Shown here in pieces: positions 1 through 64,000 of a stretch of DNA of 64,000 nucleotides. Within the stretch, counting starts at the first letter, position 1, and every line of letters starts with the position of its first letter. The notes below the pieces were generated by a model. It did not search any database. It was not told the origin of the DNA and saw only the letters and a program-made list of their open reading frames with translations. The DNA is taken from positions 11,422 through 75,421 of the IMG/VR virus record IMGVR_UViG_3300031552_000003, one strand, 5' to 3'. This DNA is from a virus. The translations under genes were made by a program, and so were the position numbers.

Positions 1-1
1 T

Positions 2-256
2 ATGTTTCCTGATAAAATAGTAAAAAGAATTTATTTATATGTGCTTCCTTTGTTTTTTAGTATTGTTTGTTTGTATTATTTTATTTGTTTATTTAAAATT
101 AATATATTTCAAGGAAGTGATGCTGTAATGTGGGGAAAAATATGGAATGGTATTTTTTTGTTTTGTTTAAGCATAAGTTTGTTGATAATCTTTATTTATA
201 TAAATAGATTTAAAATTTTAAACTATGCCAGAAAGTTTAAAGAAAAAATTAGCTAA
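2..256 (+). CDS. Small two-TM membrane protein (holin-like candidate)
   Basis: Two hydrophobic stretches and a basic C-terminus. Confidence 0.4.
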   Translation: MFPDKIVKRIYLYVLPLFFSIVCLYYFICLFKINIFQGSDAVMWGKIWNGIFLFCLSISLLIIFIYINRFKILNYARKFKEKIS

Positions 257-668
257 TATTTTGCTATCTGCATTAGTTTCTTTTGTAGTGTTTTTATTAG
301 GTGTATGGGTAACTGATATAAAGGCAAGTAAGAAAGATATACAAACTGCATTAAATGAACGTCCAACAACAGATTATATAGAAAATAAATGTCAGAAAAT
401 AACAGATTATGTTATTATGCAGGATAATGAAATTAAAATTACTGTGGCAGAAAATAAAAAGGAAGCTTCTCAACAACGACTTGATATGGAGAATAGATTT
501 TTTAAATATATAGAGCAAATATTAAAATCAAATGAAATAACACAACAAGATGTTCGTGACTTAAAAATATATATTTTGAATGGGCAAAATAAACAAAAAA
601 CTGTGGGCAATTTAAAAAATATGGGATTATCTTTAGATTCTTTGTTATTTCCTAATATTTTTAATTAG
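225..668 (+). CDS. N-terminally membrane-anchored coiled-coil protein (lysis accessory candidate)
   Basis: Single TM ILLSALVSFVVFLLGVWV followed by a helical charged region. Confidence 0.4.
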   Translation: MPESLKKKLANILLSALVSFVVFLLGVWVTDIKASKKDIQTALNERPTTDYIENKCQKITDYVIMQDNEIKITVAENKKEASQQRLDMENRFFKYIEQILKSNEITQQDVRDLKIYILNGQNKQKTVGNLKNMGLSLDSLLFPNIFN

Positions 669-690
669 CACATATTAAAATTGATATAAA

Positions 691-2109
691 ATGAAACGCG
701 CAATAAAATCAAAAGAAATAACATCAAATACGGATTTGCAAACATTAAGCACGTTAGTATCACGCATGGCTTTGGCGAGTTCTCTTGGGCAGCAAACATA
801 CGGAGGGGATCGTGATATATATCAGGCTCTCGGATATCCTGTGGATATAAAATATAAAGATTATGTTGCACGTTATTTTAGACAAGATATTGCAAAAGCA
901 ATTATAGACCGTCCAGTAAAAGCGACTTGGCAAGGAAAATTAGAATTGGTAGAATCTGAAAAGGAAGAAACCCCATTTGAAAAAGCTTGGATTGATTTAA
1001 ATGATAAATTTGGGTTACAATCAATATTTTCCAGGGTAGATCGTTTAACTGGTATTGGAAAATATGGTATTATTTTATTGGGTTTAGATGATGTTCAAAA
1101 AAATGATGATTTTCAAAAACCGTCTATAGGAAAAAGAAAATTAATTTATTTGATGCCTTTTGGAGAAGGGTCTGCTGTTATAAATACATATGAAACAGAT
1201 GCAAGAAACCCGAGATATGGAAAACCTTTAACTTATTCTATTACTGTACAACAAATGGAAGGTGGTGTAAGTACAGTTATTGAAGTACATTACAGCAGAA
1301 TAGTACACATTATAGATAATCCATTAGAATCTGATATAGAAAGTACCCCTGTTTTAGAAGTTGTCTTTAATCGGTTAATTGATTTGGAAAAACTTGTAGG
1401 AGGGGATGCGGAAATGTTTTGGAGAGGGGCACGGCCAGGTTATGCGGGTTCTGTTGATAAAGATTTTCAAATGACCCCTAAAACAAAAGCTGATTTAAAA
1501 GAACAAATTGATGAGTATGAGCATAATTTACGGAGGATATTGGTTAATGAAGGCGTGGATTTAAAAGCATTAGCACAGCAAATTGCAGATCCTATAAACC
1601 ATGTTGATGTGCAAATACAAATGATATCAGCAGTTACAGGTATTCCAAAAAGAATATTAGTAGGAAGTGAACGTGGAGAATTATCAAGTGCGCAAGATAC
1701 ATCAGAATGGAAAACATATGTACGCATACGTAGGCAGGAACATGCGGAACCTCATATTATTCGCCCTTTTGTAACTCGCTGTATGGAGCTTGGGGTTCTT
1801 CCAAGATTAACAACAAGTAGATATTCTGCGACTTGGGAAGATTTATTTGCTTTGAGTGAAGGCGATAGGGTTAAAATTGGAAAAGAAAGAGCATCAGCTT
1901 TGAAAGACTATACTTCAAGCCCAATGTCGGAAGCAGTATTATCTCCGGAAGCATTTGTAGAATTTTGTATGGGGTTTACCTCAGATCAAATTAACAAGTT
2001 AAAACAAATGATGGGAGGGCCTGAATCTTTAGAACAAAAAAGTATGCAAAAATTTAAGGAAATTACAGAGAAACAAGCTCCTTTAGAAAAAAAAAGATAC
2101 CAAAGATAG
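691..2109 (+). CDS. Portal protein (DUF1073-like)
   Basis: 472 aa; IAKAIIDRPV, ISAVTGIPKRILVG motifs; first gene of head module. Confidence 0.85.
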   Translation: MKRAIKSKEITSNTDLQTLSTLVSRMALASSLGQQTYGGDRDIYQALGYPVDIKYKDYVARYFRQDIAKAIIDRPVKATWQGKLELVESEKEETPFEKAWIDLNDKFGLQSIFSRVDRLTGIGKYGIILLGLDDVQKNDDFQKPSIGKRKLIYLMPFGEGSAVINTYETDARNPRYGKPLTYSITVQQMEGGVSTVIEVHYSRIVHIIDNPLESDIESTPVLEVVFNRLIDLEKLVGGDAEMFWRGARPGYAGSVDKDFQMTPKTKADLKEQIDEYEHNLRRILVNEGVDLKALAQQIADPINHVDVQIQMISAVTGIPKRILVGSERGELSSAQDTSEWKTYVRIRRQEHAEPHIIRPFVTRCMELGVLPRLTTSRYSATWEDLFALSEGDRVKIGKERASALKDYTSSPMSEAVLSPEAFVEFCMGFTSDQINKLKQMMGGPESLEQKSMQKFKEITEKQAPLEKKRYQR

Positions 2110-2120
2110 TAAAATAGATA

Positions 2121-3050
2121 ATGATGTTTAGAAATAAAATAGATATATACAAACAATATGATCCAACACGCACAACAGTGTTGCGAAATTTATTTACGCG
2201 TGATATGCTTCGTCGTTTTGACATAATAATTTCTATTATTATGAAAACAGTAGTTGATAATGATTGTTTTGGTTTACAAAAAAACATTCAAATAAATCAG
2301 GTACTTCCAGCAGGGTGGCAAGCTTTTAATTATCGGTTAAGCCAGGAAAAGATTACAAAATTTATGGAATGGTTGAGAATACAAGTAAATTTGGGTATTC
2401 TTGATATAAGGGAATTTGAACAAATAGGTGATGCTGTTAATTTTGCCTGGACTAATAAGTATGTGTTTGATTCATATAAAAGAGGAGTAATTAGGGCACG
2501 ATATGAGTTACAGAAAGCAGGATTTAAAGTACCATCTATAGATGATACCGGAGGAATTGAAATATCTATGGCTTTGCCTATTCATCTTGATAGATTAGGA
2601 ATATTATATGCCCGGGTTTATTCAGATTTAAAAGGAATTTCAGAACAAATGGATGCTTATATAAGCCGTATTTTGGCACAAGGTATAGCAGATGGGGACA
2701 GTCCATTGTTGCTTGCTCGTAAATTAGTTTCTGTTATTAATGGACAAGGTATAGGTGATTTAGGTGTTACGGATACATTAGGGAGGTTTATTTCTGCAAA
2801 AAGACGGGCAGAAATGCTTGCGCGGACGGAAATAATACGGGCACATGCGGAAGCTCAATTGCAAGAATTTAGAAATTGGGGTGTTGAGGGGGTTAGTGTT
2901 GAAGCTGAATTTCAAACAGCAGGTGATGATAAGGTTTGTTCGGAATGTGAAAGTTTGCAAGGAAAAGTATTTACATTGGATGAAGCGAGTGGGGTAATTC
3001 CTGTACATCCTTTTTGCAGATGTTGTTGGCTTCCTTCAATTAAAGAATAA
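2121..3050 (+). CDS. Minor head protein, Mu gpF / SPP1 gp7 family
   Basis: RAEMLARTE, TAGDDKVCSEC and IPVHPFCRC motifs; follows portal. Confidence 0.9.
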   Translation: MMFRNKIDIYKQYDPTRTTVLRNLFTRDMLRRFDIIISIIMKTVVDNDCFGLQKNIQINQVLPAGWQAFNYRLSQEKITKFMEWLRIQVNLGILDIREFEQIGDAVNFAWTNKYVFDSYKRGVIRARYELQKAGFKVPSIDDTGGIEISMALPIHLDRLGILYARVYSDLKGISEQMDAYISRILAQGIADGDSPLLLARKLVSVINGQGIGDLGVTDTLGRFISAKRRAEMLARTEIIRAHAEAQLQEFRNWGVEGVSVEAEFQTAGDDKVCSECESLQGKVFTLDEASGVIPVHPFCRCCWLPSIKE

Positions 3051-3088
3051 GGAGGTATGAAAATAAATAAAATTAGGAGGAAAATAGT

Positions 3089-4702
3089 ATGTGGAAAATA
3101 TCAGATGTAGAATCTCACAAAAAGGGGCTTTCCCCTGAGCAAAAAAAGAGGTGGGTATCTGTGGCTAATTCTATTTTAGCTAAATGCATAAAAGATGGAG
3201 GTTCTGATAGTAGTTGTGCCCCTACAGCTATAAGACAAGCCAATAGTGTGGTTGCAAATAATCAACTTTATGTAAATACATCAAATACAAATTACACTAT
3301 AAGAGAGGAGATACACCAAGGGCGCAAGCATATTGTTGTTCCTGTTGTGATGATGGTAGAAGGTGTGCACAATGGAAGTATGGGGCCTTTGTTGCATACT
3401 GCGGAAGAACTTGGCAAGTATCCGGAATCATGGAACGGTATTCCGGTAGTAATAAATCATCCTGTAAACAATGAAGGGGATAATATTTCGGCAAATTCTC
3501 CTGAAATAATTGATTCAGAAGTTACAGTTGGAAAAGTATATCATACACATTTAGTTGATACTAAATTAATGGCTGAAGCTTATTTGGACGAAGAAAAACT
3601 AAACAATATTTCTTCCAATGCTTTGTTGGCAATTATGAATGGAGATCCACTTGAAGTTAGTATAGGTGTTTTTAATGATACAAATATTGAGCCGGGACAA
3701 TGGCATAATGAAAAATATAACGCAGTAGCTATCAACCATAGACCAGACCATCTTGCTCTTTTGCCCGGGGGGATTGGTGCTTGTTCGTGGGAAGATGGTT
3801 GTGGTGTTCGTGTAAATCAAAAAAAGAAAGGAGGTAAAAATATGGTTGTTGATGATGCAGCACAAATTAATGAGGAGAAACAAAAACATATACAATCTAT
3901 TCTTGATGCTAATATGGATCAAGGATATAGGTATATGATAGAATCTGCTCAAAATATGTTGAATAAGATGGATTCGGAAAATGCTTATCATTATTTGGAA
4001 GATATGGATAATACTCATGTGATATATTCTAAAAGAGATAAAAATGATAGGAAAATGCTTAAACAATCTTATGAAATAAATGAAAGCGGGGTTCCGACAT
4101 TGATTAACAATCCAATTGAAGTAAGACAAAAAATAGATTATGTGCCTGTGGTTACTCACATGGTGAGAAGTAAATTTAATGTTAATAAAGGAGGTAAAGC
4201 AATGAATAATAAAGAAGAATGTGGGCAGTGCATGGAGAAAGTTGTAGCTATTATAAATAGTAATGCTGCTGGAATGACTGCTGAAAATCGTGAATGGCTT
4301 TTAACACAGGATGAGCCTGTTTTGGACATGCTTTTGTCCAAGAAACCTGTTGAAAAGAAAGTAGAAGTATCTGCAAAACTTACTTCGGATCAGATATTGG
4401 ATGCAATGTCTGCTGAGGATAAGGCTGCTCTTGCTTTTGGTAGAAAACAATTAGCTGATAAAAGAGCTAATATGATAAAAGGGATTCAGGACAATACTGA
4501 AAAAGATTTATGGCCGGAAGCTGTTTTAAATACCCTTAGTGAAGATTTTCTTGAAAAACTTTACAATTCTGTAAATGTTAATAATAATGATGATGTAGAA
4601 GCTAATTATGCCTTAAATGGCAATTCTCATCGTATGAATGTTAACTTTAATGATGAGGAAGCTTTGTATCCGGTTGGAGTAGAAATTGAAACTACAAAAT
4701 AA
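3089..4702 (+). CDS. Prohead protease/scaffold (DUF2213-like)
   Basis: WNGIPVVINHP, EVSIG, PDHLALL and GACSWEDGCG motifs; helical C-terminal part; strong SD AGGAGG. Confidence 0.8.
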   Translation: MWKISDVESHKKGLSPEQKKRWVSVANSILAKCIKDGGSDSSCAPTAIRQANSVVANNQLYVNTSNTNYTIREEIHQGRKHIVVPVVMMVEGVHNGSMGPLLHTAEELGKYPESWNGIPVVINHPVNNEGDNISANSPEIIDSEVTVGKVYHTHLVDTKLMAEAYLDEEKLNNISSNALLAIMNGDPLEVSIGVFNDTNIEPGQWHNEKYNAVAINHRPDHLALLPGGIGACSWEDGCGVRVNQKKKGGKNMVVDDAAQINEEKQKHIQSILDANMDQGYRYMIESAQNMLNKMDSENAYHYLEDMDNTHVIYSKRDKNDRKMLKQSYEINESGVPTLINNPIEVRQKIDYVPVVTHMVRSKFNVNKGGKAMNNKEECGQCMEKVVAIINSNAAGMTAENREWLLTQDEPVLDMLLSKKPVEKKVEVSAKLTSDQILDAMSAEDKAALAFGRKQLADKRANMIKGIQDNTEKDLWPEAVLNTLSEDFLEKLYNSVNVNNNDDVEANYALNGNSHRMNVNFNDEEALYPVGVEIETTK

Positions 4703-4717
4703 GAAAGGAGAGTAATT

Positions 4718-5233
4718 ATGAAATACAACACAATTAAATTAAAGAATTATTTACATATTCGTGAAGAATATACTGCGGCAGAAGCTATCCTTCCGGGGAT
4801 GTTGGTTGAATTAAACAGTTCCGGGACACTTCAAAAACATTCAGGGGCAGGACAAACAGCTCTTCCTATGTTTGCGATAGAAGATGCTTTACAAGGTAAA
4901 GCGATTGATGAAGCTTATGCAGCTTCAGATAAAGTACAAGTATGGGTCCCTACAAGGGGGGATATTGTATATGGTTTGCTTGCAGATGAGGAAACTGTTG
5001 TTATTGGTGATTTTGTTGAAAGTAATGGGGCTGGGTTTCTTCGTAAATTAGTCCGTACAAATGAGAGTTGGGAATCTGATGATGATGCCCCGGGTGGAGG
5101 GGATCATACTATTTATGATATGCACATTGTAGGACAAGTGCTTGAAGCTAAAGATTTATCTTCTCTTGAAGGTTCTGAATCCAGTGCAGCTACGGCCACA
5201 ACTACGCAGTACACTCAAATTAGAATAATGTAA
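4718..5233 (+). CDS. Head decoration/cement protein
   Basis: Between scaffold and capsid genes; AAEAILPGMLV beta-rich pattern. Confidence 0.7.
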   Translation: MKYNTIKLKNYLHIREEYTAAEAILPGMLVELNSSGTLQKHSGAGQTALPMFAIEDALQGKAIDEAYAASDKVQVWVPTRGDIVYGLLADEETVVIGDFVESNGAGFLRKLVRTNESWESDDDAPGGGDHTIYDMHIVGQVLEAKDLSSLEGSESSAATATTTQYTQIRIM

Positions 5234-5252
5234 TTAAAGAAAGGAGAAGAAA

Positions 5253-6356
5253 ATGAAAAACAACGTAAATGTTGATTTATTAGGTAATGGAGGCGGGAAT
5301 GGACAGGTTGCCAAGATGTTATTGTCTAATGGCAAGCTTAATCCCGGGACAATGCGGCCTTTTATTGGAAATGATGGTAATTCGTATATAACTTATTATA
5401 AGGGGGGTAATCCAAATAAACCGGCGAATTATGTCACACAGCGTATTAATTCAAATGCCACACTTCGTCGTGACGAATGGAAAGCGTTAGATGAATCTTT
5501 GCTTGAAGTAGCTCGTCAACGTCTTGGAGGGGTTCAGGATTTGATTGATAGCGGGCTTACCTATAATTTAGGTAATGCAATGGGTACTACAGTACTTGAA
5601 TATCATGATGTAAGCGATGCAATGGAAGCTGACCTTACTATGGATGGTATTACCCGTGGTAAAAATGATCGTCCTGATTTTAATTATCATTATTTACCTA
5701 TTCCCATAATTCATGTTGATTATGAAATCAATGCTCGTGAATTAGCGGCAAGTAGAAATCTTGGTAATCCTTTGGACACAATTGATGCTCAAACTGCTGC
5801 AAGAAAAGTAGCTGAAAAGTTAGAAGCGATGTTGTTTACCAATACTGATTATTCATTTGGTGAAAAAGGATCGAATGGACGAAATACTATCTATAGTTAT
5901 ATCAACCATCCTGACAGGAATTTGGTTACATTGGATATACATTGGGACGATTCTCCGATTACCGGGGCATTGATTGTACAGGATGTTCTTGCATTAAAAC
6001 AGGCATCTATTGCTGATTATCATTATGGCCCGTGGAAATTATACATCCCGACCAATTATGAAACAGTGCTTGATGGTGATTATGATTCTACTACACCTGG
6101 TACAACTATTCGTGAACGTATTATGAAAATTGCTGGTATTACCGGTATTAAAGTAGTAGATACTTTACCTGCGGACAATGTGCTTTTGGTACAAATGACG
6201 AGTGATGTTGTTCGTTTAGTCCGTGGCATGGGTATTCAGAATGTGGAATGGAAGTCAGAAGGCAATATGGTGACAAATTACAAAGTCATGACAATTCAGG
6301 TTCCGCAGATTCGCAGTGATTATAATAAACGGTCAGGAATTATCCATTTGGCTTAA
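5253..6356 (+). CDS. Major capsid protein (HK97 fold, encapsulin/linocin-like branch)
   Basis: 367 aa; TLRRDEWKALD, LPIPIIHVDY, YGPWKLY motifs; strong SD; synteny. Confidence 0.9.
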   Translation: MKNNVNVDLLGNGGGNGQVAKMLLSNGKLNPGTMRPFIGNDGNSYITYYKGGNPNKPANYVTQRINSNATLRRDEWKALDESLLEVARQRLGGVQDLIDSGLTYNLGNAMGTTVLEYHDVSDAMEADLTMDGITRGKNDRPDFNYHYLPIPIIHVDYEINARELAASRNLGNPLDTIDAQTAARKVAEKLEAMLFTNTDYSFGEKGSNGRNTIYSYINHPDRNLVTLDIHWDDSPITGALIVQDVLALKQASIADYHYGPWKLYIPTNYETVLDGDYDSTTPGTTIRERIMKIAGITGIKVVDTLPADNVLLVQMTSDVVRLVRGMGIQNVEWKSEGNMVTNYKVMTIQVPQIRSDYNKRSGIIHLA

Positions 6357-6400
6357 TTTAAAATTGACTAATCAGGTTAATTAATTTAAAAATTGAAAAA

Positions 6401-6772
6401 ATGATACGAAAAAATAAGGAAAATATTAATACACCATCTTCATTTAATTCTATTACAGAAGGCAGGATTCTTTGGAAAAATAATGGTGGGACTTTGAGGC
6501 TTAGAAAAAATAAAATTATTAAGCCGGGAGAAAAATTTAAAGCTTATCCACATGAAATTCCAAAAGCATTTCGGGATGTTATTATTGCATTAGAACCTGT
6601 TACAGATTTTAAAGAAGTTGAAATGAACATTCCTTCAATTACATATACATTGAAACCAAGTGATGAAAATGAAGGGTTTTTTGACATTTATAATTCTCAG
6701 AATAAAAAGATGAATGAACTTCCATTGGAAGAAGAAGTGGCTAAGCAGTTAATTAAAGATTTACAAAGTTAA
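6401..6772 (+). CDS. Hypothetical capsid-adjacent protein
   Basis: Directly follows the capsid gene; begins MIRK. Confidence 0.5.
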   Translation: MIRKNKENINTPSSFNSITEGRILWKNNGGTLRLRKNKIIKPGEKFKAYPHEIPKAFRDVIIALEPVTDFKEVEMNIPSITYTLKPSDENEGFFDIYNSQNKKMNELPLEEEVAKQLIKDLQS

Positions 6773-6776
6773 TTAT

Positions 6777-7499
6777 ATGTGGCATGTTCCTGAAATATGG
6801 AAGAATGGAGAGTGTTGGATATTAGGGGGAGGGCCCTCGTTAGTAGAACAATTTAATATTCCTAAAAATATTGTTCAAAGTGTTATCGAAGGAAAAACTA
6901 CCCCTAATGCTTATTCTCCGTACATGGAAGCTATACATGATAAGCATGTGATAGGGGTTAACATGTCTTATAAAATAGGAAATTGGATTGATTTTGTTTT
7001 TTTTGGGGATAGTGGGTTTTTTGTTAGAGAGAAAAACAACATATCAATTTTCCCAGGAATAAAAGTATCATGTCATCCACAAGTTGAAAAATGTCCTTGG
7101 GTGAAATATGTTGGAAGGGATACAAAGCACCCAAAAGGAATCAGTTCAAATCCTAAAATGGTTTCATGGAATGCAAATAGTGGTGCAGCATCAATAAGTT
7201 TAGCTGCACACCTTGGGGTAAAGAGAATTATTTTAGTAGGATTTGATATGAAATTAGATGATAGTGGTAAACAACATTGGCATGATTTGTATGGTAAGTT
7301 AAAAAACTTAAATATTAATGCTGGAAAAGAAAAAAGAAGGGGGCCAGGAGGATTGCCTTTTAACAGGCATTTATTAGGATTTTCTCAAATTGCAAAAGAT
7401 GCTAATAATATGGGAATTGAAATTTTAAATGCATCTATTAATAGTGCTATACAAGAATTTAAAAAAGTAAATGTAAAAGATTTAATTACTGTTAAATAA
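6777..7499 (+). CDS. Maf/DUF115 (MptE-like, sialyltransferase-like fold) putative glycosyltransferase
   Basis: ILGGGPSL, IGVN, NSGAASISLAAHLGVKRIILVGFDM motifs. Confidence 0.65.
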   Translation: MWHVPEIWKNGECWILGGGPSLVEQFNIPKNIVQSVIEGKTTPNAYSPYMEAIHDKHVIGVNMSYKIGNWIDFVFFGDSGFFVREKNNISIFPGIKVSCHPQVEKCPWVKYVGRDTKHPKGISSNPKMVSWNANSGAASISLAAHLGVKRIILVGFDMKLDDSGKQHWHDLYGKLKNLNINAGKEKRRGPGGLPFNRHLLGFSQIAKDANNMGIEILNASINSAIQEFKKVNVKDLITVK

Positions 7500-7511
7500 T
7501 TATAATCAATA

Positions 7512-8291
7512 ATGAATACAGTAAGGATTTGTGGAGGAGTTGGAAATCAATTGTTCCAGTATGCTTTTGGAAAATTTCAGGAATTTTTAGGAATATCGGT
7601 AGATTATGATATTTCGTGGTATAATAAACCACAAGTTCCACCAAGGTTATTTAGGTTATGTAAATATAAGATTGATTTAGATAAAAAATTAATTACATCT
7701 AAAGTATATAAAAGAACAATATTAGAAAAAGGGTTTAATTCTAAATCTATTATTGATATTGGGTATAAGTATAGTGGATATTGGCAATCTTCTTTTTATC
7801 ATACAAATATTTTTCCAGTATTAAAGAAAGAATATCAGGTTAAGGAAAATTTTTATACTAAGGAATTTTTAGATTTAAAAAGAAAAATCACACAAAGTAA
7901 TTCAGTTTCTTTGCATGTAAGAAGAGGGGATTATCTTGGAAAAAACAACCAATATGTTTTGCCATTAGAATACTATATTAATGCATTAAAGATATTATCT
8001 TTATTAAAAGGAAATTATGTTGTTTTTGTATTTAGTGATGATATTGCTTGGTGTAAGGAATATTTTCCTAATTTTTATTTTGTACAATTAGATGATTATC
8101 TTGAATTAGAATTGATGAGTTGTTGCAAACATAATATTATTGCAAATAGTACATTTAGTTGGTGGGCAGCATATTTAAATAATAATTCAAATAAAATTGT
8201 AATAGCTCCTAAAAAATGGGTAGCAAGGAAAAAAGATCAAGATTTGATAGATAGAAAAAGGCTTATTTTGCATGATTGGATAAAATTATAG
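7512..8291 (+). CDS. GT11 alpha-1,2-fucosyl/colitosyl-transferase
   Basis: GGVGNQLFQYA, GYWQS, HVRRGDY, NSTFSWWAAYL family motifs. Confidence 0.93.
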   Translation: MNTVRICGGVGNQLFQYAFGKFQEFLGISVDYDISWYNKPQVPPRLFRLCKYKIDLDKKLITSKVYKRTILEKGFNSKSIIDIGYKYSGYWQSSFYHTNIFPVLKKEYQVKENFYTKEFLDLKRKITQSNSVSLHVRRGDYLGKNNQYVLPLEYYINALKILSLLKGNYVVFVFSDDIAWCKEYFPNFYFVQLDDYLELELMSCCKHNIIANSTFSWWAAYLNNNSNKIVIAPKKWVARKKDQDLIDRKRLILHDWIKL

Positions 8292-8294
8292 TTT

Positions 8295-9041
8295 ATGTAT
8301 GATATTTTAGTCCCCGCGCATGAAAAAGATTTTACAAAATTAAGTTTTGTATATGATTCTATTATAAAAAATATTGAAGGATTTAAGGATATTTACCATA
8401 TAACAAATACAAAAGTTCCAAAATATTTAAGAATTTCAGGAATTAATTATTTTTTAGATGATGAAGTTATTGATTTTGATTTTAGTTTGTTTAGAAATAC
8501 GATAAAGAAAAGAACAGGATGGTATCGTCAACAGTTTGTTAAATTATTTCAAAATGTAACTGGGGATGAGTATTTGGTCACAGAAGCTGATAACATATAT
8601 AATAGGAAGATAAATATTATTGAAAACAATAAACCTGTTTTTTTCTTAGGAAAAGACCAAAATCATGCTCCATATTATAAGATAATGCAAAAGTTATTAG
8701 GCTATGGCAGGGAGTATAATTTTTCGTTTATCAATGAGATTATGTATATAAAACGGGAGTATGTAAAAGAACTTGTTGCTTTAACTAAATTAAATAAATA
8801 TGGGTTTTTTGAGTTATTTGCAAATGAATTAAATCGCACACAAGAAACCAGTGGTTGTTCTGATTATGATTTATATGGAAATTTTATTGCTAAATATCAT
8901 GAAGATGAATATTTATATAAACATGTTAAAACTGTTGTAACAGCTAAACATTCGGAATGGTCAGAAAGTGATATTAAAAAACAAATTGATTTATATAAGA
9001 ATACAGATAATATAATGATAAAATTGCATACATGGATTTAG
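8295..9041 (+). CDS. GT-A-like protein (DUF6492-like)
   Basis: GWYRQQFVKL, EAD (DxD-like), SDYDLYGNF; lies within glycan cluster. Confidence 0.55.
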   Translation: MYDILVPAHEKDFTKLSFVYDSIIKNIEGFKDIYHITNTKVPKYLRISGINYFLDDEVIDFDFSLFRNTIKKRTGWYRQQFVKLFQNVTGDEYLVTEADNIYNRKINIIENNKPVFFLGKDQNHAPYYKIMQKLLGYGREYNFSFINEIMYIKREYVKELVALTKLNKYGFFELFANELNRTQETSGCSDYDLYGNFIAKYHEDEYLYKHVKTVVTAKHSEWSESDIKKQIDLYKNTDNIMIKLHTWI

Positions 9042-9910
9042 TGATGTTTCATAGTGGAGAAAAGTTTCCTAATTATCTTGGAGATACTTTTAAACAAATA
9101 CGCATGTTTAACCCTGAATTAAACATTCATTTTTTAGTAGATTCTAAATTTTTGCAAAATAAAGTTTTTATTGATTATAATATAATTGTAGTTAATAAAG
9201 ATTTATATTATACAGATAAGATACATGAGTTAAATCTATTATATAAAAGAAAAGCAAATGATTTTTGGACAATTACAACTACACGTTTGGTTTATATTGA
9301 AAATTATATTGAAAAAAAGGATTTAACAAATGTATATCATTTTGAAAATGATGTATTATTATATCGTTCTTTAAAAGATTTTCATACTTTGTTTACTGTA
9401 AAATATCCATATTTAGCTATTACAGCAGGAAGTAAATATAAATATATGACAGGATTTATGTTTATTAAGAATTATATTGCTATTTCTTTAATGACAAGAT
9501 TTTTTATAGATTTATTAAGTACATATGGTAAAGAGAAAATTATTCGCAAATATAATTTAGGAATGATTCATGAAATGGGATTGATGGGGATTTATGGAAT
9601 TGAAAGAGGTTATATATTCATTACAAAACTGCCTACACTACCAAACTCACCAAATTTTGAAGATTTTAATTCTATTTTTGACCCGGCAGCGTGGGGACAA
9701 TTTGTAGGGGGTACACAAAATGAAGGCCCGGGGGCAAAACCTACAGATCATGATATTAGTCAAGTTTTAATAAAACATCCTGAATATAATGTGATTTGGG
9801 TTAAAGATATTGAAGGTAGAAAAATTCCTTTTTTTAAAATGGGTGATGAGCATATTCGAATTAATAATTTACATATACATTCAAAAAATTTACATTTATA
9901 TTTAAGCTAA
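9032..9910 (+). CDS. Putative GT-A fold glycosyltransferase
   Basis: HFENDVLLY, IFDPAAWGQFVGG, NLHIHSK; cluster context. Confidence 0.55.
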   Translation: MDLVMFHSGEKFPNYLGDTFKQIRMFNPELNIHFLVDSKFLQNKVFIDYNIIVVNKDLYYTDKIHELNLLYKRKANDFWTITTTRLVYIENYIEKKDLTNVYHFENDVLLYRSLKDFHTLFTVKYPYLAITAGSKYKYMTGFMFIKNYIAISLMTRFFIDLLSTYGKEKIIRKYNLGMIHEMGLMGIYGIERGYIFITKLPTLPNSPNFEDFNSIFDPAAWGQFVGGTQNEGPGAKPTDHDISQVLIKHPEYNVIWVKDIEGRKIPFFKMGDEHIRINNLHIHSKNLHLYLS

Positions 9911-10641
9911 TGTTTGATTTTATTCAAGGGGAGAAGTTTGAAAGTTTAGCAGATGGAAAAAACATTTTCTATTGTCATACGCATGATATTAAAGAATTTT
10001 TAAAAAAACATACAAATACTCCACCTTATATTTTAATTACGCATAATAGTGATAATTGCATTGATTTTAATGCCCCGGACAATGTTATTAAATGGTATGC
10101 ACAAAATGTAAATATAATTGACCCTAAAATAGAATCTTTACCTATTGGTCTTGAAAATGCTAAATGGTTGAAGCGTATTCCTAAGATTAAAAAAATGGAA
10201 GAGAAACTTTTACAACCAAGAAAATATAGGAATCTTTTATATGTAAATCATACAATAGCACATAATCCGGAACATAGATATAAACCATATCAAATATTTA
10301 AGAATAAAACATGGGTTACGATGCAATATGGGCATAATGGAAAAGATTTTGATACATATCTTGATAATTTGTATAATCATAATTTTACTATTTCTCCACA
10401 GGGAAATGGGATAGATTGTCCGCGAACCTGGGAATGTTTGTATATGGGGACGGTCCCAATTGAAAAAAGAAATATAAATAATCAATTTTATACAGACTTA
10501 CCAATATGTTTTGTAGATGATTGGGAGGAAGTAACTGAGGATTTTTTAGTATCAGAATACATAAGAATAAAAACTGGTAAATGGAATATGGATAAATTGA
10601 ATTTTGAATATTGGAAAAACAAAATATTTAACTACGTATGA
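9910..10641 (+). CDS. Exostosin/GT47-like glycosyltransferase
   Basis: ISPQGNGIDCPRTWECLYMGTVP motif. Confidence 0.7.
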   Translation: MFDFIQGEKFESLADGKNIFYCHTHDIKEFLKKHTNTPPYILITHNSDNCIDFNAPDNVIKWYAQNVNIIDPKIESLPIGLENAKWLKRIPKIKKMEEKLLQPRKYRNLLYVNHTIAHNPEHRYKPYQIFKNKTWVTMQYGHNGKDFDTYLDNLYNHNFTISPQGNGIDCPRTWECLYMGTVPIEKRNINNQFYTDLPICFVDDWEEVTEDFLVSEYIRIKTGKWNMDKLNFEYWKNKIFNYV

Positions 10642-11705
10642 AAATAATTGTTATTGGTGCAGGAATATTTGGGATTACAATAGCTTTGGAATTATCTAAA
10701 AAGTATAAGGATATTACTTTAGTGGATATGAATAATGATATTATGCAAAATGCATCAAAAGTAAATCATAATAGATTGCATTTCGGTTTCCATTATCCCA
10801 GAAGTAAAACAACTGCTGTGCAAAGTTTGGACGGGTATAAATTATTTCATGATTGTTTTAGTAATGCTATAACTTCTGATTTTGAAAATTATTATATGAT
10901 TGAAAAAAATAGTTATGTTAATAGTGAAAATTATGAACATTTTTGTGATGATTTACATTTGATATATAAAAAACAATCTCCTAAGTTAGATATAAATTTT
11001 GATAGGGTTGAATCTTCTTATTTAACAAATGAACCTATTTTTGATTATGATTTAATAAAGTTGAAATTAGATAAAGATTTGAAATGTTCAGGAATTAAAC
11101 TTCTTTTGAATAAGAGAATAACAAATAAAAAAGATTTAGAAGGATATGATGTAGTTATTAATACTACTTATTTTAATATTAATAAAATAAAAGGTATTTT
11201 AGATTTACCACAAACTAAATTAAAATTACAAACAGTAATCATTCCAATTTTTAAGTATAAAGCACATAAGGTGGGATTAACTATAATGGATGGAAAGTTT
11301 TGTAGTATTATGCCAAAAGGGTTTAATGATAACACATTTTTATTATACCATGTTAAAGAATCAGTTGTATATCAAACAGAAAATATGGAGATTCCGAAAA
11401 TATGGTATTATGGAAAAGAAATTATAAAAAATAATTTTTTGAAAAAGCATGTGTATGATAATGTTATAGTTAAACATCAAGTTAATAAAATAGTGAAGGA
11501 ATCTCAAAAATATTTTAGATTTATTGAAAATTGTGATTTTGTGGATTATTGGCAAACTGTAAGGGCTTTACCAATTAATGATGATGATGAGAGATTAAGT
11601 ATATTTGATATATTAGAACAAAATAATCAGAAAATTGTATCTGTATTGTCTGGCAAAATATCAACTTGTTTATTAATTGCAAATAATATATCTAAATTGA
11701 TATGA
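10638..11705 (+). CDS. FAD-dependent oxidoreductase (DAO-like)
   Basis: IGAGIFG dinucleotide-binding motif; NRLHFGFHYPRS; SGKIST. Confidence 0.85.
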   Translation: MKIIVIGAGIFGITIALELSKKYKDITLVDMNNDIMQNASKVNHNRLHFGFHYPRSKTTAVQSLDGYKLFHDCFSNAITSDFENYYMIEKNSYVNSENYEHFCDDLHLIYKKQSPKLDINFDRVESSYLTNEPIFDYDLIKLKLDKDLKCSGIKLLLNKRITNKKDLEGYDVVINTTYFNINKIKGILDLPQTKLKLQTVIIPIFKYKAHKVGLTIMDGKFCSIMPKGFNDNTFLLYHVKESVVYQTENMEIPKIWYYGKEIIKNNFLKKHVYDNVIVKHQVNKIVKESQKYFRFIENCDFVDYWQTVRALPINDDDERLSIFDILEQNNQKIVSVLSGKISTCLLIANNISKLI

Positions 11706-12451
11706 TGAATAGTATTTTATTTGGTAATGGGTATTGGGCTAATATAGTTAAAGAGAAGATTGTTAGTTTGACGAATTTAGTATTAATTGTGGATTCAAAA
11801 ACTGATATTAGTATTTGGAATAAGATTAATGTGGATATAGCTTTTGTTTGTTCATCAACTTCAAGTCATTATGATATAGTTAAAAAATGTTTGGATAACA
11901 ATATTAAATATATCTTTTGTACAAAACCATTTACAGGGGATTATAAGAAAGCTAAAGAATTATTTAGTATAGCAAATCGAAAAGGAATTTTTATTTTTAT
12001 TGATAATCTATTTTTATATAGAAAAGAAATTATTGATATTAAATTAAAAAATATACAAAATTTTGTTTTTCATTGGGAGAAACCACATAAAATAAACATG
12101 GAAAGCATATATGATAGTTTACTTTATCATGATTTATATTTATTGTTAAAATGGAGTAAGTCTAAAAAATGGAAGGTTATTTTTGTTGATAGATATGATG
12201 ATTCATTATATCTATACATGATTAATGAATATTATCAAACTTGTTATTTTGAGTATAATATAAGTGGAAGAAAAAATAAATGGATCATATTTGGTGATTT
12301 TGTTGTAAATTTAACAACAACAAAACAAGATTCATTAAAAGAGTGTATTATTGATATGTTGCAAGGTGATATAGATTTTGATTCAAATAAAAAGGTAACA
12401 TTAGATACTTTGAAATTGTTAAATTTTATTCAAAAAAACCATGATAAATGA
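11702..12451 (+). CDS. Gfo/Idh/MocA-family NAD(P) oxidoreductase
   Basis: GNGYWA; HYDIV; IFCTKP (EKP variant); HDLY. Confidence 0.7.
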   Translation: MMNSILFGNGYWANIVKEKIVSLTNLVLIVDSKTDISIWNKINVDIAFVCSSTSSHYDIVKKCLDNNIKYIFCTKPFTGDYKKAKELFSIANRKGIFIFIDNLFLYRKEIIDIKLKNIQNFVFHWEKPHKINMESIYDSLLYHDLYLLLKWSKSKKWKVIFVDRYDDSLYLYMINEYYQTCYFEYNISGRKNKWIIFGDFVVNLTTTKQDSLKECIIDMLQGDIDFDSNKKVTLDTLKLLNFIQKNHDK

Positions 12452-13022
12452 TAAATATGTTGATTTATTAAAAGATGAGTATAAGCAATCGTATTTATTA
12501 TATAAAAAAGGCTTATTAAAATTAGAAGCTTGGAGTTCTCATCAACCTTTGTTAATCCATGTTTTAAATACAATTAAAAGTGGGGATGTTTTAGAATTTG
12601 GTACAGGATATAATAGCACTCCAATAATGCATATCATTTGTGCATTTCAACAACGAAAATTGTTATCAATTGAAACAAATAAAAAATGGGTAGAAAAATC
12701 ATTGAAATGGAGAAATATTAATCATGTAATTGAATTAGTTTCTTCTAAAGAAATATTAAAACATTCTCTTTTTAGACATAAATTTTCAATAGCTTTTATT
12801 GATGGTGCCCCGGCGGAGGTTCGTCAACCTTTTTTAGAAAAAGTACAAGCAGATTATCTTATTGTACATGATACAGAATGTGTAGTAAGAGGAATTAAAA
12901 ATGTATATGGTTATGATTTTTCTATGTTTAAACATGTTTATCATTTTAAAAAAGATTCTACTATGACTACATTATTAAGTAATTTGGATAAAATTGATAA
13001 AGATTTATTAACTATATTTTAA
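12441..13022 (+). CDS. Class I SAM-dependent methyltransferase
   Basis: VLEFGTGYNST, AFIDG, IVHDTE motifs. Confidence 0.75.
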   Translation: MINDKYVDLLKDEYKQSYLLYKKGLLKLEAWSSHQPLLIHVLNTIKSGDVLEFGTGYNSTPIMHIICAFQQRKLLSIETNKKWVEKSLKWRNINHVIELVSSKEILKHSLFRHKFSIAFIDGAPAEVRQPFLEKVQADYLIVHDTECVVRGIKNVYGYDFSMFKHVYHFKKDSTMTTLLSNLDKIDKDLLTIF

Positions 13023-13027
13023 AAAGT

Positions 13028-14203
13028 ATGATTCCATTGATGCGAAATACATTTTTAAATGAATGTGATACTAAACAAGCTCTTGCAAAATTTATTATAG
13101 GAGCGGAAGTATTAAGCATGAATATTCAATGCAAGTCTTTTGAAATAGCTTTTGCTCAAAAGCAAAACAGGGATGAAGCCATTCTTTTTAATAGTGGAGG
13201 GAGTGCTAATTTAGCTTTGTTGCAATCTTTAAAGAATTTAGGTCGAATTAAAGAAGGGGATAAAATAGGGTTTTCTGCATTGACTTGGGCGACAAATGTG
13301 ATGCCTATCATACAAATGGGATTTGTTCCGGTGGCAATAGATTGTGAGGTGAATACATTAAATATAAGTCCAGAACAATTATTATCTGTTATAAAAAATA
13401 TAGATTTAAAAGTATTATTTCTTACAAATGTATTAGGGTTTATAGATAATATTAATGGTATTAAAAATATTTGTGATGAGTGGGGGATTATTTTACTTGA
13501 AGATAATTGTGAAGCATTAGGGACTGAGACTATATATGGAAAAACAGGTAATTTTGGAATTGCCTCTACTTTTTCTTTCTTTGTAGCTCACCATATGTCA
13601 ACTATTGAAGGGGGGATGGTTTGTACTGACAATGAAGAGTTAACCGAAATGTTAAAAATAGTACGTGCGAATGGGTGGGATAGAAATCTTTCAATTAAGC
13701 AACAAAGAAAATGGAGAGAAAAGTTTGATATAAAATCTGAATTTGATGCAAAATATACTTTTTATGATTTAGGATATAATTTAAGGCCTACTGAAATAAC
13801 AGGTTTTTTAGGTTGTTTACAATTGGAATGTTTGAATGATAGTATTAGTAAGCGAGAAATGAATTATTTATTAATTGAAGATACAATAAAGGAAAATAAT
13901 GATTTTATAAATATTAAGCATGATCATATTGTTCAATTATCACCATTTGCAATTCCAATAATTTGTAAAACCCCTGAATTAAAAAAGAAATATTTATCCA
14001 AATGTTTTGATTCGGGAATTGAAACCAGGCCAATGATTGCTGGAAACATGCAAAATCAACCATTCTATAAAAAATATGTAAAACAAACGTATAATTTACC
14101 AAACAGTGATTTTTTACATAATAATAGTTTTTATTGTGGAAACTATCCTGAGATGACAAAAGAAGATTTAAAAATAATAAAAGATGTTTTAATCAAAAAC
14201 TAA
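13028..14203 (+). CDS. colD: DegT/DnrJ-family PLP enzyme, ColD-like GDP-4-keto-6-deoxymannose 3-dehydratase
   Basis: NSGGSANL, LEDNCEALG, SFFVAHHMSTIEGG (His where aminotransferases have the Schiff-base Lys), RANGWDRNL, GYNLRP; no Fe-S Cys cluster. Confidence 0.78.
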   Translation: MIPLMRNTFLNECDTKQALAKFIIGAEVLSMNIQCKSFEIAFAQKQNRDEAILFNSGGSANLALLQSLKNLGRIKEGDKIGFSALTWATNVMPIIQMGFVPVAIDCEVNTLNISPEQLLSVIKNIDLKVLFLTNVLGFIDNINGIKNICDEWGIILLEDNCEALGTETIYGKTGNFGIASTFSFFVAHHMSTIEGGMVCTDNEELTEMLKIVRANGWDRNLSIKQQRKWREKFDIKSEFDAKYTFYDLGYNLRPTEITGFLGCLQLECLNDSISKREMNYLLIEDTIKENNDFINIKHDHIVQLSPFAIPIICKTPELKKKYLSKCFDSGIETRPMIAGNMQNQPFYKKYVKQTYNLPNSDFLHNNSFYCGNYPEMTKEDLKIIKDVLIKN

Positions 14204-14207
14204 GAGT

Positions 14208-15146
14208 ATGAATATTGATAGTAAAATATTAGTAACAGGTTGTCAGGGAATGACTGGTTGGGCAGTTATAAGAGAATTGAATAGGCAGGGATATGTAAAT
14301 ATTTATTGTGTTGACAGAGTTGATTGTGATTTATTAGATCAAAAGAGAGTATTAACTCTTTTTGAAAAAATAAGACCAGAATATGTTTTTCATATAGCAG
14401 GAAAAGTAGGAAGTATTTATGCAAATGATACTCAAAGTGGGGATTTTATTTATGAAAATCTTGTAATGCAATGTAATGTTATTGAATCTGCAAAATTATA
14501 CAATGTAACGAAACTTTTATTTTGTGGTTCCGCTTGTGTTTATCCAAATTCTGATTCTCAACCTATTAAAGAAGAAGATTTATTAACCGGGCCACTTGAA
14601 AAAACAAATATAGGTTATGCTATTGCTAAAATAGCAGGTGTCATAATGTGTCAAATGTATAATAAGCAACATAGATGTAATTTTATTTCTGCTATACCTG
14701 CAAATATTTATGGGATAGGAGATAACTTTAATTTAACTTCGGCGCATGTGGTACCTGGTTTAATTAATAAATTTCATGAAGCAAAGACAAGTAAAATTTC
14801 AAGTGTGGAAGTTTGGGGGACGGGGGAAGCTTGTAGAGAATTTATTTATGTGGATGACCTTGCGAAAGGTTTAGTTCATATAATGAATAATTATGATAAT
14901 TCAGAAGTTATTAATATAGGCACGGGTATTAGTATTCAGATTAAAGATATTGTTAGAATTATAAAAGATGTTGTAGGATACACAGGTGAAATAATTTATA
15001 ATAATAATTTTGAAGGTGTCCGGGATCGTTGTTTAGATATAACTAAAATAAAAAGTCTTGGATGGGAAGCTAAGACTGATTTTAGAGAAGGTATAAAAAA
15101 TGTTTATGATTGGTATGTTAATAATTATACTTTTTTAAGAAAATGA
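14208..15146 (+). CDS. fcl: GDP-L-fucose synthase / ColC-like epimerase-reductase
   Basis: TGCQGMTG, GSACVYP, YAIAK (YxxxK), PANIYG, HVVPGLI, WGTG..REFIYVDD. Confidence 0.9.
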   Translation: MNIDSKILVTGCQGMTGWAVIRELNRQGYVNIYCVDRVDCDLLDQKRVLTLFEKIRPEYVFHIAGKVGSIYANDTQSGDFIYENLVMQCNVIESAKLYNVTKLLFCGSACVYPNSDSQPIKEEDLLTGPLEKTNIGYAIAKIAGVIMCQMYNKQHRCNFISAIPANIYGIGDNFNLTSAHVVPGLINKFHEAKTSKISSVEVWGTGEACREFIYVDDLAKGLVHIMNNYDNSEVINIGTGISIQIKDIVRIIKDVVGYTGEIIYNNNFEGVRDRCLDITKIKSLGWEAKTDFREGIKNVYDWYVNNYTFLRK

Positions 15147-15820
15147 GCACAATAAAAACTATAGTATTAGTATTAAGAAGTGGAAAGGATTTTTCCATGA
15201 GTGATGTAGAATTGATTAATAGACATATTAATATTAAATGGCAATCAGAAGAAAAATTTCGTGTAATTTGTTTATGGGATAAGGCTACCCAACATTATAA
15301 ATTAGGCAATTTGGAATTGATTCCATTGAAAAATAATTACCCGGGCACGTGGTCTCGTATGCAATTATATAGTCCTGAAATGGAACAATATCGTCCTTTT
15401 TTATATATAGACTTGGATACAGCAATTATTACTTCTATTAAAAATATTTTTGATTTGGTAAAAGATGAATCAAAATTTATTACACTTGAAGATTTTTGGC
15501 AAAAGAGACAATTAGCTACAGGCTTAGTTTGGTTTCCAAATAATTCACAAAAAATAAAACATGTGTGGGATATATGGATAAAAGAACACCAAACAAGAGG
15601 GTCAAGAATGGATATGTTTTTACGTAAACATATTGAAGCAGATATTTTTTGGCAGCAATTAACAGATTTAATTGTTGATTTTAAACCAAAAAACAGACAA
15701 CTTGTAACTAAATTGCCAAAAGATGTTAATTTGGTATGTTTTCATGGTAAACCACGGGTACATCAAGCTATAAATATTGCATGGGTAAATGATTATGTAA
15801 ATTATGAATTATGCGTGTAA
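15143..15820 (+). CDS. GT-A (GT8-like) glycosyltransferase
   Basis: LYIDLDT (DxD) and VCFHGKPR motifs. Confidence 0.75.
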   Translation: MSTIKTIVLVLRSGKDFSMSDVELINRHINIKWQSEEKFRVICLWDKATQHYKLGNLELIPLKNNYPGTWSRMQLYSPEMEQYRPFLYIDLDTAIITSIKNIFDLVKDESKFITLEDFWQKRQLATGLVWFPNNSQKIKHVWDIWIKEHQTRGSRMDMFLRKHIEADIFWQQLTDLIVDFKPKNRQLVTKLPKDVNLVCFHGKPRVHQAINIAWVNDYVNYELCV

Positions 15821-16425
15821 GTATTATAATCCCATATAAAGAAGATAGAGGATGGTTAAAAAAAGCTGTTAAGAGTGTCCCAAAGAAGAATGTGCAGCTT
15901 ATCCTTAGTCAGGGAGAAGGAAATTGGCCTCAAAATTTTAATAAAGCATTATCACAAGCTGATGGTGATTTAATAAAATTTTTGCATGAAGATGATATGC
16001 TTACACCAAATGCAATTGAAAGTTATATTAAGGCATTTAGAAGCCCGTCATTTAAAGATATTCATTTTGCACATGGGAATGCTTGGGAAATATTTATGTG
16101 CTCAACACGCCCTCCTAAATTGTATATACCAAGAATTGTATTGCCCACATTTGAAAATTTATTAATGCGAAATACTATACATAGTGCTTCTTTGATTTAC
16201 AGAAGGGAAGTATTTGAAAAAATTGGGAATTTAAATGAATCAGAAAATGTATATTCTTTTGAAGAGTATGAATTTAATTTACGTTGTTTAAAAGGAAATT
16301 TGAATATTGGTTATATTAACATACCTTTGGCATATTATCGCCGTCATCCTAAACAAATTATAAGAACTTGTAATATTTCTGAAAGAAAGCAAAACAGGGC
16401 TGAACTTTTAAAAAAATACATATGA
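15811..16425 (+). CDS. GT2 glycosyltransferase
   Basis: VSIIIP, FLHEDD, RREVFEKIG, EEYEF, YYRRH. Confidence 0.9.
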   Translation: MRVSIIIPYKEDRGWLKKAVKSVPKKNVQLILSQGEGNWPQNFNKALSQADGDLIKFLHEDDMLTPNAIESYIKAFRSPSFKDIHFAHGNAWEIFMCSTRPPKLYIPRIVLPTFENLLMRNTIHSASLIYRREVFEKIGNLNESENVYSFEEYEFNLRCLKGNLNIGYINIPLAYYRRHPKQIIRTCNISERKQNRAELLKKYI

Positions 16426-17120
16426 TTAAAGATAATTCAAATATTCCAATTTTTATTACAGGGGCACAGCGTTCTGGAACAACAATCATTGCAAAGATTA
16501 TAGGCATGTGCGATGTTTTTACAGGGGATATATCAGAGATGATGGAAAATGGTTCTATTAAAGAATTAAATACAATATATATTGGTGGAGTTTTAGGAAT
16601 TGATGAAAGGGGGCAATTTCCGTTACCAGATACAAAAGAATTATTAATTCCAATGAATTGGAAAAAATGTGTCCATGATATTTTAGTTGAAGAAGGATAT
16701 GATAAAAATAAGATATGGATGTTTAAAAGCCATGCTATTTGTCAATTATGGCCTATATGGAATCATGCATATCCAAATGCTAAATGGATTATAGTACGCA
16801 GGCGTACTGGTGATATTATTTATTCATGTATGAAAACAGCATATATGAATGCTTTTAAAGATAAGGTAATTCAAAAAGCAGTAGGTGCAAATAATGAACA
16901 GGAAGGTTGGCTTTGGTGGGTACGGCAACATGAAAAATTATTTGTTGAAATGATTGAAGCTGGGTTAAATTGTAAAGTTATTTGGCCTGAGCGTATGGTA
17001 AATGGTGATTATTCCCAGATATATGAGATGCTTGAATGGTTAGGTTTGAAATGGGATGATTCAATTGTAAAAACTATTGATCCGCTTTTATGGAACAGCA
17101 GACAAAAGGAAAGGAAATAA
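16422..17120 (+). CDS. PAPS-dependent sulfotransferase
   Basis: FITGAQRSGTT PSB loop; PNAKWIIVRR...S. Confidence 0.8.
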   Translation: MIKDNSNIPIFITGAQRSGTTIIAKIIGMCDVFTGDISEMMENGSIKELNTIYIGGVLGIDERGQFPLPDTKELLIPMNWKKCVHDILVEEGYDKNKIWMFKSHAICQLWPIWNHAYPNAKWIIVRRRTGDIIYSCMKTAYMNAFKDKVIQKAVGANNEQEGWLWWVRQHEKLFVEMIEAGLNCKVIWPERMVNGDYSQIYEMLEWLGLKWDDSIVKTIDPLLWNSRQKERK

Positions 17121-17123
17121 GAT

Positions 17124-17504
17124 ATGGCAGTAAGGGTGACAGCTGATGAGGTAAAAGAAATAATGGATGGTGTTACATCATCTGATCCTACTATAGAAAT
17201 ATTTATTACAGCAGCAAGTGCTGTAATAGATAATGTATTTACAGGGGATACTGTAATAGGGACAACTTTATTAAAGGAGCTTGAAAGATGGCTTACGGCA
17301 CACATGTTAGCTTCTACTCTTTTTAGAATGTCTGTACAAGAAAAACTTGGCGAAGCTGAAGTAAAATATATGGGAAAATGGGGAGAAAACCTCGCGTCTA
17401 CACCATATGGTCAAATGTTAAAAGTGCTTGATACAACCGGTAAAATAAGCCAATTGGGGAAATCTTCTGCTACTATGTATGCTATAACAAGTTTTGATGA
17501 TTAA
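17124..17504 (+). CDS. Head-tail adaptor (connector)
   Basis: WLTAHML and LASTPYGQ motifs; synteny. Confidence 0.75.
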   Translation: MAVRVTADEVKEIMDGVTSSDPTIEIFITAASAVIDNVFTGDTVIGTTLLKELERWLTAHMLASTLFRMSVQEKLGEAEVKYMGKWGENLASTPYGQMLKVLDTTGKISQLGKSSATMYAITSFDD

Positions 17505-17516
17505 TGAAAAGAAAAT

Positions 17517-17912
17517 ATGAGCATTATCTCTATGATTATTCGTAATTGCAAACAAACCGCTGTATATTGGGGAAATCCGGTTAATGATGGTATGGGTGGG
17601 TTTACTTTTGATGACCCTGTTGAAATTGCTTGTAGATGGGAAAATATAAATGAAATTTTCATAGCTCCTAATGGGGATGAATTGGTTGCAAAATCAATTA
17701 TATATGTTTTACAGGATGTAGATCATGAAGGTTGTTTATATTTAGGCACTTTAGATGATTTATTAGAAAGTGATGGTGAAAGTATAGGAGAATTAGTTCC
17801 AAGCGAAATAGAGGGAGCTCAAATTATAAAAAGATTTGATAAAATACCTGTATTAGGTTCAACTACTGAGTTTTTAAGAAAAGTATATTTAACCAGTAAA
17901 AACATGTGGTAA
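17517..17912 (+). CDS. Head closure / head-tail joining protein
   Basis: QTAVYWG..DGMGG...PVEIACRWE; synteny. Confidence 0.7.
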   Translation: MSIISMIIRNCKQTAVYWGNPVNDGMGGFTFDDPVEIACRWENINEIFIAPNGDELVAKSIIYVLQDVDHEGCLYLGTLDDLLESDGESIGELVPSEIEGAQIIKRFDKIPVLGSTTEFLRKVYLTSKNMW

Positions 17913-18451
17913 TGGCAGGGACATATAGCATAGGAAATACAAAAATAAAAGGGTTTGATGAAGTGATGCATAATCTTAATACTGAGATTCAAAAGATTGA
18001 AGGACGAACTATGGAAGGGTTGATTAGAGCTGCAGCAACAATACGAAAAGATATGGATAAAACACCTCCTTTAATTCCAGTTGATACTGGAAATATGCGG
18101 GCATCGTGGTTTGTTGTAACAGCAAAAGGAAATCAAGAAAATGCCCCTGTTTTTAAAAATACTACTACAAAAAAATTAGCATTATTAAATTCATCATATA
18201 ATGCTGCGGTTTCTGAATCTGAAAGTTTAGTAAAGGCATCAAGTAAAGAAAATCCATTTCTTATAATGGGATTTGGAGCTAATTATACTATGCCTGTACA
18301 TGAGATGTATGTAGGAGGGAGTAAAAATGTTAAAGGGGAGGTTGGTTGGGGAAGAAAAAGTTTAGCAGGTCCAAAGTTTTTCGAATCTGCTGTAAAAAGA
18401 AATAAAGATAAAGTTTTAAAAATAATTGCAGATAAAGCTAAAATAAAATGA
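17906..18451 (+). CDS. HK97 gp10-like tail completion protein
   Basis: PVDTGNMRAS, Y..VHE, KFFESA motifs. Confidence 0.75.
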   Translation: MVMAGTYSIGNTKIKGFDEVMHNLNTEIQKIEGRTMEGLIRAAATIRKDMDKTPPLIPVDTGNMRASWFVVTAKGNQENAPVFKNTTTKKLALLNSSYNAAVSESESLVKASSKENPFLIMGFGANYTMPVHEMYVGGSKNVKGEVGWGRKSLAGPKFFESAVKRNKDKVLKIIADKAKIK

Positions 18452-18649
18452 TTATCTTATTTTAAATGATATGGTCATAGTAAAAGTTTTACCATGTTTT
18501 TCCTTTAAAATAGAGGATTCCTCTAAAAAAGGGCATAAATTTATTAGTTTGTTAAAATTATATTTAGATTTTTTTATATCAGAAAATGTTTCAAAATATT
18601 GTAGTACTTTAATTAAATCTTCTGTGGTTGTTTTTTTATTGTAATGCAT
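18452..18649 (-). CDS. Small antisense moron-like hypothetical protein
   Basis: 65 aa ORF filling the gap in the tail operon, with its own promoter motif upstream. Confidence 0.5.
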   Translation of the reverse strand: MHYNKKTTTEDLIKVLQYFETFSDIKKSKYNFNKLINLCPFLEESSILKEKHGKTFTMTISFKIR

Positions 18650-18671
18650 AATTTTATTTATTAGTATAATA

Positions 18672-18679
18672 CAAATATA
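18672..18679 (-). promoter_or_regulatory. Bacteroidota-type -7 box TATATTTG
   Basis: Matches TAnnTTTG; flanking AT-rich sequence resembles that at 40695. Confidence 0.55.
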
Positions 18680-18735
18680 AATAAAATTTTTAATTTAAAA
18701 ATTAAATTTAATAAAATTTAATAAAATATTTTAAA

Positions 18736-19146
18736 ATGAATATTTCTTCGATTGATATTAAAAATATGCTTGTAGCAGAAAGTTCTTTAGGGCTTATTTT
18801 TGCTACTAATTTATTTATAGGGAAAGAACCTGCAACACCTAAAAATTGTGTAACAATATTTGATACACCAGGTTTTCCAGATGAATTATTATTAACAGGG
18901 AGTGAAAATGGAAATAGTTATCAATACCCATCTGTACAAATACGGGTACGAAATACAAATTATTTGAATGGATGGGATATTATAGAAAGCATAAAGAATA
19001 CATTACATGGCCGGGCAAATGAGACATGGGATGATTCTTTATATTTAATAATTTATTGTTCCAGTGGTCCTGCTTTATTAGACTGGGATGATAGTTCAAA
19101 TGTTCGGTTTATTGTAAATTTTAATATAAATCGGCGGAAAGTTTAA
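18736..19146 (+). CDS. Tail terminator / minor capsid family protein
   Basis: IFDTPG, YPSVQIRVR, FIVNF; precedes tail tube gene. Confidence 0.75.
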   Translation: MNISSIDIKNMLVAESSLGLIFATNLFIGKEPATPKNCVTIFDTPGFPDELLLTGSENGNSYQYPSVQIRVRNTNYLNGWDIIESIKNTLHGRANETWDDSLYLIIYCSSGPALLDWDDSSNVRFIVNFNINRRKV

Positions 19147-19173
19147 TTTAAATTTAAAAAAGGAGGTAATAAT

Positions 19174-19602
19174 ATGAGTAATGCTATAACAGGGGTAGGT
19201 ACTATATTTCGCAGGTGGAATGGTTCTGCCTGGGAGAATATTGCTGAAATTAATTCGATTAACGGTCCTGGTATGTCAAGAGATACAATTGATGTGACTT
19301 CTCTTGATTCTACCGGGGGGTATCGTGAATTTATCGCGGGTTTTCGTAATGCTGGGACAGTAACTCTTGCAATGAATTTTACAAGGGATACGTATGATCT
19401 GATGAAAACAGATTTTGAGGATGATGATTTACAAAATTACGAAATAGTTCTGCCAGATGTTGAAAATACCACGTTGGAATTTGAAGGTTTGGTAACTGAA
19501 TTGCCATTATCTATATCGGCAGATGATAAAATTACTGCGGATGTGACACTTCAGATAAGCGGACAAGTAACGGTTAATTCCGGGGCAAGTTCTGGTGTAT
19601 AG
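19174..19602 (+). CDS. Major tail tube protein
   Basis: RDTIDVTSLDS..YREFIAG; LQISG; strong SD AAGGAGGT. Confidence 0.9.
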   Translation: MSNAITGVGTIFRRWNGSAWENIAEINSINGPGMSRDTIDVTSLDSTGGYREFIAGFRNAGTVTLAMNFTRDTYDLMKTDFEDDDLQNYEIVLPDVENTTLEFEGLVTELPLSISADDKITADVTLQISGQVTVNSGASSGV

Positions 19603-19658
19603 GTTAAAGAATTATCTAATCAAGGTATTTTATTGTTAAATTTTAAAAATAACTAATC

Positions 19659-20084
19659 ATGAATATATTAAACAGAGAAAATTTATTAAAAAAAGAAAAA
19701 CTTGAAATCGAACAAGTTGATTTAGGAAATGATGAACACGTATTTGTTCGCCAAATGACTGGCAGGGAGCGTGACCGGTTTGAACAATCTTTGCTTAAAG
19801 AAATAAAGGACAATAAAGGGGATGTTGTGAGTTATGATCGTTCATTGGAAGATTTTAGGGCAAAATTAGCTGTTGTTACACTTTGTGATGAAGAAGGGAA
19901 ATCTTTGTTACGTCCGGAAGATTATACTATTCTTAGTCAAAATATGAGTGCCAAACGATTGGAAGCAATTGTTAATGTAGCACAACGTTTAAATAAAATA
20001 TCAGATGATGATAAAAAAGCTTTGGTAAAAAACTCCGAAGCCGGCCTGGACGACAATTCCAGTTCCGGCTGTGCCGAGAATTAG
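19659..20084 (+). CDS. Tail assembly chaperone (gpG-like)
   Basis: VFVRQMTGRERDRFE; ends near a slippery VKN site. Confidence 0.85.
   Translation: MNILNRENLLKKEKLEIEQVDLGNDEHVFVRQMTGRERDRFEQSLLKEIKDNKGDVVSYDRSLEDFRAKLAVVTLCDEEGKSLLRPEDYTILSQNMSAKRLEAIVNVAQRLNKISDDDKKALVKNSEAGLDDNSSSGCAEN
20027..20033 (+). other. -1 programmed ribosomal frameshift site A AAA AAC
   Basis: In-frame X XXY YYZ heptamer; the -1 frame is open (LRSRPGRQFQFRLCRELG...) into the 20108 ORF. Confidence 0.85.
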
Positions 20085-20482
20085 GGTTTGCTCATCCAGA
20101 TATACTTTTGGATGAGCTTACTTCTGTTCAAATAAGTGAATGGGAAGCCTATGATAAAATAGATCCTATTGGTACTTGGAGAGATGATTTTAGAATGGCT
20201 AATTTAGCTGCTATAATTACAAACATTGTAAATTGTTTATATTCAAAGAAAGGATCACAGCTAAAGTTAACCACTCCATTAGATTTTATGCCTGATTGGA
20301 GTAATGACAAAAAAGAAGTTTCTATAAAACAAAGTCCGGAAGAAATGAAAGAATCTCTTTTAAGATTTGTAAAAATACATAATAAAAAAATAGAAAGTCT
20401 AAAAACAAGCAGGGTTCCAAAACAAACAAGAAAAAAAAGAAACGATGAACATAGGAACAATGACAGCAACCCTGGGGGTTAA
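20033..20482 (+). CDS. Tail chaperone frameshift extension (gpT-like, DUF4035-like)
   Basis: EWEAYDKIDPIG..RDDFRMA, PLDFMP; ORF-track TTG start at 20108 has no RBS. Confidence 0.8.
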   Translation, partial: LRSRPGRQFQFRLCRELGFAHPDILLDELTSVQISEWEAYDKIDPIGTWRDDFRMANLAAIITNIVNCLYSKKGSQLKLTTPLDFMPDWSNDKKEVSIKQSPEEMKESLLRFVKIHNKKIESLKTSRVPKQTRKKRNDEHRNNDSNPGG

Positions 20483-23387
20483 TACAGCAGGGTTGCAAAT
20501 GGCAGAAGCAGCAATGCAACGTTTTCAACAAAAAGCGAATATTTCAATGGCAAATGTTACTAAAACTCTTGATAAAACAGGGCGGAATATGTATTATTTT
20601 GGAACTGCTGCCGGAAGATTTTTAACATTGCCATTAGCATTGGCCGGGGTTGCTGCTTTTAAAGCTGCAAAGGATTTTGAAAGTTCCATGCAAAAAATTG
20701 TTGGTTTAGTTGGTGTTGCACAAACACAGGTAAATGAATGGCGCCAGGAATTGTTAAAATTAGGGCCTGAAATAGGCAAAAGCCCTAAAGAATTGGCGGA
20801 AGCTTTGTATTTTATAACATCATCAGGGTTTAAAGGTGCAGAAGCAATGACGATATTGACTGAATCTGCAAAAGCTGCTGCTTCTGGTTTAGGTGAAGCA
20901 AAAGATATAGCTGATTTAGCTACCTCTGCGATGAGTGCTTACAAAAGTTCAGGGTTAACAGCAAGCCGTGTAATGGATGTATTAACTGCTGCTGTACGTG
21001 AAGGGAAAGGGGAAGCATCAGAGTATGCAAAACAAATGGGTGATGTTATTCCAATAGCATCTAAAATGGGGGTTAGTTTTGATCAAGTAGCATCAGCAAT
21101 GTCTGCTGTTAGTTTAACAGGGACAGGGGTAGCTGAAGCTTCTACGCAGATAAAACGAATATTAATTTCATTACTAAAAGTAACACCACAAGCAGAGAAG
21201 GCTCTTAATGACATGGGGACTTCCGGACAGGAAATGCGGGATATATTTAGAAATCAAGGAATGCTTGAAGGATTGATAAAGTTAAACAAATTGTTTAATA
21301 AATTTGGGGAGGATATGGTAGGGAAAGTATTTCCAAATGTTCGGGCATTACTTCCTGTTTTATCATTAACAGGTGATCGTTTAAATGATAATATAAAATT
21401 GTTTAAAGCTGTGGATGAATCTTTAGGAAGTGCAAAAACAGCATATGAAGTTACAGCTAATACTATTGAGCGAAAATACAATAAAGCATTGGCTTCTGCT
21501 CAAAGTTCCATGATTACTTTTGGAATGGCGTTGAAAGGTCCGATTGCTTCTTTTCTTGAAGGGTTTTCAAATAAAATACAAAGTTTAACAAATTGGTTTA
21601 GCAATCTTACTAAATATCAGCAAGAATGGGTATTTCAAATAGGAGTTACTGTTGCAGCAATAAGTCCTTTAACTATTGCATTAGGATTAATGATGAGGGG
21701 GCTTAGTGGGATAGCTGCTATTGTGACTTGGTTAAGTGCTAATCCTATTGTAATAGCAGGGGCAATAGCTGCTACGGCTATAGCTATGGCAGCTCATTTA
21801 ATAATAATAACTAATACAAATAAGGAATTACAAACATATTCTGAAAAATTAGAAGATTTAGGTGGAAGTACAAAATCTTTTACAGATATGTTAAACAAGG
21901 AAACAGCACAAATTTCATTATTGTTTTCTACATTAAAAGTAAGTAACAATAGTTTAAATGTGCGAAAAGCATATGTTGATGAAATAAATAAAAAATATAA
22001 AGATTATTTACCTAATTTACTTTCTGAAAAAACAACATTAAATGAAATAAATGAAATTGAAGCTAAATTGATAGATAATATAAGAGCAAGAATGGCTGCA
22101 CAATTTGAAAGTAAAAAGATAACTGCCATTTTAGATCAGCAAATAGAAAGAGAAAGTGAAATGCTAAATTACTTATCTTCTGCAAAAGTTCCGTTAGCAG
22201 TTTGGGTAGCTGCTTTTGAAGAAGCTTATTCTAATGTAACTAAATTTGGGAGGGCATATGCTGAATTTTTTGACCCTGAAGGAAATAAAATAGGAGAATA
22301 TACAAAAGATATTGATGCTTTGGCTAAAATACTGAATATAGAACCAAAGTTATTGACAGGTACTTATTTTGAAAATATGCGAGGAAAATTTACTCCAGTT
22401 TTTGATGATTTAATTGCATATAGATTACAAGATACTAAAGCAATAGAGCGCACAAAACAAGCAATGAAGGAATATATTTCTTTAATTGAAGAATCTGTAA
22501 AAACTTCTGAAAAAGGAAAAGGTGGAAAGGGTAAAAAAGAAATAGATTATTCAACCATGTTTGGAAATCCAAAAGAGGCTTTAGAATGGTATCAAAAGGA
22601 ATTAGACAAAGCTAAATATTTTAAATTTGAAATGCCTGAATTTGAAGAAACTGATTATACAAATTTTTTTAAAAAAATAGGAGATTCTGCTACACCTTTA
22701 GAAAATTTAAACAATCAGCTTGCTCGCATTGCTTTGCATAATTCTTTAGTTGCAGATTCTTTTGATAGCACTTCTTTAGCTTCAAAAACATTAAGTGAAC
22801 AAATTGCTTTTACACAACAATCATATGATGCATTATTTGAGTTATATCCAATGGGAAATGAGTTATTGCAAATACGTATTGATAAATTAAAAGAATTAAA
22901 AGAAGTTCAAGAAAAATCAAATAGAGCAGCAGAAATAGGAAGTACAGTTGCAAGAGAATTTTCACAAGCATTGCAAGGAAATATTGAAGATGCACAAGAT
23001 TTAGGTAATGCTTTGCGTAGAGCTGCTATAAATGCGATTGCAGCATATATAGCCGAAGCAGTAGTATATAATGCTAAAAATGCGATAACAACTTCTAAAA
23101 ATCCTTATACAGCATTGATTAAAGCTGCTGCTATTTCTGCGGCTACACGAGCATTATTAGAAGGGATTGTGCCTAAATTAGCAGAGGGTGGAGAAGTTCC
23201 TCCCGGATACCCAGCAGACACATATCCAGCATTGCTTACATCAGGGGAAATAGTAACACCCCCAGGTAAACTACCATCTATAGAAAATCAAAGTTCTTCA
23301 ATGAATGGTGAGGTTGTATTTCGTATTGATGGATATGAGTTAGTAGGGATTCTTAAAAAATATGATCAAAAATTAAGCAAAATATAA
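20445..23387 (+). CDS. Tail tape measure protein
   Basis: 980 aa, Ala-rich and helical; TP901-type core (AAKDFESSM); hydrophobic segment; LAEGG near C-terminus. Confidence 0.93.
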   Translation: MNIGTMTATLGVNTAGLQMAEAAMQRFQQKANISMANVTKTLDKTGRNMYYFGTAAGRFLTLPLALAGVAAFKAAKDFESSMQKIVGLVGVAQTQVNEWRQELLKLGPEIGKSPKELAEALYFITSSGFKGAEAMTILTESAKAAASGLGEAKDIADLATSAMSAYKSSGLTASRVMDVLTAAVREGKGEASEYAKQMGDVIPIASKMGVSFDQVASAMSAVSLTGTGVAEASTQIKRILISLLKVTPQAEKALNDMGTSGQEMRDIFRNQGMLEGLIKLNKLFNKFGEDMVGKVFPNVRALLPVLSLTGDRLNDNIKLFKAVDESLGSAKTAYEVTANTIERKYNKALASAQSSMITFGMALKGPIASFLEGFSNKIQSLTNWFSNLTKYQQEWVFQIGVTVAAISPLTIALGLMMRGLSGIAAIVTWLSANPIVIAGAIAATAIAMAAHLIIITNTNKELQTYSEKLEDLGGSTKSFTDMLNKETAQISLLFSTLKVSNNSLNVRKAYVDEINKKYKDYLPNLLSEKTTLNEINEIEAKLIDNIRARMAAQFESKKITAILDQQIERESEMLNYLSSAKVPLAVWVAAFEEAYSNVTKFGRAYAEFFDPEGNKIGEYTKDIDALAKILNIEPKLLTGTYFENMRGKFTPVFDDLIAYRLQDTKAIERTKQAMKEYISLIEESVKTSEKGKGGKGKKEIDYSTMFGNPKEALEWYQKELDKAKYFKFEMPEFEETDYTNFFKKIGDSATPLENLNNQLARIALHNSLVADSFDSTSLASKTLSEQIAFTQQSYDALFELYPMGNELLQIRIDKLKELKEVQEKSNRAAEIGSTVAREFSQALQGNIEDAQDLGNALRRAAINAIAAYIAEAVVYNAKNAITTSKNPYTALIKAAAISAATRALLEGIVPKLAEGGEVPPGYPADTYPALLTSGEIVTPPGKLPSIENQSSSMNGEVVFRIDGYELVGILKKYDQKLSKI

Positions 23388-23391
23388 CAAC

Positions 23392-25491
23392 ATGGCATAC
23401 GGGTTAAAATATGAATGTTTATTATATCCTTTTGGAACAGAAGAAGAGGTTTATCTCCGTATTTATGAAGATGAATATTCCGGGGGATCTTCTGCTTTAA
23501 CAATTGCTAAAGATGGTATCAGCATTATGATGGATAAAACAGATTATTTTGATTCTATTGTTTCAGTTAATGCAGAAATTCAAATTATAAATGATTTAGA
23601 TGATTTTTTTGAATTAGATACTTTATTTTCAGTAAATGATTTTCAATATTATGTAAAAATTGTAGGAGGAACAGCAACATATTTTGAAGGGTATATTCCA
23701 TGTGATACTATAGAACAAACCTTTTTGCCAAAAGGGACAGTTATTATAAATGCTTCTAACAATTTAAAAAGATTAGACGGGTTTATTCCAACAATGTTTA
23801 CATATAGAACAACATATACTTTGATTAGTATTATCAAACACTGTTTATCATTTACCGGATTGTCTTTGCCTATTTATGTAAATTGTTCGTTGTATGAATG
23901 GCAAGCTGATTCAGGGTATGTGTATTCTACAGCAGTATATTCTGTTTTTGAAAAATATATACATTCTGATTTGTTTTTAAAAAATGACAATGAATATCAA
24001 GATTGTTTAACTATTTTAAAAAGTATTTTAGAATCATTTGATTGTAAAATTTATTATTGGGATGAAAAATGGTATATTGAACGTGTAAAAGATTTGGGAC
24101 ATTCAACAAAACATTATGTTGTTTATTTAACAAACGATACAGGAACGGTTGCTAATGAAACTAATACTTTATATGAAACAGGCAATACAAATACAAAATT
24201 AAGGTACACTGCACGATCACAAAAAATTTCATATATTCCGGGGGCAAAACAAATTCGTATAAATTTAAATGAAAAATTAAAAATCAATTTATTAAATTAC
24301 TATTATGATAATTTAATTGTAAATAGTGGAGATTATGCAGAAAATTTTCAACCTACTTATTTAACATGGGAAGTTGATAAAAATACAATTTATGATAATA
24401 AATATAATATTTATAATATGTCAAATGAAGTAGAACTGTATAATAATTCACAAAATTTTACAACATATTGGACACATTTTGAATGGTATATTCTTGCTAC
24501 AACAGCTTCTTATTATTATACAGCTCTTAGAGAATCTATATCTGGTGTATATACAAGATTTAGATTTATTATGAATGAAGAAGGTGATACAAATATGACA
24601 ATTAAATTTAAATTTAAACTTCCACAAGATTTATTAGAAAATGAAAAACTTCAATATTTTATATCAGACAGAAATTTACATCCAAATAATCATATTTTTT
24701 ATGTGAGATTTTTTTTACGTGAAGATTTTTATGGAAGTGGGGGATTTGTTGTATATGACCGGGATAATGGGAAATATGAAATGGTTTTTAGAGATGATAT
24801 TATAGGTTGGCCAACAGTGGATCCTTTAATAATAGTAAAAGAAATTTCCTTTGATAATTTCACACACCCAGAATTTTTTCAATCAGAAGTAGAAATAACT
24901 ATTCCAATTTCTGATTTTTCAGAAAATTTACAAAGTACTTCTCCTACATTTTTATTTGGATTATGTCAATTAGGATACTCTGGACCACCAGATGTTCAAA
25001 TTTTTGATCCTATTGATACTGGGAGATATATGGAAGCGGGTTGTGCTATAAAAAAATCAATTTATGGAGATGTTGTAATTAGTGTAAATGAAGATGTAGG
25101 TGATAATGTTCATACTGGGGGAGTTTCTACTAATTTTGTAAATACATTAGAAGTTGGAATGGTTTTGTATGATGGGGTTTCTTCTAATGTATTAAATTCA
25201 ATAATAAAAGCAGATGGTTTCAGTATAACTACACAATGGGAAGATGCTTTTAGCCAAGCTCATTTACCATTAGTTAAAAAATCAATAGAAGATCGTTATC
25301 AAATTTATAATAAAGTTAGGCATGAAATAAATAGTGATTTTTTTTATGGGATATTAAAACCATTTAGTTTAGTGGATGCTCAATATTTTGATAATAATTT
25401 TTATGTAAATGGTTATCGGTATAATTTAGCTTCAAAAAGTTATTCTAATTTGAATTTAAAAGAATATGTAGATGATGATGATGTATCTTAA
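23392..25491 (+). CDS. Tail tip/hub protein
   Basis: MAYGLKY start; ILESFDCKIYYWDEKWYI; follows tape measure gene. Confidence 0.6.
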   Translation: MAYGLKYECLLYPFGTEEEVYLRIYEDEYSGGSSALTIAKDGISIMMDKTDYFDSIVSVNAEIQIINDLDDFFELDTLFSVNDFQYYVKIVGGTATYFEGYIPCDTIEQTFLPKGTVIINASNNLKRLDGFIPTMFTYRTTYTLISIIKHCLSFTGLSLPIYVNCSLYEWQADSGYVYSTAVYSVFEKYIHSDLFLKNDNEYQDCLTILKSILESFDCKIYYWDEKWYIERVKDLGHSTKHYVVYLTNDTGTVANETNTLYETGNTNTKLRYTARSQKISYIPGAKQIRINLNEKLKINLLNYYYDNLIVNSGDYAENFQPTYLTWEVDKNTIYDNKYNIYNMSNEVELYNNSQNFTTYWTHFEWYILATTASYYYTALRESISGVYTRFRFIMNEEGDTNMTIKFKFKLPQDLLENEKLQYFISDRNLHPNNHIFYVRFFLREDFYGSGGFVVYDRDNGKYEMVFRDDIIGWPTVDPLIIVKEISFDNFTHPEFFQSEVEITIPISDFSENLQSTSPTFLFGLCQLGYSGPPDVQIFDPIDTGRYMEAGCAIKKSIYGDVVISVNEDVGDNVHTGGVSTNFVNTLEVGMVLYDGVSSNVLNSIIKADGFSITTQWEDAFSQAHLPLVKKSIEDRYQIYNKVRHEINSDFFYGILKPFSLVDAQYFDNNFYVNGYRYNLASKSYSNLNLKEYVDDDDVS

Positions 25492-25503
25492 ACTAATATA
25501 ATT

Positions 25504-28236
25504 ATGGCAGGAGAAATTTCATATAATGCATATCGAAGAAATAATTATGATGAAAAAGAATATTACTCTATGATTGGTGGATATTCAGGAAGTGGTGTTT
25601 TAGGTAATTATTTATTAAAAACAGGGGATACTGCTACTGGAAGTTATACGTTTGATACAGATACATTATTTATTGATGCGGACAATCATGCAATAGGTAT
25701 GGGTATAGGTTCTGATTCCCCGGGTTCTTTATTAGATATGGAAGGGGCCTTGACTGTTCGTGGAATTTCTGCTCCTGGACTTTCTTCTGCGGGACAAGGT
25801 ATTCTTTATTTTGATGTTACTTCCAATGTTTTTAAAATATCTGAAAATGGAGGAACTTACAAAAATATATTTGGTGGATATTGGACTGCAAATGAGAATG
25901 ATATTTATAATAATAATTCTGGTGGAGTTGGGATTGGAATAAATTCTCCTATAGGAATGTTGCATCTTAATGGAGATGCGGAATTTTCAGGTAATGATTT
26001 GGTGATTCAAAATAGCTCTAATAACTGTGGTTTAACTATAATAAGTGATGTGAGTTGTTATGTTTATTATAAAATTTCAAGTACTATAGGCGCTGCAATA
26101 GGTATAGAAAGTAATGGTAATCTACGATTTTGGAGAAATTACTCAGGATGGGTAGAATCCATAACATTACAAAATACATCTGGTAATGTAGGAATAAATA
26201 ATTCGGATCCAGCTTTTACATTAGATGTAGATGGTACGGGGTATTTTACAGGTGAAGTTCTTTTAGAAGATAATATAGGCAGTGATACTTTTTTTAGTGG
26301 ATTTGGAGGAAGTGGGTGGAGGTTAGATGCAGATTCTTCGGGAGTAAATACATTATCTGTTGATAATTTATATGTTCGTAAAGCAATGAATGTTTATGAA
26401 CTTATAATTAATCAAATACGTGCTACAAATGGTTCTTTATGGGTGAGTGATTCTGTAAAAATTACAAATTTTGAATTAGCTCCATATTATGATGATCCTC
26501 CTGGTTCAGGAACAGGATATACAGTTTATATAGATACAGAAAATTTTACATATTCATCATTACCAATTCATCCCGGAGATTTTTTGAGGTGTCAAAAATG
26601 GACTGGTTCCGGGGTTAAATATTATACTGCCCATATAGATGCAGTGAATAAGACTGGTCCTACATATTATGATTATTTTAACATGCATATAATAGATGGT
26701 GCGGGAATTCCTGAAATTGGAGATGTTCTTGTTCGCATAGGGCATGGGTATGATACAAATAGACAAGGAGCTATCTATTTAACTGCAAGTGACACAAATG
26801 CCCCTTATATTGATATTTTAGATGGTGTGGATGGTGCTTCTTTTGCAGGTAAAACAAAAGTTCGTTTAGGACATTTAGCAGGTATTACTGATGCAGATTT
26901 TGGAGGAACTTTAAGTGGGTATGGTTTATACGCGAGTAATGCTTATTTAAAAGGTGAATTGATTATGGTGGCAAATTCATCTAAAAGTGGCATTCCTGAA
27001 TCATATAACTTTCAAAGTTCATCAGATGGCTGGCAAATTGCATATGGGACAAAAACTGAAAATACAAATACGATAACAATTGAATCAACATATACTACAA
27101 ACCCTGTTGCATTGTTTAGGCACAACCTGTATTTTCCGGGAAAATCATTACATATTTTACAAGTACGAATAAAAAGGATAACGGATGGTAGTAACTGGGT
27201 TGGTAAATGTTATTATAAAACAAGTGGACATGATTATACAGATAGTTATTATAAATCATTTAATGAGAGTGATATTACAACTGAATGGGGATCACTTTGT
27301 TTAGACATGTCTGAATTAACCGCAGGAGGAACAGATTTTATTGATAATACTATATTATCATTATATTTCTTTTTCGGATATGATGATGGTGGGGGTGTTC
27401 CTGATAAATATGAGATTGATCAAATTGTTATAGGTGATGGCACAAATTGGGGGGCAGTAAAAGGTATTCCTTCTATGTTAGAACCACCAACTGGTACTGG
27501 TTTATTTTTATCTGCTACTCACATGGGATATTATACAGCAAGTGCATGGAAAACTTATATGGATAATGCTGGAAATATGGTATTAGGTGATTATGCTGGA
27601 GGTAATGCAGGATTGTATTGGGATCAAAGTGGGGCTGCATTAAATATACGAGGAATTATTCGTGCAACATCTGGTGATATAGGTGGTTGGACAATAAACA
27701 GTGCATATCTTGCAAAAGATACAGGCACAGATGCTACAAGTGCAGGAATGGCCCCTACTGATTATCCTTTTTATGGAGGGGCTACTTATGCGAATAGGGC
27801 AACAGCCCCTTTTAGAGTAACTAATGCTGGGGTTTTAACAGCATCTGATGCTTTAATAACAGGAACATTACAAACTGGGGCATCTGGAAAAAGAGCAGTG
27901 TTAAGTGGTGTTGATAATAATATGCTTTTTTATGGAACGGATGGTAGTTTAATTACTATTGATGATAGTTTACTCACAGATGATACTCATTGGGAAGCTG
28001 AACCTGGTATAAAAATCGAAGGTACAAGCTATTTTTCATACCCATCATGTTTAGTATCTTCTATGGTTTTTGAAATGCTAAATTACACTTATAGTCATCA
28101 ATTTTATGTGAAGACAAATGATACATATTTAGAAATATATGCAAAAGATATGTATCATTATACTGGTGGAAATGGGAATGTAAAAAATTTATGTATAGAT
28201 ACTGTAACAGGAAGAATTATGTGTAATTTTTCTTAA
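25504..28236 (+). CDS. Tail fiber / receptor-binding protein, mosaic
   Basis: VGIG..P fiber repeats; VDNLYVRKAMNVYELIINQIRATNGSL segment typical of Bacteroidota phage tail proteins; putative beta-sandwich insert; GDIGGWTI repeats. Confidence 0.7.
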   Translation: MAGEISYNAYRRNNYDEKEYYSMIGGYSGSGVLGNYLLKTGDTATGSYTFDTDTLFIDADNHAIGMGIGSDSPGSLLDMEGALTVRGISAPGLSSAGQGILYFDVTSNVFKISENGGTYKNIFGGYWTANENDIYNNNSGGVGIGINSPIGMLHLNGDAEFSGNDLVIQNSSNNCGLTIISDVSCYVYYKISSTIGAAIGIESNGNLRFWRNYSGWVESITLQNTSGNVGINNSDPAFTLDVDGTGYFTGEVLLEDNIGSDTFFSGFGGSGWRLDADSSGVNTLSVDNLYVRKAMNVYELIINQIRATNGSLWVSDSVKITNFELAPYYDDPPGSGTGYTVYIDTENFTYSSLPIHPGDFLRCQKWTGSGVKYYTAHIDAVNKTGPTYYDYFNMHIIDGAGIPEIGDVLVRIGHGYDTNRQGAIYLTASDTNAPYIDILDGVDGASFAGKTKVRLGHLAGITDADFGGTLSGYGLYASNAYLKGELIMVANSSKSGIPESYNFQSSSDGWQIAYGTKTENTNTITIESTYTTNPVALFRHNLYFPGKSLHILQVRIKRITDGSNWVGKCYYKTSGHDYTDSYYKSFNESDITTEWGSLCLDMSELTAGGTDFIDNTILSLYFFFGYDDGGGVPDKYEIDQIVIGDGTNWGAVKGIPSMLEPPTGTGLFLSATHMGYYTASAWKTYMDNAGNMVLGDYAGGNAGLYWDQSGAALNIRGIIRATSGDIGGWTINSAYLAKDTGTDATSAGMAPTDYPFYGGATYANRATAPFRVTNAGVLTASDALITGTLQTGASGKRAVLSGVDNNMLFYGTDGSLITIDDSLLTDDTHWEAEPGIKIEGTSYFSYPSCLVSSMVFEMLNYTYSHQFYVKTNDTYLEIYAKDMYHYTGGNGNVKNLCIDTVTGRIMCNFS

Positions 28237-28262
28237 TTTTTACTAATCAAATAAATATAAAT

Positions 28263-28559
28263 ATGAAAATTAAAATTAATGAATGTTTAAAAGGAGTTGA
28301 TGGGGTTAGTCCTATTGTGGAAAAAGAAATTGTATTAACTTTAAAAGAGGTGTGCATTGCAGCAGTGTTAACCCCAATGGAAGGAGAAGATCAAAAGAAA
28401 AAATTTGAGAAGTGGGAAATTTACAAAAAACTCCGGGACAGTGTAGAAACTGTTGAATTGTCCGTAGAAGAAATATCTGCAATTAAAGCTTCAATAGGTA
28501 AGTTTTATCCACCTTTAATTTTGGGACAAAGTTTTGAAATGTTGGAACAAATTATCTAA
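28263..28559 (+). CDS. Hypothetical protein (tail fiber chaperone candidate)
   Basis: Last gene of the late operon. Confidence 0.5.
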   Translation: MKIKINECLKGVDGVSPIVEKEIVLTLKEVCIAAVLTPMEGEDQKKKFEKWEIYKKLRDSVETVELSVEEISAIKASIGKFYPPLILGQSFEMLEQII

Positions 28560-28584
28560 CATATATTTTGCATAGACTTTTTAT

Positions 28585-28620
28585 AAAAATCCCGACACTG
28601 TGATAGTATCGGGATTTTTT
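28585..28620. terminator. Bidirectional intrinsic terminator
   Basis: AAAAATCCCGA...TCGGGATTTTTT hairpin between convergent operons. Confidence 0.85.
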
Positions 28621-28957
28621 ACATTACTCGTTTCCATTCAAATCCAGCGCATGTTTTTTTAATCCCTCTAACTGTATTATTTAAAGCCCCTTTAGTTACA
28701 CCCATAGCTTTTGCAGCAACAGTACCATTTCTCCATGTTTTTATTACTTTACCATCTTTTATTTGAGCTACTTTTTTACCAATGTGCCTTTCCATACGGG
28801 CGTGCTCATGTCCAATAGTGTAAACAATATTTAAATAATATTTTAAATAGCGTATAGGAACATAATGATCAATAGTAGGTGTATAATCTTCTGTTGAAAG
28901 GATGCTTCTTTTACGCATTTCTAAAAGTATCTTATCTATTAATTCATCTTGTTGCAT
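28619..28957 (-). CDS. NUMOD1-type DNA-binding domain protein
   Basis: KVAQIKDGKVIKTW...AAKAMG...CAGFEWK. Confidence 0.65.
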   Translation of the reverse strand: MQQDELIDKILLEMRKRSILSTEDYTPTIDHYVPIRYLKYYLNIVYTIGHEHARMERHIGKKVAQIKDGKVIKTWRNGTVAAKAMGVTKGALNNTVRGIKKTCAGFEWKRVM

Positions 28958-29584
28958 TTATTTTAAGTATTTTACTTTGGATATTTTATTTTTGATACTT
29001 ATTTCAAATACTTTATCAGCTGTTTCAATAATATCTTCACGTGGAATTCTTTCATCACTAACAGTGATTATCTGCATACCTATGCGTTTAGATATTTCTT
29101 TTATCATTTCAAGTACCCTTTTGTTTGGTTCGACCCCTTTTAAATGCTTGAAAGGCTCATCTAATAATATAATCGGGCTTGTATGTGGTACTTGCATTGT
29201 CCATGATGCTACACGTAAAGCAAATGCAGCCACGTCAACTGCCCCTACACCGGAAGCAGTTTTTGGATTGACAATGTTTCCATCCCTGTTAAAAGAAAGG
29301 TCACATTCTGTTTTATTTCTGCGTTGGACAAAATCTACTTCTAAAGAATATGGTTCCGGAAAAACGCTCTCAAGTGCAAGAGAAGTAATGTCAGATATAT
29401 GTACAGAAAGTTGTTCCTGTGTTTTTAGGCCCACTTCTCGTATAATTTCTCGTGCTTGTTCATGTTTATGCAAATCACGTTTTTTTTCTTTTATTTCAAT
29501 TTTGAGAGAAGAGATATTTTTTTGTATCTGATTTTTTTGGCCCTTCAACCTTTCCAAGGAATTTCTCAGGTTTTTTACGTCCAT
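28958..29584 (-). CDS. Rad50/SbcC-like ATPase, C-terminal half
   Basis: Coiled coil, ASGVG signature, IILLDEPF Walker B. Confidence 0.8.
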   Translation of the reverse strand: MDVKNLRNSLERLKGQKNQIQKNISSLKIEIKEKKRDLHKHEQAREIIREVGLKTQEQLSVHISDITSLALESVFPEPYSLEVDFVQRRNKTECDLSFNRDGNIVNPKTASGVGAVDVAAFALRVASWTMQVPHTSPIILLDEPFKHLKGVEPNKRVLEMIKEISKRIGMQIITVSDERIPREDIIETADKVFEISIKNKISKVKYLK

Positions 29585-29661
29585 GTGGAATTAATTTTAT
29601 TAGAAATATTAAACTTTTAAAAAAATAAGCAATTAAATATAGAATAGGAATTGCAATTGCT

Positions 29662-29847
29662 TTAAGTACATTTTTCATGTTTTTGTTTTTTTTGAACATT
29701 AAAAGAAATGTTATGTACATTAAAATCATCTAATCTATTTGCGGGCAGTTCAACAGCACCAATAATCCTAACATCAGATCGACTAAGTAAATGTATTAAC
29801 ATCAATTTAAGTTCTTTGTTTTTTAAAATTCCTGTTGTATTTTTCAT
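29662..29847 (-). CDS. Hypothetical protein
   Basis: ORF coupled to neighbours. Confidence 0.35.
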   Translation of the reverse strand: MKNTTGILKNKELKLMLIHLLSRSDVRIIGAVELPANRLDDFNVHNISFNVQKKQKHEKCT

Positions 29848-30080
29848 GACAATTCATATTTAGATTTAAGTTCTTCAATTCCTGTTTCAATTTGCTGAGA
29901 AATTTTCTCAATTTCTTTGTTCATCAACTTTAATTTCTTTTCAACATCTTCAACAGAATTACATTCCCAATCGTTTTTAAGTTGTTTGAGCAAAGCTGTT
30001 TTGTGCCCGGTTAATTCACTAACTTTTGTTTTAGCTTCATCAACTTGCTTTTTTAATTCTAATAAATCTTGTTCTGTCAT
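29844..30080 (-). CDS. Short coiled-coil protein
   Basis: Heptad pattern; likely start MTEQD at 30080. Confidence 0.6.
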   Translation of the reverse strand: MTEQDLLELKKQVDEAKTKVSELTGHKTALLKQLKNDWECNSVEDVEKKLKLMNKEIEKISQQIETGIEELKSKYELS

Positions 30081-30274
30081 GATTTTAAAGGTTTTATTAT
30101 TATAGTACATTCTGATAAATCAACAGGTTTAATTGTTCTATTTTTATTATTAAATTCTTCTCCTTGCATAGTATCTAAATCAATCCAACTTATATAAGGT
30201 AATTTTCCGTATTTATGATGTTCTATATTTATTCTATTTTTATTAGAATGGTTTATTATTAAGATATTATTCAT
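30077..30274 (-). CDS. Hypothetical protein
   Basis: ATGA overlap with next gene. Confidence 0.4.
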   Translation of the reverse strand: MNNILIINHSNKNRINIEHHKYGKLPYISWIDLDTMQGEEFNNKNRTIKPVDLSECTIIIKPLKS

Positions 30275-30325
30275 AATTTCTAATATTTATTATTTATTAT
30301 TTTTTATTTTTTTGTTTCCAATCAT

Positions 30326-30874
30326 TTATTTGCTTTTATAGATTATTTTATAATTTTTATCATATAATAACTGGTAAATATCAGTTATATGCACGTCCCC
30401 GTAATTTTCAGGGTTTAAATTTTTTCTACACATCATTTCACTCTCATAGCAATAAGTAAACCCGTCTTTATCTTTTGTAAAGATGTTTAATCTTAAATAA
30501 ACCAATGATAACCATTGTACAAAATTCCAATATTGATATGTTTTAGATACAGTATCTAAATGCATACAATAATTTTTTGTTTGGTTTATTTCTTTTATAG
30601 AAAGTTCCTCATTTCTGCGCATAATTGAAAAATCATCTTTATCCCAATTATAATGTTTATTAAAAACAATTGGGTTGTATCCGTTGTCAACAGACCCAAA
30701 TAAATACAATTCACCGGCAAACCATACAAACCTGGCTGCATGGGAATAAATCATAGAAGTATTATATCCTATTTTCTTCCCCCATTTTTTCATTACTGCA
30801 CAAATCGCTTTACTAAGAAAAGTGTTTGATTTTACAAGAAAAGTATCCCCTGTTTTTACATCATTTATATCCAT
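30326..30874 (-). CDS. Permuted papain-like NlpC/P60 (YiiX/YebB-like) protein
   Basis: GDTFLV, YSHAA (His before Cys), YCYE. Confidence 0.6.
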   Translation of the reverse strand: MDINDVKTGDTFLVKSNTFLSKAICAVMKKWGKKIGYNTSMIYSHAARFVWFAGELYLFGSVDNGYNPIVFNKHYNWDKDDFSIMRRNEELSIKEINQTKNYCMHLDTVSKTYQYWNFVQWLSLVYLRLNIFTKDKDGFTYCYESEMMCRKNLNPENYGDVHITDIYQLLYDKNYKIIYKSK

Positions 30875-30904
30875 AGCTTTTTTATTATATTAGTTAAACA
30901 ATAT

Positions 30905-31096
30905 TTAGTATCTATTATTTTTTTGTTTCCAATCACTAATTTCTTTTTGCAAAACATCCCAATTCATCAAGATATATAATTCCACTTCTTTTGTAGCCCT
31001 ATGCTTATTGTGTAGCCAAATAAGATAATAGGCAGGAATATTTGCCATCGGGGTTCCTTTATATTTGCCGTAAGGCATTAAATCTGTGTCTTTCAT
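30905..31096 (-). CDS. DUF3820-like small protein
   Basis: MPYGKYKG..MANIPAYYLIWL. Confidence 0.75.
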   Translation of the reverse strand: MKDTDLMPYGKYKGTPMANIPAYYLIWLHNKHRATKEVELYILMNWDVLQKEISDWKQKNNRY

Positions 31097-31099
31097 AAT

Positions 31100-31540
31100 C
31101 TATAGTATAAAATTTAAACCAATACATGATTCCCAATTCCATAAATCTGACATAAATAAAATAGAAAATTTTTGTGTTAATTTACCACTTATTCCTAAAT
31201 CAAAAGAAGTTTTAATTATATTATCTATATTATTTAGTGTTGAATTTTTAGTATAATCAAAAAAGAAACTACGATTAATTCCAATATAAAAAAATGCTTT
31301 ATCAGGAATTGGGAAAGATGCCCCTATACCTGTTTTTATATTTTGTGTATAAAAATAATCACATTCAATTTTTTTTCTAATATCACCATACCAAATTTTC
31401 CCATATAATCCAAATTTATGAAAGTTGTGATTATATACAATTCCGGTACGGAAATAAGCAGGTTCAATAGTTATAAACAATTGTGCTTTTACTACAATTG
31501 TTAAAAACATAATAAATAACAATACAATTAATTTTTTCAT
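31100..31540 (-). CDS. Secreted outer-membrane beta-barrel-like protein
   Basis: Signal peptide ending VKA-Q; alternating aromatic beta strands; C-terminal IGLNF. Confidence 0.55.
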   Translation of the reverse strand: MKKLIVLLFIMFLTIVVKAQLFITIEPAYFRTGIVYNHNFHKFGLYGKIWYGDIRKKIECDYFYTQNIKTGIGASFPIPDKAFFYIGINRSFFFDYTKNSTLNNIDNIIKTSFDLGISGKLTQKFSILFMSDLWNWESCIGLNFIL

Positions 31541-32409
31541 CTTTCTAAACTTTGATAAACTATGTTCATTACACTTTTACGTATTTGGTTTTTCTTTTCA
31601 AACCTTTCTAAATTGTCTTCAAACGACATAGAAGCTTTCCACTTTTCGTTTAATTGGGAAACAAAACTTTCTATGCGTTCGTTTCGTTGTTCTTCCTTTT
31701 CTAAATGTTCTCTTGTAATAACATTCTCTTCAATTGGTATAAAAACAGGCTCTACGGTGTTTGATTCTGCATTATAAAGGTAAACACGTGGTAAATGTGT
31801 TTCACTTGCACGTTGACGTGATAGTGAGCCTGGATTTACTAAAATTCTACCTTCATATTCTTGTACAAAAGGTTGATGATTATCGCCTGTTACAATTAAA
31901 TCATAATTCGGATATTGTTTCAACAATTTACTTGCTTTTGGTTCTGTACAATCTGGCCAAGGTTCTTTACCTTGATATGTAAATTTATGCCAAGCAAGGG
32001 TTTTAGCCATATCTTGTGGTACACTACCCCAACTACACATTTCAATATCTTTGAAAGTATATGTTATAACTTTCCCAGCTCTATAAAGTGTATATAATCC
32101 ACACTTTTCAATTAAATCAAGATTATGTTGTGGAAGATCATGATTTCCATATACTGAGAAAAATTGTTCCGGTAAATGTTTCATTGTTTTAGAAAGTAAC
32201 CATGGAGAAGGTTTCCATGTGTGGAAAACGTCCCCCCCGCAAAGTACAGGGCAATTATACTTTTTTTGTAAATTAGAAATAAAATCGAGTTTTCTCCATT
32301 GTGTAACATTTACAAAATCATCAGTACGACAAACAGGTTTATCTTCTCGTAAATGAATATCAGCACACAGTATTAAATCAATTTTCTTTATTTTTGTTTT
32401 TCGTATCAT
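31537..32409 (-). CDS. sbcD: Mre11/SbcD-like metallophosphoesterase nuclease
   Basis: ADIH, GGDVFH, GNHD, WH, GDNH, NPGS motifs. Confidence 0.9.
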   Translation of the reverse strand: MIRKTKIKKIDLILCADIHLREDKPVCRTDDFVNVTQWRKLDFISNLQKKYNCPVLCGGDVFHTWKPSPWLLSKTMKHLPEQFFSVYGNHDLPQHNLDLIEKCGLYTLYRAGKVITYTFKDIEMCSWGSVPQDMAKTLAWHKFTYQGKEPWPDCTEPKASKLLKQYPNYDLIVTGDNHQPFVQEYEGRILVNPGSLSRQRASETHLPRVYLYNAESNTVEPVFIPIEENVITREHLEKEEQRNERIESFVSQLNEKWKASMSFEDNLERFEKKNQIRKSVMNIVYQSLER

Positions 32410-32681
32410 TTTGTTTCAGTTTGTAAATTTCCATTTTCATCTTCATACCAAACAGAACCTCCAATTCCTTTTTGCCTACGTAAAATTAATTCTTGAACAT
32501 GTTTAAATGCCATATTTAATATATTACAAGAAATATTTAATTTTCCTTTAGCAAATCTTGGATTAGAAATACCGTGTTTTTCTCTAATTTCTAAAACACG
32601 TTCCTCAGATTCCGCTTTAATAATATGATGCCCCTGTACTTTTTTTCCATAGACACCTAAATCAAAATAATATTTTTCCAT
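32406..32681 (-). CDS. Hypothetical protein
   Basis: ORF coupled to nuclease gene. Confidence 0.5.
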   Translation of the reverse strand: MEKYYFDLGVYGKKVQGHHIIKAESEERVLEIREKHGISNPRFAKGKLNISCNILNMAFKHVQELILRRQKGIGGSVWYEDENGNLQTETK

Positions 32682-32713
32682 AATTTTTATTTTTTAATTG
32701 TTTGATTACTTAC

Positions 32714-32929
32714 TTATTCTGTTTCGTCTTTCGTATCATTATTTTCAATTAAAGAATATGATTTAAAAACATCTGTTATTTTATTTTCTATATCAATATT
32801 TTGTATGGTAGTTATTATAGCTTCTTTTCCTGCTATAAGATGTATGTGTATTTCTTTTACATTATTAGGATTTAATCCTAATGTTTCACATAATTTGCTA
32901 CCTAATTCAATAGATGATATCTTATCCAT
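32714..32929 (-). CDS. Hypothetical protein
   Basis: Likely start MDKISS at 32929, overlapping the Rad50-N stop. Confidence 0.45.
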   Translation of the reverse strand: MDKISSIELGSKLCETLGLNPNNVKEIHIHLIAGKEAIITTIQNIDIENKITDVFKSYSLIENNDTKDETE

Positions 32930-34004
32930 ATTTTTGTTTTTTAATTGTTTGATTACATAAAGGACAAATTTTTGGCATATTATCTTCAAATTTTTCATGT
33001 AGTTTATCATAATTCTTTTTAGATGTTTCAAACACCTCATCAGTACTTTTTATGTTATTTATAGCACGTTGTAATTTATTTTTTTCTGATAATAAACTAT
33101 CATATTTTTTAAATAATACAAGTAAAGTATCAATAGTTTTTCCGGCAGGGATTAATTTTTCATTTTTTTGTATTTCAAAAAGAGTTTTATTTATTATCCT
33201 GTATAATTCTTTTAATTGTTTTTGCTTTAATTCTAATTTTTTTTGTTTTTCAATATTTTGAATAATTTCATTTATCGAAGTTTCTATTTGTAGCAATTCT
33301 TCATATTCATTAACTTCAATTTGTACTTTTTTTAAAGCAGAACAAATAACAGATAGTTTTTTAGCTTGATTTTGCTTATTAGCTAATTGTTCTTGCATAT
33401 TTTCTAAAACCTCAACCTCTATTTCCACTTTTTCAAGATAATTGAAATTTGAAAGCGTATCAGTGTTTTTTTGCAATTCTGTTTCTTTATATTTAATATC
33501 TTGGTTTAAGGAATTAATCCAAGAATTAATATTTGAATTTGCAAAATCTATTTTATCAAACTTGGAAACTTTGTTAAAATGTTTAGCTACTTCCCCCGGG
33601 GTATTGCTAAGAAGAAAATGTGATGCTAATTGTGTTTGTATATTTGTTTCGTCAATATTTAAAATGTCTGCTATTTCTTCTGGCACACCATTTTTAATAG
33701 CATTGAAATGTGATTCTGGTTCATTTTTTGTTAAATCAAGTAAAACATACCCGTTTTCTTTTTCATTGCGTATTCGAGTAATTTTATAGGTATTATCAAT
33801 CACTATTTTAACAGACGTAGCACCACCCCACCATGAACGAAAAGAATCTCCAGAAGGCTCATTTTTTATAACCCATTGCAAAGCATTCATTATAGCAGAT
33901 TTTCCAGAATCACTTAATCCTACAAGCACATTTACCCCATTAGCAAAAGTAAACTCACTGTGTTTATGAGAAAGGAAATTATTTATTTCAAGTGATGTAA
34001 TCAT
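32922..34004 (-). CDS. sbcC: Rad50/SbcC-like ATPase, N-terminal half
   Basis: LEINNFLSH, GLSDSGKS Walker A, Q-loop, coiled coil, terminal CPLC zinc hook. Confidence 0.85.
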   Translation of the reverse strand: MITSLEINNFLSHKHSEFTFANGVNVLVGLSDSGKSAIMNALQWVIKNEPSGDSFRSWWGGATSVKIVIDNTYKITRIRNEKENGYVLLDLTKNEPESHFNAIKNGVPEEIADILNIDETNIQTQLASHFLLSNTPGEVAKHFNKVSKFDKIDFANSNINSWINSLNQDIKYKETELQKNTDTLSNFNYLEKVEIEVEVLENMQEQLANKQNQAKKLSVICSALKKVQIEVNEYEELLQIETSINEIIQNIEKQKKLELKQKQLKELYRIINKTLFEIQKNEKLIPAGKTIDTLLVLFKKYDSLLSEKNKLQRAINNIKSTDEVFETSKKNYDKLHEKFEDNMPKICPLCNQTIKKQKYG

Positions 34005-34025
34005 ATTTTTTATAATGTTTTATTT

Positions 34026-34544
34026 TTAATTTTTGTATTCACTTTTAGCAAGTTCTAATATCCATAAAGCATCTGCTTCATTATCATTATTTCCTAAATA
34101 ACCTAATTTTTCTTTTGCTGCAGCAATCATAGCAGGTTTTCCACAATTACCTTTTCCAGTAGCAAATTGTTTTATTTCTTTAGCTGAATAAGCTCTATAA
34201 TTTATTCCTCTTTTTTCACAAGTAGATTCTATAATAGCTACTAACTTTGCAGCATGAATTAAAGATGACTTAAACCGCCCTGCAACTCTTTCATAAACTA
34301 CTAAATTAATTTTAGACAATTCAATGACTTCAATCAATTTTGCCTCAAATCTAAGTAATTTCATACCAATAGATTCATCTTTACGGGTAGTTAAATCCCA
34401 TATCCCATAAGAATCCTTTGATAATGCCCACCCTAATTTGGAAGCTTGATCAAGTGCGAGAATATTGCATGTTTTTATAGATTCCAGTTGTGTGCTACAA
34501 TAATCCCCTACTTTTTTAAGTGTTTCCTTTTTAGTTCGTATCAT
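34026..34544 (-). CDS. ruvC: RuvC-like Holliday junction resolvase
   Basis: ILALD, VVYE, IKQFATGKGNCGK, DNEADAL. Confidence 0.85.
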   Translation of the reverse strand: MIRTKKETLKKVGDYCSTQLESIKTCNILALDQASKLGWALSKDSYGIWDLTTRKDESIGMKLLRFEAKLIEVIELSKINLVVYERVAGRFKSSLIHAAKLVAIIESTCEKRGINYRAYSAKEIKQFATGKGNCGKPAMIAAAKEKLGYLGNNDNEADALWILELAKSEYKN

Positions 34545-34726
34545 TTTTTCAATTTATAAATAGCATAAGTAAATTGTTCGATTAAATGTTTTAAATTTTT
34601 TTTATGAACCAAATGGGTTATCATATCAATATCACCTTTTTCATACATTTTAATTGATTTATCAAGTGATTTTTCGTATTCTTTAAGTTCTTTTTCTAAT
34701 AATTGTATAGGGGTTAAAACAGACAT
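34541..34726 (-). CDS. Hypothetical protein
   Basis: ATGA overlap with RuvC gene. Confidence 0.45.
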   Translation of the reverse strand: MSVLTPIQLLEKELKEYEKSLDKSIKMYEKGDIDMITHLVHKKNLKHLIEQFTYAIYKLKK

Positions 34727-34908
34727 TATCTTTCTTTTTTAATATATATTAAACATTCTCTTTATTTTAATCACATCCTCCGTAGTAAGTTTTTTTTGAG
34801 TATTTACTGTAATATTTTTTACTTTTTTTACTTTTTTTACTGCAACAGCAGATTCCTTGGTTTTCGAAAACCAAGGCCAGTAGGACAGTATTAATGGAAA
34901 TATTATCA

Positions 34909-35952
34909 TTATCTTTCTTTTTTACGATTAGAATTAAATTTACTTTGTATTTCTCCCCAAAGGTCTATAACATCATTTTTAAGTTCTTTGATAAGTTTTG
35001 GGTCTTTTTCAATTATTCTAATTGATGCTTCCATAGACTTATCAAGAATTTCTCCACGGTGTATATATACAGTAGCTCCGGTAAACCTTTTAATATATTG
35101 TAAATTTTCACGAATATCATCAATTCCATAATCAAAAATTATAGTAACAGGAGCTACACCAAATGGTCTCCAAATAGAGGATTTAAATACTTCAAAATTA
35201 GTTCTTACCCCTATTGCTTTTTTTACAGTCTTGCCTTTTACTGTTATTTCTTTATAAATTCGTTCCGGGGACATAGCCCTAAGGCGAAGCGAAGCATAAA
35301 AACCAATAGCAAAACCGCCAGGTGATTTTATTCCACCTGTATCAGCGTTTTCCCGTATCTGATTAGAACAAACCATTAAATAATTTTTTTGTTTTAATAT
35401 CCTGGCATTTTTTCGGAATCCTTCACTAAATTCTTTTGCCCTACGCATTCCCATTTTATCACCCTCATCTTTATCCATTTCTAAATTAGTAGAAAGAGCA
35501 GCAAGAGAATCAGTAAATGTTCCATTTACAATATTCTTTACCTCTTTTGGTTGCCATTCACGAATATTTTCAAATACTTCTGTTACTTTATCAGGTGTAG
35601 CATATTTGATATTTTTAATATTTAAATCAAATAATTGTGCAAATTGTTTATTCAATCTTGCTTCCGGGTCATCAAACCTTACTTCTCCACCTTTACGTTG
35701 AATACTCCCAGCTATTTCACAAAGCAAAATAGTTTTTCCAGCACCGCTTGGCCCAAATATTTCCATAAAAATCCCCCCAGGTATTCCCCCACCCCTAATT
35801 TGTCCTCCACTTATTTCAAGATCAAGGAGTGTAGAACCTGTTGAAATTACTGTTTTAAAATCACCTTCATATTCTTTTTTTTCTTTTATTTCTTTCGAAA
35901 CATATTGTTTTATTTGCTTACTCAAAAGTTTTGGTTTTTTTGCCCGTATCAT
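34909..35952 (-). CDS. recA: RecA/UvsX recombinase
   Basis: ISTGSTLLD, EIFGPSGAGKT, DSLAAL, NQIR, PGG.AIGFYASLR. Confidence 0.93.
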   Translation of the reverse strand: MIRAKKPKLLSKQIKQYVSKEIKEKKEYEGDFKTVISTGSTLLDLEISGGQIRGGGIPGGIFMEIFGPSGAGKTILLCEIAGSIQRKGGEVRFDDPEARLNKQFAQLFDLNIKNIKYATPDKVTEVFENIREWQPKEVKNIVNGTFTDSLAALSTNLEMDKDEGDKMGMRRAKEFSEGFRKNARILKQKNYLMVCSNQIRENADTGGIKSPGGFAIGFYASLRLRAMSPERIYKEITVKGKTVKKAIGVRTNFEVFKSSIWRPFGVAPVTIIFDYGIDDIRENLQYIKRFTGATVYIHRGEILDKSMEASIRIIEKDPKLIKELKNDVIDLWGEIQSKFNSNRKKER

Positions 35953-36213
35953 TGTATATTTGTTAGAATTGTTATACCATTATTTGAAATAAATGTGTGT
36001 ATAGGTGTGACATCCCCTTCTATGAGCACTTCTAAAATTGAAGCATTTTTTACTATTTATGATCATTCCAACAATCCCATTTTTTACAATAAGGGCAAAT
36101 AGCATAAGAAGTTATTTTATTATCACTACCAATCACATTTCCATATAAAAGTTTTTTATATGGGATTGGTTTATTGCAATTTTTGCAAATTAATTTAAGT
36201 TTTTTAAGTTCCA

Positions 36214-36573
36214 TTAGATATTTTTTAGAATTAATTTGATATTTTCAGTATGAATCCCTTTTCTTTTCAATTCACTTTTAAGTTCTTTTTTAAAAGCTGC
36301 AAAAGATTTTTCAGGCTTCTTTATTTTTAAAACCTTCCATTCTTCTCTGATTTTTGCAGAAATTTCTTCTATTAAAATATCTTCTTTTCCTTCTATATGA
36401 TTTTTAGCTAAATCATACCAACGTTCCATTTCTCGTTTAACTATTATTGACTTAGTTAAACCTTTTGCAAGGGCAAATAGAGAAAAGTAGGAATGTAATT
36501 CCTTTGGAAATACAATCCCTACTAATTTTCCATCTATACCTTTACTTTTACTACTGCTTTTTAGTATAGACAT
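36214..36573 (-). CDS. Putative DNA-binding protein (RHH-like)
   Basis: LVGIVFP strand followed by two helices; basic. Confidence 0.4.
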   Translation of the reverse strand: MSILKSSSKSKGIDGKLVGIVFPKELHSYFSLFALAKGLTKSIIVKREMERWYDLAKNHIEGKEDILIEEISAKIREEWKVLKIKKPEKSFAAFKKELKSELKRKGIHTENIKLILKNI

Positions 36574-36578
36574 TGTTT

Positions 36579-37742
36579 TTATTTTTTACTTAGTTTTTCT
36601 TTAGCATCAGCACAAGCATCCCAAATTGTACAATCATCACACTCATCAAACTTTTCAGAATCTTTTCCGAATTTATGACCATGTGGGCATTTTTTTCCTC
36701 TTACTACTGTTTTAGTAGGTTTTTCTTCTTCCTCTTCCTCCTCTTCTTCTTCAATTTCAACAGGTTTTCTTCCTGTACCTTTGCAAATAGGGCACTTTCT
36801 TCCTTTTGAATTTTTTCCTGTTCCCTGACAAGCTGTACATCGTTCTTTTTTTGGGATTATTATTTCTTCTTCCTCTTCTTCCTCTTCTTCCTCTTCTTCC
36901 TCTTCTTCCTCTTCCTCTTTTATTTTTCTTTTAGACGAAATTGTCTTTTTATGTCGTTTTGACGTATTTTCTTCCTCATCATCGTCAGGCAAACTTCCCC
37001 CCTCTTCTTCCTCATCTATTTCAAAAAAAACAGCTTTTAATTCTTCATAAGAAAGGACAGAATCTTTAATTATTTCATCAAGATTTGGAATATCTTCTAT
37101 AATACTTTCATCATAAGGATCACGATCTTCAAAAGAAATATGCCTAACTTCCGGATAAGGATTACTATCACCAATAGTTTTCCATTTAATATCACATTCT
37201 AATGTTTTACCTTCTTCCAAATCTGGAAATATTTCCATGTCCGGGTCTTTTTCTAAAGCATCATCAAGAGCATCATTAAATAGTGATTCTGCCATATCCC
37301 ATACATATACAGGTTCTGCTTCATGTTTTTTAGAATCAAGTGGAATTGGGGCATACAAATCCCTGTTTTTTGGGTACAATTTAATGGCCCCTTTTTTATC
37401 TGTTTTAAATAATTCAGTTTGATAATCACAGATAGGGCATTTTTTTCCAACAGATTGTAAACAGATAAAACTTTTGTTTTTTGCACCTATACCTCGATGC
37501 AGTTTATAAGGCCGCCGATACCATGGAAATTCAACCTGAGCACCTAAATCTTTGTCAGGGTGTTTAGGATCGCTTACAATATAAGGCATTAAATCTAATT
37601 GTACAGATTTTACTTTATCATCAAAAATAAGTAAAGAAATACCTTCTGGGAGTTTTAAATAATGTCCTCCTCCTGTTTTTAATTGTTTTTTTGTGCTTGC
37701 GTGTACCCGGCCTTTGAAATAACTTTCTTTTTTCTTTTTCAT
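36579..37742 (-). CDS. Single-stranded DNA-binding protein (gp32-like) with poly-Glu tract and zinc fingers
   Basis: H...C....CPIC zinc site; acidic tail; CxxCxGxG twice; lies between RecA and UvsY-like genes. Confidence 0.7.
   Translation of the reverse strand: MKKKKESYFKGRVHASTKKQLKTGGGHYLKLPEGISLLIFDDKVKSVQLDLMPYIVSDPKHPDKDLGAQVEFPWYRRPYKLHRGIGAKNKSFICLQSVGKKCPICDYQTELFKTDKKGAIKLYPKNRDLYAPIPLDSKKHEAEPVYVWDMAESLFNDALDDALEKDPDMEIFPDLEEGKTLECDIKWKTIGDSNPYPEVRHISFEDRDPYDESIIEDIPNLDEIIKDSVLSYEELKAVFFEIDEEEEGGSLPDDDEEENTSKRHKKTISSKRKIKEEEEEEEEEEEEEEEEEEIIIPKKERCTACQGTGKNSKGRKCPICKGTGRKPVEIEEEEEEEEEEKPTKTVVRGKKCPHGHKFGKDSEKFDECDDCTIWDACADAKEKLSKK
36864..36918. repeat. GAA/GAG 9-bp periodic repeat encoding poly-Glu
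   Basis: (TCTTCTTCC)n on + strand. Confidence 0.85.
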
Positions 37743-37762
37743 ACTAAATCATTTTAAAATTA

Positions 37763-38260
37763 TTATTTACTCCTATGTAATTTTGTGGCAATTCCTTTAT
37801 TTATATTATTGCTTTTGGCTTGTTTTTCTTCTTTTAGTTTACGTTCATTTGATAAATCACGTGGAACCCTTGGTCCTGCAAAATAACTTTGTCCATGTAG
37901 TTGCACAAGTAATTCGAGCATTTTCTTTCTTTGGTCAACTGCTTTTACTGCACCCGAAGCTACATTAAATTCAAAACATTTTTCTAAATAATCTTCGTTT
38001 GCTTCTTTGTACTCATCACTTTGTAAAATAATAGCTGCAATAGCCCCTTCCGTAACTTTTTCAAGTTTGAATTTTTCAGGGCTTGTTCGAATCTTTTTAT
38101 CTAATTCAGCTTTAACTAAACCTAATGCTTCTTTTGACAAATCCCTTTCTTTTTCACACTTTGCAGAATTTCTACAATACTTCATCATCAATACTGCTTG
38201 TTCCAAACATTCTACGTCTAATGACGTTTCATCAATCTCAACATCTTTTTCGTAATTCAT
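37763..38260 (-). CDS. UvsY-like recombination mediator
   Basis: Helical; IDETSLDVECLEQ, KVTEGAI; adjacent to SSB. Confidence 0.55.
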   Translation of the reverse strand: MNYEKDVEIDETSLDVECLEQAVLMMKYCRNSAKCEKERDLSKEALGLVKAELDKKIRTSPEKFKLEKVTEGAIAAIILQSDEYKEANEDYLEKCFEFNVASGAVKAVDQRKKMLELLVQLHGQSYFAGPRVPRDLSNERKLKEEKQAKSNNINKGIATKLHRSK

Positions 38261-38728
38261 AACTTTTCTAAAATTTTAGTTAATATTTTTATTGTTGTGC
38301 TATTTTCAAAAGCATCTGATAAAGCATTTACTAATTCTTGTTTTAAATCATTGGATTCTTCTTCACTTTCAATTAAAATGTTAATTGAAAAAGGTTCAAA
38401 TTTTTGTATTTTTTCTACTTTCATAATCATTCAATTTAAAATGGTTAAAATAAACTAATTAAAATTATCAAAAAAACAATGATTATTGGAATTGCAAATA
38501 TTCCACACCCAATATTCATAAATGAATTTCCTAATTTTGTTAAATCTTGTTCAATCATAATCATTCTGTTTTAATTGTTTGTGTATTTCTTTTCCTAAAT
38601 TTTTTTATTGAATTATCTGCAAAATCTTCTGGATATTGTACTTTTGTAACAGCTCTTTTATAAATATCAATCCATAGCATTTTTTCAATATCATTTTTTA
38701 AAATTAATTTTTTCATAATCATTTATTT

Positions 38729-38935
38729 TTAAGATTCCATAAAACTTATTTTACAAGTAGATCCAACCATTTTATTATACTCAATTTGAGTTTTAGCTGA
38801 CCCAATTATTTTTCCGGCTACGTTAGCTGCTTCTTTGGCTTCATTTACACCAATTTCATTATTCCGTAAACTATTATACACATTAGTTAAATCATTACGT
38901 AAATCAATCATGTTTTTTACATCAATCTTTTTCAT
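38729..38935 (-). CDS. Hypothetical phage protein
   Basis: AKEAANVAGKII helical ORF. Confidence 0.6.
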   Translation of the reverse strand: MKKIDVKNMIDLRNDLTNVYNSLRNNEIGVNEAKEAANVAGKIIGSAKTQIEYNKMVGSTCKISFMES

Positions 38936-38951
38936 ACTATTTAAATTTAAA

Positions 38952-39374
38952 TTAATAATTTTTTAAAATTCTATTTATTTGCATTTGTAAACGTTTTGCT
39001 TCTATTAATTCTGGATATTGCCTGAGTTCATTTAATGGTATTTTCATAGTTGCTGCAATGTAACTATCTGCTAAATTTACTATATTGTTTTTTATTTTAT
39101 AAATTCTTAATCTTTCTTTACATAAAAATAACCTATGTATAGCATCAGCACATTCGATACAATAAATTGAGTGTTCCCTTGTCAAAATATTTTTTGATTT
39201 TTTAAATTCTTTAATTCTCTTTTCTTTTCCACATCTATAACAAACATGTAATTTTACACATAAAGTAAAAGTTTCTTCTAAATTTTTATGATGCTTTTTT
39301 TGATAATCAATAATATATTCACAAGTTGTTTTGTTTAAAATTAAACTTGGTAAGATATATTGTATTCCATTCAT
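38952..39374 (-). CDS. Hypothetical zinc-ribbon protein
   Basis: CYRC...CIEC; PELIEAKRLQ tail. Confidence 0.55.
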   Translation of the reverse strand: MNGIQYILPSLILNKTTCEYIIDYQKKHHKNLEETFTLCVKLHVCYRCGKEKRIKEFKKSKNILTREHSIYCIECADAIHRLFLCKERLRIYKIKNNIVNLADSYIAATMKIPLNELRQYPELIEAKRLQMQINRILKNY

Positions 39375-39377
39375 AAT

Positions 39378-40289
39378 TTATTCTCCTTTCACAATTGAGT
39401 AACATTTAAAAACAAGGCCAGGAAAACCTGTATTATAAAATGGTTCGTACATTTCTTCCATAATCAACCCTGCCCTCATATTATCTTCTTTTAATAATAT
39501 TGACTGACAATAACCAAGTACAAGCCTACGAATACTTTCTGGTTCTTGATTTTTTAAACCATTTAATATAAAAGAAATTTCTTTCCATCGAGCACCTTGT
39601 ATTAACTTTCGACAAAGTTCGATGCTTTGTGTTTGTTCTTCGGCTGATTTATGGGCTACATTTAAACGATTTTCAACAGGTGAAGAAAGCACCTGTTCTA
39701 AAATGTTAAGTGCATTACGGGGATGTCCTAAGCTATCTTGGACTATTTGTTCATATACTTCTTTTTGCAAACTTTCATTTTCGCTTCGAACAATTTTACG
39801 TAACAAACTTGTTAATTGTTCATCATTTAATGTTTTTACTTGTAATTGGATGCAACGACTTTTTATTGTATCAAGTATCTTTTGAGGCTCTGTTGTACAA
39901 AGAATAAAATATACATTCAGAGGTGTATCTTCCAAAATTTTGAGTAATGCTGACATCGCATCACTGGTCAACTTTTGGATTTCATCCAATATCCAACATC
40001 TGTTTTTTCCTTCCAGTGGTTTATAAGAACTATTTGTACGAATTTCACGAATCGTATCTATCCCACGAAATTGCCCAGAATCTAATTCTTTTAAATCATT
40101 CCCAACACAATCCAGTTGTGATGCAATTATACGAGCTATGGTAGTTTTTCCACAACCATAAGCACCATGTAAAAGATATACATGAGGTGGATCAGGCTTA
40201 CTCAACATTGTTTGTAAACCTGAAATTATATCTTCATTTCCTTTTACTTGTTCGAATGAAGATGGGCGGTAACGGTGATAGAGGCTCAT
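39378..40289 (-). CDS. dnaX: Clamp loader, DNA polymerase III gamma/tau-like
   Basis: LYHRYRP, GAYGCGKTT, LDE, ALLKILED, SRC motifs. Confidence 0.92.
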   Translation of the reverse strand: MSLYHRYRPSSFEQVKGNEDIISGLQTMLSKPDPPHVYLLHGAYGCGKTTIARIIASQLDCVGNDLKELDSGQFRGIDTIREIRTNSSYKPLEGKNRCWILDEIQKLTSDAMSALLKILEDTPLNVYFILCTTEPQKILDTIKSRCIQLQVKTLNDEQLTSLLRKIVRSENESLQKEVYEQIVQDSLGHPRNALNILEQVLSSPVENRLNVAHKSAEEQTQSIELCRKLIQGARWKEISFILNGLKNQEPESIRRLVLGYCQSILLKEDNMRAGLIMEEMYEPFYNTGFPGLVFKCYSIVKGE

Positions 40290-40291
40290 AT

Positions 40292-40519
40292 TTATGTCCC
40301 TTCATTAATTTGACTTCTTTCACTTTTTATAACAGTTGGAATTGTGCGATTTTTTATTTCACATACTTCATCTTTAGATTCTAAACACCAATTTAAAATA
40401 GAAATACAACGAATAGATTCTTTTATAATATTTTCATTATAAATAATAACTTTTTTTGCTTCTTCTATGCTACGTTGATTTATGCGAATTTCATTTTTTA
40501 TTTCTTCTTCTGTTTTCAT
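40292..40519 (-). CDS. Hypothetical protein
   Basis: ORF abutting dnaX. Confidence 0.45.
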   Translation of the reverse strand: MKTEEEIKNEIRINQRSIEEAKKVIIYNENIIKESIRCISILNWCLESKDEVCEIKNRTIPTVIKSERSQINEGT

Positions 40520-40694
40520 TTCTTTAATTTTTTAAATGATTTTAACGCAAATCCTGCATTATTCATAAAAGAAGCTTTTTCTCGTGATACAGCTACTAAA
40601 GTGTATTCATAACCATATTTGATTATTTTTTTCTTTAGTCTATTGTCTGGCTTTTTAATAATATTGTTTGTTTTCATAAAGTATAATTTAAATA

Positions 40695-40702
40695 CAAATA
40701 TA
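40695..40702 (-). promoter_or_regulatory. Bacteroidota-type -7 box TATATTTG
   Basis: TAnnTTTG in AT-rich intergenic gap. Confidence 0.55.
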
Positions 40703-40742
40703 ATATAATTTTTAATTTAAAATAATATTTAATAAATAATTT

Positions 40743-41132
40743 TTAAAATGGACATTTTTCTTCTCTCATTTTCCATTCATCATCTATATCTAATAAAACA
40801 CCTCTTGCTCTTTTTGAATTATCAGAAACAGTAATAGCTCGAATATTATCCTTATGATACCCTTGTGATGGGTCTATTCTATCTATAGATAGACAATTTG
40901 CTGTTCTACCTTTTAATTTATCATATCCAGTTTGATTACAAAATTCTTTAAAATCATTAAGAGTTATTGTGACTTCTTTATTACGCCTACGTGCATTGTT
41001 TTTAAATTTATCATACCAATAAGCAAGAGGGTTCATTTCTTTTTTTCTTCTTGATTTACAAGTCCAACATAATTTTCTACCTTTACTTGCTTTATTTTTA
41101 CATCCTGGTGTAATGCATTTTTTTTGTTTCAT
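40743..41132 (-). CDS. HNH-like endonuclease
   Basis: SIDRIDPSQGYHKDNI...N; N-terminal Cys cluster. Confidence 0.75.
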   Translation of the reverse strand: MKQKKCITPGCKNKASKGRKLCWTCKSRRKKEMNPLAYWYDKFKNNARRRNKEVTITLNDFKEFCNQTGYDKLKGRTANCLSIDRIDPSQGYHKDNIRAITVSDNSKRARGVLLDIDDEWKMREEKCPF

Positions 41133-42592
41133 ACTAAATCATATTTACTTTTTTCATACCATGAACCATCAACAGGAGCTAAATCAGCATCAACTTCTAA
41201 AGGAATATCAATCCAATCCCAATGTTTAGGTAAATCAATAGTTGTAATTTTATGCACAGTTTTACTGATTAACTTTAATTCTTTTGGATTTACATCAATA
41301 ATAAGTGAATCATGTACCTGTCCAATAATTTTACTATCAAGATTATTATCAATAATAAATTTATCTAATTCAATTAATGAAAAAAGCAAACAATGGAAAG
41401 CAGAACCTTGAATCGGATAATTACTTACTTCTTTTTTGTTCATCACACCTGAACAACGAAACCCTGTATAAAAATCAAAATAACCTTTCTTTTGATATTC
41501 TTCAAACCAATCTATTTTCCATTGTTTATACTGTTTATACCTAACATTCCAAAAATTTTCTTCTATTTCTTTTATGTGTTTCATAAACCCAGTAGCAACC
41601 CATCCTTTTTCAGTTTTTTTGACTGAACCAAATTCTTTTATTCCTTTTGATATTAAATGATCTGATAAATAATAAGGTTTAAATGGTTTTCCCATCTCAT
41701 CAACAATAGGACCTTGTCCATATTTCCATTTTCCTGTTTTTGGAAGTTTTCCCCAGTTATTTGCAAGGTTTTCAGCAGTATTTTTATAATAATCCCCATA
41801 AAATTCAGCAAATACAAAGCCATTTTTTGCAGCTTGACGAAGTAATTTGTGCCCGGGTTTATTTTTATCAAAATTATCAATCATAAATATTTCTTTAGCC
41901 ATATCAGTATGCATATCACCATGTAAAATATCATATCCTAATTTTTCATCTTTATTATAGCAATAGCTTATACGTACTTCGAGTTGGCCAAAATCAACTT
42001 CTAACAATTGATGCCCTTTACGTGGAAATAAAGCACTTCGACACAATTTTTGCATTTCAGCATCCCGTATGGGAATATTTTGGAAGTTTGGAGAATCTGC
42101 TGAACTACGAAAAGTTCTGACTAAGTGCAAGTTATAAAATGGATGTATAATTCCATCCACTTGTTCATTGTAAAACCCGGTTAAAACATCAATTGATTTT
42201 TTAATCTTTCCTTTTTCAAGCAATAAATCTAATTCTGGTATTTCTAATTGTTTTAATGCTTCTTCGTCAGTAGAGCCTTTCTTGCTTTCTCCTGTTTTAC
42301 CCCCTTTAGTATATTTAACAGGAGTAATTCCCTTTACTGTATAAAGAAAATGCCCTAATTGAATTCCTGAATTGATATTTATTTTGCCTTTCGTGTGTTT
42401 TTGCCAATCTTGAAAAAATTCAGATTCTTTAAATTTATGTTCAAAGCGTTCTATTTTACGTTGCAGGAAATTAAGTTTTCTTTTTACATATTCCACATCT
42501 ACTCGGAACCCTTGCATTTCTGCACGTGCCAAAGCAAAAATACCATTATGAAAAAGTTGATAAGCTTCGTTACTATTTGGATGTACTTTCAT
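41129..42592 (-). CDS. polA: Family A DNA polymerase, polymerase domain only
   Basis: PNFQNIP, motif A DFGQLEVR, motif B RQAAK...FYG, NYPIQG, motif C VHDS. Confidence 0.93.
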   Translation of the reverse strand: MKVHPNSNEAYQLFHNGIFALARAEMQGFRVDVEYVKRKLNFLQRKIERFEHKFKESEFFQDWQKHTKGKININSGIQLGHFLYTVKGITPVKYTKGGKTGESKKGSTDEEALKQLEIPELDLLLEKGKIKKSIDVLTGFYNEQVDGIIHPFYNLHLVRTFRSSADSPNFQNIPIRDAEMQKLCRSALFPRKGHQLLEVDFGQLEVRISYCYNKDEKLGYDILHGDMHTDMAKEIFMIDNFDKNKPGHKLLRQAAKNGFVFAEFYGDYYKNTAENLANNWGKLPKTGKWKYGQGPIVDEMGKPFKPYYLSDHLISKGIKEFGSVKKTEKGWVATGFMKHIKEIEENFWNVRYKQYKQWKIDWFEEYQKKGYFDFYTGFRCSGVMNKKEVSNYPIQGSAFHCLLFSLIELDKFIIDNNLDSKIIGQVHDSLIIDVNPKELKLISKTVHKITTIDLPKHWDWIDIPLEVDADLAPVDGSWYEKSKYDLV

Positions 42593-42596
42593 AATT

Positions 42597-43829
42597 TTAA
42601 AAAGGTAAAGGTGAGATTAAGTTTATTTGTTTCATGAATAATCGAAACTCGTTAATCGAATCATATGCACAATATTTTAACAACTTTTCTTTTCCTCCAG
42701 GCATTTTCAAAAGTTCTTCTATTTGATTAATATCATTAGCACTATTTGAAACTTTAGGACGTAGATACGGTGCTATTTCACTATCATAATCAACAATTCC
42801 AAAATTCACATAGTTTTGAAATTTCAACCCGGTTATGCCAGTCCTGTTATCTAAAATATGTGCTGCTTGCATTGTATCATGATACCACCCTTTCACTTCT
42901 GTTCGTAACTTTACTTGTGACCAAACATGCTCGTATTTACAATTTTGAGCTATTTTATTAATGTTTTCATTATTAAGAAAATTAAGAAATGGTTTTAATT
43001 CTCTTCGTGTTTCAGGCATCATAAAAACATATGCATGATTTTCTGAATCTGCAATAGAACAACAAATTATTTTATGTCCTTCTGCATGTGGTTTCAACCC
43101 GGTAGTTTCATAATCAAATGCAGCAAAATTAGGAGAAATATGCGTTTTAACGGAACCTATTTGAGTATATTCAATTTCTTTTAAATCAGTTATAACTTCA
43201 ATCTCAGGTTCTTTCCATATTGGAAATGGTTTATCAAGATGTTCGATAGCTTGTCTCAAATCAAGCTTCCAAATAGTTTCAATTTCATCACGTTGTTCAT
43301 TTAAAATAGTAGAAGGATTAAAAATAGGGCAAATCCATGTTTTAAAATCTTGGTCTGGAATTGCAAATCCTCTCCATTTATCAATATTCCCTAAGTCTTT
43401 TTTCCAGCGATTTCCTATGATGCTATAAAGAGCAGAATTACCAAGCAAAATAATTACTTTTGGTTTATATTTTTCAATTGCTTTTAATACCATTATAGAG
43501 CGACAACAATCTATTTGATGATTTGTAGGTTTATCAGTAGTACAATTTACAGCATTTAAGTTTATACAATCTTCAAATAAATCAATACCTAATTTTTCAT
43601 AAGCCCGTTGTAATTTTCTACCTTCTTTTCCTTGCCATTGTTGCCCACGTTCACTATCTAATTCAGATGGACATTCTCCTATGTTCATTATGCCTTTTTT
43701 GAAATTTCCATAAGGTTTCATTTTTGGATTTAATATCTTTTTGTATAATCCGCAAGATGAGCATGAGAATATTTTACCTGTTGGCCTGGTTTTAGATTCA
43801 GTTTGTTTTTGTGTGAAAAATCCTGCCAT
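42597..43829 (-). CDS. Family-4 UDG-like domain fused to 3'-5' exonuclease (N-terminal part of split PolA)
   Basis: CSSCGL, IGECP, NAVNC, ILLG; then Exo I FDYETTG, Exo II QNCKYE, Exo III YCAYD. Confidence 0.85.
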   Translation of the reverse strand: MAGFFTQKQTESKTRPTGKIFSCSSCGLYKKILNPKMKPYGNFKKGIMNIGECPSELDSERGQQWQGKEGRKLQRAYEKLGIDLFEDCINLNAVNCTTDKPTNHQIDCCRSIMVLKAIEKYKPKVIILLGNSALYSIIGNRWKKDLGNIDKWRGFAIPDQDFKTWICPIFNPSTILNEQRDEIETIWKLDLRQAIEHLDKPFPIWKEPEIEVITDLKEIEYTQIGSVKTHISPNFAAFDYETTGLKPHAEGHKIICCSIADSENHAYVFMMPETRRELKPFLNFLNNENINKIAQNCKYEHVWSQVKLRTEVKGWYHDTMQAAHILDNRTGITGLKFQNYVNFGIVDYDSEIAPYLRPKVSNSANDINQIEELLKMPGGKEKLLKYCAYDSINEFRLFMKQINLISPLPF

Positions 43830-43844
43830 TTTTTAGTTATTATT

Positions 43845-44048
43845 TTATACATTAATTTGAATATCTATTTTACTAAGCAGCAATTCAAAATCTTTTTGAC
43901 TGACATGTTTAGGTTTTGAAATATAAAGCATCGGAAAAGATGAATTACTTTTATTTGAATGGCCCCAAACAATGCCTGATTTAATACCGAAAATTTTTCT
44001 TCTATTTTCGTCAAATTCAAATGATTTTATTGATTCTATAATATTCAT
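43845..44048 (-). CDS. Hypothetical protein
   Basis: Small ORF in accessory array. Confidence 0.5.
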   Translation of the reverse strand: MNIIESIKSFEFDENRRKIFGIKSGIVWGHSNKSNSSFPMLYISKPKHVSQKDFELLLSKIDIQINV

Positions 44049-44105
44049 AATTAAAATTGTACGGTTTAATATTTTAAACTGTTGTTATTTAGATGTTAGT
44101 GCCAA

Positions 44106-44672
44106 TTATAAAACCGCCCGCTTGATATCAAAGTCGCATTTACGAATTTTGCACATACGCCCATCGGTTTTGTGATGAAAAACAATTCCTTCAATATCTA
44201 ATTCTGAGTTTGATAAGTAGTTTTTTAACCCATCAAAAGAAAAGTCAGTTACTGGCAATATTTCAATTCCATGTTTAACTAAAATATGCCCAGTTAAATG
44301 TTCTGGGTTTCCTTGTAATTTTTCGCCACAAAGTTCGTAAGTTCCATTTTCTTTGTTTTTTAAGGCATCAAAGCCAACAAAATGCCATTTATCGGTTGGG
44401 TTATTTCGGTCGCATTTAATCCAATGTGGCCAGTGTCCTGTTATTTCATCAGGTTCTTGGCATGGTATCGCATTTGCTGGTACTTGTTTGCCTTTTTTTA
44501 CATCATAGCGTTTATATAATTCGCCATTAATAATTGCGGTGGCAGTTCCATCAAACTTGCGTGTAGGAATACCTTCGCCATCAATTACCCATTTGTTTTC
44601 GGGTGCAATTTCATTAATTACCCTGCTTAAATCATTCGGGTCTTTTTTGTAAAGTGTGCTAATTTTCTTCAT
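44106..44672 (-). CDS. ATP-dependent RNA ligase-like nucleotidyltransferase (DUF5565 / C12orf29-like)
   Basis: Motif I RKFDGT, YELCG, EGIVF, MCK. Confidence 0.7.
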   Translation of the reverse strand: MKKISTLYKKDPNDLSRVINEIAPENKWVIDGEGIPTRKFDGTATAIINGELYKRYDVKKGKQVPANAIPCQEPDEITGHWPHWIKCDRNNPTDKWHFVGFDALKNKENGTYELCGEKLQGNPEHLTGHILVKHGIEILPVTDFSFDGLKNYLSNSELDIEGIVFHHKTDGRMCKIRKCDFDIKRAVL

Positions 44673-44856
44673 TGTATTTTAATTTTTAAAAGTTGATAAT
44701 CAAATAAATAACTGCCACTAACACCGCGTATAGGTAATGTGGGTTTTTCGTTTAATTCATTCATTTGTTTATATCTATTAAGTTTATACTAAATTGATAA
44801 GTTTAAAATTTTAAACCGTTGTTTTTGCTACGTTTCTGCTCATGAGTAATGTGACA

Positions 44857-45057
44857 TTAATCACTCTGCACATGCACAATACCACTATCAAGTAGGCATA
44901 TTTCAATCTGTTTCCCATCTTCAAGTAACAATTGTAATTCATCACCATCTTCATCCTTGTGTAAGTATATATCTACAATCTTTTTACCAAGGATTTCTTT
45001 GGAGTCGAGCATCCCATATTCTATTGTTTTGCTTGCTTTATATTTTCGTTTTCCCAT
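44857..45057 (-). CDS. Hypothetical protein
   Basis: Small ORF between repeats. Confidence 0.55.
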   Translation of the reverse strand: MGKRKYKASKTIEYGMLDSKEILGKKIVDIYLHKDEDGDELQLLLEDGKQIEICLLDSGIVHVQSD

Positions 45058-45135
45058 AATATTTGTTTTTAAGTTTATACTAAATTGATAAGTTTAATAT
45101 TTTAAACTGTTGTTATTGATATGATAGCAAACATA

Positions 45136-45381
45136 TTAAGAATTCGCTTCGTCTAATAGTTCAGAAGCATTGCCTTTCATATATTCACTAATTTTTTGAT
45201 ATGATTTTGAAACACTATCGTTGTCAAATCCACGAAATTTAACTCTGGCAGGATAAACAGATTTTACTACATCACCATCCATAACAAAAACTATTGCCCA
45301 CCCAAACACATGTAATATTTGATTAATGAAAAGAAGCAAACCTGTACTTCTAAATTCTGACCATTCTTTTTTTGTTACCAT
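45136..45381 (-). CDS. Conserved-looking hypothetical phage protein
   Basis: WSEFRSTGLL..INQILHVFGWAI...YPARVKFRGF. Confidence 0.65.
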   Translation of the reverse strand: MVTKKEWSEFRSTGLLLFINQILHVFGWAIVFVMDGDVVKSVYPARVKFRGFDNDSVSKSYQKISEYMKGNASELLDEANS

Positions 45382-45456
45382 TTTGTTTAAATATTTTATT
45401 TATGTATTTAATTAATAATCAGATAAAAAACAGCTGATAACACGTAATAAACAATG

Positions 45457-45672
45457 CTATAACTTCCCGCTTAATATATCTAATCCGACTGAAGATACTG
45501 TGTTATCAAATACTCTTGGTTTTGATTTACTTGCTTTTGCAACAATGTAAGCATCACGTAGTTTTTGCATTGCATCAATAAAGCTTTCATAATGTTTTTC
45601 ATCTAAGTTGGTAATATCTACCAAATTACCTGTACTTGTTTCCTGTACTAAAATTTTGTTAAAGAATCCCAT
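45457..45672 (-). CDS. Hypothetical protein
   Basis: Small ORF; shares upstream repeat with 44857 ORF. Confidence 0.55.
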   Translation of the reverse strand: MGFFNKILVQETSTGNLVDITNLDEKHYESFIDAMQKLRDAYIVAKASKSKPRVFDNTVSSVGLDILSGKL

Positions 45673-45767
45673 AATATTTGTTTTTAAGTTTATACTAAAT
45701 TGATAAATGTATTCATTCTATTAAGTTTGTGAGGGCTACACATCATATATTCAACATTATAAACAAA

Positions 45768-45986
45768 CTAATTTCCAAAGCCACTAATTAAGTATTTTAG
45801 TAATTGAATACATTTCAACGTGCTTGATTCGGCTTTTATTTTATCAACTATTTTTTCAAGTTCTAATTCATAATCAGATAATCCAGATAATTGAGCAGTT
45901 TCTTGCATCCATTCTACTGTCGATTTTCCACTACCGACACTAAATGAAGGACGTAATTCATCGTTAAATCTATTTTCTTTATTCAT
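45768..45986 (-). CDS. Hypothetical protein
   Basis: Small ORF in array. Confidence 0.5.
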   Translation of the reverse strand: MNKENRFNDELRPSFSVGSGKSTVEWMQETAQLSGLSDYELELEKIVDKIKAESSTLKCIQLLKYLISGFGN

Positions 45987-46010
45987 TATTTGTCTGTTTT
46001 TGTAGTGACA

Positions 46011-46214
46011 TTAAAGCGTAATTTCAAATATACCTTCTATTTCTGCTTTAGTGCCATAATCAACTTTTCCAATATTAAGTTCATAAGCATCTTCATACAC
46101 AACTATATATCTATCTTTAAACCCAGTTTTAATTACGTGTATTAATTCTGGTTCATTTTGTAATCTAAATGTTTTAGTTACATTACCGCTTTCAATCCAT
46201 TTTAAGTTTTCCAT
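46011..46214 (-). CDS. Hypothetical protein
   Basis: Small ORF in array. Confidence 0.5.
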   Translation of the reverse strand: MENLKWIESGNVTKTFRLQNEPELIHVIKTGFKDRYIVVYEDAYELNIGKVDYGTKAEIEGIFEITL

Positions 46215-46321
46215 AATAATAACGCCACATAATAATGCATTGTCTTTATGGTCTTTTTTAAGTTTATACTAAATTGATAAGTTTAAAATTTTAAACTATT
46301 GTTATCGATATTAGATACAAT

Positions 46322-46543
46322 TTAATGTCCACAATATTGCGAAATGAGTTTGATAATTTCATCTTTAAGTACATCTGGCATATTGGAAGTTATTAACGTT
46401 ATCGGTTCATCAATGGGATATTTTTCCAAAATTATTGGTATTTCATCATTTGGTTTGCTTCCAATCATCCTAAACTGGTTGTATGTTAAATTATCAAACT
46501 CAAACTTAATTTCTTTTTCTGGTATTTCTAAAATTGCTTTCAT
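46322..46543 (-). CDS. Hypothetical protein
   Basis: Small ORF in array. Confidence 0.5.
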   Translation of the reverse strand: MKAILEIPEKEIKFEFDNLTYNQFRMIGSKPNDEIPIILEKYPIDEPITLITSNMPDVLKDEIIKLISQYCGH

Positions 46544-46579
46544 AATTAGTATTATAAATTGTGACTAAAAGCTAACTTT

Positions 46580-46834
46580 TCATATTATTATCGCACGCAT
46601 TGTATCTATTATTTCTTCGGTTGTAAATCCAATCTTACTTATCATTCCACCAACTTTCACCATCGCTTCTTTTATTTCTTCATCTGCCATATTAGAAGTA
46701 TCATGTCCGAAAAAAGCAAGTTCGGATCTAAATTTAGCAATTACTATTCGCTCTTGTTTTTCCACGCTTAAAAAGCGCATAACAATGCGTAAAATCCATT
46801 GCTTACGTAGTAGGTAATTTGCAAATGTTTTCAT
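46580..46834 (-). CDS. Hypothetical protein
   Basis: Small ORF; reads through a GTTATGCG core (IVMR). Confidence 0.5.
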   Translation of the reverse strand: MKTFANYLLRKQWILRIVMRFLSVEKQERIVIAKFRSELAFFGHDTSNMADEEIKEAMVKVGGMISKIGFTTEEIIDTMRAIII

Positions 46835-46844
46835 ATAATTAACA

Positions 46845-47855
46845 TTATTTACTTTTAATCACAGTTACATATGTCCAATTATCACCAGAAAACTTTATCC
46901 TGTTTTTTGCTATAATACAATTAAGTGTTTCAGAAAGTATATCTTTCAAAAAATATGGGGATATTGAAAAAGATACAGGCTCCTCATTGTATTTTATTTT
47001 TACTACTTCTTCAAACCACCCACTATCTGATTTACTTGATATTTTAAATTTGTTATTTTCTAAAATTATATCTACAGGCATTTCAAAACCATTATGTTTA
47101 CAAAACACCATAGCTTTGTCTAAAATTTCCTTAGTAGTTTCTGGTAATTTTACTTGTGTCCCTTCTATTTTAAAAAAAGAAGCTGTATCAGGAAAATTAT
47201 CATCTGCAAATATTCTACATGATATTATAACACCCTCATTAGTTTTAAAATGAACCCATCCTTTCCCTTCTGCTATTTTAATAGGGTTCATTTTAGCTAC
47301 TTTTACAACTGATATTGCCGGGATAAGAAAAGTTTCAACAGGAAGCTTATCTTCTAACATTATCTTTGAAATTCGGAATGAATCAGAAGCTTCTACAAAC
47401 CCTTCCTTGTTTACATGTACACATGTTAAAATTGGTTTTGTTGAATCTTGTGAAGCTGTTTTACCTGCAAAAAATATTGCTTTTAATAAATCATCAGGTA
47501 TATTTTTCCACATGCCTTTTTCACCAATACTATCTATTGGTAATTTAATTTCTGATTGTAATGTTAAACCAGCTTTTGACCTGCCACATTTAATCCTAAG
47601 TTCTGTTTCTTCTACAGTTAATTCAATTTCATCTTTTTTTAATTTACTTAGTAGGTTATATAATTCAGTAGCATTTACCGCACCTGTTATATCTAAACCT
47701 TCAACGTGATAAGAAATACTAATTTCATCGTTGTACGTAACAATTTTATCCCCTATAAAAGCAAATGATGTCGATTGTTCTATTAATTCTCTGTTTGCAA
47801 GCCCTGGACGGACTGTTTCAAGTGCTTTTAACAATTCTGTTTTATTTATAATCAT
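46845..47855 (-). CDS. dnaN: Sliding clamp, DNA polymerase III beta-like
   Basis: 336 aa; KPILTCVH, EASDSFRI, FPD, ISPYFLKD patterns. Confidence 0.8.
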   Translation of the reverse strand: MIINKTELLKALETVRPGLANRELIEQSTSFAFIGDKIVTYNDEISISYHVEGLDITGAVNATELYNLLSKLKKDEIELTVEETELRIKCGRSKAGLTLQSEIKLPIDSIGEKGMWKNIPDDLLKAIFFAGKTASQDSTKPILTCVHVNKEGFVEASDSFRISKIMLEDKLPVETFLIPAISVVKVAKMNPIKIAEGKGWVHFKTNEGVIISCRIFADDNFPDTASFFKIEGTQVKLPETTKEILDKAMVFCKHNGFEMPVDIILENNKFKISSKSDSGWFEEVVKIKYNEEPVSFSISPYFLKDILSETLNCIIAKNRIKFSGDNWTYVTVIKSK

Positions 47856-48133
47856 TTTAATAAAATATTAGTTTGAAAAACACTTCTTTTAGTTCCTTTT
47901 TTGTTTGGTGTATTATCTTTTCTTAATTCTACCCCACTATATACACATTCTGGAGGATTAGAAAAATAAATACGAATAACTTCAACTTTAATAGACCCAG
48001 CATGATCTTTAATAATATCACCTATTTTAACAGTATTTTTTGAAATAGCAAAATCTCTTCCTACTTCTTTTTTTGCATTTTTAAAAACAGTATTTAAAAA
48101 TTTTATTTTTTCGTTATATTGTTCTATTGTCAT
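47852..48133 (-). CDS. Hypothetical protein
   Basis: Likely start MTIEQ; YSGVELRKD.TP. Confidence 0.55.
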   Translation of the reverse strand: MTIEQYNEKIKFLNTVFKNAKKEVGRDFAISKNTVKIGDIIKDHAGSIKVEVIRIYFSNPPECVYSGVELRKDNTPNKKGTKRSVFQTNILLK

Positions 48134-48146
48134 AATATTTAAAGTT

Positions 48147-48464
48147 TTAAGCGTGAATATATTTAATAGGTTTTCCAAGCATTTTTGCATATGCGATTTC
48201 TATTTTTACACCTTTTGATTTTTCCCAACATGATAATAGTAAAACATGCAACTCATCACACCATTCAATAAAAGATAAATCTTGTTGCATCCAAAATTCA
48301 TGGTCTAAAGGCAAATCACATTGTTTTGATATTGGATGACTATGAGAAATAGGGGAAAATACTATATTTCCTTGTAACATCAATTCTGCCGCTTTATTAT
48401 TAGCTAAGAAATATCCATAATTTGGGTCTGCTGAATATGGGACTGCTAAATATATTTTTTTCAT
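48147..48464 (-). CDS. Nucleoside 2-deoxyribosyltransferase-like (DUF1937)
   Basis: IYLAVPYS, FSPISHSH, WEKSKGVKIEI. Confidence 0.8.
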   Translation of the reverse strand: MKKIYLAVPYSADPNYGYFLANNKAAELMLQGNIVFSPISHSHPISKQCDLPLDHEFWMQQDLSFIEWCDELHVLLLSCWEKSKGVKIEIAYAKMLGKPIKYIHA

Positions 48465-48475
48465 GTTAATCTATT

Positions 48476-49360
48476 TTAAGCATTATATTTTTCCCAAGAA
48501 ACTGTATTAAAAATTTCTTTGCGATTTACCCATCTGGCAAAACGTTTTAAATGTATATTAGGTTCTTTGTTTGTTTCAAAATCACGATAAGGTTGGGCAA
48601 ATGGATTACAATGTTTTTCTTTTAAAAAATTAACACGTTCTAAAGCATCAGGAATATCTTTTACTAAAACATAAACAAAAACACGATAATTTTTAAATCC
48701 GAATTTATTTAAGTTTTGTAATGCTTTTTCAATTTGTGGTATTTGATTTTTAGTATCACATGCCATACGTAATACACTTTTCCATTTTACTTTACTAAGT
48801 AATTCAGCTATTTCAATATTTTTTGCAATTATTCGAGCATCTAAACCTTGGTTAAAATCTACTTTAATTTTAAGTTTAACTATTTTTTCAATTTGTTGTA
48901 AACCATGCTCATGGGCAAGTACATTATTATCCATTAAAATTGCAGACTTTCTTCCTTGTAAAATTTCTTCTATATCTGCGTAAGGTTTAATGATCCCTTC
49001 CTTGCGAGGTACGATACACCATTCGCATTTATTAGGACAGCCACGGGTAAGAAAACCATAAGCATCAGGATACTGAGGATAAATAGAATAGTCACATGGT
49101 AAATTATCTATGTTTTCTGGAAGAGTTTTGGAATATAGCTTATATCCGGTCCCTCCTTTTTCAATAACAGCAGATTCGTTAAATCCAAATTTAAAATCAG
49201 GAGTATATGTAAAAACTTTACTCATGTATATCTTATCAAAATTCCCCAATGTAACAAATGAAACAGAATCCCCTAAATTTTTATGATATTTGGAAATTTT
49301 CATTAAAGCTAAATTAGGGAAATTATGCCCATCTACATCAATTAATCCTATTTTACACAT
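48476..49360 (-). CDS. Radical SAM protein
   Basis: TRGCPNKCEWC (CxxxCxxC); DNN; FNQGLDAR. Confidence 0.9.
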   Translation of the reverse strand: MCKIGLIDVDGHNFPNLALMKISKYHKNLGDSVSFVTLGNFDKIYMSKVFTYTPDFKFGFNESAVIEKGGTGYKLYSKTLPENIDNLPCDYSIYPQYPDAYGFLTRGCPNKCEWCIVPRKEGIIKPYADIEEILQGRKSAILMDNNVLAHEHGLQQIEKIVKLKIKVDFNQGLDARIIAKNIEIAELLSKVKWKSVLRMACDTKNQIPQIEKALQNLNKFGFKNYRVFVYVLVKDIPDALERVNFLKEKHCNPFAQPYRDFETNKEPNIHLKRFARWVNRKEIFNTVSWEKYNA

Positions 49361-49374
49361 ATATTAAGATTAAT

Positions 49375-49406
49375 AAAACGAGAAGAGTTTAAAGCCTTCT
49401 CGTTTT
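49375..49406 (-). terminator. Intrinsic terminator
   Basis: AAAACGAGAAG...CTTCTCGTTTT hairpin. Confidence 0.7.
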
Positions 49407-49430
49407 ATGATTGTTATTTTGTTTGTTTTT

Positions 49431-50099
49431 TTACTTTGGCTTGGTAATATGATTATTTTTTTCTAATAATTCCAAAACACGTTTTACAATAAGATTAGCA
49501 TTTCTTATCCCATTACTTTTAGGGTCGGCCCCTTTTTTTGTCATTTTATCTCTTAATTCTGATAATGACATCCAGGGATTTTTTCCAATAATTTCTAATG
49601 CTGTTGCAAAATCAGAATTTCTTTCTCTTAATTTCTTTTCTTTTACAACCTTCTCCTTTTTTTCTGCTTTTACTTTCGCTGGTTTTTCTTCTTCAACCAC
49701 AACTGGTACTTTTTTTCCTTTTGCAAGGGCTGCTGCCGGAACTTTTTTAGATTCTTTTTTTGCAGGTTTTTCTTCTTCTACTTCGTTAATCTCATTTTCA
49801 ATATCATCGTCATATTCTTCTTCAATTTCTACTGCAATTGGAGCTTTTTTACCTTTTGTTGTTGGGGCTGTTTTCTTTTTTGGTGAAGCTATAAGTTCAT
49901 TGATAATTGCATGTGCCCCTTCAGAAATTTCATCATCTTCAGTCATTTCCATAACTGCATTTTTGATTATTTCCACTATCTCATCTTCAGTTGCTTTTTT
50001 CTGGATTATGATAGGCTCTTCAGTAACCTCATCAATTAAACCAAGGACATCAATCAATTCTTCAGCAACATTTCTTAACTGTTTTACTGTTATACTCAT
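49431..50099 (-). CDS. Acidic/Lys-rich low-complexity protein, possibly nucleoid-associated
   Basis: KGKK-P repeats and Glu-rich segments; own promoter and terminator. Confidence 0.6.
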   Translation of the reverse strand: MSITVKQLRNVAEELIDVLGLIDEVTEEPIIIQKKATEDEIVEIIKNAVMEMTEDDEISEGAHAIINELIASPKKKTAPTTKGKKAPIAVEIEEEYDDDIENEINEVEEEKPAKKESKKVPAAALAKGKKVPVVVEEEKPAKVKAEKKEKVVKEKKLRERNSDFATALEIIGKNPWMSLSELRDKMTKKGADPKSNGIRNANLIVKRVLELLEKNNHITKPK

Positions 50100-50138
50100 A
50101 ATTTTTAAAAATTTTAAATTAATATTAATTTTGAATCA

Positions 50139-50170
50139 CAAAAATACATTCTGATTTTATATAAAACAAA
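50139..50170 (-). promoter_or_regulatory. Bacteroidota sigma70 promoter
   Basis: TTTG - 20 nt - TATTTTTG. Confidence 0.65.
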
Positions 50171-50222
50171 TGTTTTTTAATATTTTTTTAAATATTTTAT
50201 TAAAACATTTATTTACCTGTTG

Positions 50223-50717
50223 TTAAATAGTTTTAAAAGTTTTAGTATTCATATCGGGCCAAAGGTATTTCCCATTATTAAAACCTTTATCTTCTGGAAA
50301 CAATGGAAGATAAAATTCTTTATTCTTTTCTATTAATCTCGATCGCATAGCACGGTGAAAGTCTCCATTACCAAGCCACCAAGGAAGGGAATATTGTAAA
50401 TCCAAAACAGAACCACATATTTTCCCAAATAAATCATCTTCTTGTAAAGCAATTGTTTCATACTTGGTATTGATATTATGTTTGGTTTTACAAATAATAA
50501 GAAACATGTTAAAATATGCTTTTAAAGCACAACCATACCCCACCCACATTTTAACTGCTGGATGTTCTCCCCATGGTACTTTATCTTTTGGACATTCTTC
50601 TAAATGTGATAATATTGAGATTATCTGTTTAGCTTCTACAACTTGTTTCCAACATCTCTTTTTATCCATAACTTTAGCGCTATGTAAAAAATCCGGGTAA
50701 GGTAAAAATGTGTTCAT
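50223..50717 (-). CDS. Pyrimidine-dimer glycosylase / MSMEG_6728-like protein
   Basis: MNTFLPYPDF, KQVVEAKQI, HPAVKMW, PWWLG..FH...RSRL. Confidence 0.8.
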   Translation of the reverse strand: MNTFLPYPDFLHSAKVMDKKRCWKQVVEAKQIISILSHLEECPKDKVPWGEHPAVKMWVGYGCALKAYFNMFLIICKTKHNINTKYETIALQEDDLFGKICGSVLDLQYSLPWWLGNGDFHRAMRSRLIEKNKEFYLPLFPEDKGFNNGKYLWPDMNTKTFKTI

Positions 50718-50746
50718 AAATTTTAAGTTTTAAAATTAAAAATGAT

Positions 50747-52291
50747 TTACCAGTATGAACCGAGGCAGGGTCGCCCACGTTTTAAATTCTGCAAAACATG
50801 CACCTGGTTTTTAATATTGTACTCCCCTTCACGAATAGCTAATTGATTTATTCGCATCACCCCTATTTCTTTTTCTCTACCATGGTGATCTTGGTTTAAC
50901 CCATAAAAAGCAGTTACATGACCATATTTGCGCTTGTCCTCAGAAAAATTTCTTAATTTTAATAAATCATGCTCATAGCTATCCGCATCTGATTGTGTAA
51001 CTGTTATTGTTAAACAATGACGAATATCTGAGACACCCCGCATATCCATCCATATTTTATTTTGTTTTGTTCGTTGTTCTTTTTCATATTCATCTGTCAT
51101 AATATCTGGATAATCATAAAACACAACGTCAGGAATAAACCCTTCTTTTTCCCAAATATCCATTATGCTTAAAGATTTTTTTACAGTCAATGTGCCACTT
51201 GGTGTGGTATGTATTTTAAATTGTCGCTTATATTTTATAAAAAAGTTTGTTATTTTTTTTATTGCCTCATCTACTGTTAATGGTTCCCCTACATCAATTT
51301 CTTTTAACCATACAGTCCCCCAATTATTCATTTTAAATTCATCACAAGCTGTACATGGGATGTAATCTGTGTTTTTTTTATACGCTTCAACCAATTCTTT
51401 TTTTGTGACCTCCTTTCTTAATTCCAAAGTTTCTATTTTATTTTTTTTAAACACACCATAGCAGTTCCTACGATCGTTTTTATCACACAAATCCGCTTGA
51501 TTAAACACACAATCTACCCCAGGGTGGTATATTGTTCCACTGTACTCTTTTTTGTTTGATTTACACGCCAAATAAATGGAAATACGAATTAGCAATTGAT
51601 CCTCGTTCATATCCCCTGCTTCAAAAAAAGCGACACGCTTGCCTTGTTTAACCGCACGCATCGCCATATCAACCATAAACCACGTCTTCCCCCTTTTTTC
51701 AGGGGACAACAAAGCAACAAATCCTCCGCGGACTAATTCGCTATTCCAAAAAGAACCCAAAGCACCATTGTATTTAATTAAACATTCAGAAGTATTATTA
51801 AAAGCATGTTCAACTTTAGTTAAAACGTTTTTATCAGACATGTCAAACCATTGCCCGGAATCTTTTGCCATTGGCTTGAATGTCGTTGCTAATTTTTCCG
51901 CTTCTAATGATTTTCCTACTTCTAACAAATTTATTACTTCCTCAAAATGCTTTCGCATATGACGTTCATTGAAGTATTGCTTGGTAATGTCCACCAGGTA
52001 ATCTACATTTACCCCTTCTTGCTCGTATTCTTCCGACAATCCTGGCAGGATAGACCCTTCCATTTCTTCGGTTAAATCCTTCGGTAAACCGTTTTCTTTC
52101 TTTTTGTAATAAATCGTCTCTATTTCTCTTCCGGGTGCTTTGGAATATTTATCAAAATATTCCATACACCATGCAGCAATTCTTTTTGCTGTAGATGATT
52201 CAAATAATTGAATTGTCCAATAATCTTTAATTCTCTGAGTATATTCAGTGCTTGTAATAAGCCCTATGATTATCTTTCTTTCCTCTATCAT
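50747..52291 (-). CDS. dnaB: DnaB-like replicative helicase
   Basis: Walker A SPEKRGKT, FFE.DM, FYDYPD, VTQ, SEDKRK. Confidence 0.8.
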   Translation of the reverse strand: MIEERKIIIGLITSTEYTQRIKDYWTIQLFESSTAKRIAAWCMEYFDKYSKAPGREIETIYYKKKENGLPKDLTEEMEGSILPGLSEEYEQEGVNVDYLVDITKQYFNERHMRKHFEEVINLLEVGKSLEAEKLATTFKPMAKDSGQWFDMSDKNVLTKVEHAFNNTSECLIKYNGALGSFWNSELVRGGFVALLSPEKRGKTWFMVDMAMRAVKQGKRVAFFEAGDMNEDQLLIRISIYLACKSNKKEYSGTIYHPGVDCVFNQADLCDKNDRRNCYGVFKKNKIETLELRKEVTKKELVEAYKKNTDYIPCTACDEFKMNNWGTVWLKEIDVGEPLTVDEAIKKITNFFIKYKRQFKIHTTPSGTLTVKKSLSIMDIWEKEGFIPDVVFYDYPDIMTDEYEKEQRTKQNKIWMDMRGVSDIRHCLTITVTQSDADSYEHDLLKLRNFSEDKRKYGHVTAFYGLNQDHHGREKEIGVMRINQLAIREGEYNIKNQVHVLQNLKRGRPCLGSYW

Positions 52292-52899
52292 ACTTCTCTA
52301 TAATTAATATCATTAGTTTTTACTATCCTGCACATTTGTTGTATTCGTGAAGTAATTCTTTCATCCCCTAACTTTTCAGCTAATTCTGGTAAAGTAAAAT
52401 TAGAAGTAAAAATTGTTGTTTTTTCATTTTCGTAACGATGGTTTATAATTAAGTAGAGTGTTTGTAATGCCCATTCTGTTGTTTTTTCTGCCCCAAAATC
52501 ATCAAAAACTAAAAAATCAAGATTCTTGTATTTAGAAATTATTTCGAACTCACTCAAGTTTTTTTCTTCTTTATCATTTTTTAAATTAAAATTGAAACAC
52601 ATTTTAAGTTTCAATAAAAAATCAGGAATTGAAATAAATTCTGCTGTTTTTCCCCAATCAGCATGTATAAAATTATTTTTTAGATAAGTGAGCATCATAA
52701 AAACAGCATATAAAGTTTTACCGGAACCTATTTTTCCAGAAACAAAAGAACTTTGTATAGTATCTATTTTTGGAAACGGAAGGGTGTTTATATCTTTTTG
52801 GATTCGTTTAGAAAATTGTTGCGTTTGTAAATTAAACTCAGTTTCGTCCCATTCAACAATTCTTCGTTGCTTTTTTTCTTCCGGGGTATATTGTTTCAT
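52288..52899 (-). CDS. DnaC/IstB-like helicase loader ATPase
   Basis: GKIGSGKT, LVFDDFGAE, IINHRY, FTSN, RITSRI. Confidence 0.9.
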   Translation of the reverse strand: MKQYTPEEKKQRRIVEWDETEFNLQTQQFSKRIQKDINTLPFPKIDTIQSSFVSGKIGSGKTLYAVFMMLTYLKNNFIHADWGKTAEFISIPDFLLKLKMCFNFNLKNDKEEKNLSEFEIISKYKNLDFLVFDDFGAEKTTEWALQTLYLIINHRYENEKTTIFTSNFTLPELAEKLGDERITSRIQQMCRIVKTNDINYREV

Positions 52900-52900
52900 A

Positions 52901-53800
52901 TTAATATTTATTGATTATTAATTCTGGTTCTTTGTATTTCATTGTTGGCTTATTCCCGTTTTTTAATGTCCCTATAGAATTTGGGTTTGATTTGTAATTA
53001 TTTGTATTTTTATAACCATCTCTTTCCATTGCACTTTCTAAACGAATAAACTTAGCATGTAAAGAAGAACCTGATTCAATAACTGGAATATATGTCCCTC
53101 CTATGTTTTTTGCATACCAATTCAATGCTTTTCTTACTCGGGAATAACTCACACCATCTGTTTCAATTAATTTTCTAATATCATTTGCCCATGCTTGTAA
53201 ACGATTTGGTGTAATTTTAATGTTTTTATTGGAACAAATAATTTTAGATAAATTTTCTGCTAATGGAATATATTCTTTGTTTTTTTCTTTGGAAAAAGGT
53301 GGTGGACAAAGAGTATTTATTTTATTTTTTTTATTAGAACTTAAAGCATTTATATTTATATTAGAACTTAAAGCATTTACGGCCGATTTTGCCACCGGTG
53401 GCAAAACAGGGTGGGTGGCTCCACCCACCCTATTATCAGGTAGGTGGTTTTTGCTCCAAATAAAATTCACTTTAATATAATGATTTTTAATTTGATTATT
53501 TTTATTTTTAGTTTGTATATCTTCAATTAAACCTAACATTTTTAATTTCTTTTTTATTGATTGTACCTTATTTTTCCCCCAATGTAACCCATTCTGCACA
53601 TAAGTTGATGTTGCTTTTGGTTGATTTGTTTTTTGCCATTTTGCAGTATAATAATAGAATCCATATAATGCAAATAATTCTGCAAAATTTGGTTGCATCA
53701 ATAAAATATCCATTAAATGTTTTGATAAAACGATAGGTTCTTCGTTTTGATTATAGTCATAGGTATTTTTTTGTATTTTTGAATGTTTTGTTCGTACCAT
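52901..53800 (-). CDS. Replication initiator protein
   Basis: N-terminal wHTH-like region, repeat-containing linker, C-terminal WANDIRKL domain; upstream of loader and helicase. Confidence 0.75.
   Translation of the reverse strand: MVRTKHSKIQKNTYDYNQNEEPIVLSKHLMDILLMQPNFAELFALYGFYYYTAKWQKTNQPKATSTYVQNGLHWGKNKVQSIKKKLKMLGLIEDIQTKNKNNQIKNHYIKVNFIWSKNHLPDNRVGGATHPVLPPVAKSAVNALSSNININALSSNKKNKINTLCPPPFSKEKNKEYIPLAENLSKIICSNKNIKITPNRLQAWANDIRKLIETDGVSYSRVRKALNWYAKNIGGTYIPVIESGSSLHAKFIRLESAMERDGYKNTNNYKSNPNSIGTLKNGNKPTMKYKEPELIINKY
53332..53431. repeat. Putative replication origin inside initiator gene
   Basis: Two 21-bp direct repeats (53332, 53359), 20-bp perfect palindrome 53387-53406, 11-bp inverted repeat 53408-53431, next to an AT-rich tract. 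Confidence 0.6.
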
Positions 53801-53804
53801 ACAG

Positions 53805-53911
53805 AAGGGGGGATTAAAAAACCCGAGGGATTTCAGGTGTGGCCCCCTTACTCTCCATCAGGTTTATGTTTACAAAACTATAATATTTTAATTGTTGCGG
53901 CCACACAACAA
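53805..53911 (-). promoter_or_regulatory. Structured 5' leader of initiator gene
   Basis: Two hairpins with complementary loops GUGGCC/GGCCAC; promoter-like TTTG-20nt-TATATTTA upstream (53933-53964). Confidence 0.5.
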
Positions 53912-53987
53912 ATAGATTTCAAAAATATTTTGTAAATATAAACCTTCATAAATAAAAAACCAAATAAAATTTTTAATTATCTATTTT

Positions 53988-54191
53988 TTAAGAACTTAAT
54001 TTATTTATTCTTAGTTCAGATTCAAATTGTTCCCGGTCGTTTGGATGACAAAAACATAACAATATTTCATTTGTTTTAAAACAAAGATATTCCCATGATA
54101 AACAATTGTTATGCGCCATTGCATTTCTAATTATTCTGATTCTTATACTATCACTTTTTAGAAGTGATGTAGGTTTAGTTGTTCGTACCAT
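53988..54191 (-). CDS. Hypothetical protein
   Basis: Starts MVRTTK. Confidence 0.55.
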   Translation of the reverse strand: MVRTTKPTSLLKSDSIRIRIIRNAMAHNNCLSWEYLCFKTNEILLCFCHPNDREQFESELRINKLSS

Positions 54192-54197
54192 AATTTT

Positions 54198-54638
54198 TTA
54201 TTTTATAAAATCAATGAATATTTGTTGTAATTTTTGAGAATAAGTTTCTTTTGCAACATAAGTAGCAACATAAGCAACATAAGCAACATAAGCAGCTGCT
54301 TTTCTTTTTTCTATTAAAAAATCAAGTGATACTTTTCCAGAATAAAAATCTTCTGTAGCTTGTAAACATTCTCTTATTCGTAAATCATTTGGATATTTTT
54401 TTTCATAAATAGGTAAAACTGCCCAAGCTAATTGTAAACTTAATTTTTTCTTTTCATCTAATGTTAAATCACAGTTATTATAAATAAACCATCTTTTATC
54501 TTTTATAGAAATTTCAGATTCAAAAATTGTTTGAATATCAATTTCCTGATTGTTGATAAAAGATAATTGCTCTACTTGTTTTGTGGTATAACACCCTTTA
54601 CTTTGTAAAATTTCTTGTTTTGTGAAAATTGTTTTCAT
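54198..54638 (-). CDS. Imm5-like helical phage protein with AYV repeats
   Basis: VLPIYEKKYPNDLR.R; 9-bp repeat GCAACATAA; likely start MKTIF. Confidence 0.6.
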   Translation of the reverse strand: MKTIFTKQEILQSKGCYTTKQVEQLSFINNQEIDIQTIFESEISIKDKRWFIYNNCDLTLDEKKKLSLQLAWAVLPIYEKKYPNDLRIRECLQATEDFYSGKVSLDFLIEKRKAAAYVAYVAYVATYVAKETYSQKLQQIFIDFIK

Positions 54639-54649
54639 AAATAAAATAT

Positions 54650-54877
54650 TTAAGTTAATAATTTGATACATTCTTGTAATGCTCTTTTATGTAAAATATG
54701 ATAGTCATGTTTATTTTTACTAAATGCACATAATCTTGAAAAACAATAATCATATTTTTCAATTACAACATTCATTGCATGGATTGTATTTACAAATAGA
54801 TATTTGATATTCTTTCTTCTTAAATCTATAGAAGAAGGTTTTGCAGACATTGATGATATTGTGAATGTAGTTTCCAT
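54650..54877 (-). CDS. Hypothetical protein
   Basis: Coupled ORF. Confidence 0.4.
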   Translation of the reverse strand: METTFTISSMSAKPSSIDLRRKNIKYLFVNTIHAMNVVIEKYDYCFSRLCAFSKNKHDYHILHKRALQECIKLLT

Positions 54878-55107
54878 TATTTTGTACGTGTGTATTTGAT
54901 GTAATTAAACTCATTTTGCATAATATAAGCAGGATAACCATTTCCCATTACCCAAACCCCTTTTTCACTATTTTTAGTAATGCCAGGTGGTTTTATTATT
55001 TTGTGCATGGTATTTGGGAGCAGGTTTTCGTAGATTTCCCCTTTAGGCCAGACTTCAGTTATTCTGATTTTTTTTCCTACATAAGAATATTTAGATCGGA
55101 TTATCAT
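54877..55107 (-). CDS. Hypothetical protein
   Basis: MIIRSK start, GVWVMGNG, YTRTK end. Confidence 0.55.
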   Translation of the reverse strand: MIIRSKYSYVGKKIRITEVWPKGEIYENLLPNTMHKIIKPPGITKNSEKGVWVMGNGYPAYIMQNEFNYIKYTRTK

Positions 55108-55274
55108 AATCTATTTGATTGAATGGTTCAAAATTATACACAAGCCATTTATTTTTACTTAATTTATTATCTAAATAAGCTATGATTTGTGTTTTTGTAT
55201 AATTTTCAGGGATATAATCTTCCACATCATTACATTCCATCATATTTACAGCAATATAAATTTTTTTCATGGTT

Positions 55275-56255
55275 TTAAGATATTAATTGTTTAACTAAAT
55301 AATCTGCTTCACTTTGAGACAAAGATGCCGGATCCCCTTTAATGGAAACTTTAAAAGCATCTATTCCACGAAACCGTAATTCTGCTATCAGTGATTTAGC
55401 TTGTTGTTTTGACTGAATTTCTTTGCTAAGGGCAAGATTTTTTTTGATTGTTTTTAAATCAAAAAAACCTTTTTCTTTTTCCTCTCCTTCGTCAAACAAA
55501 ACAGCAACCCGTTTAAACGTTTTTGCAATTAAATTTACTTGTTTTGGTGTATAAGCTATCCCGGAAGTAGCAAAAGCATATCTACCAAGTCTCCACACAT
55601 CTGTAGTACCCTCTACACAAATTCCGGTAGTTCCCCAACTTTCTTGTTTTCCATATAAAATGCTCTTGTGCGGGATTATTTCACGCTCTAATGGACATGC
55701 CATATACTTTACAGAAGTTTTGCCTGTTATATCGCGAGCATCAAACGATATTTGTTTCCCTGACCAAATATATGGGATAATGATTCTAAATCGAAAATCA
55801 AGCATATAATCATCCTTTTTAAGGGTACTAACAGGACCTGTACCAACTAATTTCCATTCTTGCTCTAAAAAATCCGGATCAAACCCTCTTTTTTCCAAAT
55901 ATTTTTTATGGGTTTTTTGTAAAGGCATGGTGTTGCTTGGCAATTTATGTGGTTTAGTATTTTGATGTGATAATTTTTCAATATGTTTAATGTATGTATG
56001 TCCTCCATATTGGTTAATAATTTCTTTTGCTTGTTGCCAATTAATATTTAACAAAGCAATTATAGTATCATTTATGGAATGCCACCCACAACGATAACAA
56101 GTAAAATAATTACCACTTAGATTAAATCCTAAGTGGTAATTTTGTGAACCTTCACAAAATGGGCAATGTATATTTGCCCATCCTTGTGAAGTGTGTTTAT
56201 TCCCTTCGGTTACATAAGGAATTGAAAAATCTTCAAATAATTGTATGATGTTCAT
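55275..56255 (-). CDS. DNA primase (zinc finger + TOPRIM)
   Basis: CPFC...H...CYRC; RIIIP; VEG..D; LFD; GDP. Confidence 0.88.
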   Translation of the reverse strand: MNIIQLFEDFSIPYVTEGNKHTSQGWANIHCPFCEGSQNYHLGFNLSGNYFTCYRCGWHSINDTIIALLNINWQQAKEIINQYGGHTYIKHIEKLSHQNTKPHKLPSNTMPLQKTHKKYLEKRGFDPDFLEQEWKLVGTGPVSTLKKDDYMLDFRFRIIIPYIWSGKQISFDARDITGKTSVKYMACPLEREIIPHKSILYGKQESWGTTGICVEGTTDVWRLGRYAFATSGIAYTPKQVNLIAKTFKRVAVLFDEGEEKEKGFFDLKTIKKNLALSKEIQSKQQAKSLIAELRFRGIDAFKVSIKGDPASLSQSEADYLVKQLIS

Positions 56256-56429
56256 AATTAATTTGATTCAAGTGGCATTATTTTAAGTTGAAAAAGCACA
56301 ACCACAATGAAATAATCCAGGTTGTACATTATAGTTTTCGTCATATATTGGATATGCTTTTGTAACAAAATACTTACCACATGAATCACATTTTTTCTTT
56401 TTTATTGTTTTCATGATTAAAAAGTTTTA

Positions 56430-58181
56430 TTATTCCCAATTGTATTTTTTATGAAATGTAAATTTTCCTGAATCTTGCATTTCTTTTTTTATTTCTTTTG
56501 CTGTTGTTATCATTTTATCTAATTCAATATAAGAGTTCATTAATTCCATTAGTAGTGATTCTTTTCCGGTTTCAATTCCATCAATTACACCGTCGATTAT
56601 TTTTCTTTTTTTGTCTAAAAGTTCGGCAATCTTTTCTTCAATTGTATTAAGTGCAAGCAAATAGTAGATATTTACCCCACGTGTTTGTCCAATACGATGT
56701 ACCCGATCTGCGGCTTGATCCATTATTTTTGGGTTCCAACCAAGTTCTAACATTACCACATCACTTGAAGCAGTTAAAGTTATTCCTACCCCACCTGCTT
56801 TTAAGTTCATGATGAATAACTTATAAACAGGGTCTTTTTGAAAATTATCAACAACTTCCTGTCTTTTTTCTCCTGTTATTGTCCCATCAAGTTTAAGGCT
56901 GATTCCGGGAAAAGCTTTTATAAGTTCATCGATGACAAAAGTATGGGTAGTTACAATAACTAATTTTCTATCACATTCAAGAAAATCTTTAATCCAATTA
57001 ATAGCACCTTTTAGTTTTCCTTTTACAGCAAGTTGTTTTAAAGTTTCTATTTTTTGGATTGATTCTGCATTGCTTGCACGTTCAGCAGCTTCATGCCCTT
57101 TTTGTTCTCTTACAAATTGTATAAAATCTTTTTCAGCAAAATCATACTCTTTTTGATTAGTTAATTCAATGGGTATAAAAGATGTTGTTTTTTCAGGCAA
57201 TTCTAATAAAACATCTTTTTTTAACCGTCGCAACATAATTGATTCAGTTAATATTTTATGTAATTTCGGAATATTTGTCGCCCCTGAATAAGTCCACCCA
57301 TACTCATTGTTAACAGGATTACAAAATTCCCAATAAAAATCCCATGCCACAGGAAATAAAGCAGGATTAATCATGTTAATTGTATTATATAATTCTGATG
57401 GATGGTTTTCAATAGGGGTTCCGGTCAAGGCCATAAAAGTTGAAATACTTTTTTTAATTTTTTTAAAAGCTTTTGTCCTTTTGGCGGAGCTGTTTTTTAT
57501 CGCTTGCGTTTCATCAGCAATAATCATGTTAAAAGGGTATTTTCCTATTACATTTGTCCAATGCGTTAAAATATCATAGTTTATAATGCAAATATCAGCA
57601 TGTATTTTAAAAGGGGTTTCCCCTGACAAAATTTGAACGTTAGGAGTTGGGCTCATCCATTTTTGGATCTCCCTTTTCCAGTTAATTTTTACAGCTGCTG
57701 GTGTTACTATTAAAGCTGGCAATTTTTCTTTTCTTAGTTGTAAGTATGCAATTGTTTCAATTGTTTTGCCTAACCCCATATCGTCGGCATTAAGAATATT
57801 TCCATTTTTTGCATCTGCAAAAATAACGCTTGCTTTTTGAAATGGGCGCAATTTTCCTTTTAAACCCGGGATAGACAAGTTTATTTTTTCCATTTCAGCA
57901 AACTTTGTTTTTTTGATTAATTCTTGTGTGTTTTGATAATACTCTTTTAATTTATCATCTATAGAATACCCCCAGGAAATTAATATTTGTAATGATTCAA
58001 CAGATAATGGACAAGACCAACATTTTAATCCACTATGATATTTTCTACCATACAATGTTCGAATATTGTTTAAATCATTATGATTGAAAGGAAATTTGAT
58101 TTTGATAACTAACATGCCTTTTTCATTTGTAACAAGGGATGCGGTTTTAAACATTACTTTAGGGTAAGTTGTGCTTTGCAT
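56430..58181 (-). CDS. SNF2-family (HARP/SMARCAL1-like) helicase
   Basis: ADDMGLGKT, DETQ, LTGTP, LRRLK, GVGITL, QAADRVHRIGQ. Confidence 0.93.
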   Translation of the reverse strand: MQSTTYPKVMFKTASLVTNEKGMLVIKIKFPFNHNDLNNIRTLYGRKYHSGLKCWSCPLSVESLQILISWGYSIDDKLKEYYQNTQELIKKTKFAEMEKINLSIPGLKGKLRPFQKASVIFADAKNGNILNADDMGLGKTIETIAYLQLRKEKLPALIVTPAAVKINWKREIQKWMSPTPNVQILSGETPFKIHADICIINYDILTHWTNVIGKYPFNMIIADETQAIKNSSAKRTKAFKKIKKSISTFMALTGTPIENHPSELYNTINMINPALFPVAWDFYWEFCNPVNNEYGWTYSGATNIPKLHKILTESIMLRRLKKDVLLELPEKTTSFIPIELTNQKEYDFAEKDFIQFVREQKGHEAAERASNAESIQKIETLKQLAVKGKLKGAINWIKDFLECDRKLVIVTTHTFVIDELIKAFPGISLKLDGTITGEKRQEVVDNFQKDPVYKLFIMNLKAGGVGITLTASSDVVMLELGWNPKIMDQAADRVHRIGQTRGVNIYYLLALNTIEEKIAELLDKKRKIIDGVIDGIETGKESLLMELMNSYIELDKMITTAKEIKKEMQDSGKFTFHKKYNWE

Positions 58182-58187
58182 TTTGTT

Positions 58188-58712
58188 TTAAGATTTATAT
58201 ATTATTACCTTTTGGATGAAATTTAAATATTGCTTTGCATATATGCAATTTTCACCATATACAGTAATTACACGGTTTTTAAATTCATCAATAGTCCCTT
58301 TAAAACAACCACATATAACCAATTCTTTTTTATCAGTCCAATATACAGTAGTTTGCGCATTTCTTGATCCTATTTTTGAAGATACAATTCGCTGTGGGTT
58401 TTCTTCAAAATCACTGCAACCACTGCAACCACTGCAACCACTGCAACCACTGCAACCACTGCAACCACAGCAACCACAGCAACCACAGCAACCACTGCAA
58501 CTACTGCAATCACTGCAACCACAGCAACCACTGCAATCACAGCAACCACTGCAATCACTGCAACCACTGCAATCACTGCAACCACTGCAATCACTGCAAT
58601 CACTGCAATTTACTAAAGATTTACTTTTTAAAATGGCTGTTTCTTCTGTTTCAAATATACAGTTCCATTTATTATTGTTTTCATCGATCCAATAATTATT
58701 TATTTTTTTCAT
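58188..58712 (-). CDS. Cys-rich CxX tripeptide repeat protein with DUF5758-like C-terminal domain
   Basis: 22 CSG/CSD/CCG-type units; C-terminal GSRN...CGCFKGTIDEF...Y. Confidence 0.75.
   Translation of the reverse strand: MKKINNYWIDENNNKWNCIFETEETAILKSKSLVNCSDCSDCSGCSDCSGCSDCSGCCDCSGCCGCSDCSSCSGCCGCCGCCGCSGCSGCSGCSGCSGCSDFEENPQRIVSSKIGSRNAQTTVYWTDKKELVICGCFKGTIDEFKNRVITVYGENCIYAKQYLNFIQKVIIYKS
58410..58607. repeat. 9-bp tandem repeat, 22 units
   Basis: (AYCACWGCA)n on + strand. Confidence 0.95.
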
Positions 58713-58732
58713 GATTAGAAAATTTAAAAATA

Positions 58733-59227
58733 TTAAGAATTGTTTTTGATTTTATTATATCGCTTTACAAAATTTTGTACATATTTAGGCACATTATACG
58801 CCACACCATACCTATTGATACCTATTTTCTTTTTCCAGTTAACATGTGTCCCGGAATTCCATTTAGCAGCAATTTGTTGTATAGTGTAACCAGCATCAAC
58901 CCAATCTGTAATAACAATATTTACTATTTTGTTTTGATTTTCTATGGTCATTTTTAAATGGTGCCCAAAATATTTGACACACCAATAATTCCATGTAGCT
59001 GGCATTATTTGATATTCCCCTCTTTCACCGGATCCCCCATGTGCCTGATTATTTCCTCGTGATTCTTGCCAGGATATTGTTTTAATTATTTTATGCACAT
59101 ATTCGTTTTTTTCTGATAAAACTTTTAATTTTTCATACCATGATATGTTAAAAATTTTATCATTTATAGGAGAAAAAGCATACAAAGGAACAATAATCAT
59201 TATTAACATTAATATTGATTTTTTCAT
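58733..59227 (-). CDS. Lytic transglycosylase (SLT-like) with N-terminal signal/anchor
   Basis: QES catalytic Glu, GEYQIMPATW, WNSG, YV. Confidence 0.85.
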   Translation of the reverse strand: MKKSILMLIMIIVPLYAFSPINDKIFNISWYEKLKVLSEKNEYVHKIIKTISWQESRGNNQAHGGSGERGEYQIMPATWNYWCVKYFGHHLKMTIENQNKIVNIVITDWVDAGYTIQQIAAKWNSGTHVNWKKKIGINRYGVAYNVPKYVQNFVKRYNKIKNNS

Positions 59228-59409
59228 TTTTGCTTATTTTTAGTGAATACTAATTTTTTTTTCAAAAAATTTAATTGGTTGAAATTCATTTGTGTAAGTA
59301 AATTGGCAGTTTTTTTTGAGGTTATGTTTTGTTCTTTTATCAAAGAATTTATTAGAATTTCTTTATATAGTTTCATAATGATTAAATTTAATTGATTTGT
59401 ACCTATAAA

Positions 59410-59436
59410 ACCTCGTATCCTTAACGAATACGAGGT
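59410..59436 (-). terminator. Hairpin, probable terminator
   Basis: ACCTCGTAT...ATACGAGGT with a U-tract on the minus strand. Confidence 0.55.
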
Positions 59437-59469
59437 AAAATCTAATTTAACCTATGAAAAAACCTAATA

Positions 59470-59477
59470 CAAATATA
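59470..59477 (-). promoter_or_regulatory. Bacteroidota-type -7 box TATATTTG
   Basis: TAnnTTTG, intergenic. Confidence 0.5.
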
Positions 59478-59485
59478 TAATTTAA

Positions 59486-59785
59486 TTAATTATTTAAATA
59501 ATTGAATAATTTAGGATGAATTTCTTTTGCTTGTTTTTCAGATATTCGTTTACAATTATTATGTAAATAAGCAGTTGAACATCCGGAAAAACAACAATTA
59601 GAATTACGTATAAAAGAAACACCTGATATACAATCTATGGTTGTAGAATTGTTATGATATAAAGGCTTATTACCGTCAAGAAGTATAGCTAAACAATTTC
59701 CTGTATGGTTACCTAAATTTTTACGGGTTGCTTTTCTTTTTTCTTTTGTAGAATCATATTCTACATAAAATCTAAAGTTTTTCAT
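59486..59785 (-). CDS. Hypothetical protein
   Basis: YL...CKRISEKQAKEIHPKLF.YL. Confidence 0.6.
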   Translation of the reverse strand: MKNFRFYVEYDSTKEKRKATRKNLGNHTGNCLAILLDGNKPLYHNNSTTIDCISGVSFIRNSNCCFSGCSTAYLHNNCKRISEKQAKEIHPKLFNYLNN

Positions 59786-59795
59786 AATGATTAAA

Positions 59796-60041
59796 TTAAT
59801 TTTTAATAGTTTTAATAAAACAAAATTTTTTTACCAAACCGGGAGAATTATTAAGATCATTGTTTTTTGAATAGTAAACAGGGGAGTTAATTATATGTGA
59901 AAAAGAATCTATCCGCATATTTTTTAACCATAGGAAAAGTTCTTTTTTTTCTTTTTCAAATAATCCTGTACAATCATTATATAATAATAGTTTTGTGTAG
60001 ATGTTTGGTAAAACAAATGTGTAAATTATATTTCTTGTCAT
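59796..60041 (-). CDS. Hypothetical protein
   Basis: ORF in early array. Confidence 0.5.
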   Translation of the reverse strand: MTRNIIYTFVLPNIYTKLLLYNDCTGLFEKEKKELFLWLKNMRIDSFSHIINSPVYYSKNNDLNNSPGLVKKFCFIKTIKN

Positions 60042-60055
60042 ATGATAAGAAGTTT

Positions 60056-60268
60056 TTAATTTTCAGAAAACTTTTCATTTATTACTACTTCAAAATCAAT
60101 ACCGGCCAAGATATATTCTATACTATCAATAGTACTATCAAGTTTTTCACTTGCTATATCCATTTTAAAAACAGTAGGCAGTATATACTTTCCCTCAAGA
60201 ATAGTATCTAAATGTTTTTTTGCTTCTTTTACATCGTTTGGGTTGATAATAAAAAATACTTTTTTCAT
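60056..60268 (-). CDS. Hypothetical protein, paralog of 62012-62221
   Basis: Colinear similarity (FII...DVK...HL.T...P.VFKM...TI..I..IL.GI). Confidence 0.65.
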   Translation of the reverse strand: MKKVFFIINPNDVKEAKKHLDTILEGKYILPTVFKMDIASEKLDSTIDSIEYILAGIDFEVVINEKFSEN

Positions 60269-60315
60269 AATGATTAGAATTTTAAACTGTTATTATTTAG
60301 ATGTTAGGGGCGACA

Positions 60316-60681
60316 TTAAACAGCTACTTGCAAAAGTTCAGCGTTTTGATAAATATTACCAATTACATCAATAAAGCATATTTGTAATTCGCCAATTAAT
60401 CCGTATTGTTTACCGTTACAAAATGCCATAAAACAACCATATTCAAAGTGAACCTCAAATATTTCTTTTTCGGTACCAAGTTTAAAAATGTCACCTTCGT
60501 AAATTTCCTTCCCATTTTTGTCTTTAAGTCCTGTAAATTGCATCAAAATATCCCCATCATCTACTTTTACTTTCCCATTTGAAGCTTCTTTAATTGACCA
60601 TAAATAAGCAATTTCAGTTTCGGGCGAATACATCACTTTTAATGTATTACTGTAAAGTCTAAATTTAATTTCTCTGTCCAT
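60316..60681 (-). CDS. YopX family protein
   Basis: REIKFR, LMQFTGLKDKNGKEIYEGDI, VIGNIYQN. Confidence 0.92.
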   Translation of the reverse strand: MDREIKFRLYSNTLKVMYSPETEIAYLWSIKEASNGKVKVDDGDILMQFTGLKDKNGKEIYEGDIFKLGTEKEIFEVHFEYGCFMAFCNGKQYGLIGELQICFIDVIGNIYQNAELLQVAV

Positions 60682-60720
60682 ATATCTATTTTTAGTAAGT
60701 TTTTAATTTCTACCGCCAAA

Positions 60721-60746
60721 ACCCCGGCACTCGAAAGATACCGGGG
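60721..60746 (-). terminator. GC-rich hairpin
   Basis: CCCCGG...CCGGGG followed by UUUU on the minus strand. Confidence 0.5.
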
Positions 60747-60889
60747 CAAACCAATAAAACTAAATGAAAAAACAAATTTACTTTTGAAAATGAAAATTTC
60801 TGGTAAAAAAACAAGCAGAAATATAAGCAACACTAAAGATTAAAATAATTACTATCATAATTGAAAAAGTTTTAAAGTGATTATTATTA

Positions 60890-61291
60890 TTATTCTATTT
60901 CTTGCATTTCTTCAATTTCATCAGTTGAAAAAAGATAACAAACGCTCGAATATTCATCTTTTACAGCGTTGTATGTTTTTTCAGCTTTTTTACTATCAGT
61001 ATCATATCCAAAGTCAGAGCAAAAATCCTCAAATGTTCCAGGATCATGTTTTGTTAAACATGCTAAAACATCATATTCATTAGGCATTTTACGACTAATT
61101 TTTCTGCTTTCGAGTATGCTTTGTCCGAACGTAAAAGAATACGAGCGGGGGCCACGAATTAAAGTGATATTATAAATATCTCGCTCTTCTTTGTCATCAG
61201 GAAAGTATTTATCTGTTTTTAAATACTCTGTTTTAAATGTTGTTTTTGTCTTTTTTAAAAAGTCTGTTGCTTTTTTAATATAAGTTTTCAT
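60890..61291 (-). CDS. Hypothetical conserved phage protein
   Basis: YDVLACL...DPGTFEDFCSDFGYDTDS. Confidence 0.7.
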   Translation of the reverse strand: MKTYIKKATDFLKKTKTTFKTEYLKTDKYFPDDKEERDIYNITLIRGPRSYSFTFGQSILESRKISRKMPNEYDVLACLTKHDPGTFEDFCSDFGYDTDSKKAEKTYNAVKDEYSSVCYLFSTDEIEEMQEIE

Positions 61292-61333
61292 GGTTAAAAA
61301 GTTTTAAGTATTTGGTTTATATTATGTAATATT

Positions 61334-61567
61334 TTAAATTTCATAGTTGAAATTAAAGTTTATGAAATAAACGACTTCGTCCCATTTTTTTGTCCACAAT
61401 TCCGGGTGTCCATTTATTTCTTCGATTTCTTCATCAGATAGGTACCAAAAAAAATAGTTATCGTTGTTGTAAGCTTCAGAAATTAGGTATTCGGCTACGT
61501 TTCCTTTTATAAACGATTTATTATCGTTTACGTAGCATTGTGTTAAGGTAAGGATTGATGTTTTCAT
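61334..61567 (-). CDS. Hypothetical protein
   Basis: Shares leader TACTTAAAACTTTTTAACC-ATG with 61291. Confidence 0.6.
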   Translation of the reverse strand: MKTSILTLTQCYVNDNKSFIKGNVAEYLISEAYNNDNYFFWYLSDEEIEEINGHPELWTKKWDEVVYFINFNFNYEI

Positions 61568-61653
61568 GGTTAAAAAGTTTTAAGTAAACCGGGGCCGTAG
61601 CCCCACGCACGGTTTACACGCTTTAATCATTGTTTTTTAGCTATTGTTATTTA

Positions 61654-61810
61654 GTTATGTGCTATTTATAATTCAGGATAATCTGATCTATCCATTCTCA
61701 TAGCATATTCAAAACTGTCTGCAAGTTTTTTATTACATTTTTTACATAGGTTACAGTTTGTAATTTTAACAAACTCAATGTTTTTATTACTACCACAAAT
61801 AGCACATAAC
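61654..61810. repeat. Perfect 14-bp inverted repeat GTTATGTGCTATTT / AAATAGCACATAAC
   Basis: Arms at 61654-61667 and 61797-61810 bracket the 3' part of an ORF. Confidence 0.8.
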
Positions 61811-61995
61811 AAAGTATGTATGTCAGTTGCGGTTTTGTAGTTATTTGAAATTTTGTTCATTAATTCCCATTTCCATACTGTATAAATCAATTTACCCGTT
61901 ACGTGCTTAAAATCGTGTTTGTTCATAAACCTGAATCTTTCAGGTGCGGATAATGTTTGCCACCATTCGATATGTTTTCCTTTATTGTAGTTCAT
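61666..61995 (-). CDS. Hypothetical protein with C-terminal zinc ribbon
   Basis: Likely start MNYNK; CAIC...CKKC. Confidence 0.55.
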   Translation of the reverse strand: MNYNKGKHIEWWQTLSAPERFRFMNKHDFKHVTGKLIYTVWKWELMNKISNNYKTATDIHTLLCAICGSNKNIEFVKITNCNLCKKCNKKLADSFEYAMRMDRSDYPEL

Positions 61996-62011
61996 TTTGT
62001 TAAGTTCTTTT

Positions 62012-62221
62012 TTAGTTAATAGAAAATAAATCATTTACAATAATATCATAGTTAATCCCGGACAAGATAAAATCAATTCCGTTTATAGTGCCGTTAAAAT
62101 TTTCCTCTGCAACTTCCATTTTAAACACATTAGGATGAATAAAAGAGCCTTTTAATGTGTTTAAATGTTCACGCGATTTTTTCACGTCATATTTTTCGAT
62201 TATTAAAAATAAGTTTTTCAT
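62012..62221 (-). CDS. Hypothetical protein, paralog of 60056-60268
   Basis: See paralog. Confidence 0.65.
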   Translation of the reverse strand: MKNLFLIIEKYDVKKSREHLNTLKGSFIHPNVFKMEVAEENFNGTINGIDFILSGINYDIIVNDLFSIN

Positions 62222-62320
62222 GATTTAAAGGTTGTTAAATTGAATATTTAAACTAAAGACATGTAATTGTACAAATCTATATCGTAAGTTTAACCTACGC
62301 ATGATTAAACATGTTTTTAG

Positions 62321-62986
62321 CTATAATTCAGATTCGACAAAATACCCTGATTCATCTTTTTTTATTTCGGATGGCAAATTATCAATAGGTACATCATAAT
62401 CTTTTAAGATTATTTCTTCATCTGTAGCAATTCTTTCAATACCTATAATACCGTTTTTTAAAGTAATTATAATCATAGCTTTATTTTCAAAATTGGTTTT
62501 ATTTTCTTTGTCCCAAACAAAACTGTATTGTATTGCTTCCGCGATATGGCAAGCTGTAATAATCTTACTAAATTCCATTTGAGCAATTACATTACTGATT
62601 TTTTCAATTAAATCAATTCGAGATAACGACAAATCAAGTTTATCAATTGCATTTTTTAATAAACTGTTTATACCAATATCCGGTTTCCAAACAGGAGACG
62701 GGGATTGTTTTGATTTAATAATTCTTTTTTTAATATCTTCAATAGTTTCAAAGTGTTTTTCATTTTCAAAAAACGAAAGGGCTGGTTTTGATAATTCTAT
62801 GTTTATATCCCCATTTTTTGAAAAGTTACCAAAGAACCCTTTGCAAAAATCTTTGATTGTTTGATAATCACTTTCAGCGTTAGGGTATTCTTGTTTATCA
62901 AACCAAATCGATATACTAAAATTTCCTGTTTTTGCAATTTCAATAGCCCTAAAAAGATTTGGCCAAATTCCTATGATGTTTTTCAT
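62321..62986 (-). CDS. ComM/YifB (Mg-chelatase-like) derived protein lacking the ATPase core
   Basis: RAIEIAKTG and LS...IEKISNVIAQME...HIAEAIQY resemble ComM segments; no Walker A/B. Confidence 0.55.
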   Translation of the reverse strand: MKNIIGIWPNLFRAIEIAKTGNFSISIWFDKQEYPNAESDYQTIKDFCKGFFGNFSKNGDINIELSKPALSFFENEKHFETIEDIKKRIIKSKQSPSPVWKPDIGINSLLKNAIDKLDLSLSRIDLIEKISNVIAQMEFSKIITACHIAEAIQYSFVWDKENKTNFENKAMIIITLKNGIIGIERIATDEEIILKDYDVPIDNLPSEIKKDESGYFVESEL

Positions 62987-63016
62987 GATTAAAAAGTTTT
63001 AGTTTATACCTGTAAA

Positions 63017-63043
63017 ATCCGCTATCCAATGTGAATAGCGGAT
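63017..63043 (-). terminator. Hairpin, probable terminator
   Basis: ATCCGCTAT...ATAGCGGAT followed by UUU on the minus strand. Confidence 0.6.
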
Positions 63044-63066
63044 AAACTTATATTTTTATTGAAACA

Positions 63067-63333
63067 TTATAATTCATCATCAACCTGACAACAATATTTT
63101 GCATCATCAAAATCATCGTATTCCAGATGGCAACATGGGCAAACATATACAGTTTTGTATTCCTGATAATCATTAAATCCGCAACGATAAGCGGTAGGAT
63201 CAACACTTTGTAAGATATCCGAAGGAAGATACCCCATAAATTCAGGATAACATTCATCTAACATATCATCATAGTCTTCCATTGTGTACATTTCCACTTC
63301 TTTTGAAGTAGGATTAATAAGTTTAGTTTTCAT
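63067..63333 (-). CDS. Acidic hypothetical early protein
   Basis: Likely start MKTKL at 63333; YDDMLDECY, VDPTAYRCG, CPCC. Confidence 0.65.
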   Translation of the reverse strand: MKTKLINPTSKEVEMYTMEDYDDMLDECYPEFMGYLPSDILQSVDPTAYRCGFNDYQEYKTVYVCPCCHLEYDDFDDAKYCCQVDDEL

Positions 63334-63350
63334 TGTATTAAGTTTTAATT

Positions 63351-63405
63351 GGTTAAGATACATTATCAAATGTATTTCGGCTATAAAAGCACTCATCAGT
63401 TAACC
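63351..63405 (-). ncRNA. Type I hammerhead ribozyme
   Basis: GGUUAA CUGAUGA GUGCU-UUUAU-AGCC GAAA UACAUU-UGAU-AAUGUA UC UUAACC: full catalytic core, three stems, AUC cleavage triplet. Confidence 0.88.
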
Positions 63406-63541
63406 TAAAAAAAAGAAAATCAAAAAGGGGGAATATAATTAAAAAAAAATATCAAAGAGTAATCAACTTTGCTTGTTATTTCAATATCAAAAATCATAAA
63501 CCCCTTTTTGATTATCTAAAAAAAGCCTATTTTGTTTTAAT

Positions 63542-63720
63542 CAACGCTATTTACGTATTTATCCCTTTTGGTTGGCCGATGTTTCAGGCCGATTGTCCTG
63601 GTTAAAGTAAAAGGGCAAATCCCTGGTTTATACGAAACCGACGTTGGTAGATATTCGCTTTTGGGTATGCACAGGAGTAATCTACATCCCTTCGTTTATC
63701 AGTGAAATAAACCTCACTTC
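63542..63720 (-). ncRNA. Candidate structured non-coding RNA, class unknown
   Basis: ORF-free and GC-enriched; six nested or serial stems; starts just downstream of a promoter. Confidence 0.5.
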
Positions 63721-63731
63721 AAAATCATAAT

Positions 63732-63763
63732 CAAAGATACTATACAAAATCATTATCACCAAA
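63732..63763 (-). promoter_or_regulatory. Bacteroidota sigma70 promoter
   Basis: TTTG - 20 nt - TATCTTTG. Confidence 0.65.
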
Positions 63764-64000
63764 AACCACCACCTTGATACATAGCCATAAAACAACAATC
63801 TTAAATTAAATTATCAAACTTAGATTAATTTGTGATAATAAAAATACGGGCTTAAAAACAGTATAAAAACCAACCTTCAAAAAAAAGAAAAAAACCAAGC
63901 TATAAAAAAACAATAAAATTAACTAAAACTATATAGTAATGTAAGTACAATAGAGAAAAGAGAAAGGGTGATAATATAAAGGTGATAATAGGGTAAAGGG

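Follow-up and report, generated by a model that had tools for sequence, protein, structure and literature searches.

Maf proteins act in the cytoplasm, where they glycosylate Ser and Thr residues of a self-assembling structural protein, flagellin. In the giant viruses (chloroviruses and mimiviruses), the capsid and fibrils are glycosylated by a virus-encoded, cytoplasmic, multi-enzyme machinery. Serotype-converting modules of the Gtr, Oac and Wzy types need membrane proteins and lysogeny. Among tailed phages, the mycobacteriophages Che8, Corndog and other cluster O phages, and Myrna, glycosylate their virions (Freeman et al. 2023, PMID 37329881, as cited in PMC11600133 and PMC12619734), and phage-encoded glycosyltransferases are known that hypermodify DNA by adding a variety of glycans (Pyle et al. 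2024, as cited in PMC12619734).

The locus described here belongs to an uncultured salt-marsh phage, tailed and prokaryote-infecting, with a genome of 75 kb and approximately 30% GC; the window analysed is a 64,000-nt stretch of that genome (IMGVR_UViG_3300031552_000003:11422-75421), and every feature given below with coordinates is on its + strand. Positions 6777–17120 are filled by exactly 13 ORFs (g01–g13) spaced by −11 to +12 nt, which agrees with the initial annotation of thirteen tightly coupled, co-oriented genes between the capsid and head–tail genes. Upstream lie the genes for the portal (691–2109), MuF (2121–3050), the protease/scaffold (3089–4702) and the HK97-like major capsid protein (DUF6260; 5253–6356), and the downstream boundary is formed by the DUF4054 head–tail adaptor (PF13262; 17124–17504). 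Between the portal gene and the head-completion genes the array, island included, is unbroken, with no gap longer than 44 nt, and no intergenic terminator-like site was found within the 13-gene block, as had been noted before, nor across this array. Seven of the genes separating capsid and adaptor are of transferase type, and the replication module is on the strand opposite to the island and the head operon. The 75 kb genome contains no match to the integrase family PF00589 or to the thymidylate-synthase-like hydroxymethylase family PF00303.

Comparison with 56 unique related IMG/VR loci, comprising 437 cassette proteins, identifies the block as a single allele of an island that is hypervariable in a large clade of uncultured siphoviruses. 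Synteny in related phages, proposed earlier as a check, places 0–13 genes at a single fixed site, in 46 distinct architectures whose proteins fall into 87 clusters, with the window holding the largest version. Nearly all of the clusters belong to glycan chemistry, among them GT2/4/8/9/10/11/29/32/64-like and KpsC/S-like proteins, O- and C-methyltransferases, B12-radical SAM, a formyltransferase and a TupA ATP-grasp. The frame is constant, with o123 and a Maf-like gene at the 5′ end and a GT8-like gene and a sulfotransferase at the 3′ end. In L060-62 the DUF4054 adaptor directly follows the capsid gene, with no cassette; in L072 the site is empty, weak GT1-like and sulfotransferase-like ORFs follow the tail tube gene, and the capsid, decoration and tail tube proteins carry Thr-rich tails. 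The earlier statement that multi-TM proteins are absent extends to the whole set, as none of the 437 cassette proteins has three or more hydrophobic segments, nor was an initiating phosphoglycosyltransferase, flippase or polymerase found among them.

The fixed first gene of the island, o123 (6401–6772), encodes a small two-domain protein and is present in 50 of the 56 loci, being missing from the cassette-less L060-62 and L072. Fold searches returned no match for o123, no Shine–Dalgarno site was found at the gene, and its composition is not Ser/Thr-rich. The fixed 5′ enzyme, g01 (6777–7499; 49/56 loci, and the sole enzyme in the minimal island of L024), is a predicted Maf/GT42-fold transferase, sialyltransferase-like and of the CMP-sugar type. 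An AF2 model (pLDDT of 88.7) matches residues 262–513 of Maf (VIA; Z-score of 15.0 and r.m.s.d. of 4.3 over 193 residues with PDB entry 5mu5) and Cst-I (VIA; Z-score of 11.4 with PDB entry 2p56). A Foldseek search, the structural check suggested by the initial annotation and run for g01, places Maf and CstII at the top, and phrog_4603 ‘alpha-2,3-sialyltransferase’ is matched at 8e-29. The sequence falls under the PF01973 gathering threshold (24.9 bits versus 34.6), with a match confined to residues 136–160; on the predicted model, the catalytic-domain fold is confirmed as Maf/GT42 type.

Three genes point to deoxysugar chemistry. The GT11 (fucosyl/colitosyl-type) transferase g02 (7512–8291; 23/56 loci) matches PF01531 at 2e-27, with 96.7 bits against a gathering threshold of 23.9 and coverage of profile positions 32–295 of 298. 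The protein encoded by g09 (13028–14203) is a ColD-type GDP-4-keto-6-deoxymannose 3-dehydratase (4e-55 over the full length with ColD, PDB entry 2gms; DegT 1.3e-54). Its ‘AHH’ aligns to the ColD ‘SHH’, so that the His that replaces the PLP-binding Lys (ColD His188) is kept; the position is marked in the alignment by the H188N mutant entry 3b8x. The adjacent g10 (14208–15146) encodes a GDP-L-fucose synthase-like epimerase/reductase (Fcl or ColC), matching NCBIfam GDPFucSynFcl at 1.6e-110 (369 bits, equivalog cut-off 500) and GDP-fucose synthases in the PDB at up to 2.8e-79. As g10 itself is the sole PF16363 match in the genome, the phage has no GDP-mannose 4,6-dehydratase, and the substrate of the ColD pathway must therefore be supplied by the host. 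Deoxysugar chemistry from ColD, the ColC-like enzyme and GT11 is well supported by these predicted functions.

At the 3′ end, g11 (15143–15820) encodes a GT8-like retaining glycosyltransferase (phrog_1962, 6e-29) that recurs as the partner of the sulfotransferase; its family profile, A5, matches the Skp1 alpha-galactosyltransferase (1.2e-5 with PDB entry 6mw5) and glycogenins. The GT2 glycosyltransferase g12 (15811–16425; PF00535, 1.3e-6) forms, in some relatives, a fusion with the g11 type. The fixed 3′ gene g13 (16422–17120; 46/56 loci) encodes a PAPS-type sulfotransferase (PF13469, 3.6e-9; 37.6 bits, cut-off 27), the closest solved relatives of which are TPST1/2 (family profile A2, 1.8e-7, full length). 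The protein carries GAQRSGTT and RRRTGDIIYS at the 5′-PSB and 3′-PB, and across 31 homologues R17, S18, G19, R127 and S135 vary little or not at all. With these conserved PAPS motifs, and an APS kinase gene adjoining the sulfotransferase in three relatives, sulfation of the product is plausible and well supported. The GT8-like and sulfotransferase genes are usually adjacent and are duplicated as a unit in L009, L030, L031 and L067, which suits sulfation of the added sugar.

Six genes lie between g02 and g09. The protein encoded by g03 (8295–9041) is a probable glycosyltransferase of the DUF6492 family (PF20102, 2.6e-5, barely over the cut-off); the gene is found in nine of the 56 loci, each time alongside g04. 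The latter (9032–9910) belongs to a virus-restricted family with a conserved ENDV motif and had no match in a Pfam search. In the ESM Atlas it has viral clusters without names as neighbours (Uroviricota, Nucleocytoviricota), the nearest named families being Nucleotid_trans/DUF6492, and this language-model lead makes g04 a weak candidate for a GT-A-like transferase. An RXYLT1_C/GT47-like transferase may be encoded by g05 (9910–10641; 19/56 loci), with PF24785 (1.4e-5) and PF03016 (4e-3) each under the cut-off, so that the earlier GT47-like label survives only as a weak match. Two oxidoreductases occur in the window alone among the 56 loci: g06 (10638–11705; GC 0.23), FAD-dependent with a DAO-type N-terminus (PF01266, 1.5e-11) and generic PDB matches only, and g07 (11702–12451), a short NAD(P) enzyme of the Gfo/Idh/MocA type (PF01408, 7e-10) with PDB matches restricted to the Rossmann segment. 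A class I methyltransferase is possible for g08 (12441–13022), in which an EFGxG motif is conserved; NCBIfam PRK14968 (9e-4) is the only match, and Pfam and hhalign do not support the label. Of the enzyme labels given by the initial annotation, Maf/GT42, GT11, ColD, Fcl/ColC-like, GT8-like, GT2, sulfotransferase, FAD and Gfo/Idh/MocA hold, and g03 is of the DUF6492 family and probably a glycosyltransferase, whereas g04 and g08 are weak; of the complex glycan that it envisaged, the deoxysugar and the sulfation are well supported, with methylation in the window a weak prediction.

Candidate acceptor sites lie on the decoration and tail tube proteins and not on the capsid protein, as the major capsid protein has no Ser/Thr-rich extension. 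The capsid decoration protein o171 (4718–5233; phrog_766 ‘head decoration’, 2.8e-11) has a strong Shine–Dalgarno site, with AGGAG upstream of the start, and its family profile, A7, matches the decoration protein gp40 (4e-8 with PDB entry 9ocb_H) and a capsid stabilizing protein (4e-6 with PDB entry 5wk1_X). Loop R1 (residues 112–136; 5051–5125) is acidic with one Tyr and varies among relatives, in many of which it is acidic with the Tyr conserved; it comprises only 4–6 residues in the cassette-less L060-62. The C-terminal loop R2 (residues 146–166; 5153–5215), in which 10 of 21 residues are Ser or Thr, is a candidate O-glycosylation site. Most phages that carry a cassette have its Ser motif, which is weak in L064 and L069 and missing from L034; the four phages without a cassette all lack it, R2 being 10 residues long in cassette-less relatives. 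The candidate second acceptor is the lambda-like tail tube protein o142 (19174–19602; PF16460/PF16461/PF06199), also with a strong Shine–Dalgarno site (AGGAGG upstream of the start), the TTP fold of which is followed by a C-terminal Ser/Gly tail, NSGASSGV (19576–19599). All 30 loci that carry g01 have a tail of this type and none of three without g01 does, a contrast that is not significant because at most three of the contrasts are independent; SG occurs within the last 10 residues in 4 of the 77 ORFs of the genome. Together, the decoration-loop and tail-tube associations span at most three independent lineages, independent-pairs tests have no power, and the raw correlation of island size with loop length (rho of 0.62) is lost in sister pairs. 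Three points add to the initial annotation: the hypervariable-island allele, the place of g11 in a recurrent GT8-like plus sulfotransferase module, and the decoration and tail tube proteins as the proposed acceptors.

The best reading of the island is that it probably glycosylates and sulfates the phage’s own virion. The late, cytoplasmic virion glycan put forward by the initial annotation is the best supported proposal given the synteny, the missing membrane, integrase and DNA-hydroxymethylase genes, and the Ser/Thr-rich tails of two high-copy virion proteins, all of them indirect indications. What the coat does for the phage would be a matter of camouflage, adsorption or stability, as the initial annotation suggested might be the case. 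In the scheme that we infer, from its timing and donors to its acceptors and the order of its steps, the enzymes would be produced together with the structural proteins and act in soluble form in the cytoplasm, drawing on the host precursors GDP-4-keto-6-deoxymannose, a CMP-sugar and PAPS. ColD (g09) and the Fcl/ColC-like enzyme (g10) would yield GDP-colitose or a related GDP-6-deoxyhexose, the sugar of which would be transferred by the GT11 enzyme g02. A CMP-activated sugar would be added by g01, which may prime Ser/Thr. The chain could be extended by five further transferases (g03, g04, g05, g11 and g12) and its sugars tailored by g06–g08, and g13, usually paired with a GT8-like enzyme, would sulfate the product. 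The likeliest acceptors are the exposed Ser/Thr-rich segments of the o171 C-terminal loop and the Ser/Gly tail of the tail tube protein.

Remodelling of the host surface is an unlikely alternative, in which soluble transferases would act on undecaprenyl-linked O-antigen or capsule intermediates at the cytoplasmic face, for export by host flippases, and could block superinfection or keep progeny off debris. The GT11, GT2, GT8, GT9-like, KpsC/S-like and ColD/ColC families are those of O-antigen and capsule loci, colitose is an established O-antigen sugar, and in its hypervariability the island resembles O-antigen loci. Since the peripheral transferases of O-antigen synthesis have no TM helix either, a lack of membrane proteins would by itself still leave room for action on host lipid-linked glycans; however, this lack extends to initiating enzymes, flippases and polymerases across all 437 cassette proteins. 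Lysogenic conversion is moreover unlikely because there is no integrase, and the island occupies a fixed site in the head operon, rather than lying as a moron by an attachment site, and co-occurs with Ser/Gly tails on virion proteins.

We consider it distinctly unlikely that the acceptor is non-structural (o123, another cytoplasmic protein of phage or host, or a small molecule), with a product outside the particle. The protein o123 always occurs with the island, has no fold match and lacks the strong Shine–Dalgarno site of the high-copy virion genes, and the GT8 relatives glycogenin and Skp1 galactosyltransferase modify cytoplasmic proteins. Yet o123 is not rich in Ser/Thr, and a non-structural acceptor would not explain why the island sits in the head operon or why the decoration and tail tube proteins have acceptor-like tails.

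There is a slim chance that, alongside glycosylation, g13 sulfates a protein Tyr in an acidic virion loop rather than a sugar. Its relationship to TPST1/2 and the conserved Tyr of the acidic R1 would fit, but R1 and its Tyr are present in phages without g13 (L022, L024, L026, L040 and L041) and missing in several that have it (L008, L016, L047, L048, L064 and L066), and g13 keeps to its GT8-like neighbour, with which it is duplicated. Glycosylation of the phage DNA, as a hypermodified base against restriction, is highly improbable despite the known DNA-modifying glycosyltransferases, since the genome has no PF00303 match, the island is in the head operon and opposite the replication module, and sulfotransferase and GDP-deoxyhexose chemistry have, to our knowledge, no precedent on DNA.

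Virion glycosylation and sulfation, the preferred reading, can be compared with each of the known systems. Like serotype-converting modules, the island consists of phage-encoded glycan-modifying genes, but the genome has neither multi-TM membrane components (Gtr, Wzx, Wzy or an initiating transferase) nor signs of lysogeny (PF00589). GDP-colitose O-antigen loci are resembled by the full-length ColD with its active-site His, the Fcl/ColC-type g10 and the GT11 gene in one block; unlike those loci, the phage lacks Gmd, ManB and ManC, which means that its pathway must branch from the host pool; it also has no Wzx, Wzy or initiating transferase, and its genes are in a virion operon. The catalytic fold of g01 is that of Maf (5mu5) and the GT42 enzymes Cst-I/Cst-II (Z-scores of 15.0 and 11.4). 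However, g01 has 240 residues against the 632 of Maf and aligns with the central domain alone, the flanking N- and C-terminal (flagellin-binding) domains being absent. Neither a CMP-sugar synthetase nor a nonulosonic-acid pathway is encoded by the phage. The virus-encoded, cytoplasmic, multi-enzyme machinery recalls that of giant viruses, and families of the g03/g04/g05 type have Nucleocytoviricota neighbours, which is a lead only; here, however, the virus is tailed, has a 75 kb genome and infects a prokaryote.

With the mycobacteriophage type, as far as it is described in the papers cited above, the island shares phage-encoded soluble glycosyltransferases and a methyltransferase (here putative) in or beside the structural genes. 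The mycobacteriophage glycans sit, and those predicted here may sit, on segments at the C-terminal end of high-copy virion proteins, one of them the tail tube subunit. The setting differs, with a genome of approximately 30% GC, and the candidate head acceptor is the decoration protein and not the capsid protein. The mycobacteriophages described there have 2–4 genes against 13 in the island, which adds a sulfotransferase, an enzyme of the Maf/GT42 fold and a ColD/ColC-like pathway to a nucleotide sugar; among its many relatives the island is also hypervariable, while its site stays fixed. Set against that published work, it would represent a much more elaborate version of the virion glycosylation seen in mycobacteriophages.

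The window spans bases 11422–75421 of a 75.4-kb IMG/VR virus record that was judged complete, and the contig sequence was found in salt-marsh metagenome runs. The virion genes form one plus-strand array over bases 1–28.5 kb, with the replication module on the opposite strand, and no tRNA genes were detected in the genome. The head part of the array comprises, in order and all on the plus strand, the portal (691–2109), a MuF-like protein (2121–3050), the protease/scaffold (3089–4702), the capsid decoration protein o171 (4718–5233; phrog_766, with profile matches to the solved decoration proteins 9ocb_H and 5wk1_X), the HK97-type major capsid protein (5253–6356) and a 123-residue ORF, o123 (6401–6772). 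An island of 13 plus-strand ORFs, g01–g13, follows at 6777–17120 and is bounded downstream by the DUF4054 adaptor gene (17124–17504, plus strand). The island ORFs overlap or lie at most 12 nt apart, and the block contains two terminator-like hairpins, both weak and both within ORFs; the observation in the initial annotation of 13 tightly packed genes with no terminator between them is therefore confirmed as written. The sole real break in the array, 284 nt long (18452–18735), separates the head-completion genes from the tail terminator gene; a 65-residue ORF lies within it on the opposite strand. Upstream of the window, the same genome (L079) encodes a 1,281-residue ORF (L079:1736–5581) whose intein includes a homing endonuclease domain of the LAGLIDADG type. 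At L079:6684–10080, an ORF of 914 residues that weakly matches PKD precedes an esterase of the GDSL/SGNH type; the two may represent a tail fibre and a polysaccharide deacetylase for receptor processing.

The first island gene encodes the Maf-like protein g01, whose model has a mean pLDDT of 88.7. Structural comparison ranks the catalytic domain of Maf, a flagellin glycosyltransferase, first (Z-score of 15.0 over 193 residues with 5mu5) and the GT42 sialyltransferase Cst-I second (Z-score of 11.4). The Pfam MptE-like score is below threshold and the flanking domains of Maf are missing; g01 therefore shows a CMP-sugar transferase fold without being a full Maf. At the other end of the island, g11 belongs to a GT8-like family whose profile matches Skp1 alpha-galactosyltransferase and glycogenins, and the sulfotransferase g13 has conserved PAPS-binding motifs, with protein-tyrosine sulfotransferases as its nearest solved relatives.

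Between these ends, the alignment of g09 with ColD (2gms; 4e-55) spans the whole protein, and g09 retains the diagnostic histidine in place of the usual PLP lysine. The g10 protein is of the GDP-fucose-synthase type and scores under the equivalog cut-off, as would be expected for a divergent Fcl as well as for ColC; its GTDB relatives reach no more than 50% identity and come from several phyla. Together with g02, which gives a clear GT11 match, g09 and g10 are predicted to form a coherent GDP-colitose or GDP-6-deoxyhexose branch. The enzyme labels of the initial annotation stood for GT11, ColD, GT2 (g12) and the sulfotransferase, and the transferase labels of g03 (DUF6492) and g05 (RXYLT1_C/GT47) found weak matches. 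Assignment of g08 as a methyltransferase is doubtful, with nothing in its support from Pfam searches of eight homologues or from hhalign against a Methyltransf_24 cassette protein. No family was found for g04 (9032–9910), labelled GT-A-like: Pfam on nine homologues and a comparison with the GT8-like profile were both empty. It is confidently folded (Atlas pTM of 0.91), and its ESM Atlas neighbours are all viral, from tailed phages and Nucleocytoviricota, one of them fused to a GT47 domain. The products of g06 and g07 are a generic FAD oxidoreductase and a generic Gfo/Idh/MocA oxidoreductase, matching solved structures only over generic Rossmann segments. Gmd, CMP-sugar synthetase and APS kinase are not encoded by this phage, so the corresponding precursors must be supplied by the host.

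IMG/VR searches that used the capsid and decoration proteins as queries yielded approximately 150 related loci, and relatives of the decoration protein are encoded on at least 395 IMG/VR contigs. The synteny check called for by the initial annotation showed a hypervariable island at a fixed site: in the 56 unique loci with both boundaries on the contig, between 31 nt and 10.8 kb separate the capsid gene from the DUF4054 gene, a space always filled with plus-strand ORFs, which encode 437 cassette proteins in 87 clusters (49 found in a single locus) and 46 architectures. The island of the window is the largest among them. The frame around this variation is constant, with o123 (50 of 56 loci) and then the Maf-like gene (49 of 56) at the 5′ end, and the sulfotransferase as the last gene (46 of 56), mostly preceded by a GT8-like gene, at the 3′ end. 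The GT8-like and sulfotransferase genes are duplicated as a unit in several phages, and in three relatives an APS kinase gene adjoins the sulfotransferase gene (L013:18497–18955, with homologues in L030 and L046); some phages therefore help to make their own sulfate donor. The variable middle includes GT2, GT4, GT8, GT9, GT10, GT29, GT32 and GT64-like transferases and KpsC/S-like proteins, along with FkbM/TylF/C-methyltransferases, a B12-radical SAM enzyme, a formyltransferase, a TupA ATP-grasp protein and cupins. The sulfotransferase family forms at least 1,300 clusters at 90% identity in metagenomes, many of them on phage-sized contigs.

The nearest relative, L001, has a capsid protein 87% identical to that of the window and shares 10 of the 13 enzyme genes; g06, g07 and g08 are absent from it, and one unrelated gene stands in their place. 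Among the 56 loci, g06 and g07 occur in the window only and g08 occurs in seven others, and these three genes have the lowest GC content of the island (0.22–0.25). In the minimal island of L024, the Maf-like gene is the sole enzyme gene. Fusions were also observed: the GT8-like g11 and GT2 g12 are joined in one ORF of approximately 430 residues in L016, L019, L023, L044 and others, and a 451-residue ORF in L077 apparently joins two island enzymes. A second scan, seeded with the capsid protein of L062, recovered no cassette-less relatives besides L060–L062.

Three sequence features point to the virus particle as the target of the island, namely the expression signals, a loop of the decoration protein and the tail of the tail tube protein. 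Strong Shine–Dalgarno sequences (AGGAGG or AGGAG; 3075–5260 and 19150–19180) occur only before the protease/scaffold, decoration, capsid and tail tube genes. The other 26 plus-strand genes examined, including o123 and all 13 enzyme genes, have none, with a partial AGGA before the DUF4054 adaptor gene. This pattern would fit abundant substrates and catalytic amounts of enzyme being made from one transcript. The decoration protein has two variable loops, R1 and R2, beyond its conserved core, and R2 (residues 146–166) contains ten Ser/Thr residues. Most island-bearing relatives have its Ser-rich motif, which is weak in L064 and L069 and missing from L034; in L060–L062 and L072, which have no island at the site, R2 is a 10-residue loop and the motif is absent. 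The tail tube protein (19174–19602; Pfam TTP families), whose C-terminal peptide in the window is NSGASSGV, carries a Ser/Gly or Ser/Gly/Thr tail past its fold in 30 of 30 loci with the Maf-like gene, and this tail is missing in all three loci without it (L062, L072 and L034, the last nested among island-bearing phages), an association that comprises at most three independent contrasts, for which independent-pairs tests are powerless. In L072 (IMGVR_UViG_3300038954_000053; bases 4189–7095), no island lies between the capsid and adaptor genes; the tail tube gene is immediately followed by ORFs with weak GT1-like (4e-4) and sulfotransferase-like (1.7e-3) matches, and the capsid, decoration and tail tube proteins carry Thr-rich tails.

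Island size correlates with R2 length in the raw data (Spearman 0.78, n = 36; 0.62, n = 56), but the link is not robust to phylogeny and was discounted: the three to four usable independent pairs are inconsistent in sign, and the sister pairs divide 4:2. The major capsid protein was rejected as an acceptor. That of the window has no Ser/Thr-rich extension and is distinguished from its counterparts in cassette-less relatives solely by six inserted residues, which the cassette-bearing L064 also lacks.

Glycosylation of the virion is probably the function of the island. The enzymes would be produced late, along with the head proteins, and g01 would attach a CMP-activated sugar to Ser/Thr residues of the exposed tails. 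The remaining transferases could then lengthen the chain, with g09, g10 and g02 contributing a colitose or fucose-type residue; g06–g08 may modify a sugar, and the GT8-like/sulfotransferase pair may add and then sulfate a terminal residue. In this scheme, o123 might serve as an adaptor or accept glycan to a minor extent. Each of these steps is less secure than the overall assignment.

Remodelling of the host envelope by the island is unlikely. The absence of multi-TM proteins noted initially holds across the relatives, where all 437 cassette proteins have fewer than three hydrophobic segments, and no integrase was found in the genome, which together argue against lysogenic serotype conversion; the lack of membrane proteins alone leaves host lipid-linked intermediates as a possible target. 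There is only a slim chance that the acceptor is non-structural, for example o123. For this protein (AlphaFold2 model with pLDDT of 75.8 and pTM of 0.39), BFVD, a VIA-wide PDB search (best Z-score of 5.0), a profile-to-PDB search and the ESM Atlas yielded nothing informative. As a variant of virion modification, sulfation of tyrosine by g13 is improbable because the Tyr-bearing loop R1 fails to co-occur with g13. DNA modification can practically be dismissed, as the genome encodes no thymidylate-synthase-type hydroxymethylase.

Extended to the relatives, virion glycosylation suggests a broader picture that is plausible, if just short of an even bet: a widespread clade of uncultured siphoviruses (the at least 395 contigs and 1,300 sulfotransferase clusters) would wear a strain-specific 'serotype', a hypervariable sulfated deoxysugar glycan, Maf-like primed on Ser/Gly-rich decoration and tail tube tails and swapped by cassette at a fixed head-operon site, like O-antigen loci. 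If so, complex, fast-evolving glycan coats (here of 3,6-dideoxyhexose and sulfate) would be common on environmental phages, and both the sulfation of glycans on virion proteins of a bacterial virus and a phage equivalent of O-antigen diversity would be new. Such coats would alter the view of the particle surface, in its charge, its stickiness to mucus, particles and sulfated polysaccharides, and its resistance to proteases and recognition, and would add an axis of phage diversity invisible to capsid-sequence taxonomy. Protein-glycosylation enzymes that are soluble, need no membrane and come with short acceptor tags would also be attractive for glycoengineering.

In INPHARED, no phage has a capsid protein more than 35% identical to that of the window, and the sulfotransferase has no match; no account of a comparable island turned up in literature searches. 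Distant Maf-like homologues lie beside other glycosyltransferases and a methyltransferase, after the tail genes, in Caulobacter phage CcrColossus (gp126–131; L080), and in the P1/P7 operon annotated 'head morphogenesis' (phage P7 hdmB–hdmD; L081), which hints that the theme is broader. To our knowledge, virion glycosylation has been demonstrated only in a small number of mycobacteriophages, which each use a handful of enzymes. As cited in two later papers (PMC11600133, PMC12619734), capsid and tail tube C-termini are glycosylated in these phages, a case mirrored by the candidate acceptor tails described here; the mycobacteriophage system has two to four transferases and a methyltransferase. 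By comparison, the island of the window differs in its larger scale (13 genes), its own nucleotide-sugar branch, its Maf-fold enzyme and its sulfotransferase, and in a fixed-site, O-antigen-like hypervariability that extends over a large uncultured clade.

Follow-up and report, generated by a model that had tools for sequence, protein, structure and literature searches.

A ColD-type 3-dehydratase and an Fcl-family reductase among the head genes of a salt-marsh phage: a candidate second half of a GDP-L-colitose pathway

Introduction

Two adjoining genes among the head genes of a salt-marsh phage, one ColD-like and one Fcl-like and both intact, raise the question of which nucleotide sugar they make and where that sugar is placed. 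The phage genome is 75,421 bp long (75.4 kb; CheckV 100%), and the window analysed is a stretch of 64,000 nucleotides of it. A sequence-only reading of the window had proposed that the two genes branch GDP-L-colitose synthesis off the fucose pathway of the host. Colitose has been documented in few O-antigens, namely those of enterobacteria, Vibrio, and Yersinia. The chemistry of Fcl, when applied to a 3-deoxy substrate, yields colitose, which is 3-deoxy-fucose.

Results

The pair lies in an island between capsid and adaptor genes

The pair resides in an island of genes for glycan enzymes that is bordered by the major capsid gene on the left and a head-tail adaptor gene on the right (Table 1). 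The island encodes, among others, an MptE/sialyltransferase-like protein, a GT11 glycosyltransferase, a DUF6492 protein, an RXYLT1-like protein, an FAD oxidoreductase, a Gfo/Idh/MocA protein, a methyltransferase, ColD, the reductase, a PHROG glycosyltransferase, a GT2 glycosyltransferase, and a sulfotransferase. The intergenic gaps range from -11 to +12 nt. The capsid-to-adaptor position of the island, which lies within the late head operon, is kept across about 40 relatives, and its synteny is seen in the relative L003/L096. The island is hypervariable, and the ColD/reductase pair is an accessory module of this phage family. In related phages the same island encodes E1-type enzymes.

Table 1. 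Features of the capsid-to-adaptor region
Feature	Coordinates	Strand	Remarks
Major capsid protein, HK97-type	5253..6356	+	Matches to DUF6260, Linocin_M18, Major_capside and phage major capsid protein; left flank of the variable slot
Small ORF	6401-6772		Between the major capsid gene and the island start at 6777
Glycan-enzyme island	6777..17120	+	14 tightly packed genes for soluble enzymes; contains the ColD/reductase pair
GT11 glycosyltransferase, candidate alpha-1,2-fucosyl/colitosyl-transferase	7512..8291	+	259 aa; complete
ColD-type PMP-dependent nucleotide-sugar 3-dehydratase	13028..14203	+	391 aa; catalytic His188 codon 13589-13591
Fcl-family GDP-sugar 3,5-epimerase/4-reductase, candidate GDP-L-colitose synthase (ColC function)	14208..15146	+	312 aa
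Head-tail adaptor/connector-like gene, DUF4054	17124..17504	+	Right border of the island; anchor gene in 41 related contigs

The arrangement of the pair is repeated in two relatives, L002 and L003. The L003 pair is syntenic and 72% identical. The dN/dS values between the window and L003 are about 0.13 and 0.06 for the pair, which are rough because dS is near saturation. Synteny, identity, and dN/dS together support the view that the pair is functional.

The absence of gmd, manB, and manC, which had been reported for the window, extends to the complete genome. The Fcl-like gene is the sole match to PF16363 in the 75,421 bp, PF00483 has zero matches, and tblastn of the genome with E. coli Gmd, ManB, ManC, and Gmm also returned zero matches. 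GDP-4-keto-6-deoxymannose made by the host is therefore the only evident substrate.

No transmembrane segment is present in any island protein, and the island encodes no membrane protein, flippase, polymerase, or lipid-priming (polyprenyl-phosphate) transferase. These features bear on where the glycan is attached. The pathway may operate as proposed while its glycan decorates the envelope of the host cell or is attached to a secreted product, for instance in superinfection exclusion or receptor masking, and not to the virion. O-antigen modification encoded by phages is well known, and a comparable cassette in cyanophages, described below, is found among auxiliary genes and not head genes. However, an envelope destination is rather doubtful for an island that has no membrane-associated machinery and is retained inside the late head operon. 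The position also recalls mycobacteriophages with capsid-adjacent glycosyltransferases, in which glycosylation of the virion has been reported. In both cases genes for sugar handling form part of the structural module, beside the capsid gene. Those mycobacteriophages possess one or two transferases and use host sugar nucleotides, whereas the present phage has a 10-kb island with predicted synthesis of a rare sugar nucleotide and with sulfo- and methyl-transferases.

The dehydratase is of the ColD type

The product of the first gene belongs to the Pfam family DegT_DnrJ_EryC1 (PF01041, E 1.3e-54) of fold-type I enzymes resembling aspartate aminotransferase, and its translation includes ...STFSFFVAHHMSTIEGG.... 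Its best solved relative is ColD of E. coli O55:H7 (WbdK; PDB 2gms and 3b8x), with which it shares fold and length. The alignment with 2gms runs end to end over residues 20-388 with an E value of 4e-55 and scores 190 bits, versus 151 bits for the E1 structure 3bb8. This full-length alignment, a check that the sequence-only reading had suggested, superimposes the catalytic residues. Residues 183-196 read SFFVAHHMSTIEGG, and A187-H188-H189 lie opposite S187-H188-H189 of ColD. The deposited ColD mutants H188N and H188K point to the first histidine as the catalytic residue. A histidine at the position of the Schiff-base lysine, as originally noticed, is thus borne out, His188 being aligned with the catalytic His188 of the E. 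coli enzyme. All 84 members of the clade have His at this position, whereas neighbouring DegT aminotransferases have Lys.

E1 enzymes (RfbH/AscC/DdhC; CDP-6-deoxy-L-threo-D-glycero-4-hexulose-3-dehydrase) are likewise His-type DegT 3-dehydratases, and JGI annotations file homologues of the phage enzyme among them. Three of the four [2Fe-2S] cysteines of E1 are, however, missing in the alignment. In place of Cys252, Cys254, and Cys262 the phage enzyme has R219, L221, and W229, in agreement with the earlier failure to see an Fe-S motif, and E. coli ColD shares the first two of these residues. Given this lack of the motif, the enzyme would need no E3 partner, and no E3-type reductase was found to go with it. 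The phage enzyme is also about 40 aa shorter than E1. Its best NCBIfam match is RfbH (NF011936), at 226 bits versus a cut-off of 423, and the true RfbH proteins that accompany its homologues in bacterial genomes reach 706-764 bits.

The His-enzymes are united in the tree (support 100) and then split into two clades. The E1 clade includes proteins above the RfbH cut-off and the true E1 of the same bacterial genomes. The ColD-side clade (SH-aLRT 92 in a quick tree) includes E. coli ColD and the phage dehydratase, a grouping whose support is moderate because E. coli ColD sits on a long branch (1.84). The two enzymes share 31-33% identity and differ in Ala187 of the phage enzyme versus Ser187 of ColD. 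The phage enzyme falls in a separate clade that is known from sequences alone and is highly conserved, its members from many phyla sharing 55-79% identity. Taken together, the data support the assignment of the product as a predicted His-type 3-dehydratase of the ColD kind, neither E1 nor aminotransferase. An aminotransferase is ruled out by the histidine in place of lysine, and E1 by the missing Fe-S motif, the score below the cut-off, and the different clade.

The substrate is a separate matter from the enzyme type, and the genomic context points to the GDP-linked product of Gmd. A dehydratase acting on a CDP-, dTDP-, or UDP-4-keto-6-deoxyhexose would instead lead to a different 3,6-dideoxy or 3-deoxy sugar. 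The clade is automatically annotated as CDP-6-deoxy-D-xylo-4-hexulose-3-dehydrase, and a substrate of this kind would fit the RfbH match, the E1-type enzymes in the same island of related phages, and the low identity to the only characterised ColD. Such a substrate is nonetheless very unlikely: the score lies far under the RfbH cut-off, the Fe-S cysteines and an E3-type reductase are both absent, and the constant partners of the clade in bacteria are those of GDP-sugar metabolism rather than rfbF/rfbG or rmlA/rmlB.

The reductase is an Fcl-family enzyme

The observation that the PLP enzyme is directly followed by an Fcl-like reductase holds. The second gene begins 4 nt past the ColD stop, and its own stop overlaps the start of the following gene. 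The product matches E. coli GDP-L-fucose synthase (1e6u) over the full length with an E value of 3e-75 and Pfam Epimerase with 3e-59. Like ColC (E. coli O55; Y. pseudotuberculosis) and Fcl/GFS, it is an extended SDR, and all five catalytic residues (S107, C109, Y136, K140, and H179) are present. Its direct attachment to a ColD gene is a further likeness to ColC of E. coli O55.

By identity the reductase is slightly nearer to Fcl, with 38% to the E. coli enzyme versus 35.5% to E. coli ColC. Its best NCBIfam match is Fcl (NF047922), at 369.4 bits, below the equivalog cut-off of 500. The phage reductase is absent from the clade (support 100) that unites E. coli ColC with three Elusimicrobia-type proteins and is separated by a long branch. 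The free tree weakly places the phage reductase with true Fcl proteins; together with its phage relatives it forms a separate long-branch group. Bacterial genomes with two Fcl-family genes carry, next to ColD, a paralogue distinct from true Fcl, and joining of the phage reductase to this ColD-adjacent clade is not rejected by the AU test (p-AU 0.51). The phage protein has the Fcl-type residue at three of the five columns that separate Fcl from the ColD-adjacent paralogue, and these columns are not diagnostic since E. coli ColC itself has the Fcl state at three of the five. By sequence, ColC and Fcl identities cannot be told apart for this protein. The earlier designation of a ColD and ColC-like pair is retained for its first member, on the grounds of His188, the absent Fe-S motif, and the tree, and can be kept only tentatively for its second.

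The reductase could accordingly be read as an ordinary Fcl that raises GDP-L-fucose for GT11 from the Gmd product of the host, with ColD feeding the same enzyme, to give a mixed Fuc/Col pool, or serving another transferase. The identities, the top NCBIfam model, the free tree, and the residues at the three columns are all compatible with this, as are the many relatives that have GT11 without ColD. We consider it unlikely. The bit score is short of the Fcl cut-off, and placement in the ColD-adjacent clade is allowed by the AU test. The phage also encodes no other reductase that could take up the ColD product, and this one starts 4 nt after the ColD gene and is conserved together with it in L003. 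In the set of relatives, an intact close homologue of the reductase is never seen without a 3-dehydratase.

A GT11 transferase is encoded upstream

The GT11 gene at 7512 was correctly recognised in the sequence-only reading. Its product matches Pfam Glyco_transf_11 (PF01531) with an E value of 2e-27 and 96.7 bits, against a gathering score of 23.9. The family motifs, aligned with the GT11 of E. coli O55, are intact and comprise the N-terminal GGxGNQxFQY, HxRRGDY, and SxFSWW. The protein is 33.6% identical to the E. coli O55 GT11, annotated as alpha-1,2-fucosyltransferase, which we take to be WbgN, and 33-39% identical to the GT11 proteins of bacterial cassettes. At least 15 related phages carry GT11 without ColD, so the native donor in the phage family may be fucose. 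The specific link between GT11 and colitose in this phage is weakened by these relatives. WbgN and FUT2 each accept both GDP-Col and GDP-Fuc (PMC11987014).

Counterparts occur in bacteria and cyanophages

The bacterial context was surveyed at 80 loci containing an orthologue of the phage dehydratase with 55-66% identity. An Fcl-family gene lies within 400 bp of the orthologue at 65 of the 80 loci, and GT11 does so at 28 (38 when the entire locus is considered). A true Gmd, defined by at least 48% identity to E. coli Gmd, is encoded within 10 kb at 26 of the 80, often in the contiguous order gmd, fcl-like, colD. The usual neighbours are thus Fcl-like, Gmd, and GT11, not rfbF/rfbG or rmlA/rmlB. 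The fcl-like/colD-like/GT11 cassette is found in hundreds of bacteria of many phyla and in several phage lineages.

Four consecutive genes of the cyanophage ACG-2014f encode a Gmd (65% to E. coli), an Fcl-like protein, a His-type ColD-like protein, and a GT11, and a cassette with its own gmd recurs in 54 or more Synechococcus phage genomes that have been deposited. The S-CAM7 copy of the ColD-like gene is annotated as a putative 3-dehydrase. The pair is also found in an uncultured 642-kb phage and several IMG/VR contigs. The clusters of the Synechococcus phages ACG-2014f, S-CAM7, and S-B05 (Kyanoviridae) resemble that of the window in the His-type ColD-like gene adjoining an Fcl-like gene and GT11, with a methyltransferase, more glycosyltransferases, and a sulfotransferase close by. 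Unlike the present phage, they have their own gmd. In E. coli O55:H7, too, ColD lies beside an Fcl-family reductase with GT11 within the cluster; the window enzyme differs from that ColD in being encoded by a phage that lacks gmd, manB, and manC. Between the window and the cyanophages, identity is 29% for ColD and 44% for the reductase, and the cyanophage cluster is surrounded by auxiliary metabolic genes in a T4-like genome and does not lie between capsid and adaptor.

That fcl-like, colD-like, GT11, and gmd genes are linked in both bacteria and cyanophages speaks for GDP chemistry and a GDP-colitose route. In the window the order is ColD followed by the reductase, with GT11 5 kb upstream. 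The bacterial cassette is ordered differently, and the module was therefore not acquired whole.

The statement that no phage had been described doing this is too strong, since the Synechococcus phages ACG-2014f and S-CAM7 possess gmd, fcl-like, ColD-like, and GT11. A search of a limited collection of literature, on colitose in phages, viral genomes, and cyanophages and on 3-dehydrases in cyanophages, turned up no account of a phage-encoded route to colitose. The same gene set is nevertheless already present in published cyanophage genomes and is not described there.

A proposed pathway

The two genes probably constitute the phage-borne second half of the GDP-L-colitose pathway, with the product used for a phage-made glycan. 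The host would make GDP-mannose, and a host Gmd, assumed since gmd, manB, and manC are all missing from the phage, would convert it to GDP-4-keto-6-deoxy-D-mannose. The predicted Fe-S-free, PMP-dependent dehydratase, with His188 as acid/base, would then remove the hydroxyl at C3, yielding GDP-4-keto-3,6-dideoxy-D-mannose, with PMP regenerated from glutamate. In this step the enzyme type follows from the sequence and the substrate from the context. The reductase may subsequently epimerise C5 (Cys109 and His179) and reduce C4 (Ser107, Tyr136, and Lys140) with NAD(P)H, forming GDP-L-colitose. The diversion of the host Gmd product into a 3,6-dideoxyhexose, as first suggested, is favoured by the missing phage gmd, manB, and manC and by the cassette linkage; the reductase being nearer to E. 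coli Fcl than to E. coli ColC counts against it.

GT11 is the likeliest user of GDP-L-colitose. As GT11 enzymes accept GDP-Fuc and GDP-Col, the donor pool, shifted by the pair, would set the added sugar. The glycan is most likely assembled directly on a virion protein, since the island is soluble, has no flippase, polymerase, or lipid-priming transferase, and lies in a late structural operon. This is the least certain step.

Discussion

The pair is a real and sensible addition to a known pathway, in an interesting setting. If it makes GDP-colitose, the phage completes a rare-sugar pathway from a host intermediate, which amounts to a 3,6-dideoxyhexose pathway split between host and virus. As the cassette is shared by many bacterial phyla and by several lineages of phages, colitose or a close analogue may be far commoner than documented. 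The cultured cyanophages that carry the cassette offer a direct experimental handle.

The position in the head operon suggests that the virion glycans are more elaborate than those of the mycobacteriophage systems with one or two transferases. A broader picture can be put forward tentatively. Virions of this phage family may carry a diversifying glycan that the head-operon island, with its sulfo- and methyl-transferases, produces in the cytoplasm. One lineage might cap this glycan with colitose in place of fucose by way of the host Gmd product, and sister lineages might have acquired a dehydratase of the E1 type that leads to a different dideoxy sugar. If true, a 3,6-dideoxyhexose would for the first time be known from a virus particle, and such a dideoxy cap would alter recognition by lectins, fucosidases, or grazers.

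Genomic setting

The 75,421-bp IMG/VR virus record, of which the window spans bases 11422–75421, has a completeness rating of 100% and a GC content of ~29%. The two ends of the full genome contig (1–13 and 75409–75421) share a 13-bp direct repeat, ATAGGGTAAAGGG, which agrees with a closed, circular assembly; the IMG/VR record is labelled linear. DNA of the stretch is contained in salt-marsh metagenome runs from 2019. AGGAG ribosome-binding sites accompany the decoration and capsid genes (region 4698–5252), whereas the genes of the glycan-enzyme island have A/T-rich leaders without one. This contrast is consistent with strongly and weakly expressed classes of genes and with a host resembling Bacteroidota.

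Features of the island and its flanks (window positions)
Feature	Position	Strand	Remarks
Major capsid gene, HK97-type	5253–6356		Left flank of island
Glycan-enzyme island	6777–17120	+	14 tightly packed genes; intergenic gaps −11 to +12 nt
GT11, complete	7512–8291		
Predicted ColD-type 3-dehydratase, 391 aa	13028–14203		DegT family, Pfam E 1.3e-54
Fcl-family SDR	14208–15146		Starts 4 nt after dehydratase ORF; E. coli GFS E 3e-75
DUF4054 head-tail gene	start 17124		Right flank of island
Tail terminator gene	18736		After DUF4054 gene

The dehydratase

The DegT-family protein is predicted, with good support, to be a ColD-type, Fe–S-free, PMP-dependent 3-dehydratase. Its closest solved structures in a structure–sequence comparison are those of E. 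coli O55:H7 ColD (E 4e-55), with an alignment spanning residues 20–388. The protein scores 190 bits against ColD, 151 against E1 (the RfbH-type, Fe–S 3-dehydrase) and ~70 against perosamine synthase. Within the motif SFFVAHHMSTIEGG (residues 183–196), A187-H188-H189 aligns onto S187-H188-H189 of ColD, placing a histidine at the position of the Schiff-base lysine as the sequence-only reading had noticed. The deposited ColD mutants H188N and H188K single out the first histidine as the catalytic residue. The 3-dehydratase mechanism involves a histidine acting as acid/base, enamine hydrolysis, and regeneration of PMP from glutamate (PMC8987622).

The top NCBIfam match is RfbH, the E1 type, at 226 bits versus a cut-off of 423; ColD has no model in NCBIfam. 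True RfbH proteins, scoring 706–764 bits, are found in three bacterial genomes that also carry a close homologue of the phage dehydratase, and the two types are thus distinct paralogues. Aligned with six E1 proteins, the phage protein has R219, L221, and W229 where E1 has cysteines (~252, 254, and 262), bearing out the reported lack of an Fe–S motif. R219 and L221 are identical to the E. coli ColD residues at these positions, and the sole E1 cysteine kept is that of the shared EDNCE motif.

In a maximum-likelihood tree of 56 rows (quick search), the His-type enzymes form a clade (support 100) distinct from the Lys-type aminotransferases. This clade divides in two, one part holding the E1 proteins and the other lying on the ColD side (SH-aLRT 92). 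The latter contains E. coli ColD, the cyanophage-type proteins, and the window protein, which belongs to a large tight clade whose 84 members all have histidine at the catalytic position. The tree gives moderate support for grouping the dehydratase with ColD, E. coli ColD itself forming a long branch.

Bacterial homologues and predicted substrate

The dehydratase has thousands of homologues, the best 120 of which are 63–79% identical and mostly labelled CDP-...-3-dehydrase by automatic pipelines (JGI names). When one genome per species was scanned, at least 572 loci in many phyla proved to encode such a homologue. A conserved cassette of fcl-like, colD-like, and GT11 genes, often with gmd, occurs in Bacteroidota, Verrucomicrobiota, Planctomycetota, Pseudomonadota, Elusimicrobiota, and Patescibacteria, its ColD being 55–66% identical to that of the phage. 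Among the best 80 of the at least 572 bacterial loci, 65 have an Fcl-family gene no more than 400 bp from the colD-like gene. A GT11 gene is present at this distance in 28 loci, and within 10 kb in 38. In 26 of the 80, a true Gmd (at least 48% identity to E. coli Gmd) is encoded within 10 kb, frequently in a contiguous run of gmd, fcl-like, colD-like, and GT11 genes. The constant neighbours are GDP-6-deoxyhexose genes, and gene context therefore supports GDP-4-keto-6-deoxy-D-mannose as the predicted substrate and disfavours the CDP route of the automatic labels, or a dTDP route. The GT11 proteins of the bacterial cassettes are closer to the GT11 of the E. coli O55 O-antigen cluster, which we take to be WbgN, a characterised alpha-1,2-colitosyltransferase, than to the phage GT11.

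The partner reductase

An Fcl-family reductase directly follows the dehydratase, as proposed. It contains all of Ser107, Cys109, Tyr136, Lys140, and His179 of E. coli GDP-L-fucose synthase (GFS, Fcl), and judged by these residues it should perform both epimerisation and reduction. Its score against the NCBIfam Fcl equivalog, 369 bits, is under the cut-off of 500.

The description of the reductase as "ColC-like" reflects a function predicted from its position beside ColD, not its sequence, which shares 38% identity with E. coli Fcl versus 35.5% with E. coli O55 ColC. The reductase tree contains three groups: a classical ColC clade (E. coli and three others on a long branch, support 100), the true Fcl proteins, and a large clade of paralogues encoded next to ColD. 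Where a bacterial genome carries two Fcl-family genes, one falls in each of the latter two groups. The phage reductase falls outside the classical ColC clade; with two phage relatives it forms a long branch weakly placed with true Fcl proteins, and constraining the phage reductases into the ColD-adjacent clade carries no cost (lnL +0.26, p-AU 0.51). The five columns that distinguish Fcl from the adjacent paralogue have no diagnostic value, since three of the Fcl states are also present in E. coli ColC. Fcl-type catalysis on a 3-deoxy substrate yields GDP-L-colitose, so it is reasonable to predict a ColC function from adjacency.

Other phages with the cassette

The sequence-only reading knew of no phage described with such a route. 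The literature searched does not connect colitose or 3-dehydratases with any pathway encoded by a phage, but the genes are public in Synechococcus phages (at least 54 genomes; ACG-2014f, S-CAM7, S-B05) and in LR756502.1, and PHROGs families already exist for both enzymes. In ACG-2014f_Syn7803C7 (NC_047712.1, 156070–159983), the order is gmd, fcl-like, ColD-like, GT11; the first two products are 65% and 49% identical to those of E. coli, and the ColD-like protein has the motif GHHMTTIEGG. Downstream lie a methyltransferase, further glycosyltransferases, and a sulfotransferase, all with generic annotation. The gene content of this cultured-phage cluster echoes the window island. The cluster, however, brings its own gmd, whereas gmd, manB, and manC were found neither in the window, as first read, nor elsewhere in the window phage's genome. 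In S-CAM7 the dehydratase bears the annotation "putative CDP-4-keto-6-deoxy-D-glucose-3-dehydrase". The 642-kb genome of an uncultured huge phage, LR756502.1, encodes an fcl-like protein and then a ColD-like protein 58% identical to the window's (7071–9170 of locus L173). An additional E1-length DegT gene lies 6 kb downstream of that pair. The viral context is interesting and partly precedented. The genes themselves are already public; what is new is the colitose reading, the predicted reliance on host Gmd, and the capsid-adjacent placement.

The island across related phages and its proposed role

One phage relative (L003/L096) has a capsid protein that is 86% identical and an island with the same order. 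Its ColD and reductase are each 72% identical to those of the window, with dN/dS of ~0.13 and ~0.06, respectively, at near-saturated synonymous sites. It lacks a trio of FAD-oxidoreductase, Gfo-Idh-MocA, and methyltransferase genes, in place of which lies ~840 bp. In the window the trio is just upstream of ColD (10638–13022) and looks like a separate accessory module.

The capsid–adaptor slot forms a hypervariable glycan island in at least 77 IMG/VR contigs that carry a related capsid gene. Its length ranges from 16 bp to ~9.3 kb, and is ~10.8 kb in the window (6356–17124). A small ORF (6401–6772), an MptE/sialyltransferase-like gene, and a sulfotransferase form a recurrent core, while GT11, GT2, and other inner transferases vary or are swapped. 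GT11 occurs without ColD in at least 15 relatives, and among these contigs only the window phage and L003/L096 carry the ColD pair. An E1-type dehydratase with the histidine and a WGRDCYC...C Fe–S motif replaces the ColD type in three related phages (L105:6587–7873, L106:15064–16134, and L009:6319–7575). 3-Deoxygenation has thus entered this phage family on at least two occasions, and the patchiness of the pair within a variable slot marks it as an accessory module within an island that is diversifying.

The island proteins contain no transmembrane segments, and no flippase, polymerase, or priming transferase is found among the island genes. These absences and the island's location in the head operon make a virion protein the favoured target, which would be glycosylated directly. 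Of the mechanisms considered, a GDP-colitose route has the best support, and we consider it fairly probable. Both GDP-Fuc and GDP-Col can serve GT11 enzymes as donors (PMC11987014), and the phage GT11 is complete at the place first reported. In the simplest reading, the GT11 of this family would draw on host GDP-fucose, and the gain of ColD and the reductase would shift the donor pool towards colitose.

Follow-up and report, generated by a model that had tools for sequence, protein, structure and literature searches.

The small genes clustered in the 64,000-nt stretch of DNA analysed here, from an uncultured phage of Bacteroidota (the window; positions 11,422 to 75,421 of IMG/VR record IMGVR_UViG_3300031552_000003) probably comprise two different things, a single RNA ligase gene that was imported as a cassette, and eight accessory genes of an insertion hot spot that are accompanied by regulatory spacers. 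An initial annotation had proposed that the phage acquires accessory genes from an attC-like cassette pool, using a recombinase in trans, and that the sites then erode. Arms, breakpoints and covarying sites speak for this proposal at the ligase unit, but the rest of the array has neither arms nor sites recognized by a covariance model of the cassette family (model R1), and the idea therefore holds for one unit only.

If the cassette pool is real, it provides a concrete route by which lytic Bacteroidota phages could acquire and exchange accessory genes. Genes for RNA repair and for methyltransferases would apparently be among them. Each would travel as a prefabricated unit that brings its own expression signals, and the units would be shared with host chromosomes. 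With sites, arms and two candidate recombinases now defined, this system is directly testable.

Table 1. Features of the window discussed in the text (positions within the window).
Feature	Position	Strand	Basis or remark
Cargo ORF, 188-aa RNA-ligase-like nucleotidyltransferase, KFDG motif	44106..44672	-	phrog_14301
R arm of ligase cassette, sense ATAATTGGCACTAACA	44094..44109	-	holds stop TAA, terminates in CTAAC core
L arm of ligase cassette, sense G-TGTTAGTGGCAGTTAT	44708..44724	-	one G:G mismatch to R arm
Remnant of attC-like site, right stem half (sense CCCACATTACCTATACGCGG, 44724-43) and part of loop	44724..44778	-	near-identical to right half of site in contig L123
Insertion hot spot, nine small ORFs (67, 188, 66, 81, 71, 72, 67, 73, 84 aa)	43830..46844	-	ORF calls, family matches
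Compact spacer after ligase, CTAAC-N12-ACAGTTTAAAATATTAAAC, then 67-aa gene start at 44048	44054..44099	-	repeat family D3
Spacer copy D4 upstream of ligase unit	44753..44830	-	perfect 16-bp palindrome 44801-44816
Spacer copy, 0 nt before ATG of 66-aa gene	45044..45127	-	palindrome 45092-45107
Partial spacer (promoter/leader half only) before 71-aa gene	45667..45711	-	family D5, 96% identical to 45052-45096
Spacer copy before 67-aa gene (46011-46214)	46233..46316	-	perfect palindrome 46281-46296
Compact spacer after YopX-like gene (60316-60681), joined to ...CCCCTAAC	60262..60310	-	same as 44054..44099 spacer
Palindrome element directly before plus-strand ORF 225-668	178..224	+	repeat family D20, exact palindrome match

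The ligase gene and its arms

The cargo ORF matches phrog_14301 with an E-value of 2.4e-70 and the Pfam family RLIG1 with 24.4 bits, slightly below the cut-off, and near-copies of it exist in other contexts (94% amino acid identity in contigs L042 and L180, 95% in L185 and 90% in L043). The gene had been described as bracketed by TGTTAGTGCCAATTAT (44094-44109) and ATAACTGCCACTAACA (44708-44723), and this inverted arrangement, with its 14/16 identity, was reproduced. Such a match was reached by 5 of 500 shuffles of the ligase flanks, and inverted repeats of at least 14 occur at 4 of 109 genes. Taken alone, the ligase repeat is weak evidence, and its significance comes from comparison with other contigs, where matched arms of this kind (TGTTAG-N4-AGT... 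and ...ATT-N4-CTAAC) recur in a widespread family of units with a single ORF. The repeat around the ligase is not due to chance, and the G:G mismatch between its arms is specific to the window unit, with C:G at that pair in relatives.

It had been suggested that breakpoints in relatives be compared with the GTT sites, and homology between the ligase unit and other contigs does break at the GTTAG/CTAAC cores. For example, the 74-kb contig L042 is 90.8% identical to the window across 44095-44724 only, with unrelated 3-kb flanks and with homology that stops at the R arm, and L185 matches the window at 44078-44732. The crossover position in these comparisons is resolved to ~3 nt only, because the core is present in both partners. 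The ligase cargo is joined to three different upstream sites (in the window, L180 and L185); therefore exchange also takes place at the L arm, which is not predicted by a strict integron mechanism. The attC-like remnant that adjoins the L arm lacks the left half and the CTAACG core of the site, and the L123 site that has the near-identical right half carries a different cargo. This half-site fits erosion.

A family of arm-bounded units in phages and Bacteroidota

The phage contigs that were fetched contain ~45 arm-bounded single-ORF units, compared with 0 in a reversed-sequence control, and a general scan for arms gave 85 matches versus 0 in such a control. Different cargo ORFs are enclosed by the same arm pair, and the 31 distinct arm pairs, which contain 20 different N4 cores, all have a G:T at one fixed position (31/31). 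Neighbouring units are separated by a site of 93-142 nt that folds as CTAACG, a 4-nt bulge, a long stem, a loop and TGTTAG; one such site occupies 2998-3129 of contig L135. It was found that 20 inter-unit spacers fold alike, that 15 of the 22 base pairs of the site show compensatory changes, and that 90% of cells in the site alignment are paired versus 67% in shuffles, with the observed values reached by 0 of 500 shuffles. The folding strand is the more stable one in 17/20 of these spacers (p = 6e-5). A reading in which the arms were either transposon-like or joined the 5' and 3' ends of an mRNA next to a promoter-like flank was set aside once the spacers had been folded, since this revealed base pairing between the 'promoter-like' flank and the 'terminator-like' one.

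The limits of the exchanged DNA can be read from one 290-nt unit that occurs in seven contexts, in which the common DNA consists of the upstream site and the unit only and ends at CTAAC (|GTTAG on the other strand, at a resolution of ~3 nt). Across 210 kb from other loci, 53 sites were identified by model R1. The window yielded none (best E 0.23), and neither did 359 kb from the phage's polymerase relatives.

The same site type is present in Bacteroidota genomes, twice beside a Xer-like tyrosine recombinase that is encoded 1-2 kb from the array in a MAG, one of these two genes having a stop codon. The two recombinases score 199 and 75 bits against TIGR02249 (cut-off 265), and the IntI-specific insertion was not found in them; in a structure comparison that covered one of the two, encoded by ORF 4459-5649 beside the array L221, the protein aligned without insertion to XerA/XerC-like structures and IntI4 aligned in two pieces. 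No tyrosine recombinase was found in the complete phage genomes that contain units or, in keeping with the description of the array as lacking an integrase, in the 75-kb genome to which the window belongs (no PF00589 match).

Proposed origin and movement of the ligase unit

We propose that the ligase unit (44094-44724, with a site remnant to ~44778) is a cassette that reached the phage from an integron-like pool, one that Bacteroidota have in common with their phages. On its folding strand, a cassette of this pool would contain a structured site, a 15-16-nt arm, a short leader, one ORF and a complementary arm ending in CTAAC, and the structured site would be built from CTAACG, a 4-nt bulge, a 16-20-bp stem, a 20-70-nt loop, the second half of the stem and TGTTAG. 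Cassettes would be swapped at the GTTAG/CTAAC cores, with exchange probably performed on the folded strand by a host tyrosine recombinase in trans, for which the candidates are Xer-like enzymes and not IntI. In the window, the unit appears to be missing one base pair between its arms as well as the left half of its site, and is therefore probably immobile. Its entry may have occurred by recombination in short motifs that are common with the phage spacer.

As a tentative extension, the sequences would be compatible with a distinct, undescribed cassette system of Bacteroidota and lytic phages, possibly one that combines an integron-like build with a Xer-like, non-IntI recombinase, a folded site that contains the promoter and an arm code of 15-16 bp private to each cassette, and that is drawn on by recombinase-less phages during infection. 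The TAAC-N12-palindrome spacer of the window could then be a second, minimal docking site.

An unlikely alternative dispenses with a dedicated recombinase, and treats arms and hairpins as RNA signals (5'/3' UTR pairing, terminators or processing sites) in modules that are shuffled by homologous recombination in co-infection, for which the promoter-early stem-loop (PeSL) regulatory cassettes of T4-type phages are a precedent (Arbiol et al. 2010, PMC2839356). Each of the 45 phage units has its ORF on the folding strand, which would place the structure in the mRNA, the G:T positions of the arms would be G:U wobbles in RNA, junctions lie at both arms and within spacer motifs, and complete unit-bearing phage genomes are devoid of a tyrosine recombinase. 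However, Pfam-supported ORFs in the Lutibacter MAG array (L221) are opposite the folding strand, and therefore the structure works at the DNA level. In addition, the site is tied far more to its downstream cargo than to the upstream one (the 290-nt unit has 2 upstream types versus at least six downstream contexts), the core coincides with the five inner positions of attC R boxes, one such core worked with IntI1 (PMC9892861), and recombinase genes lie beside two arrays.

The small-gene array and its spacer repeats

The hot spot in which the ligase lies is a region of ~3 kb, with the polymerase exonuclease/UDG gene (42597-43829) on one side and on the other a 336-aa phrog_947 gene (46845-47855). 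These two genes of the polymerase module are 2-55 nt apart in 20/29 relatives and separated by other inserts of 237-1912 nt in 9/29; the relatives' inserts at this hot spot are without spacer repeats.

The initial annotation had also described decayed versions of the ligase arms around neighbouring genes, and this part of its account was not confirmed. No second arm with three or fewer mismatches was found anywhere in the genome, no L arm was found for any of the other eight small genes, which are without arms, and the R-arm pattern ATT-N4-CTAAC near stops is present with 0 mismatches at the ligase only and with 1 mismatch at 4 genes, near the 2.0 expected by chance. One candidate for a decayed L arm, TGTTATCAGCTGTTTT upstream of the 81-aa gene, was rejected: homologues of this gene, at 61 loci, are in no case within arm units and a matching R arm is absent, and the resemblance is therefore treated as chance. 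An Rfam search of 40-64 kb of the window returned nothing relevant.

The repeat between the units was confirmed, with copies at 44054-44099, 44753-44830, 45044-45121, 45667-45711 and 46233-46310, as was the 28-mer TTTTAAACTGTTRTTATTTAGATGTTAG that the ligase and YopX-like genes have in common, which follows both stops (44072-44099 and 60280-60307). The spacer is made up of (C)TAAC-N12-ACAG, the palindrome GTTTAAAAWWTTAAAC and TTATCAATTTAGTATAAAC plus a leader; it tracks gene orientation on both strands, and the compact architecture seen after the ligase recurs in at least eight other contigs. Its exact 26-nt core is absent from IMG/VR, and the 16-bp palindrome is absent from polymerase relatives. 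Window spacers do not fold as hairpins (z -0.9 to +0.4) and contain no full site by model R1.

Judging from its position, the shared spacer is most likely a gene-oriented, promoter-like control element and not a recombination site. Transcripts may start at its element TATCAATTTAGTATAAAC, although neither the Bacteroidota TAnnTTTG consensus nor sigma-70 was matched convincingly, and a sigma-70 scan found no enrichment (21 found versus 23 expected). We suggest that the remaining eight small genes are of the accessory kind that is usual at hot spots. Copies of a phage-type regulatory spacer, most likely a promoter/operator plus leader, stand before each of them, and spacer duplication would have built the array.

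It is distinctly improbable that all nine units and the YopX-like gene are cassettes from an attC-like pool with eroded sites, and that the spacer is the residue of a recombination site. This reading draws on the presence of GTTAG, GTTAG, GATAG and ATTAG at the same aligned position in four spacer copies, on the alignment of spacer sequence TATCAATTTAGTATAAACTTAA with the loop of the family site in L123, on salt-marsh contigs from two runs that part at GTTA(G) after a common spacer, and on the compact spacer, which always begins 12 nt past the TAAC that ends the upstream gene. However, GATAG (45126-45130) and ATTAG (46307-46311), the only pentamers at the spacer position that aligns with GTTAG, could equally be part of a duplicated spacer, and TAAC at N12 is also readable as a -35-like hexamer (CTAACA-17-TAAAAT). 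The chance-level R-arm-like matches and missing L arms of the other genes, the unfolded spacers in which model R1 is empty, the 61 loci with 81-aa gene homologues outside arm units and the zero sites in polymerase relatives also argue against it. CTAAC-like pentamers stand at the aligned position in 4/5 spacer copies, where there may be older cassette junctions. The ligase gene is the sole cassette unit of this family in the window. For the repeats between the other small genes, duplication of regulatory elements is the simplest account, and an annotation as attC sites should be avoided.

Relation to integrons and other elements

Like integrons and CALIN, the family consists of single-ORF units separated by imperfect palindromes that end ...AAC / GTT..., one strand of its site folds better, unit limits appear to lie at a GTT core, and an integrase gene is absent from the phage (Qi et al. 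2023, PMC9892861). Relative to the R''/R' cores (RYYYAAC, GTTRRRY), CTAAC...GTTAG of the family represents the inner five positions, and the outer two vary and often break the R/Y pattern; the window retains the L-arm-side core and a half stem only. A classical attC folds from a single strand into a hairpin of 57-141 nt with an R box, an unpaired spacer, an L box and a variable loop. The family sites show a hairpin of this type, in which the R box has 6 bp, the bulge 4 nt and the stem 16-20 bp, with a loop of variable length and no extrahelical bases identified; none of the window spacers does.

In contrast to integrons, the ORF of phage units is on the folding strand, so the site precedes the gene; orientation in the bacterial array is classical (ORF then attC), and phage ORFs point the other way with respect to the site. 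Complementarity of the arms extends over 15-16 nt and not 7, the invariant core is CTAAC/GTTAG, and the adjacent recombinases are Xer-like and without the IntI insertion; an IntI integrase with the IntI-specific additional domain was found neither in the window genome nor beside the two Bacteroidota arrays. The cassette family is not a classical integron. A CALIN contains at least two predicted attC sites, each within 3 kb of another (PMC9892861), and has no integrase in its vicinity, a description that applies to L185, L132, L181, L062, L061 and L135, with 4-6 sites each, but not to the window, which is one eroded unit and not a cluster, with zero full sites by model R1.

A published relative is found in Polaribacter phage P12002L, whose attC1 went undetected with the Infernal attC model and produced no verified recombinants when tested with IntI1, and whose attC2 recombined with attI1 under IntI1 (PMC9892861). 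In our comparison with the published site, P12002L_attC1 is a short member of the site type of the cassette family, and the R' end of attC2 is formed by the GTTAGGC with which the methyltransferase cassette of P12002L terminates on its 3' side. A strict scan of P12002L found no long-arm units, and the shorter sites were found by eye.

That the ligase unit is a MITE-like miniature transposon served by a transposase in trans is very hard to credit, since 16-nt terminal inverted repeats starting TG... and the same ends around different cargo are offset by the absence of target-site duplications at all junctions inspected, by arm cores that vary freely between units yet stay complementary within each (20 N4 types), by tandem units with a conserved folded site between them and by a fixed ORF orientation in phages.

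The pdif (Xer-dependent) modules of Acinetobacter plasmids, an account of which is attributed to Blackwell and Hall in 2017, are reportedly bounded by inversely oriented short sites. Their movement is reportedly ascribed to Xer-type tyrosine recombinases in trans, and a pdif site is a double-stranded XerC/XerD site of 28 bp whose centre measures 6 bp. The modules of the family are also discrete and bounded by inverted short sites, but no XerC/XerD-type dyad is present in their arms, and units are separated by a long folded site.

The start-associated sequences of Cluster K mycobacteriophages are a conserved element upstream of many start codons with a proposed role in translation initiation (PMC3203893). 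They resemble the window spacer as a short repeat directly upstream of phage gene starts, but differ in sequence and host.

For the window's own spacer repeat, PeSL elements appear to be the best analogue. These are likewise repeated, promoter-bearing intergenic elements that accompany small accessory genes where the genome of a lytic phage is hyperplastic, and they mark points of gene gain, loss or replacement. The window spacer differs from them in having a 16-bp palindrome and not a stem-loop terminator, and the arms and folded site of the ligase unit are without a PeSL counterpart. The position and orientation of the window repeat fit those of PeSL, the region is a hot spot, and two metagenome contigs, from two salt-marsh runs, share the compact spacer and then diverge at GTTA(G). 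No joints were found in the matching salt-marsh metagenome runs, no RNA run is listed among the holders, and sequencing-run matches to the phage make up small shares (0.06-0.14) in three salt-marsh metagenomes.

Genome context and an insertion hot spot

The virus record (75,421 bp, 30% G+C, rated complete; the window is bases 11422-75421) is that of a tailed phage which encodes a tape-measure protein, with structural genes on the plus strand and replication and accessory genes in a long minus-strand block. Only two of the nine array ORFs, the RNA-ligase-like gene and an 81-aa gene (phrog_16397), had family matches with strong E-values. By comparing 29 loci from relatives with 48-59% identity in the polymerase part, it was found that the two genes flanking the array are 2-55 nt apart in 20 loci and separated by unrelated inserts of 237-1912 nt in nine, and therefore that the 3-kb array occupies an insertion hot spot.

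Location of the array, its flanking genes and related elements
Feature	Coordinates	Strand	Description
Array	window 43845-46834	minus	nine small ORFs
N-terminal part of split family-A DNA polymerase	window 42597-43829		UDG + 3'-5' exonuclease; one array flank
phrog_947 gene	window 46845-47855		336 aa; other array flank
RNA-ligase-like gene		minus	188 aa; phrog_14301, E 2.4e-70; KFDG motif
Compact spacer elements	window 44042-44099, 60262-60310; contigs L286, L287, L288, L291, L295, L185		
Chromosome-type array	contig L221, 4459-11911		six sites; adjoins predicted Xer-like recombinase

The ligase unit as a transferable module

The initial annotation had proposed that the whole array consists of attC-like cassettes acquired with a recombinase in trans, whose sites then erode; this inference holds for the ligase unit and fails for the array. 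The inverted pair bracketing the ligase gene (44094-44109 and 44708-44723) does match at 14 of 16 positions, and on its own is weak evidence, since a match of 14 was reached by 5 of 500 flank shuffles and at 4 of 109 genome genes. An unrelated 74-kb contig (L042, the same as L180) encodes a ligase that is 94% identical at the protein level, and the DNA that this contig has in common with the window (44095-44724 only, 90.8% identity) extends from outer arm end to outer arm end, the arms being complementary 15-16-nt ends with cores GTTAG (L) and CTAAC (R); the 3-kb flanks of the unit gave no match between the two. In addition, a Lutibacter MAG contig (L185) matches window positions 44078-44732, and ligase copies in two other contigs (L043 and L186) have the ORF alone in common. 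Judged by these sequence comparisons, the ligase behaves as a discrete and transferable module. Three different upstream sites are joined to the ligase cargo (in the window, L180 and L185), and therefore exchange occurs at the L arm too.

Homologues of this ligase among prokaryote genomes are nearly all from Bacteroidota. A 92% identical version of the phage ligase and two arm-bounded units are found on contig L186, which has been assigned to a Methanosarcinales MAG and is probably a misbinned Bacteroidota-phage contig.

A family of arm-bounded units and their folded sites

A scan of IMG/VR with the L-arm 16-mer revealed that one arm pair surrounds a range of dissimilar ORFs (47 to 188 aa). 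A more general pattern (GTTAG+N10, then the complementary N10+CTAAC 60-1600 nt on) gave 85 hits in 1.59 Mb of fetched loci versus 0 in the reversed sequence, corresponding to ~45 units (40 non-redundant). Invariant features of the family include a T directly before GTTAG, a G at +10 facing an R-arm T (G:T in all 31 distinct arm pairs) and the R-arm pattern ATT-N4-CTAAC, with G as the next base in 30 of 40; 20 different N4 cores occur, matched within every unit. Each of the 45 units has its longest ORF directed from L arm towards R arm, and the stop codon falls at the inner R-arm edge.

The limits of a cassette can be read from a 290-nt unit found in seven contigs, which have in common only an upstream ~116-128-nt site and the unit, ending at CTAAC; therefore, the cassette on the folding strand probably comprises site, arm, ORF and arm, and ends just after CTAAC. 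This unit is found with two types of upstream site and downstream contexts that are all different, and the same site and arms surround other cargo in another contig (L135).

Although first taken for a terminator and a promoter, the ends of the inter-unit spacers were seen, on folding, to be base-paired to one another. A common fold is present in 20 distinct spacers (nnCTAACG, then a 4-nt bulge, a stem of 16-20 bp, a loop of 20-70 nt, the return strand of the stem and TGTTAGnn). When an alignment of 18 spacers was tested against 500 shuffles and slid controls, there were compensatory changes at 15 of 22 pairs, 90% paired cells (67% in shuffles) and a covariation score of 0.507 (0.137 in shuffles); no shuffle reached the observed pairing or covariation values, and the slid controls collapsed. 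A covariance model (R1) built from 18 sites gave 53 hits (E < 0.01) when run on 210 kb of loci outside the training set, where the sites form arrays of 4-6. In bacterial genomes, it gave at least 40 hits in a Lutibacter MAG, 6 in a Prolixibacteraceae MAG and 1-3 each in Parachryseolinea, Flaviaesturariibacter and Fluviicola.

The better-folding strand is the phage-ORF strand in 17 of 20 spacers (p = 6e-5) and, given this structure on the mRNA strand in phages, the folded site may have a role as RNA. In a Lutibacter MAG contig (L221), six sites lie on the minus strand and the intervening ORFs on the plus strand, and thus the fold is independent of the coding strand; this bacterial array argues for a role of the site as DNA. 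Its units have matched ends GTTAGCAAAC...GTTTGCTAAC, and Pfam-supported ORFs include a redoxin, a protein with an Mrr-type restriction endonuclease domain and a member of a beta-lactamase family (PF00144).

A remnant site and the window's own spacer

Run with filters off, model R1 detected no sites in the window, the array included (best E 0.23 for the window), or in 359 kb of DNA from the polymerase relatives. The ligase unit retains both arms (one pair now G:G), part of the loop and a right site half (44724-44743) that is near-identical to that of a site with other cargo in contig L123; the left half with CTAACG is absent. The switch from this remnant to the window's own spacer falls within a common motif, TCAAnnTAGTAnAAACTTAA, and on the R-arm side CTAAC is followed by a compact spacer, with a similar AAATAACAnCAG there in L185.

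The initial observation was partly confirmed: the inverted pair, the spacer repeats between units and the 28-mer common to the ligase and YopX 3' flanks are real, but the decayed cassette-like ends claimed for neighbouring genes were not confirmed, and no arms were found at other array genes. R-arm-like matches near the stop codons of these genes were at chance level only, their spacers showed no folding, and none of the 61 loci with homologues of the 81-aa gene has it in an arm unit.

Read in the direction of the gene, the spacer is ...ATAACAAYA-GTTTAAAATWTTAAAC-TTATCAATTTAGTATAAAC-TTAAAAACAAATATT-ATG, and its 16-bp palindrome is perfect at 44801-44816 and 46281-46296. The spacer is always oriented like the gene downstream of it, and this also holds for a plus-strand copy ahead of ORF 225-668. 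At least eight unrelated phage contigs each have one copy of a compact form, (C/A)TAAC-N12-ACAGTTTAAAAWWTTAAAC-N1-3-ATG, which can be read, from a consensus match only, as CTAACA-17-TAAAAT, a sigma-70-like promoter of a nearly leaderless mRNA; alternatively, it may be an operator or minimal docking site. Contigs from two salt-marsh runs (single, low-depth contigs) have the spacer in common and then diverge at GTTA(G), which is weak evidence. In our reading, the spacer is probably a regulatory element with a TAAC end that doubles as a recombination junction, and PeSL-type regulatory cassettes (PMC2839356) are the nearest known system to these repeats.

Recombinases and relation to known cassettes

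In line with the initial annotation, which noted no integrase, no tyrosine recombinase was found in the phage genome; the same is true of two complete phage genomes with units. In each of two MAG contigs, a gene for a tyrosine recombinase stands 1-2 kb away from an array of sites, and both products are Xer-like. The best hit for both is NF040815 (one at 220 bits), their scores with the integron-integrase model are 199 and 75 bits (both under the cut-off of 265), and one, compared with solved structures, aligns to XerA/XerC-like ones without insertion. Their mutual identity is only 30%.

Clusters of attC sites without an integrase have been described in phages (Qi et al., 2023; PMC9892861). The P12002L_attC1 primer sequence from that study is a short site, exactly of the folded-site family type, and precedes a methyltransferase gene with ends GTTAGGCAC...GTGCCTAAC. 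HattCI was the sole predictor of P12002L_attC1, which was without verified recombinants under IntI1, and the adjacent attC2 recombined (PMC9892861); R' of attC2 is the GTTAGGC end of the P12002L methyltransferase cassette. The present analysis adds the covariation test, the arm code, the opposite-strand bacterial array, the Xer-like neighbours and P12002L_attC1 as a family member.

Integron cassettes and phage attC clusters are the nearest known system to the ligase unit. The layout of an integron cassette is alike on the opposite strand (GTTAG... ORF ...CTAAC-site-G/TTAG), whereas the ORF is inverted in the phage family. Since the family differs from integron attC both in how its ORFs are oriented and in the length of its arms, and fails the IntI test, it is classed as a variant of a known cassette type.

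Other features of the phage genome

Two separate ORFs encode the DNA polymerase (window 40743-43829; loci L010-L035 compared), with a gap between the parts of ~1 nt to 2.5 kb in relatives and a further insert within a polymerase part in one; an HNH-type endonuclease gene comes after the polymerase in the window. Two overlapping ORFs of near-equal length lie on opposite strands at 46322-46568 (73 aa minus, 74 aa plus), and the minus-strand one was assumed from context to be the gene. Terminase matches in the 1281-aa large terminase ORF (bases 1736-5581 of the genome record, before the window) come in pieces (residues 40-250, 755-882 and 1192-1274), interrupted by endonuclease-like and ribonucleotide-reductase-intein-like stretches, and this split suggests the presence of inteins. 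A 9-nt unit (CACTGCAAC and variants) is repeated in ~30 tandem copies at 58373-58651, within a minus-strand ORF (58188-58712). The record is labelled linear, yet its first and last 13 nt (bases 1-13 and 75409-75421) are identical (ATAGGGTAAAGGG), which is consistent with an assembly closed into a circle.

Follow-up and report, generated by a model that had tools for sequence, protein, structure and literature searches.

The window, that is, the whole stretch of 64,000 nucleotides that was analysed, corresponds to bases 11422-75421 of a phage genome of 75,421 bp. Among listed sequencing runs, its sequence is partly represented in two salt-marsh metagenome DNA runs and in no RNA run. The plus strand carries structural genes (portal, head, tape measure and fibre). 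On the minus strand, a leftward block begins at 63333 with about 12 small ORFs and continues into replication genes, which code for an SNF2 helicase, a primase, a PolA-type polymerase with UDG and exonuclease domains, a clamp, RecA and an SMC-like ATPase. The product of P0001, the first gene of this block, is very acidic, has a C-terminal CPCC...YCC cysteine cluster and no Pfam match, and may be a small zinc-binding early protein. Ahead of P0001, on the same strand, lies a complete hammerhead ribozyme, preceded in turn by a structured leader and a promoter-like site (Table 1). The sequence-only reading had put this ribozyme at the head of an early operon; as a positional inference this fits, with small ORFs and replication genes downstream and a promoter-like site upstream.

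Table 1. Features of the hammerhead locus, listed in the direction of transcription (positions in the window; R1 is a covariance model derived from 15 phage hammerheads that do not include the one in the window)
Feature	Position	Strand	Details	Basis
Bacteroidota-type promoter-like site TTTG-N20-TATCTTTG	63732..63763	-		inferred from motif
ORF-free structured leader, about 320 nt	63407..63726	-	GC-enriched	fold z-score -2.16
Complete type I hammerhead ribozyme, 55 nt	63351..63405	-		direct sequence read and R1 covariance model
A directly 5' of stem I	63406..63406	-		conserved in family
Stem I, 5' strand GGUUAA	63400..63405	-	pairs with 63356-63351	
Catalytic core C3-A9, CUGAUGA	63393..63399	-	contains a spurious ATG, 63396-63394	sequence read
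Stem II hairpin GUGCUUUUAUAGCC	63379..63392	-	G10.1-C11.1, bulged U63391, G-C, C-G, U-A, loop UUUAU	
Core G12 A13 A14, GAA	63376..63378	-		sequence read
Stem III hairpin AUACAUU-UGAU-AAUGUAU	63358..63375	-	7 bp with A15.1-U16.1; loop UGAU	
C17, predicted scission 63357/63356	63357..63357	-		position from hammerhead consensus
Stem I, 3' strand UUAACC	63351..63356	-	predicted 5' end of the cleaved mRNA	sequence read
A directly 3' of stem I	63350..63350	-		conserved in family
A/U-rich leader UUAACCAAUUAAAACUUAAUACA, 23 nt	63334..63356	-	without Shine-Dalgarno sequence; left on the mRNA after the predicted cut	
P0001, 88 aa, first gene of the leftward operon	63067..63333	-	function unknown	phrog_9294

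The element has type I topology: stem I is open, loops cap stems II and III, and its parts follow one another in the order stem I 5' strand, core, stem II, GAAA, stem III, UC and stem I 3' strand. Our direct read agrees with the complete minus-strand type I hammerhead with a bulged stem II that had been proposed initially, and the comparative evidence presented below agrees with it as well. All 13 invariant core positions are intact, as are the flanking adenines and stem I with its 6 bp, and the leader has the length most common in the family. The closing pair of stem II, G10.1-C11.1, is present as G63392-C63379, and in the R1 alignment of the window the bulged U63391 is an insertion after G10.1. 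Following G12 A13 A14, A63375 and U63358 form the A15.1-U16.1 pair. It is this pair that the initial description of stem III left out: the hairpin was correctly recognized, but its length is 7 bp with that pair included and not 6. The cleavage-site base H17 is C63357, hence not G, in line with the requirement of the class. On re-reading the coordinates, both the position of the predicted cut between 63357 and 63356 and the 23-nt leader that it would leave before the ATG at 63333 proved correct.

The automatic ORF call at this locus starts farther upstream and gives a protein of 109 aa. The suspicion that this longer start is wrong is supported by several observations. Its ATG is nothing other than the AUG of the catalytic CUGAUGA, homologues of P0001 align from residues 1-3 of the 88-aa form, and an ATG located 18-24 nt past the cut is the norm in the ribozyme family to which the element belongs. 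The extended start is doubtful also because it would be translated through an element conserved as structure and not as protein, as seen from the compensatory changes of stem III in two relatives, L002 and L118. The 109-aa ORF call is therefore to be corrected to 88 aa.

A scan for sigma-70 promoters and terminators stayed at background, and the Bacteroidota promoter motif was used instead. Only four full matches to the latter occur on the minus strand of the 64-kb window, including the one at 63763-63732. The ribozyme lies about 325 nt downstream of this promoter-like site; it is preceded by a non-coding region of about 600 nt and has no credible ORF upstream. At its 3' end the intervening leader features a 13-bp inverted repeat (63513-63501/63430-63418) followed by a U-run, UUCUUUUUUUU (63417-63407), which directly adjoins the ribozyme. 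The leader RNA had no Rfam match in a 601-nt search at E ≤ 10 and no homologue in 2.2 Mb of loci; a scan with a 17-nt leader pattern returned just unrelated matches in GC-rich phages. It may represent a phage ncRNA or a leader of the attenuator type.

The relatives of the element turned out to be numerous. A pattern confined to the core and stem II (CTGATGAGTGC-N4-10-GCCGAAA) recovered L002, its duplicate L094, and L118. Both L002 and L118 have stem I and the bulged-U stem II identical in design to those in the window, and their stem III arms are fully compensatory replacements: CUGGUA-GCGA-UACCAG in L002 and CCGCC-CUCG-GGCGG in L118, compared with UACAUU-UGAU-AAUGUA in the window. The flanks of these two loci are unrelated to those of the window, with only some 33 nt of ribozyme sequence alignable. 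A second pattern, GGTTAACTGATGAG-N8-20-CGAAA, was present in at least 119 stretches in viral contigs, compared with a rough chance estimate of about 10. It was also found in 35 genome-contig stretches, mostly in Bacteroidota genomes or MAGs and small phage-like contigs. Among the matches listed, UUAACC occurred within 90 nt in 144 out of 180, which yielded 126 distinct complete hammerheads. When 100 sources were searched with R1, 160 copies were detected; the family thus numbers at least 160 copies, spread over about 100 viral contigs. Searches of other kinds gave no such relatives: blastn of 62300-64000 against isolate phage records produced no match, none were found via the 221-aa P0002, and R1 had no matches in 15 loci collected through P0001 homologues, one of which has a type II hammerhead. 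Nor was R1 found in 150 other sampled Bacteroidota genomes; with strict filters and few candidates reaching the scoring step, this is weak evidence.

The family alignment (A2) bears the marks of a conserved RNA structure. Paired cells make up 99.5% of it, 407 cells are changed on both sides, and such double-sided changes affect 10 of the 15 pairs. Covariation in it scores 0.540, whereas shuffles give 0.115, none of the 500 attaining the observed value, and slid controls give at most 0.047; having been fitted to the R1 model, the alignment leans towards the hammerhead structure. As to the individual positions, the core reads CUGAUGA in 127 and CUGACGA in 16 of the 150 family rows, N7 being the sole variable core base. 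GAAA is invariant (150/150), and H17 is C in 123 rows and A in the other 27, never G or U. The G10.1-C11.1 pair is GC in 132 out of 134 rows. The window element is hereby confirmed as a genuine type I hammerhead and a member of a large phage family with covarying stems II and III. The family is under structural selection, and in its sequence the window copy has everything a hammerhead needs.

Given these data, the idea that a hammerhead-like string without function simply arose by chance is effectively refuted. Across all 75,421 bp of the genome, scanning with a descriptor identified this as the sole site with long stems (6 bp in stem I and 7 bp in stem III). In 400 random genomes of the same size and composition (first-order Markov, both strands) no hammerhead-like match was found, even with thresholds relaxed to at least 3 bp for stem I and at least 4 bp for stem III. 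It might be argued in favor of chance that Rfam models give no score to the site, and that the MFE z-score of the isolated element is just -1.15, a value uninformative for a 55-nt ribozyme. Against this stand the more than 150 covarying relatives of near-identical architecture and the score of an independent family model: across the whole genome, with filters off, R1 matches the site at 46.4 bits (E 4.6e-10) over the full model positions 1-50. The second-best R1 site in the 75-kb genome, also with filters off, has only 11.8 bits, and the phage therefore has a single copy of the ribozyme.

The silence of Rfam deserves a comment, as the sequence-only reading had looked to its hammerhead models for confirmation. 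They leave the site unmatched, just as they miss every canonical family member tested. Rfam cmscan at the gathering threshold gave no hammerhead match in the whole window, and at E ≤ 10 neither the 271 nt nor the 601 nt around the site yielded a hammerhead or anything else credible. With RF00163 (Hammerhead_1) run over the whole genome, the site remained unmatched, not reaching the curated gathering threshold of 34 bits. RF00163 of Rfam release 15 and its clan likewise reported nothing at gathering in 8 loci that hold at least 25 canonical family copies, and a type II hammerhead in locus L010 also went unreported. Since Rfam misses textbook relatives too, we rejected it as a test and attribute the miss at our site to model coverage and not to the element. 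A practical consequence is that standard annotation pipelines will overlook an abundant phage hammerhead family, because the Rfam models miss it as a whole.

The family shows a number of regularities. Among 139 copies, stem I is preceded by A in 99% and followed by A in 96%; the search pattern imposed neither of these bases. It was conceivable that the invariance of stem I was an artefact of that pattern. We rejected this explanation, as stem I measured exactly 6 bp in 145 of 155 copies even with a descriptor blind to its sequence; this figure is still subject to ascertainment bias, since the loci had been selected on the presence of a GGUUAA copy. Compensatory variants of stem I are seen occasionally (GAUUAA/UUAAUC, GGUCUA/UAGAUC and GUUAUA/UAUAAC). 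Loop II has a conserved 5-nt form, U-N-A-R-U; the loop present in the window, UUUAU, is a minority form that occurs in 4 members. The bulge after G10.1 is rare as well, occurring in 6 of 134 distinct members, and the bulged base differs among them. The adenines at -1 and +1, the fixed 6-bp stem I and the conserved loop II are only suggestive of a tertiary contact between the regions of stems I and II, such as hammerheads require to cleave fast at physiological (low) Mg2+, and no covarying pseudoknot was identified in the family.

Equally regular, and likewise not imposed by the search pattern, is the setting of these ribozymes. Between the cut and the next ATG that opens an ORF there are typically 22 nt (median; interquartile range 20-23), the commonest values being 23 (n=23) and 22 (n=22); in the window the spacing is 23 nt, ahead of the 88-aa ORF and within the range of 18-24 nt typical of the family. 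The tail between the ribozyme and the start codon is A-rich and G-poor, and so lacks a Shine-Dalgarno sequence. The genes that follow are small, with a median of 74 aa, and most are ORFans; one codes for an anti-restriction protein. On the upstream side, 80 of 139 copies have the stop codon of the preceding ORF inside the ribozyme or reaching into its first base, as the UAA of GGUUAA (38 copies), the UGA of CUGAUGA (25) or a UAG across bases -2/-1/+1 (17). These embedded stops imply that the elements are transcribed inside polycistronic RNAs, as a kind of intercistronic punctuation. Such a position is typical (80/139) but not universal, and the window copy, which has no upstream ORF, is one of the exceptions. 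Many contigs hold 2-9 co-oriented copies separated by a few hundred nucleotides.

Some features are restricted to parts of the family. In 14 of 126 distinct members, stem III resembles an intrinsic terminator, being GC-rich and running into UUUU (for example, UAAAGGCCCC-UAAAUU-GGGGCUUUUAU); the loci concerned include L156, L158, L194, L207, L210, L227, L233, L241 and L262. Because of this resemblance, one and the same hairpin could serve both as stem III of the ribozyme and as a terminator or 3'-end protector. In several copies of L181 and in L249 the leader is longer, 38-45 nt, with conserved AAAAGUCAG..GCAGACUAUAACAGGC directly after UUAACC. Very dense arrays are found in L273 (9 copies in 5.8 kb) and L280 (6 in 2.7 kb). 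These two, together with L289, L263 and L278, are small contigs binned into 'Aliivibrio' and gammaproteobacterial MAGs, and L284 belongs to a 'Streptomycetaceae' MAG; such array contigs in non-Bacteroidota MAGs are probably mis-binned phage fragments.

Hammerheads of other groups were also met. Locus L010 (IMGVR_UViG_3300027777_000207) has at about 1400-1480 an apparent type II hammerhead, GAUC-GAAA-CCCGC GCAA GCGGG-UC-UAAGGG UUUAG CCCUUA-CUGAUGA-GAUC, which precedes a P0001 homologue and ends about 20 nt from its ATG. The window and L010 thus have the P0001 gene family in common and differ in ribozyme topology, and R1 does not report the L010 element. The scan with the stem II pattern also brought up a separate type I group consisting of L003, L045, L133 and L134 (probably also L044 and L122). 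This group has the bulged-U design of stem II in common with the window (GUGCCC...GGGCC); its stem I is ACCCU/AGGGU, and its stem III, ACUCUAGG...CCUAGGGU, is long.

How does the window element compare with what is known? With the GGUUAA-stem-I family it shares the 6-bp stem I, the A/A flanks, the 5-nt loop II with U at its ends, stem III with A15.1-U16.1, C17, and an A-rich leader, here of 23 nt, before the ATG of a small ORF. Unlike most of the family, it has a bulged U after G10.1 (6/134) and very A/U-rich, weak helices. Unlike 80 of the 139 copies, it has no upstream ORF ending inside the ribozyme, and its genome has one copy, whereas some contigs of the family have up to 9 in 5.8 kb. A functional parallel may be drawn with RiboJ, which Lou et al. 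reportedly introduced in 2012 in Nat Biotechnol: a hammerhead-type ribozyme placed between promoter and RBS that is said to remove a variable leader and to leave a defined 5' end. RiboJ was reportedly engineered from a satellite-RNA ribozyme with an added hairpin and is said to work with Shine-Dalgarno RBSs in E. coli. The element in the window, on the other hand, is natural, comes from a phage and is followed by a leader without a Shine-Dalgarno sequence; any likeness would be functional only.

Thousands of natural hammerheads are known, including those in phage intergenic regions (Perreault et al. 2011, PMC3088659). In phages and prophages they flank single genes such as ardA, and in the haloviruses HF1/HF2 a hammerhead is located 13 nt upstream of the start codon of an early helicase (PMC3088659). 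The window element resembles the hammerheads of that study in class and core, in its location in a phage early region just upstream of a start codon, and in its presumed inclusion in a longer transcript. Unlike in the clusters described there, the window copy is single, stands at the head of an operon and is situated behind a long non-coding leader. Clustered hammerheads bracketing genes are absent here, the whole 75-kb genome having a single R1 match with filters off. The core in the window is the consensus, whereas that of HF1/HF2 is a variant, and the window copy falls into the A-GGUUAA...UUAACC-A subfamily with 6-bp stem I that Rfam models leave undetected. The family motif string was not found in the supplement text of PMC3088659 or in a literature search, which does not show that the family is unpublished. 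In summary, it is well supported that the window element is real and of a kind known since 2011, its particulars being the single copy at an operon head, the long structured leader and the rare bulge. More distantly, certain fungal and plant RNA viruses carry in their 5' UTRs type I hammerheads that are needed for cap-independent translation (2026, PMC13725137). There, too, a type I hammerhead occupies a viral 5' UTR ahead of an ORF; however, those are RNA viruses of eukaryotic hosts in which cleavage is tied to translation, whereas ours is found in a DNA phage of a bacterium, where any such tie would be hypothetical.

All this leads us to propose, with a probability of roughly 0.8, that a leftward replication/early-type operon of this 75-kb siphovirus-like phage, whose host is probably one of the Bacteroidota, contains in its 5' leader a type I hammerhead that is functional. 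Transcription would start at the putative TTTG/TAnnTTTG promoter about 325 nt upstream of the ribozyme, and the emerging ribozyme would fold and cut after C63357. The structured upstream RNA of about 370 nt would then depart together with the ribozyme body, its 3' end carrying a 2',3'-cyclic phosphate. After the cut, stem I, weak with its 6 bp, would melt. The mRNA would begin with 5'-OH-UUAACC, followed by the rest of an unstructured, A/U-rich 23-nt leader without a Shine-Dalgarno sequence and then by the ATG at 63333. The 5'-OH end of the mRNA and the release of upstream RNA, both put forward in the sequence-only reading, follow from hammerhead chemistry if the ribozyme is active.

The most likely purpose of such a ribozyme would be the trimming, or insulation, of the leader of the early mRNA. 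Trimming would provide the first gene with a short structure-free leader, as members of the family would do for small genes inside operons, and would uncouple translation and decay of the mRNA from the structured RNA upstream. Genes of Bacteroidota phages mostly lack a Shine-Dalgarno sequence. Across the family, the tight cut-to-ATG spacing combined with diverse A-rich tails indicates that the constrained partner of the ribozyme is the downstream start, and trimming or insulation is therefore favored. A bolder version, which we regard as rather unlikely, is that in these phages the ribozyme and its fixed-length A-rich leader of about 22 nt constitute an obligatory translation-initiation/insulation module, with the same cut, in the phage studied here, also freeing a new structured ncRNA of about 370 nt made from the early promoter. 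Such a module would act by setting free a 5'-OH at a fixed distance from the AUG, as needed for efficient translation downstream.

The main alternative to insulation is that the cut merely separates two RNAs or releases a ncRNA. On this view, the main job of the ribozyme would be forming the 3' end of a stable structured phage ncRNA of about 320-370 nt, the mRNA leader being a by-product. The layout of the locus lends this some appeal: directly upstream of the ribozyme are a promoter-like site, an ORF-free foldable segment (z -2.16), the 13-bp repeat and the U-run, and the upstream product would keep both the stem III hairpin and the cyclic phosphate, each protecting the 3' end. Yet most copies of the family have a coding ORF as their partner on the upstream side, the leader RNA has neither an Rfam match nor a detectable homologue, and the tight spacing between ribozyme and ATG singles out the downstream gene as the constrained partner, all of which makes ncRNA formation very unlikely as the main job. 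A different challenge concerns activity itself. The hammerhead might be genuine by descent but catalytically weak or decaying in an AT-rich phage, so that most transcripts would stay uncleaved with little effect on expression. Its stem II is bulged, its stem III is all A/U, and structure upstream may compete with it. At -8.0 kcal/mol, compared with the family median of -17, the hammerhead fold is among the weakest of the family and lies 1 kcal/mol above its own MFE. In the MFE structure of the full 393-nt leader, stem III forms, and stems I and II do not. The copy is also single, the element being absent from the other intergenic gaps of the genome. We nevertheless find such decay improbable. 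The 13 invariant core positions, the flanking A/A and all 6 bp of stem I are intact, the leader is of modal length, and the bulged variant persists in two other phages with a compensatory stem III, which argues for selection. Moreover, hammerheads with stems II of only 1-2 bp are active (PMC3088659).

Bacterial and phage hammerheads still largely lack an assigned biological role, and the window copy alone would add little to their understanding. It is the regularities of the family, namely the cut-to-ATG distance of about 22 nt, the A-flanked 6-bp stem I, the embedded upstream stops and the small ORFan genes downstream, that turn an unknown role into a concrete hypothesis, according to which these ribozymes would trim or insulate leaders for translation that does not rely on a Shine-Dalgarno sequence.
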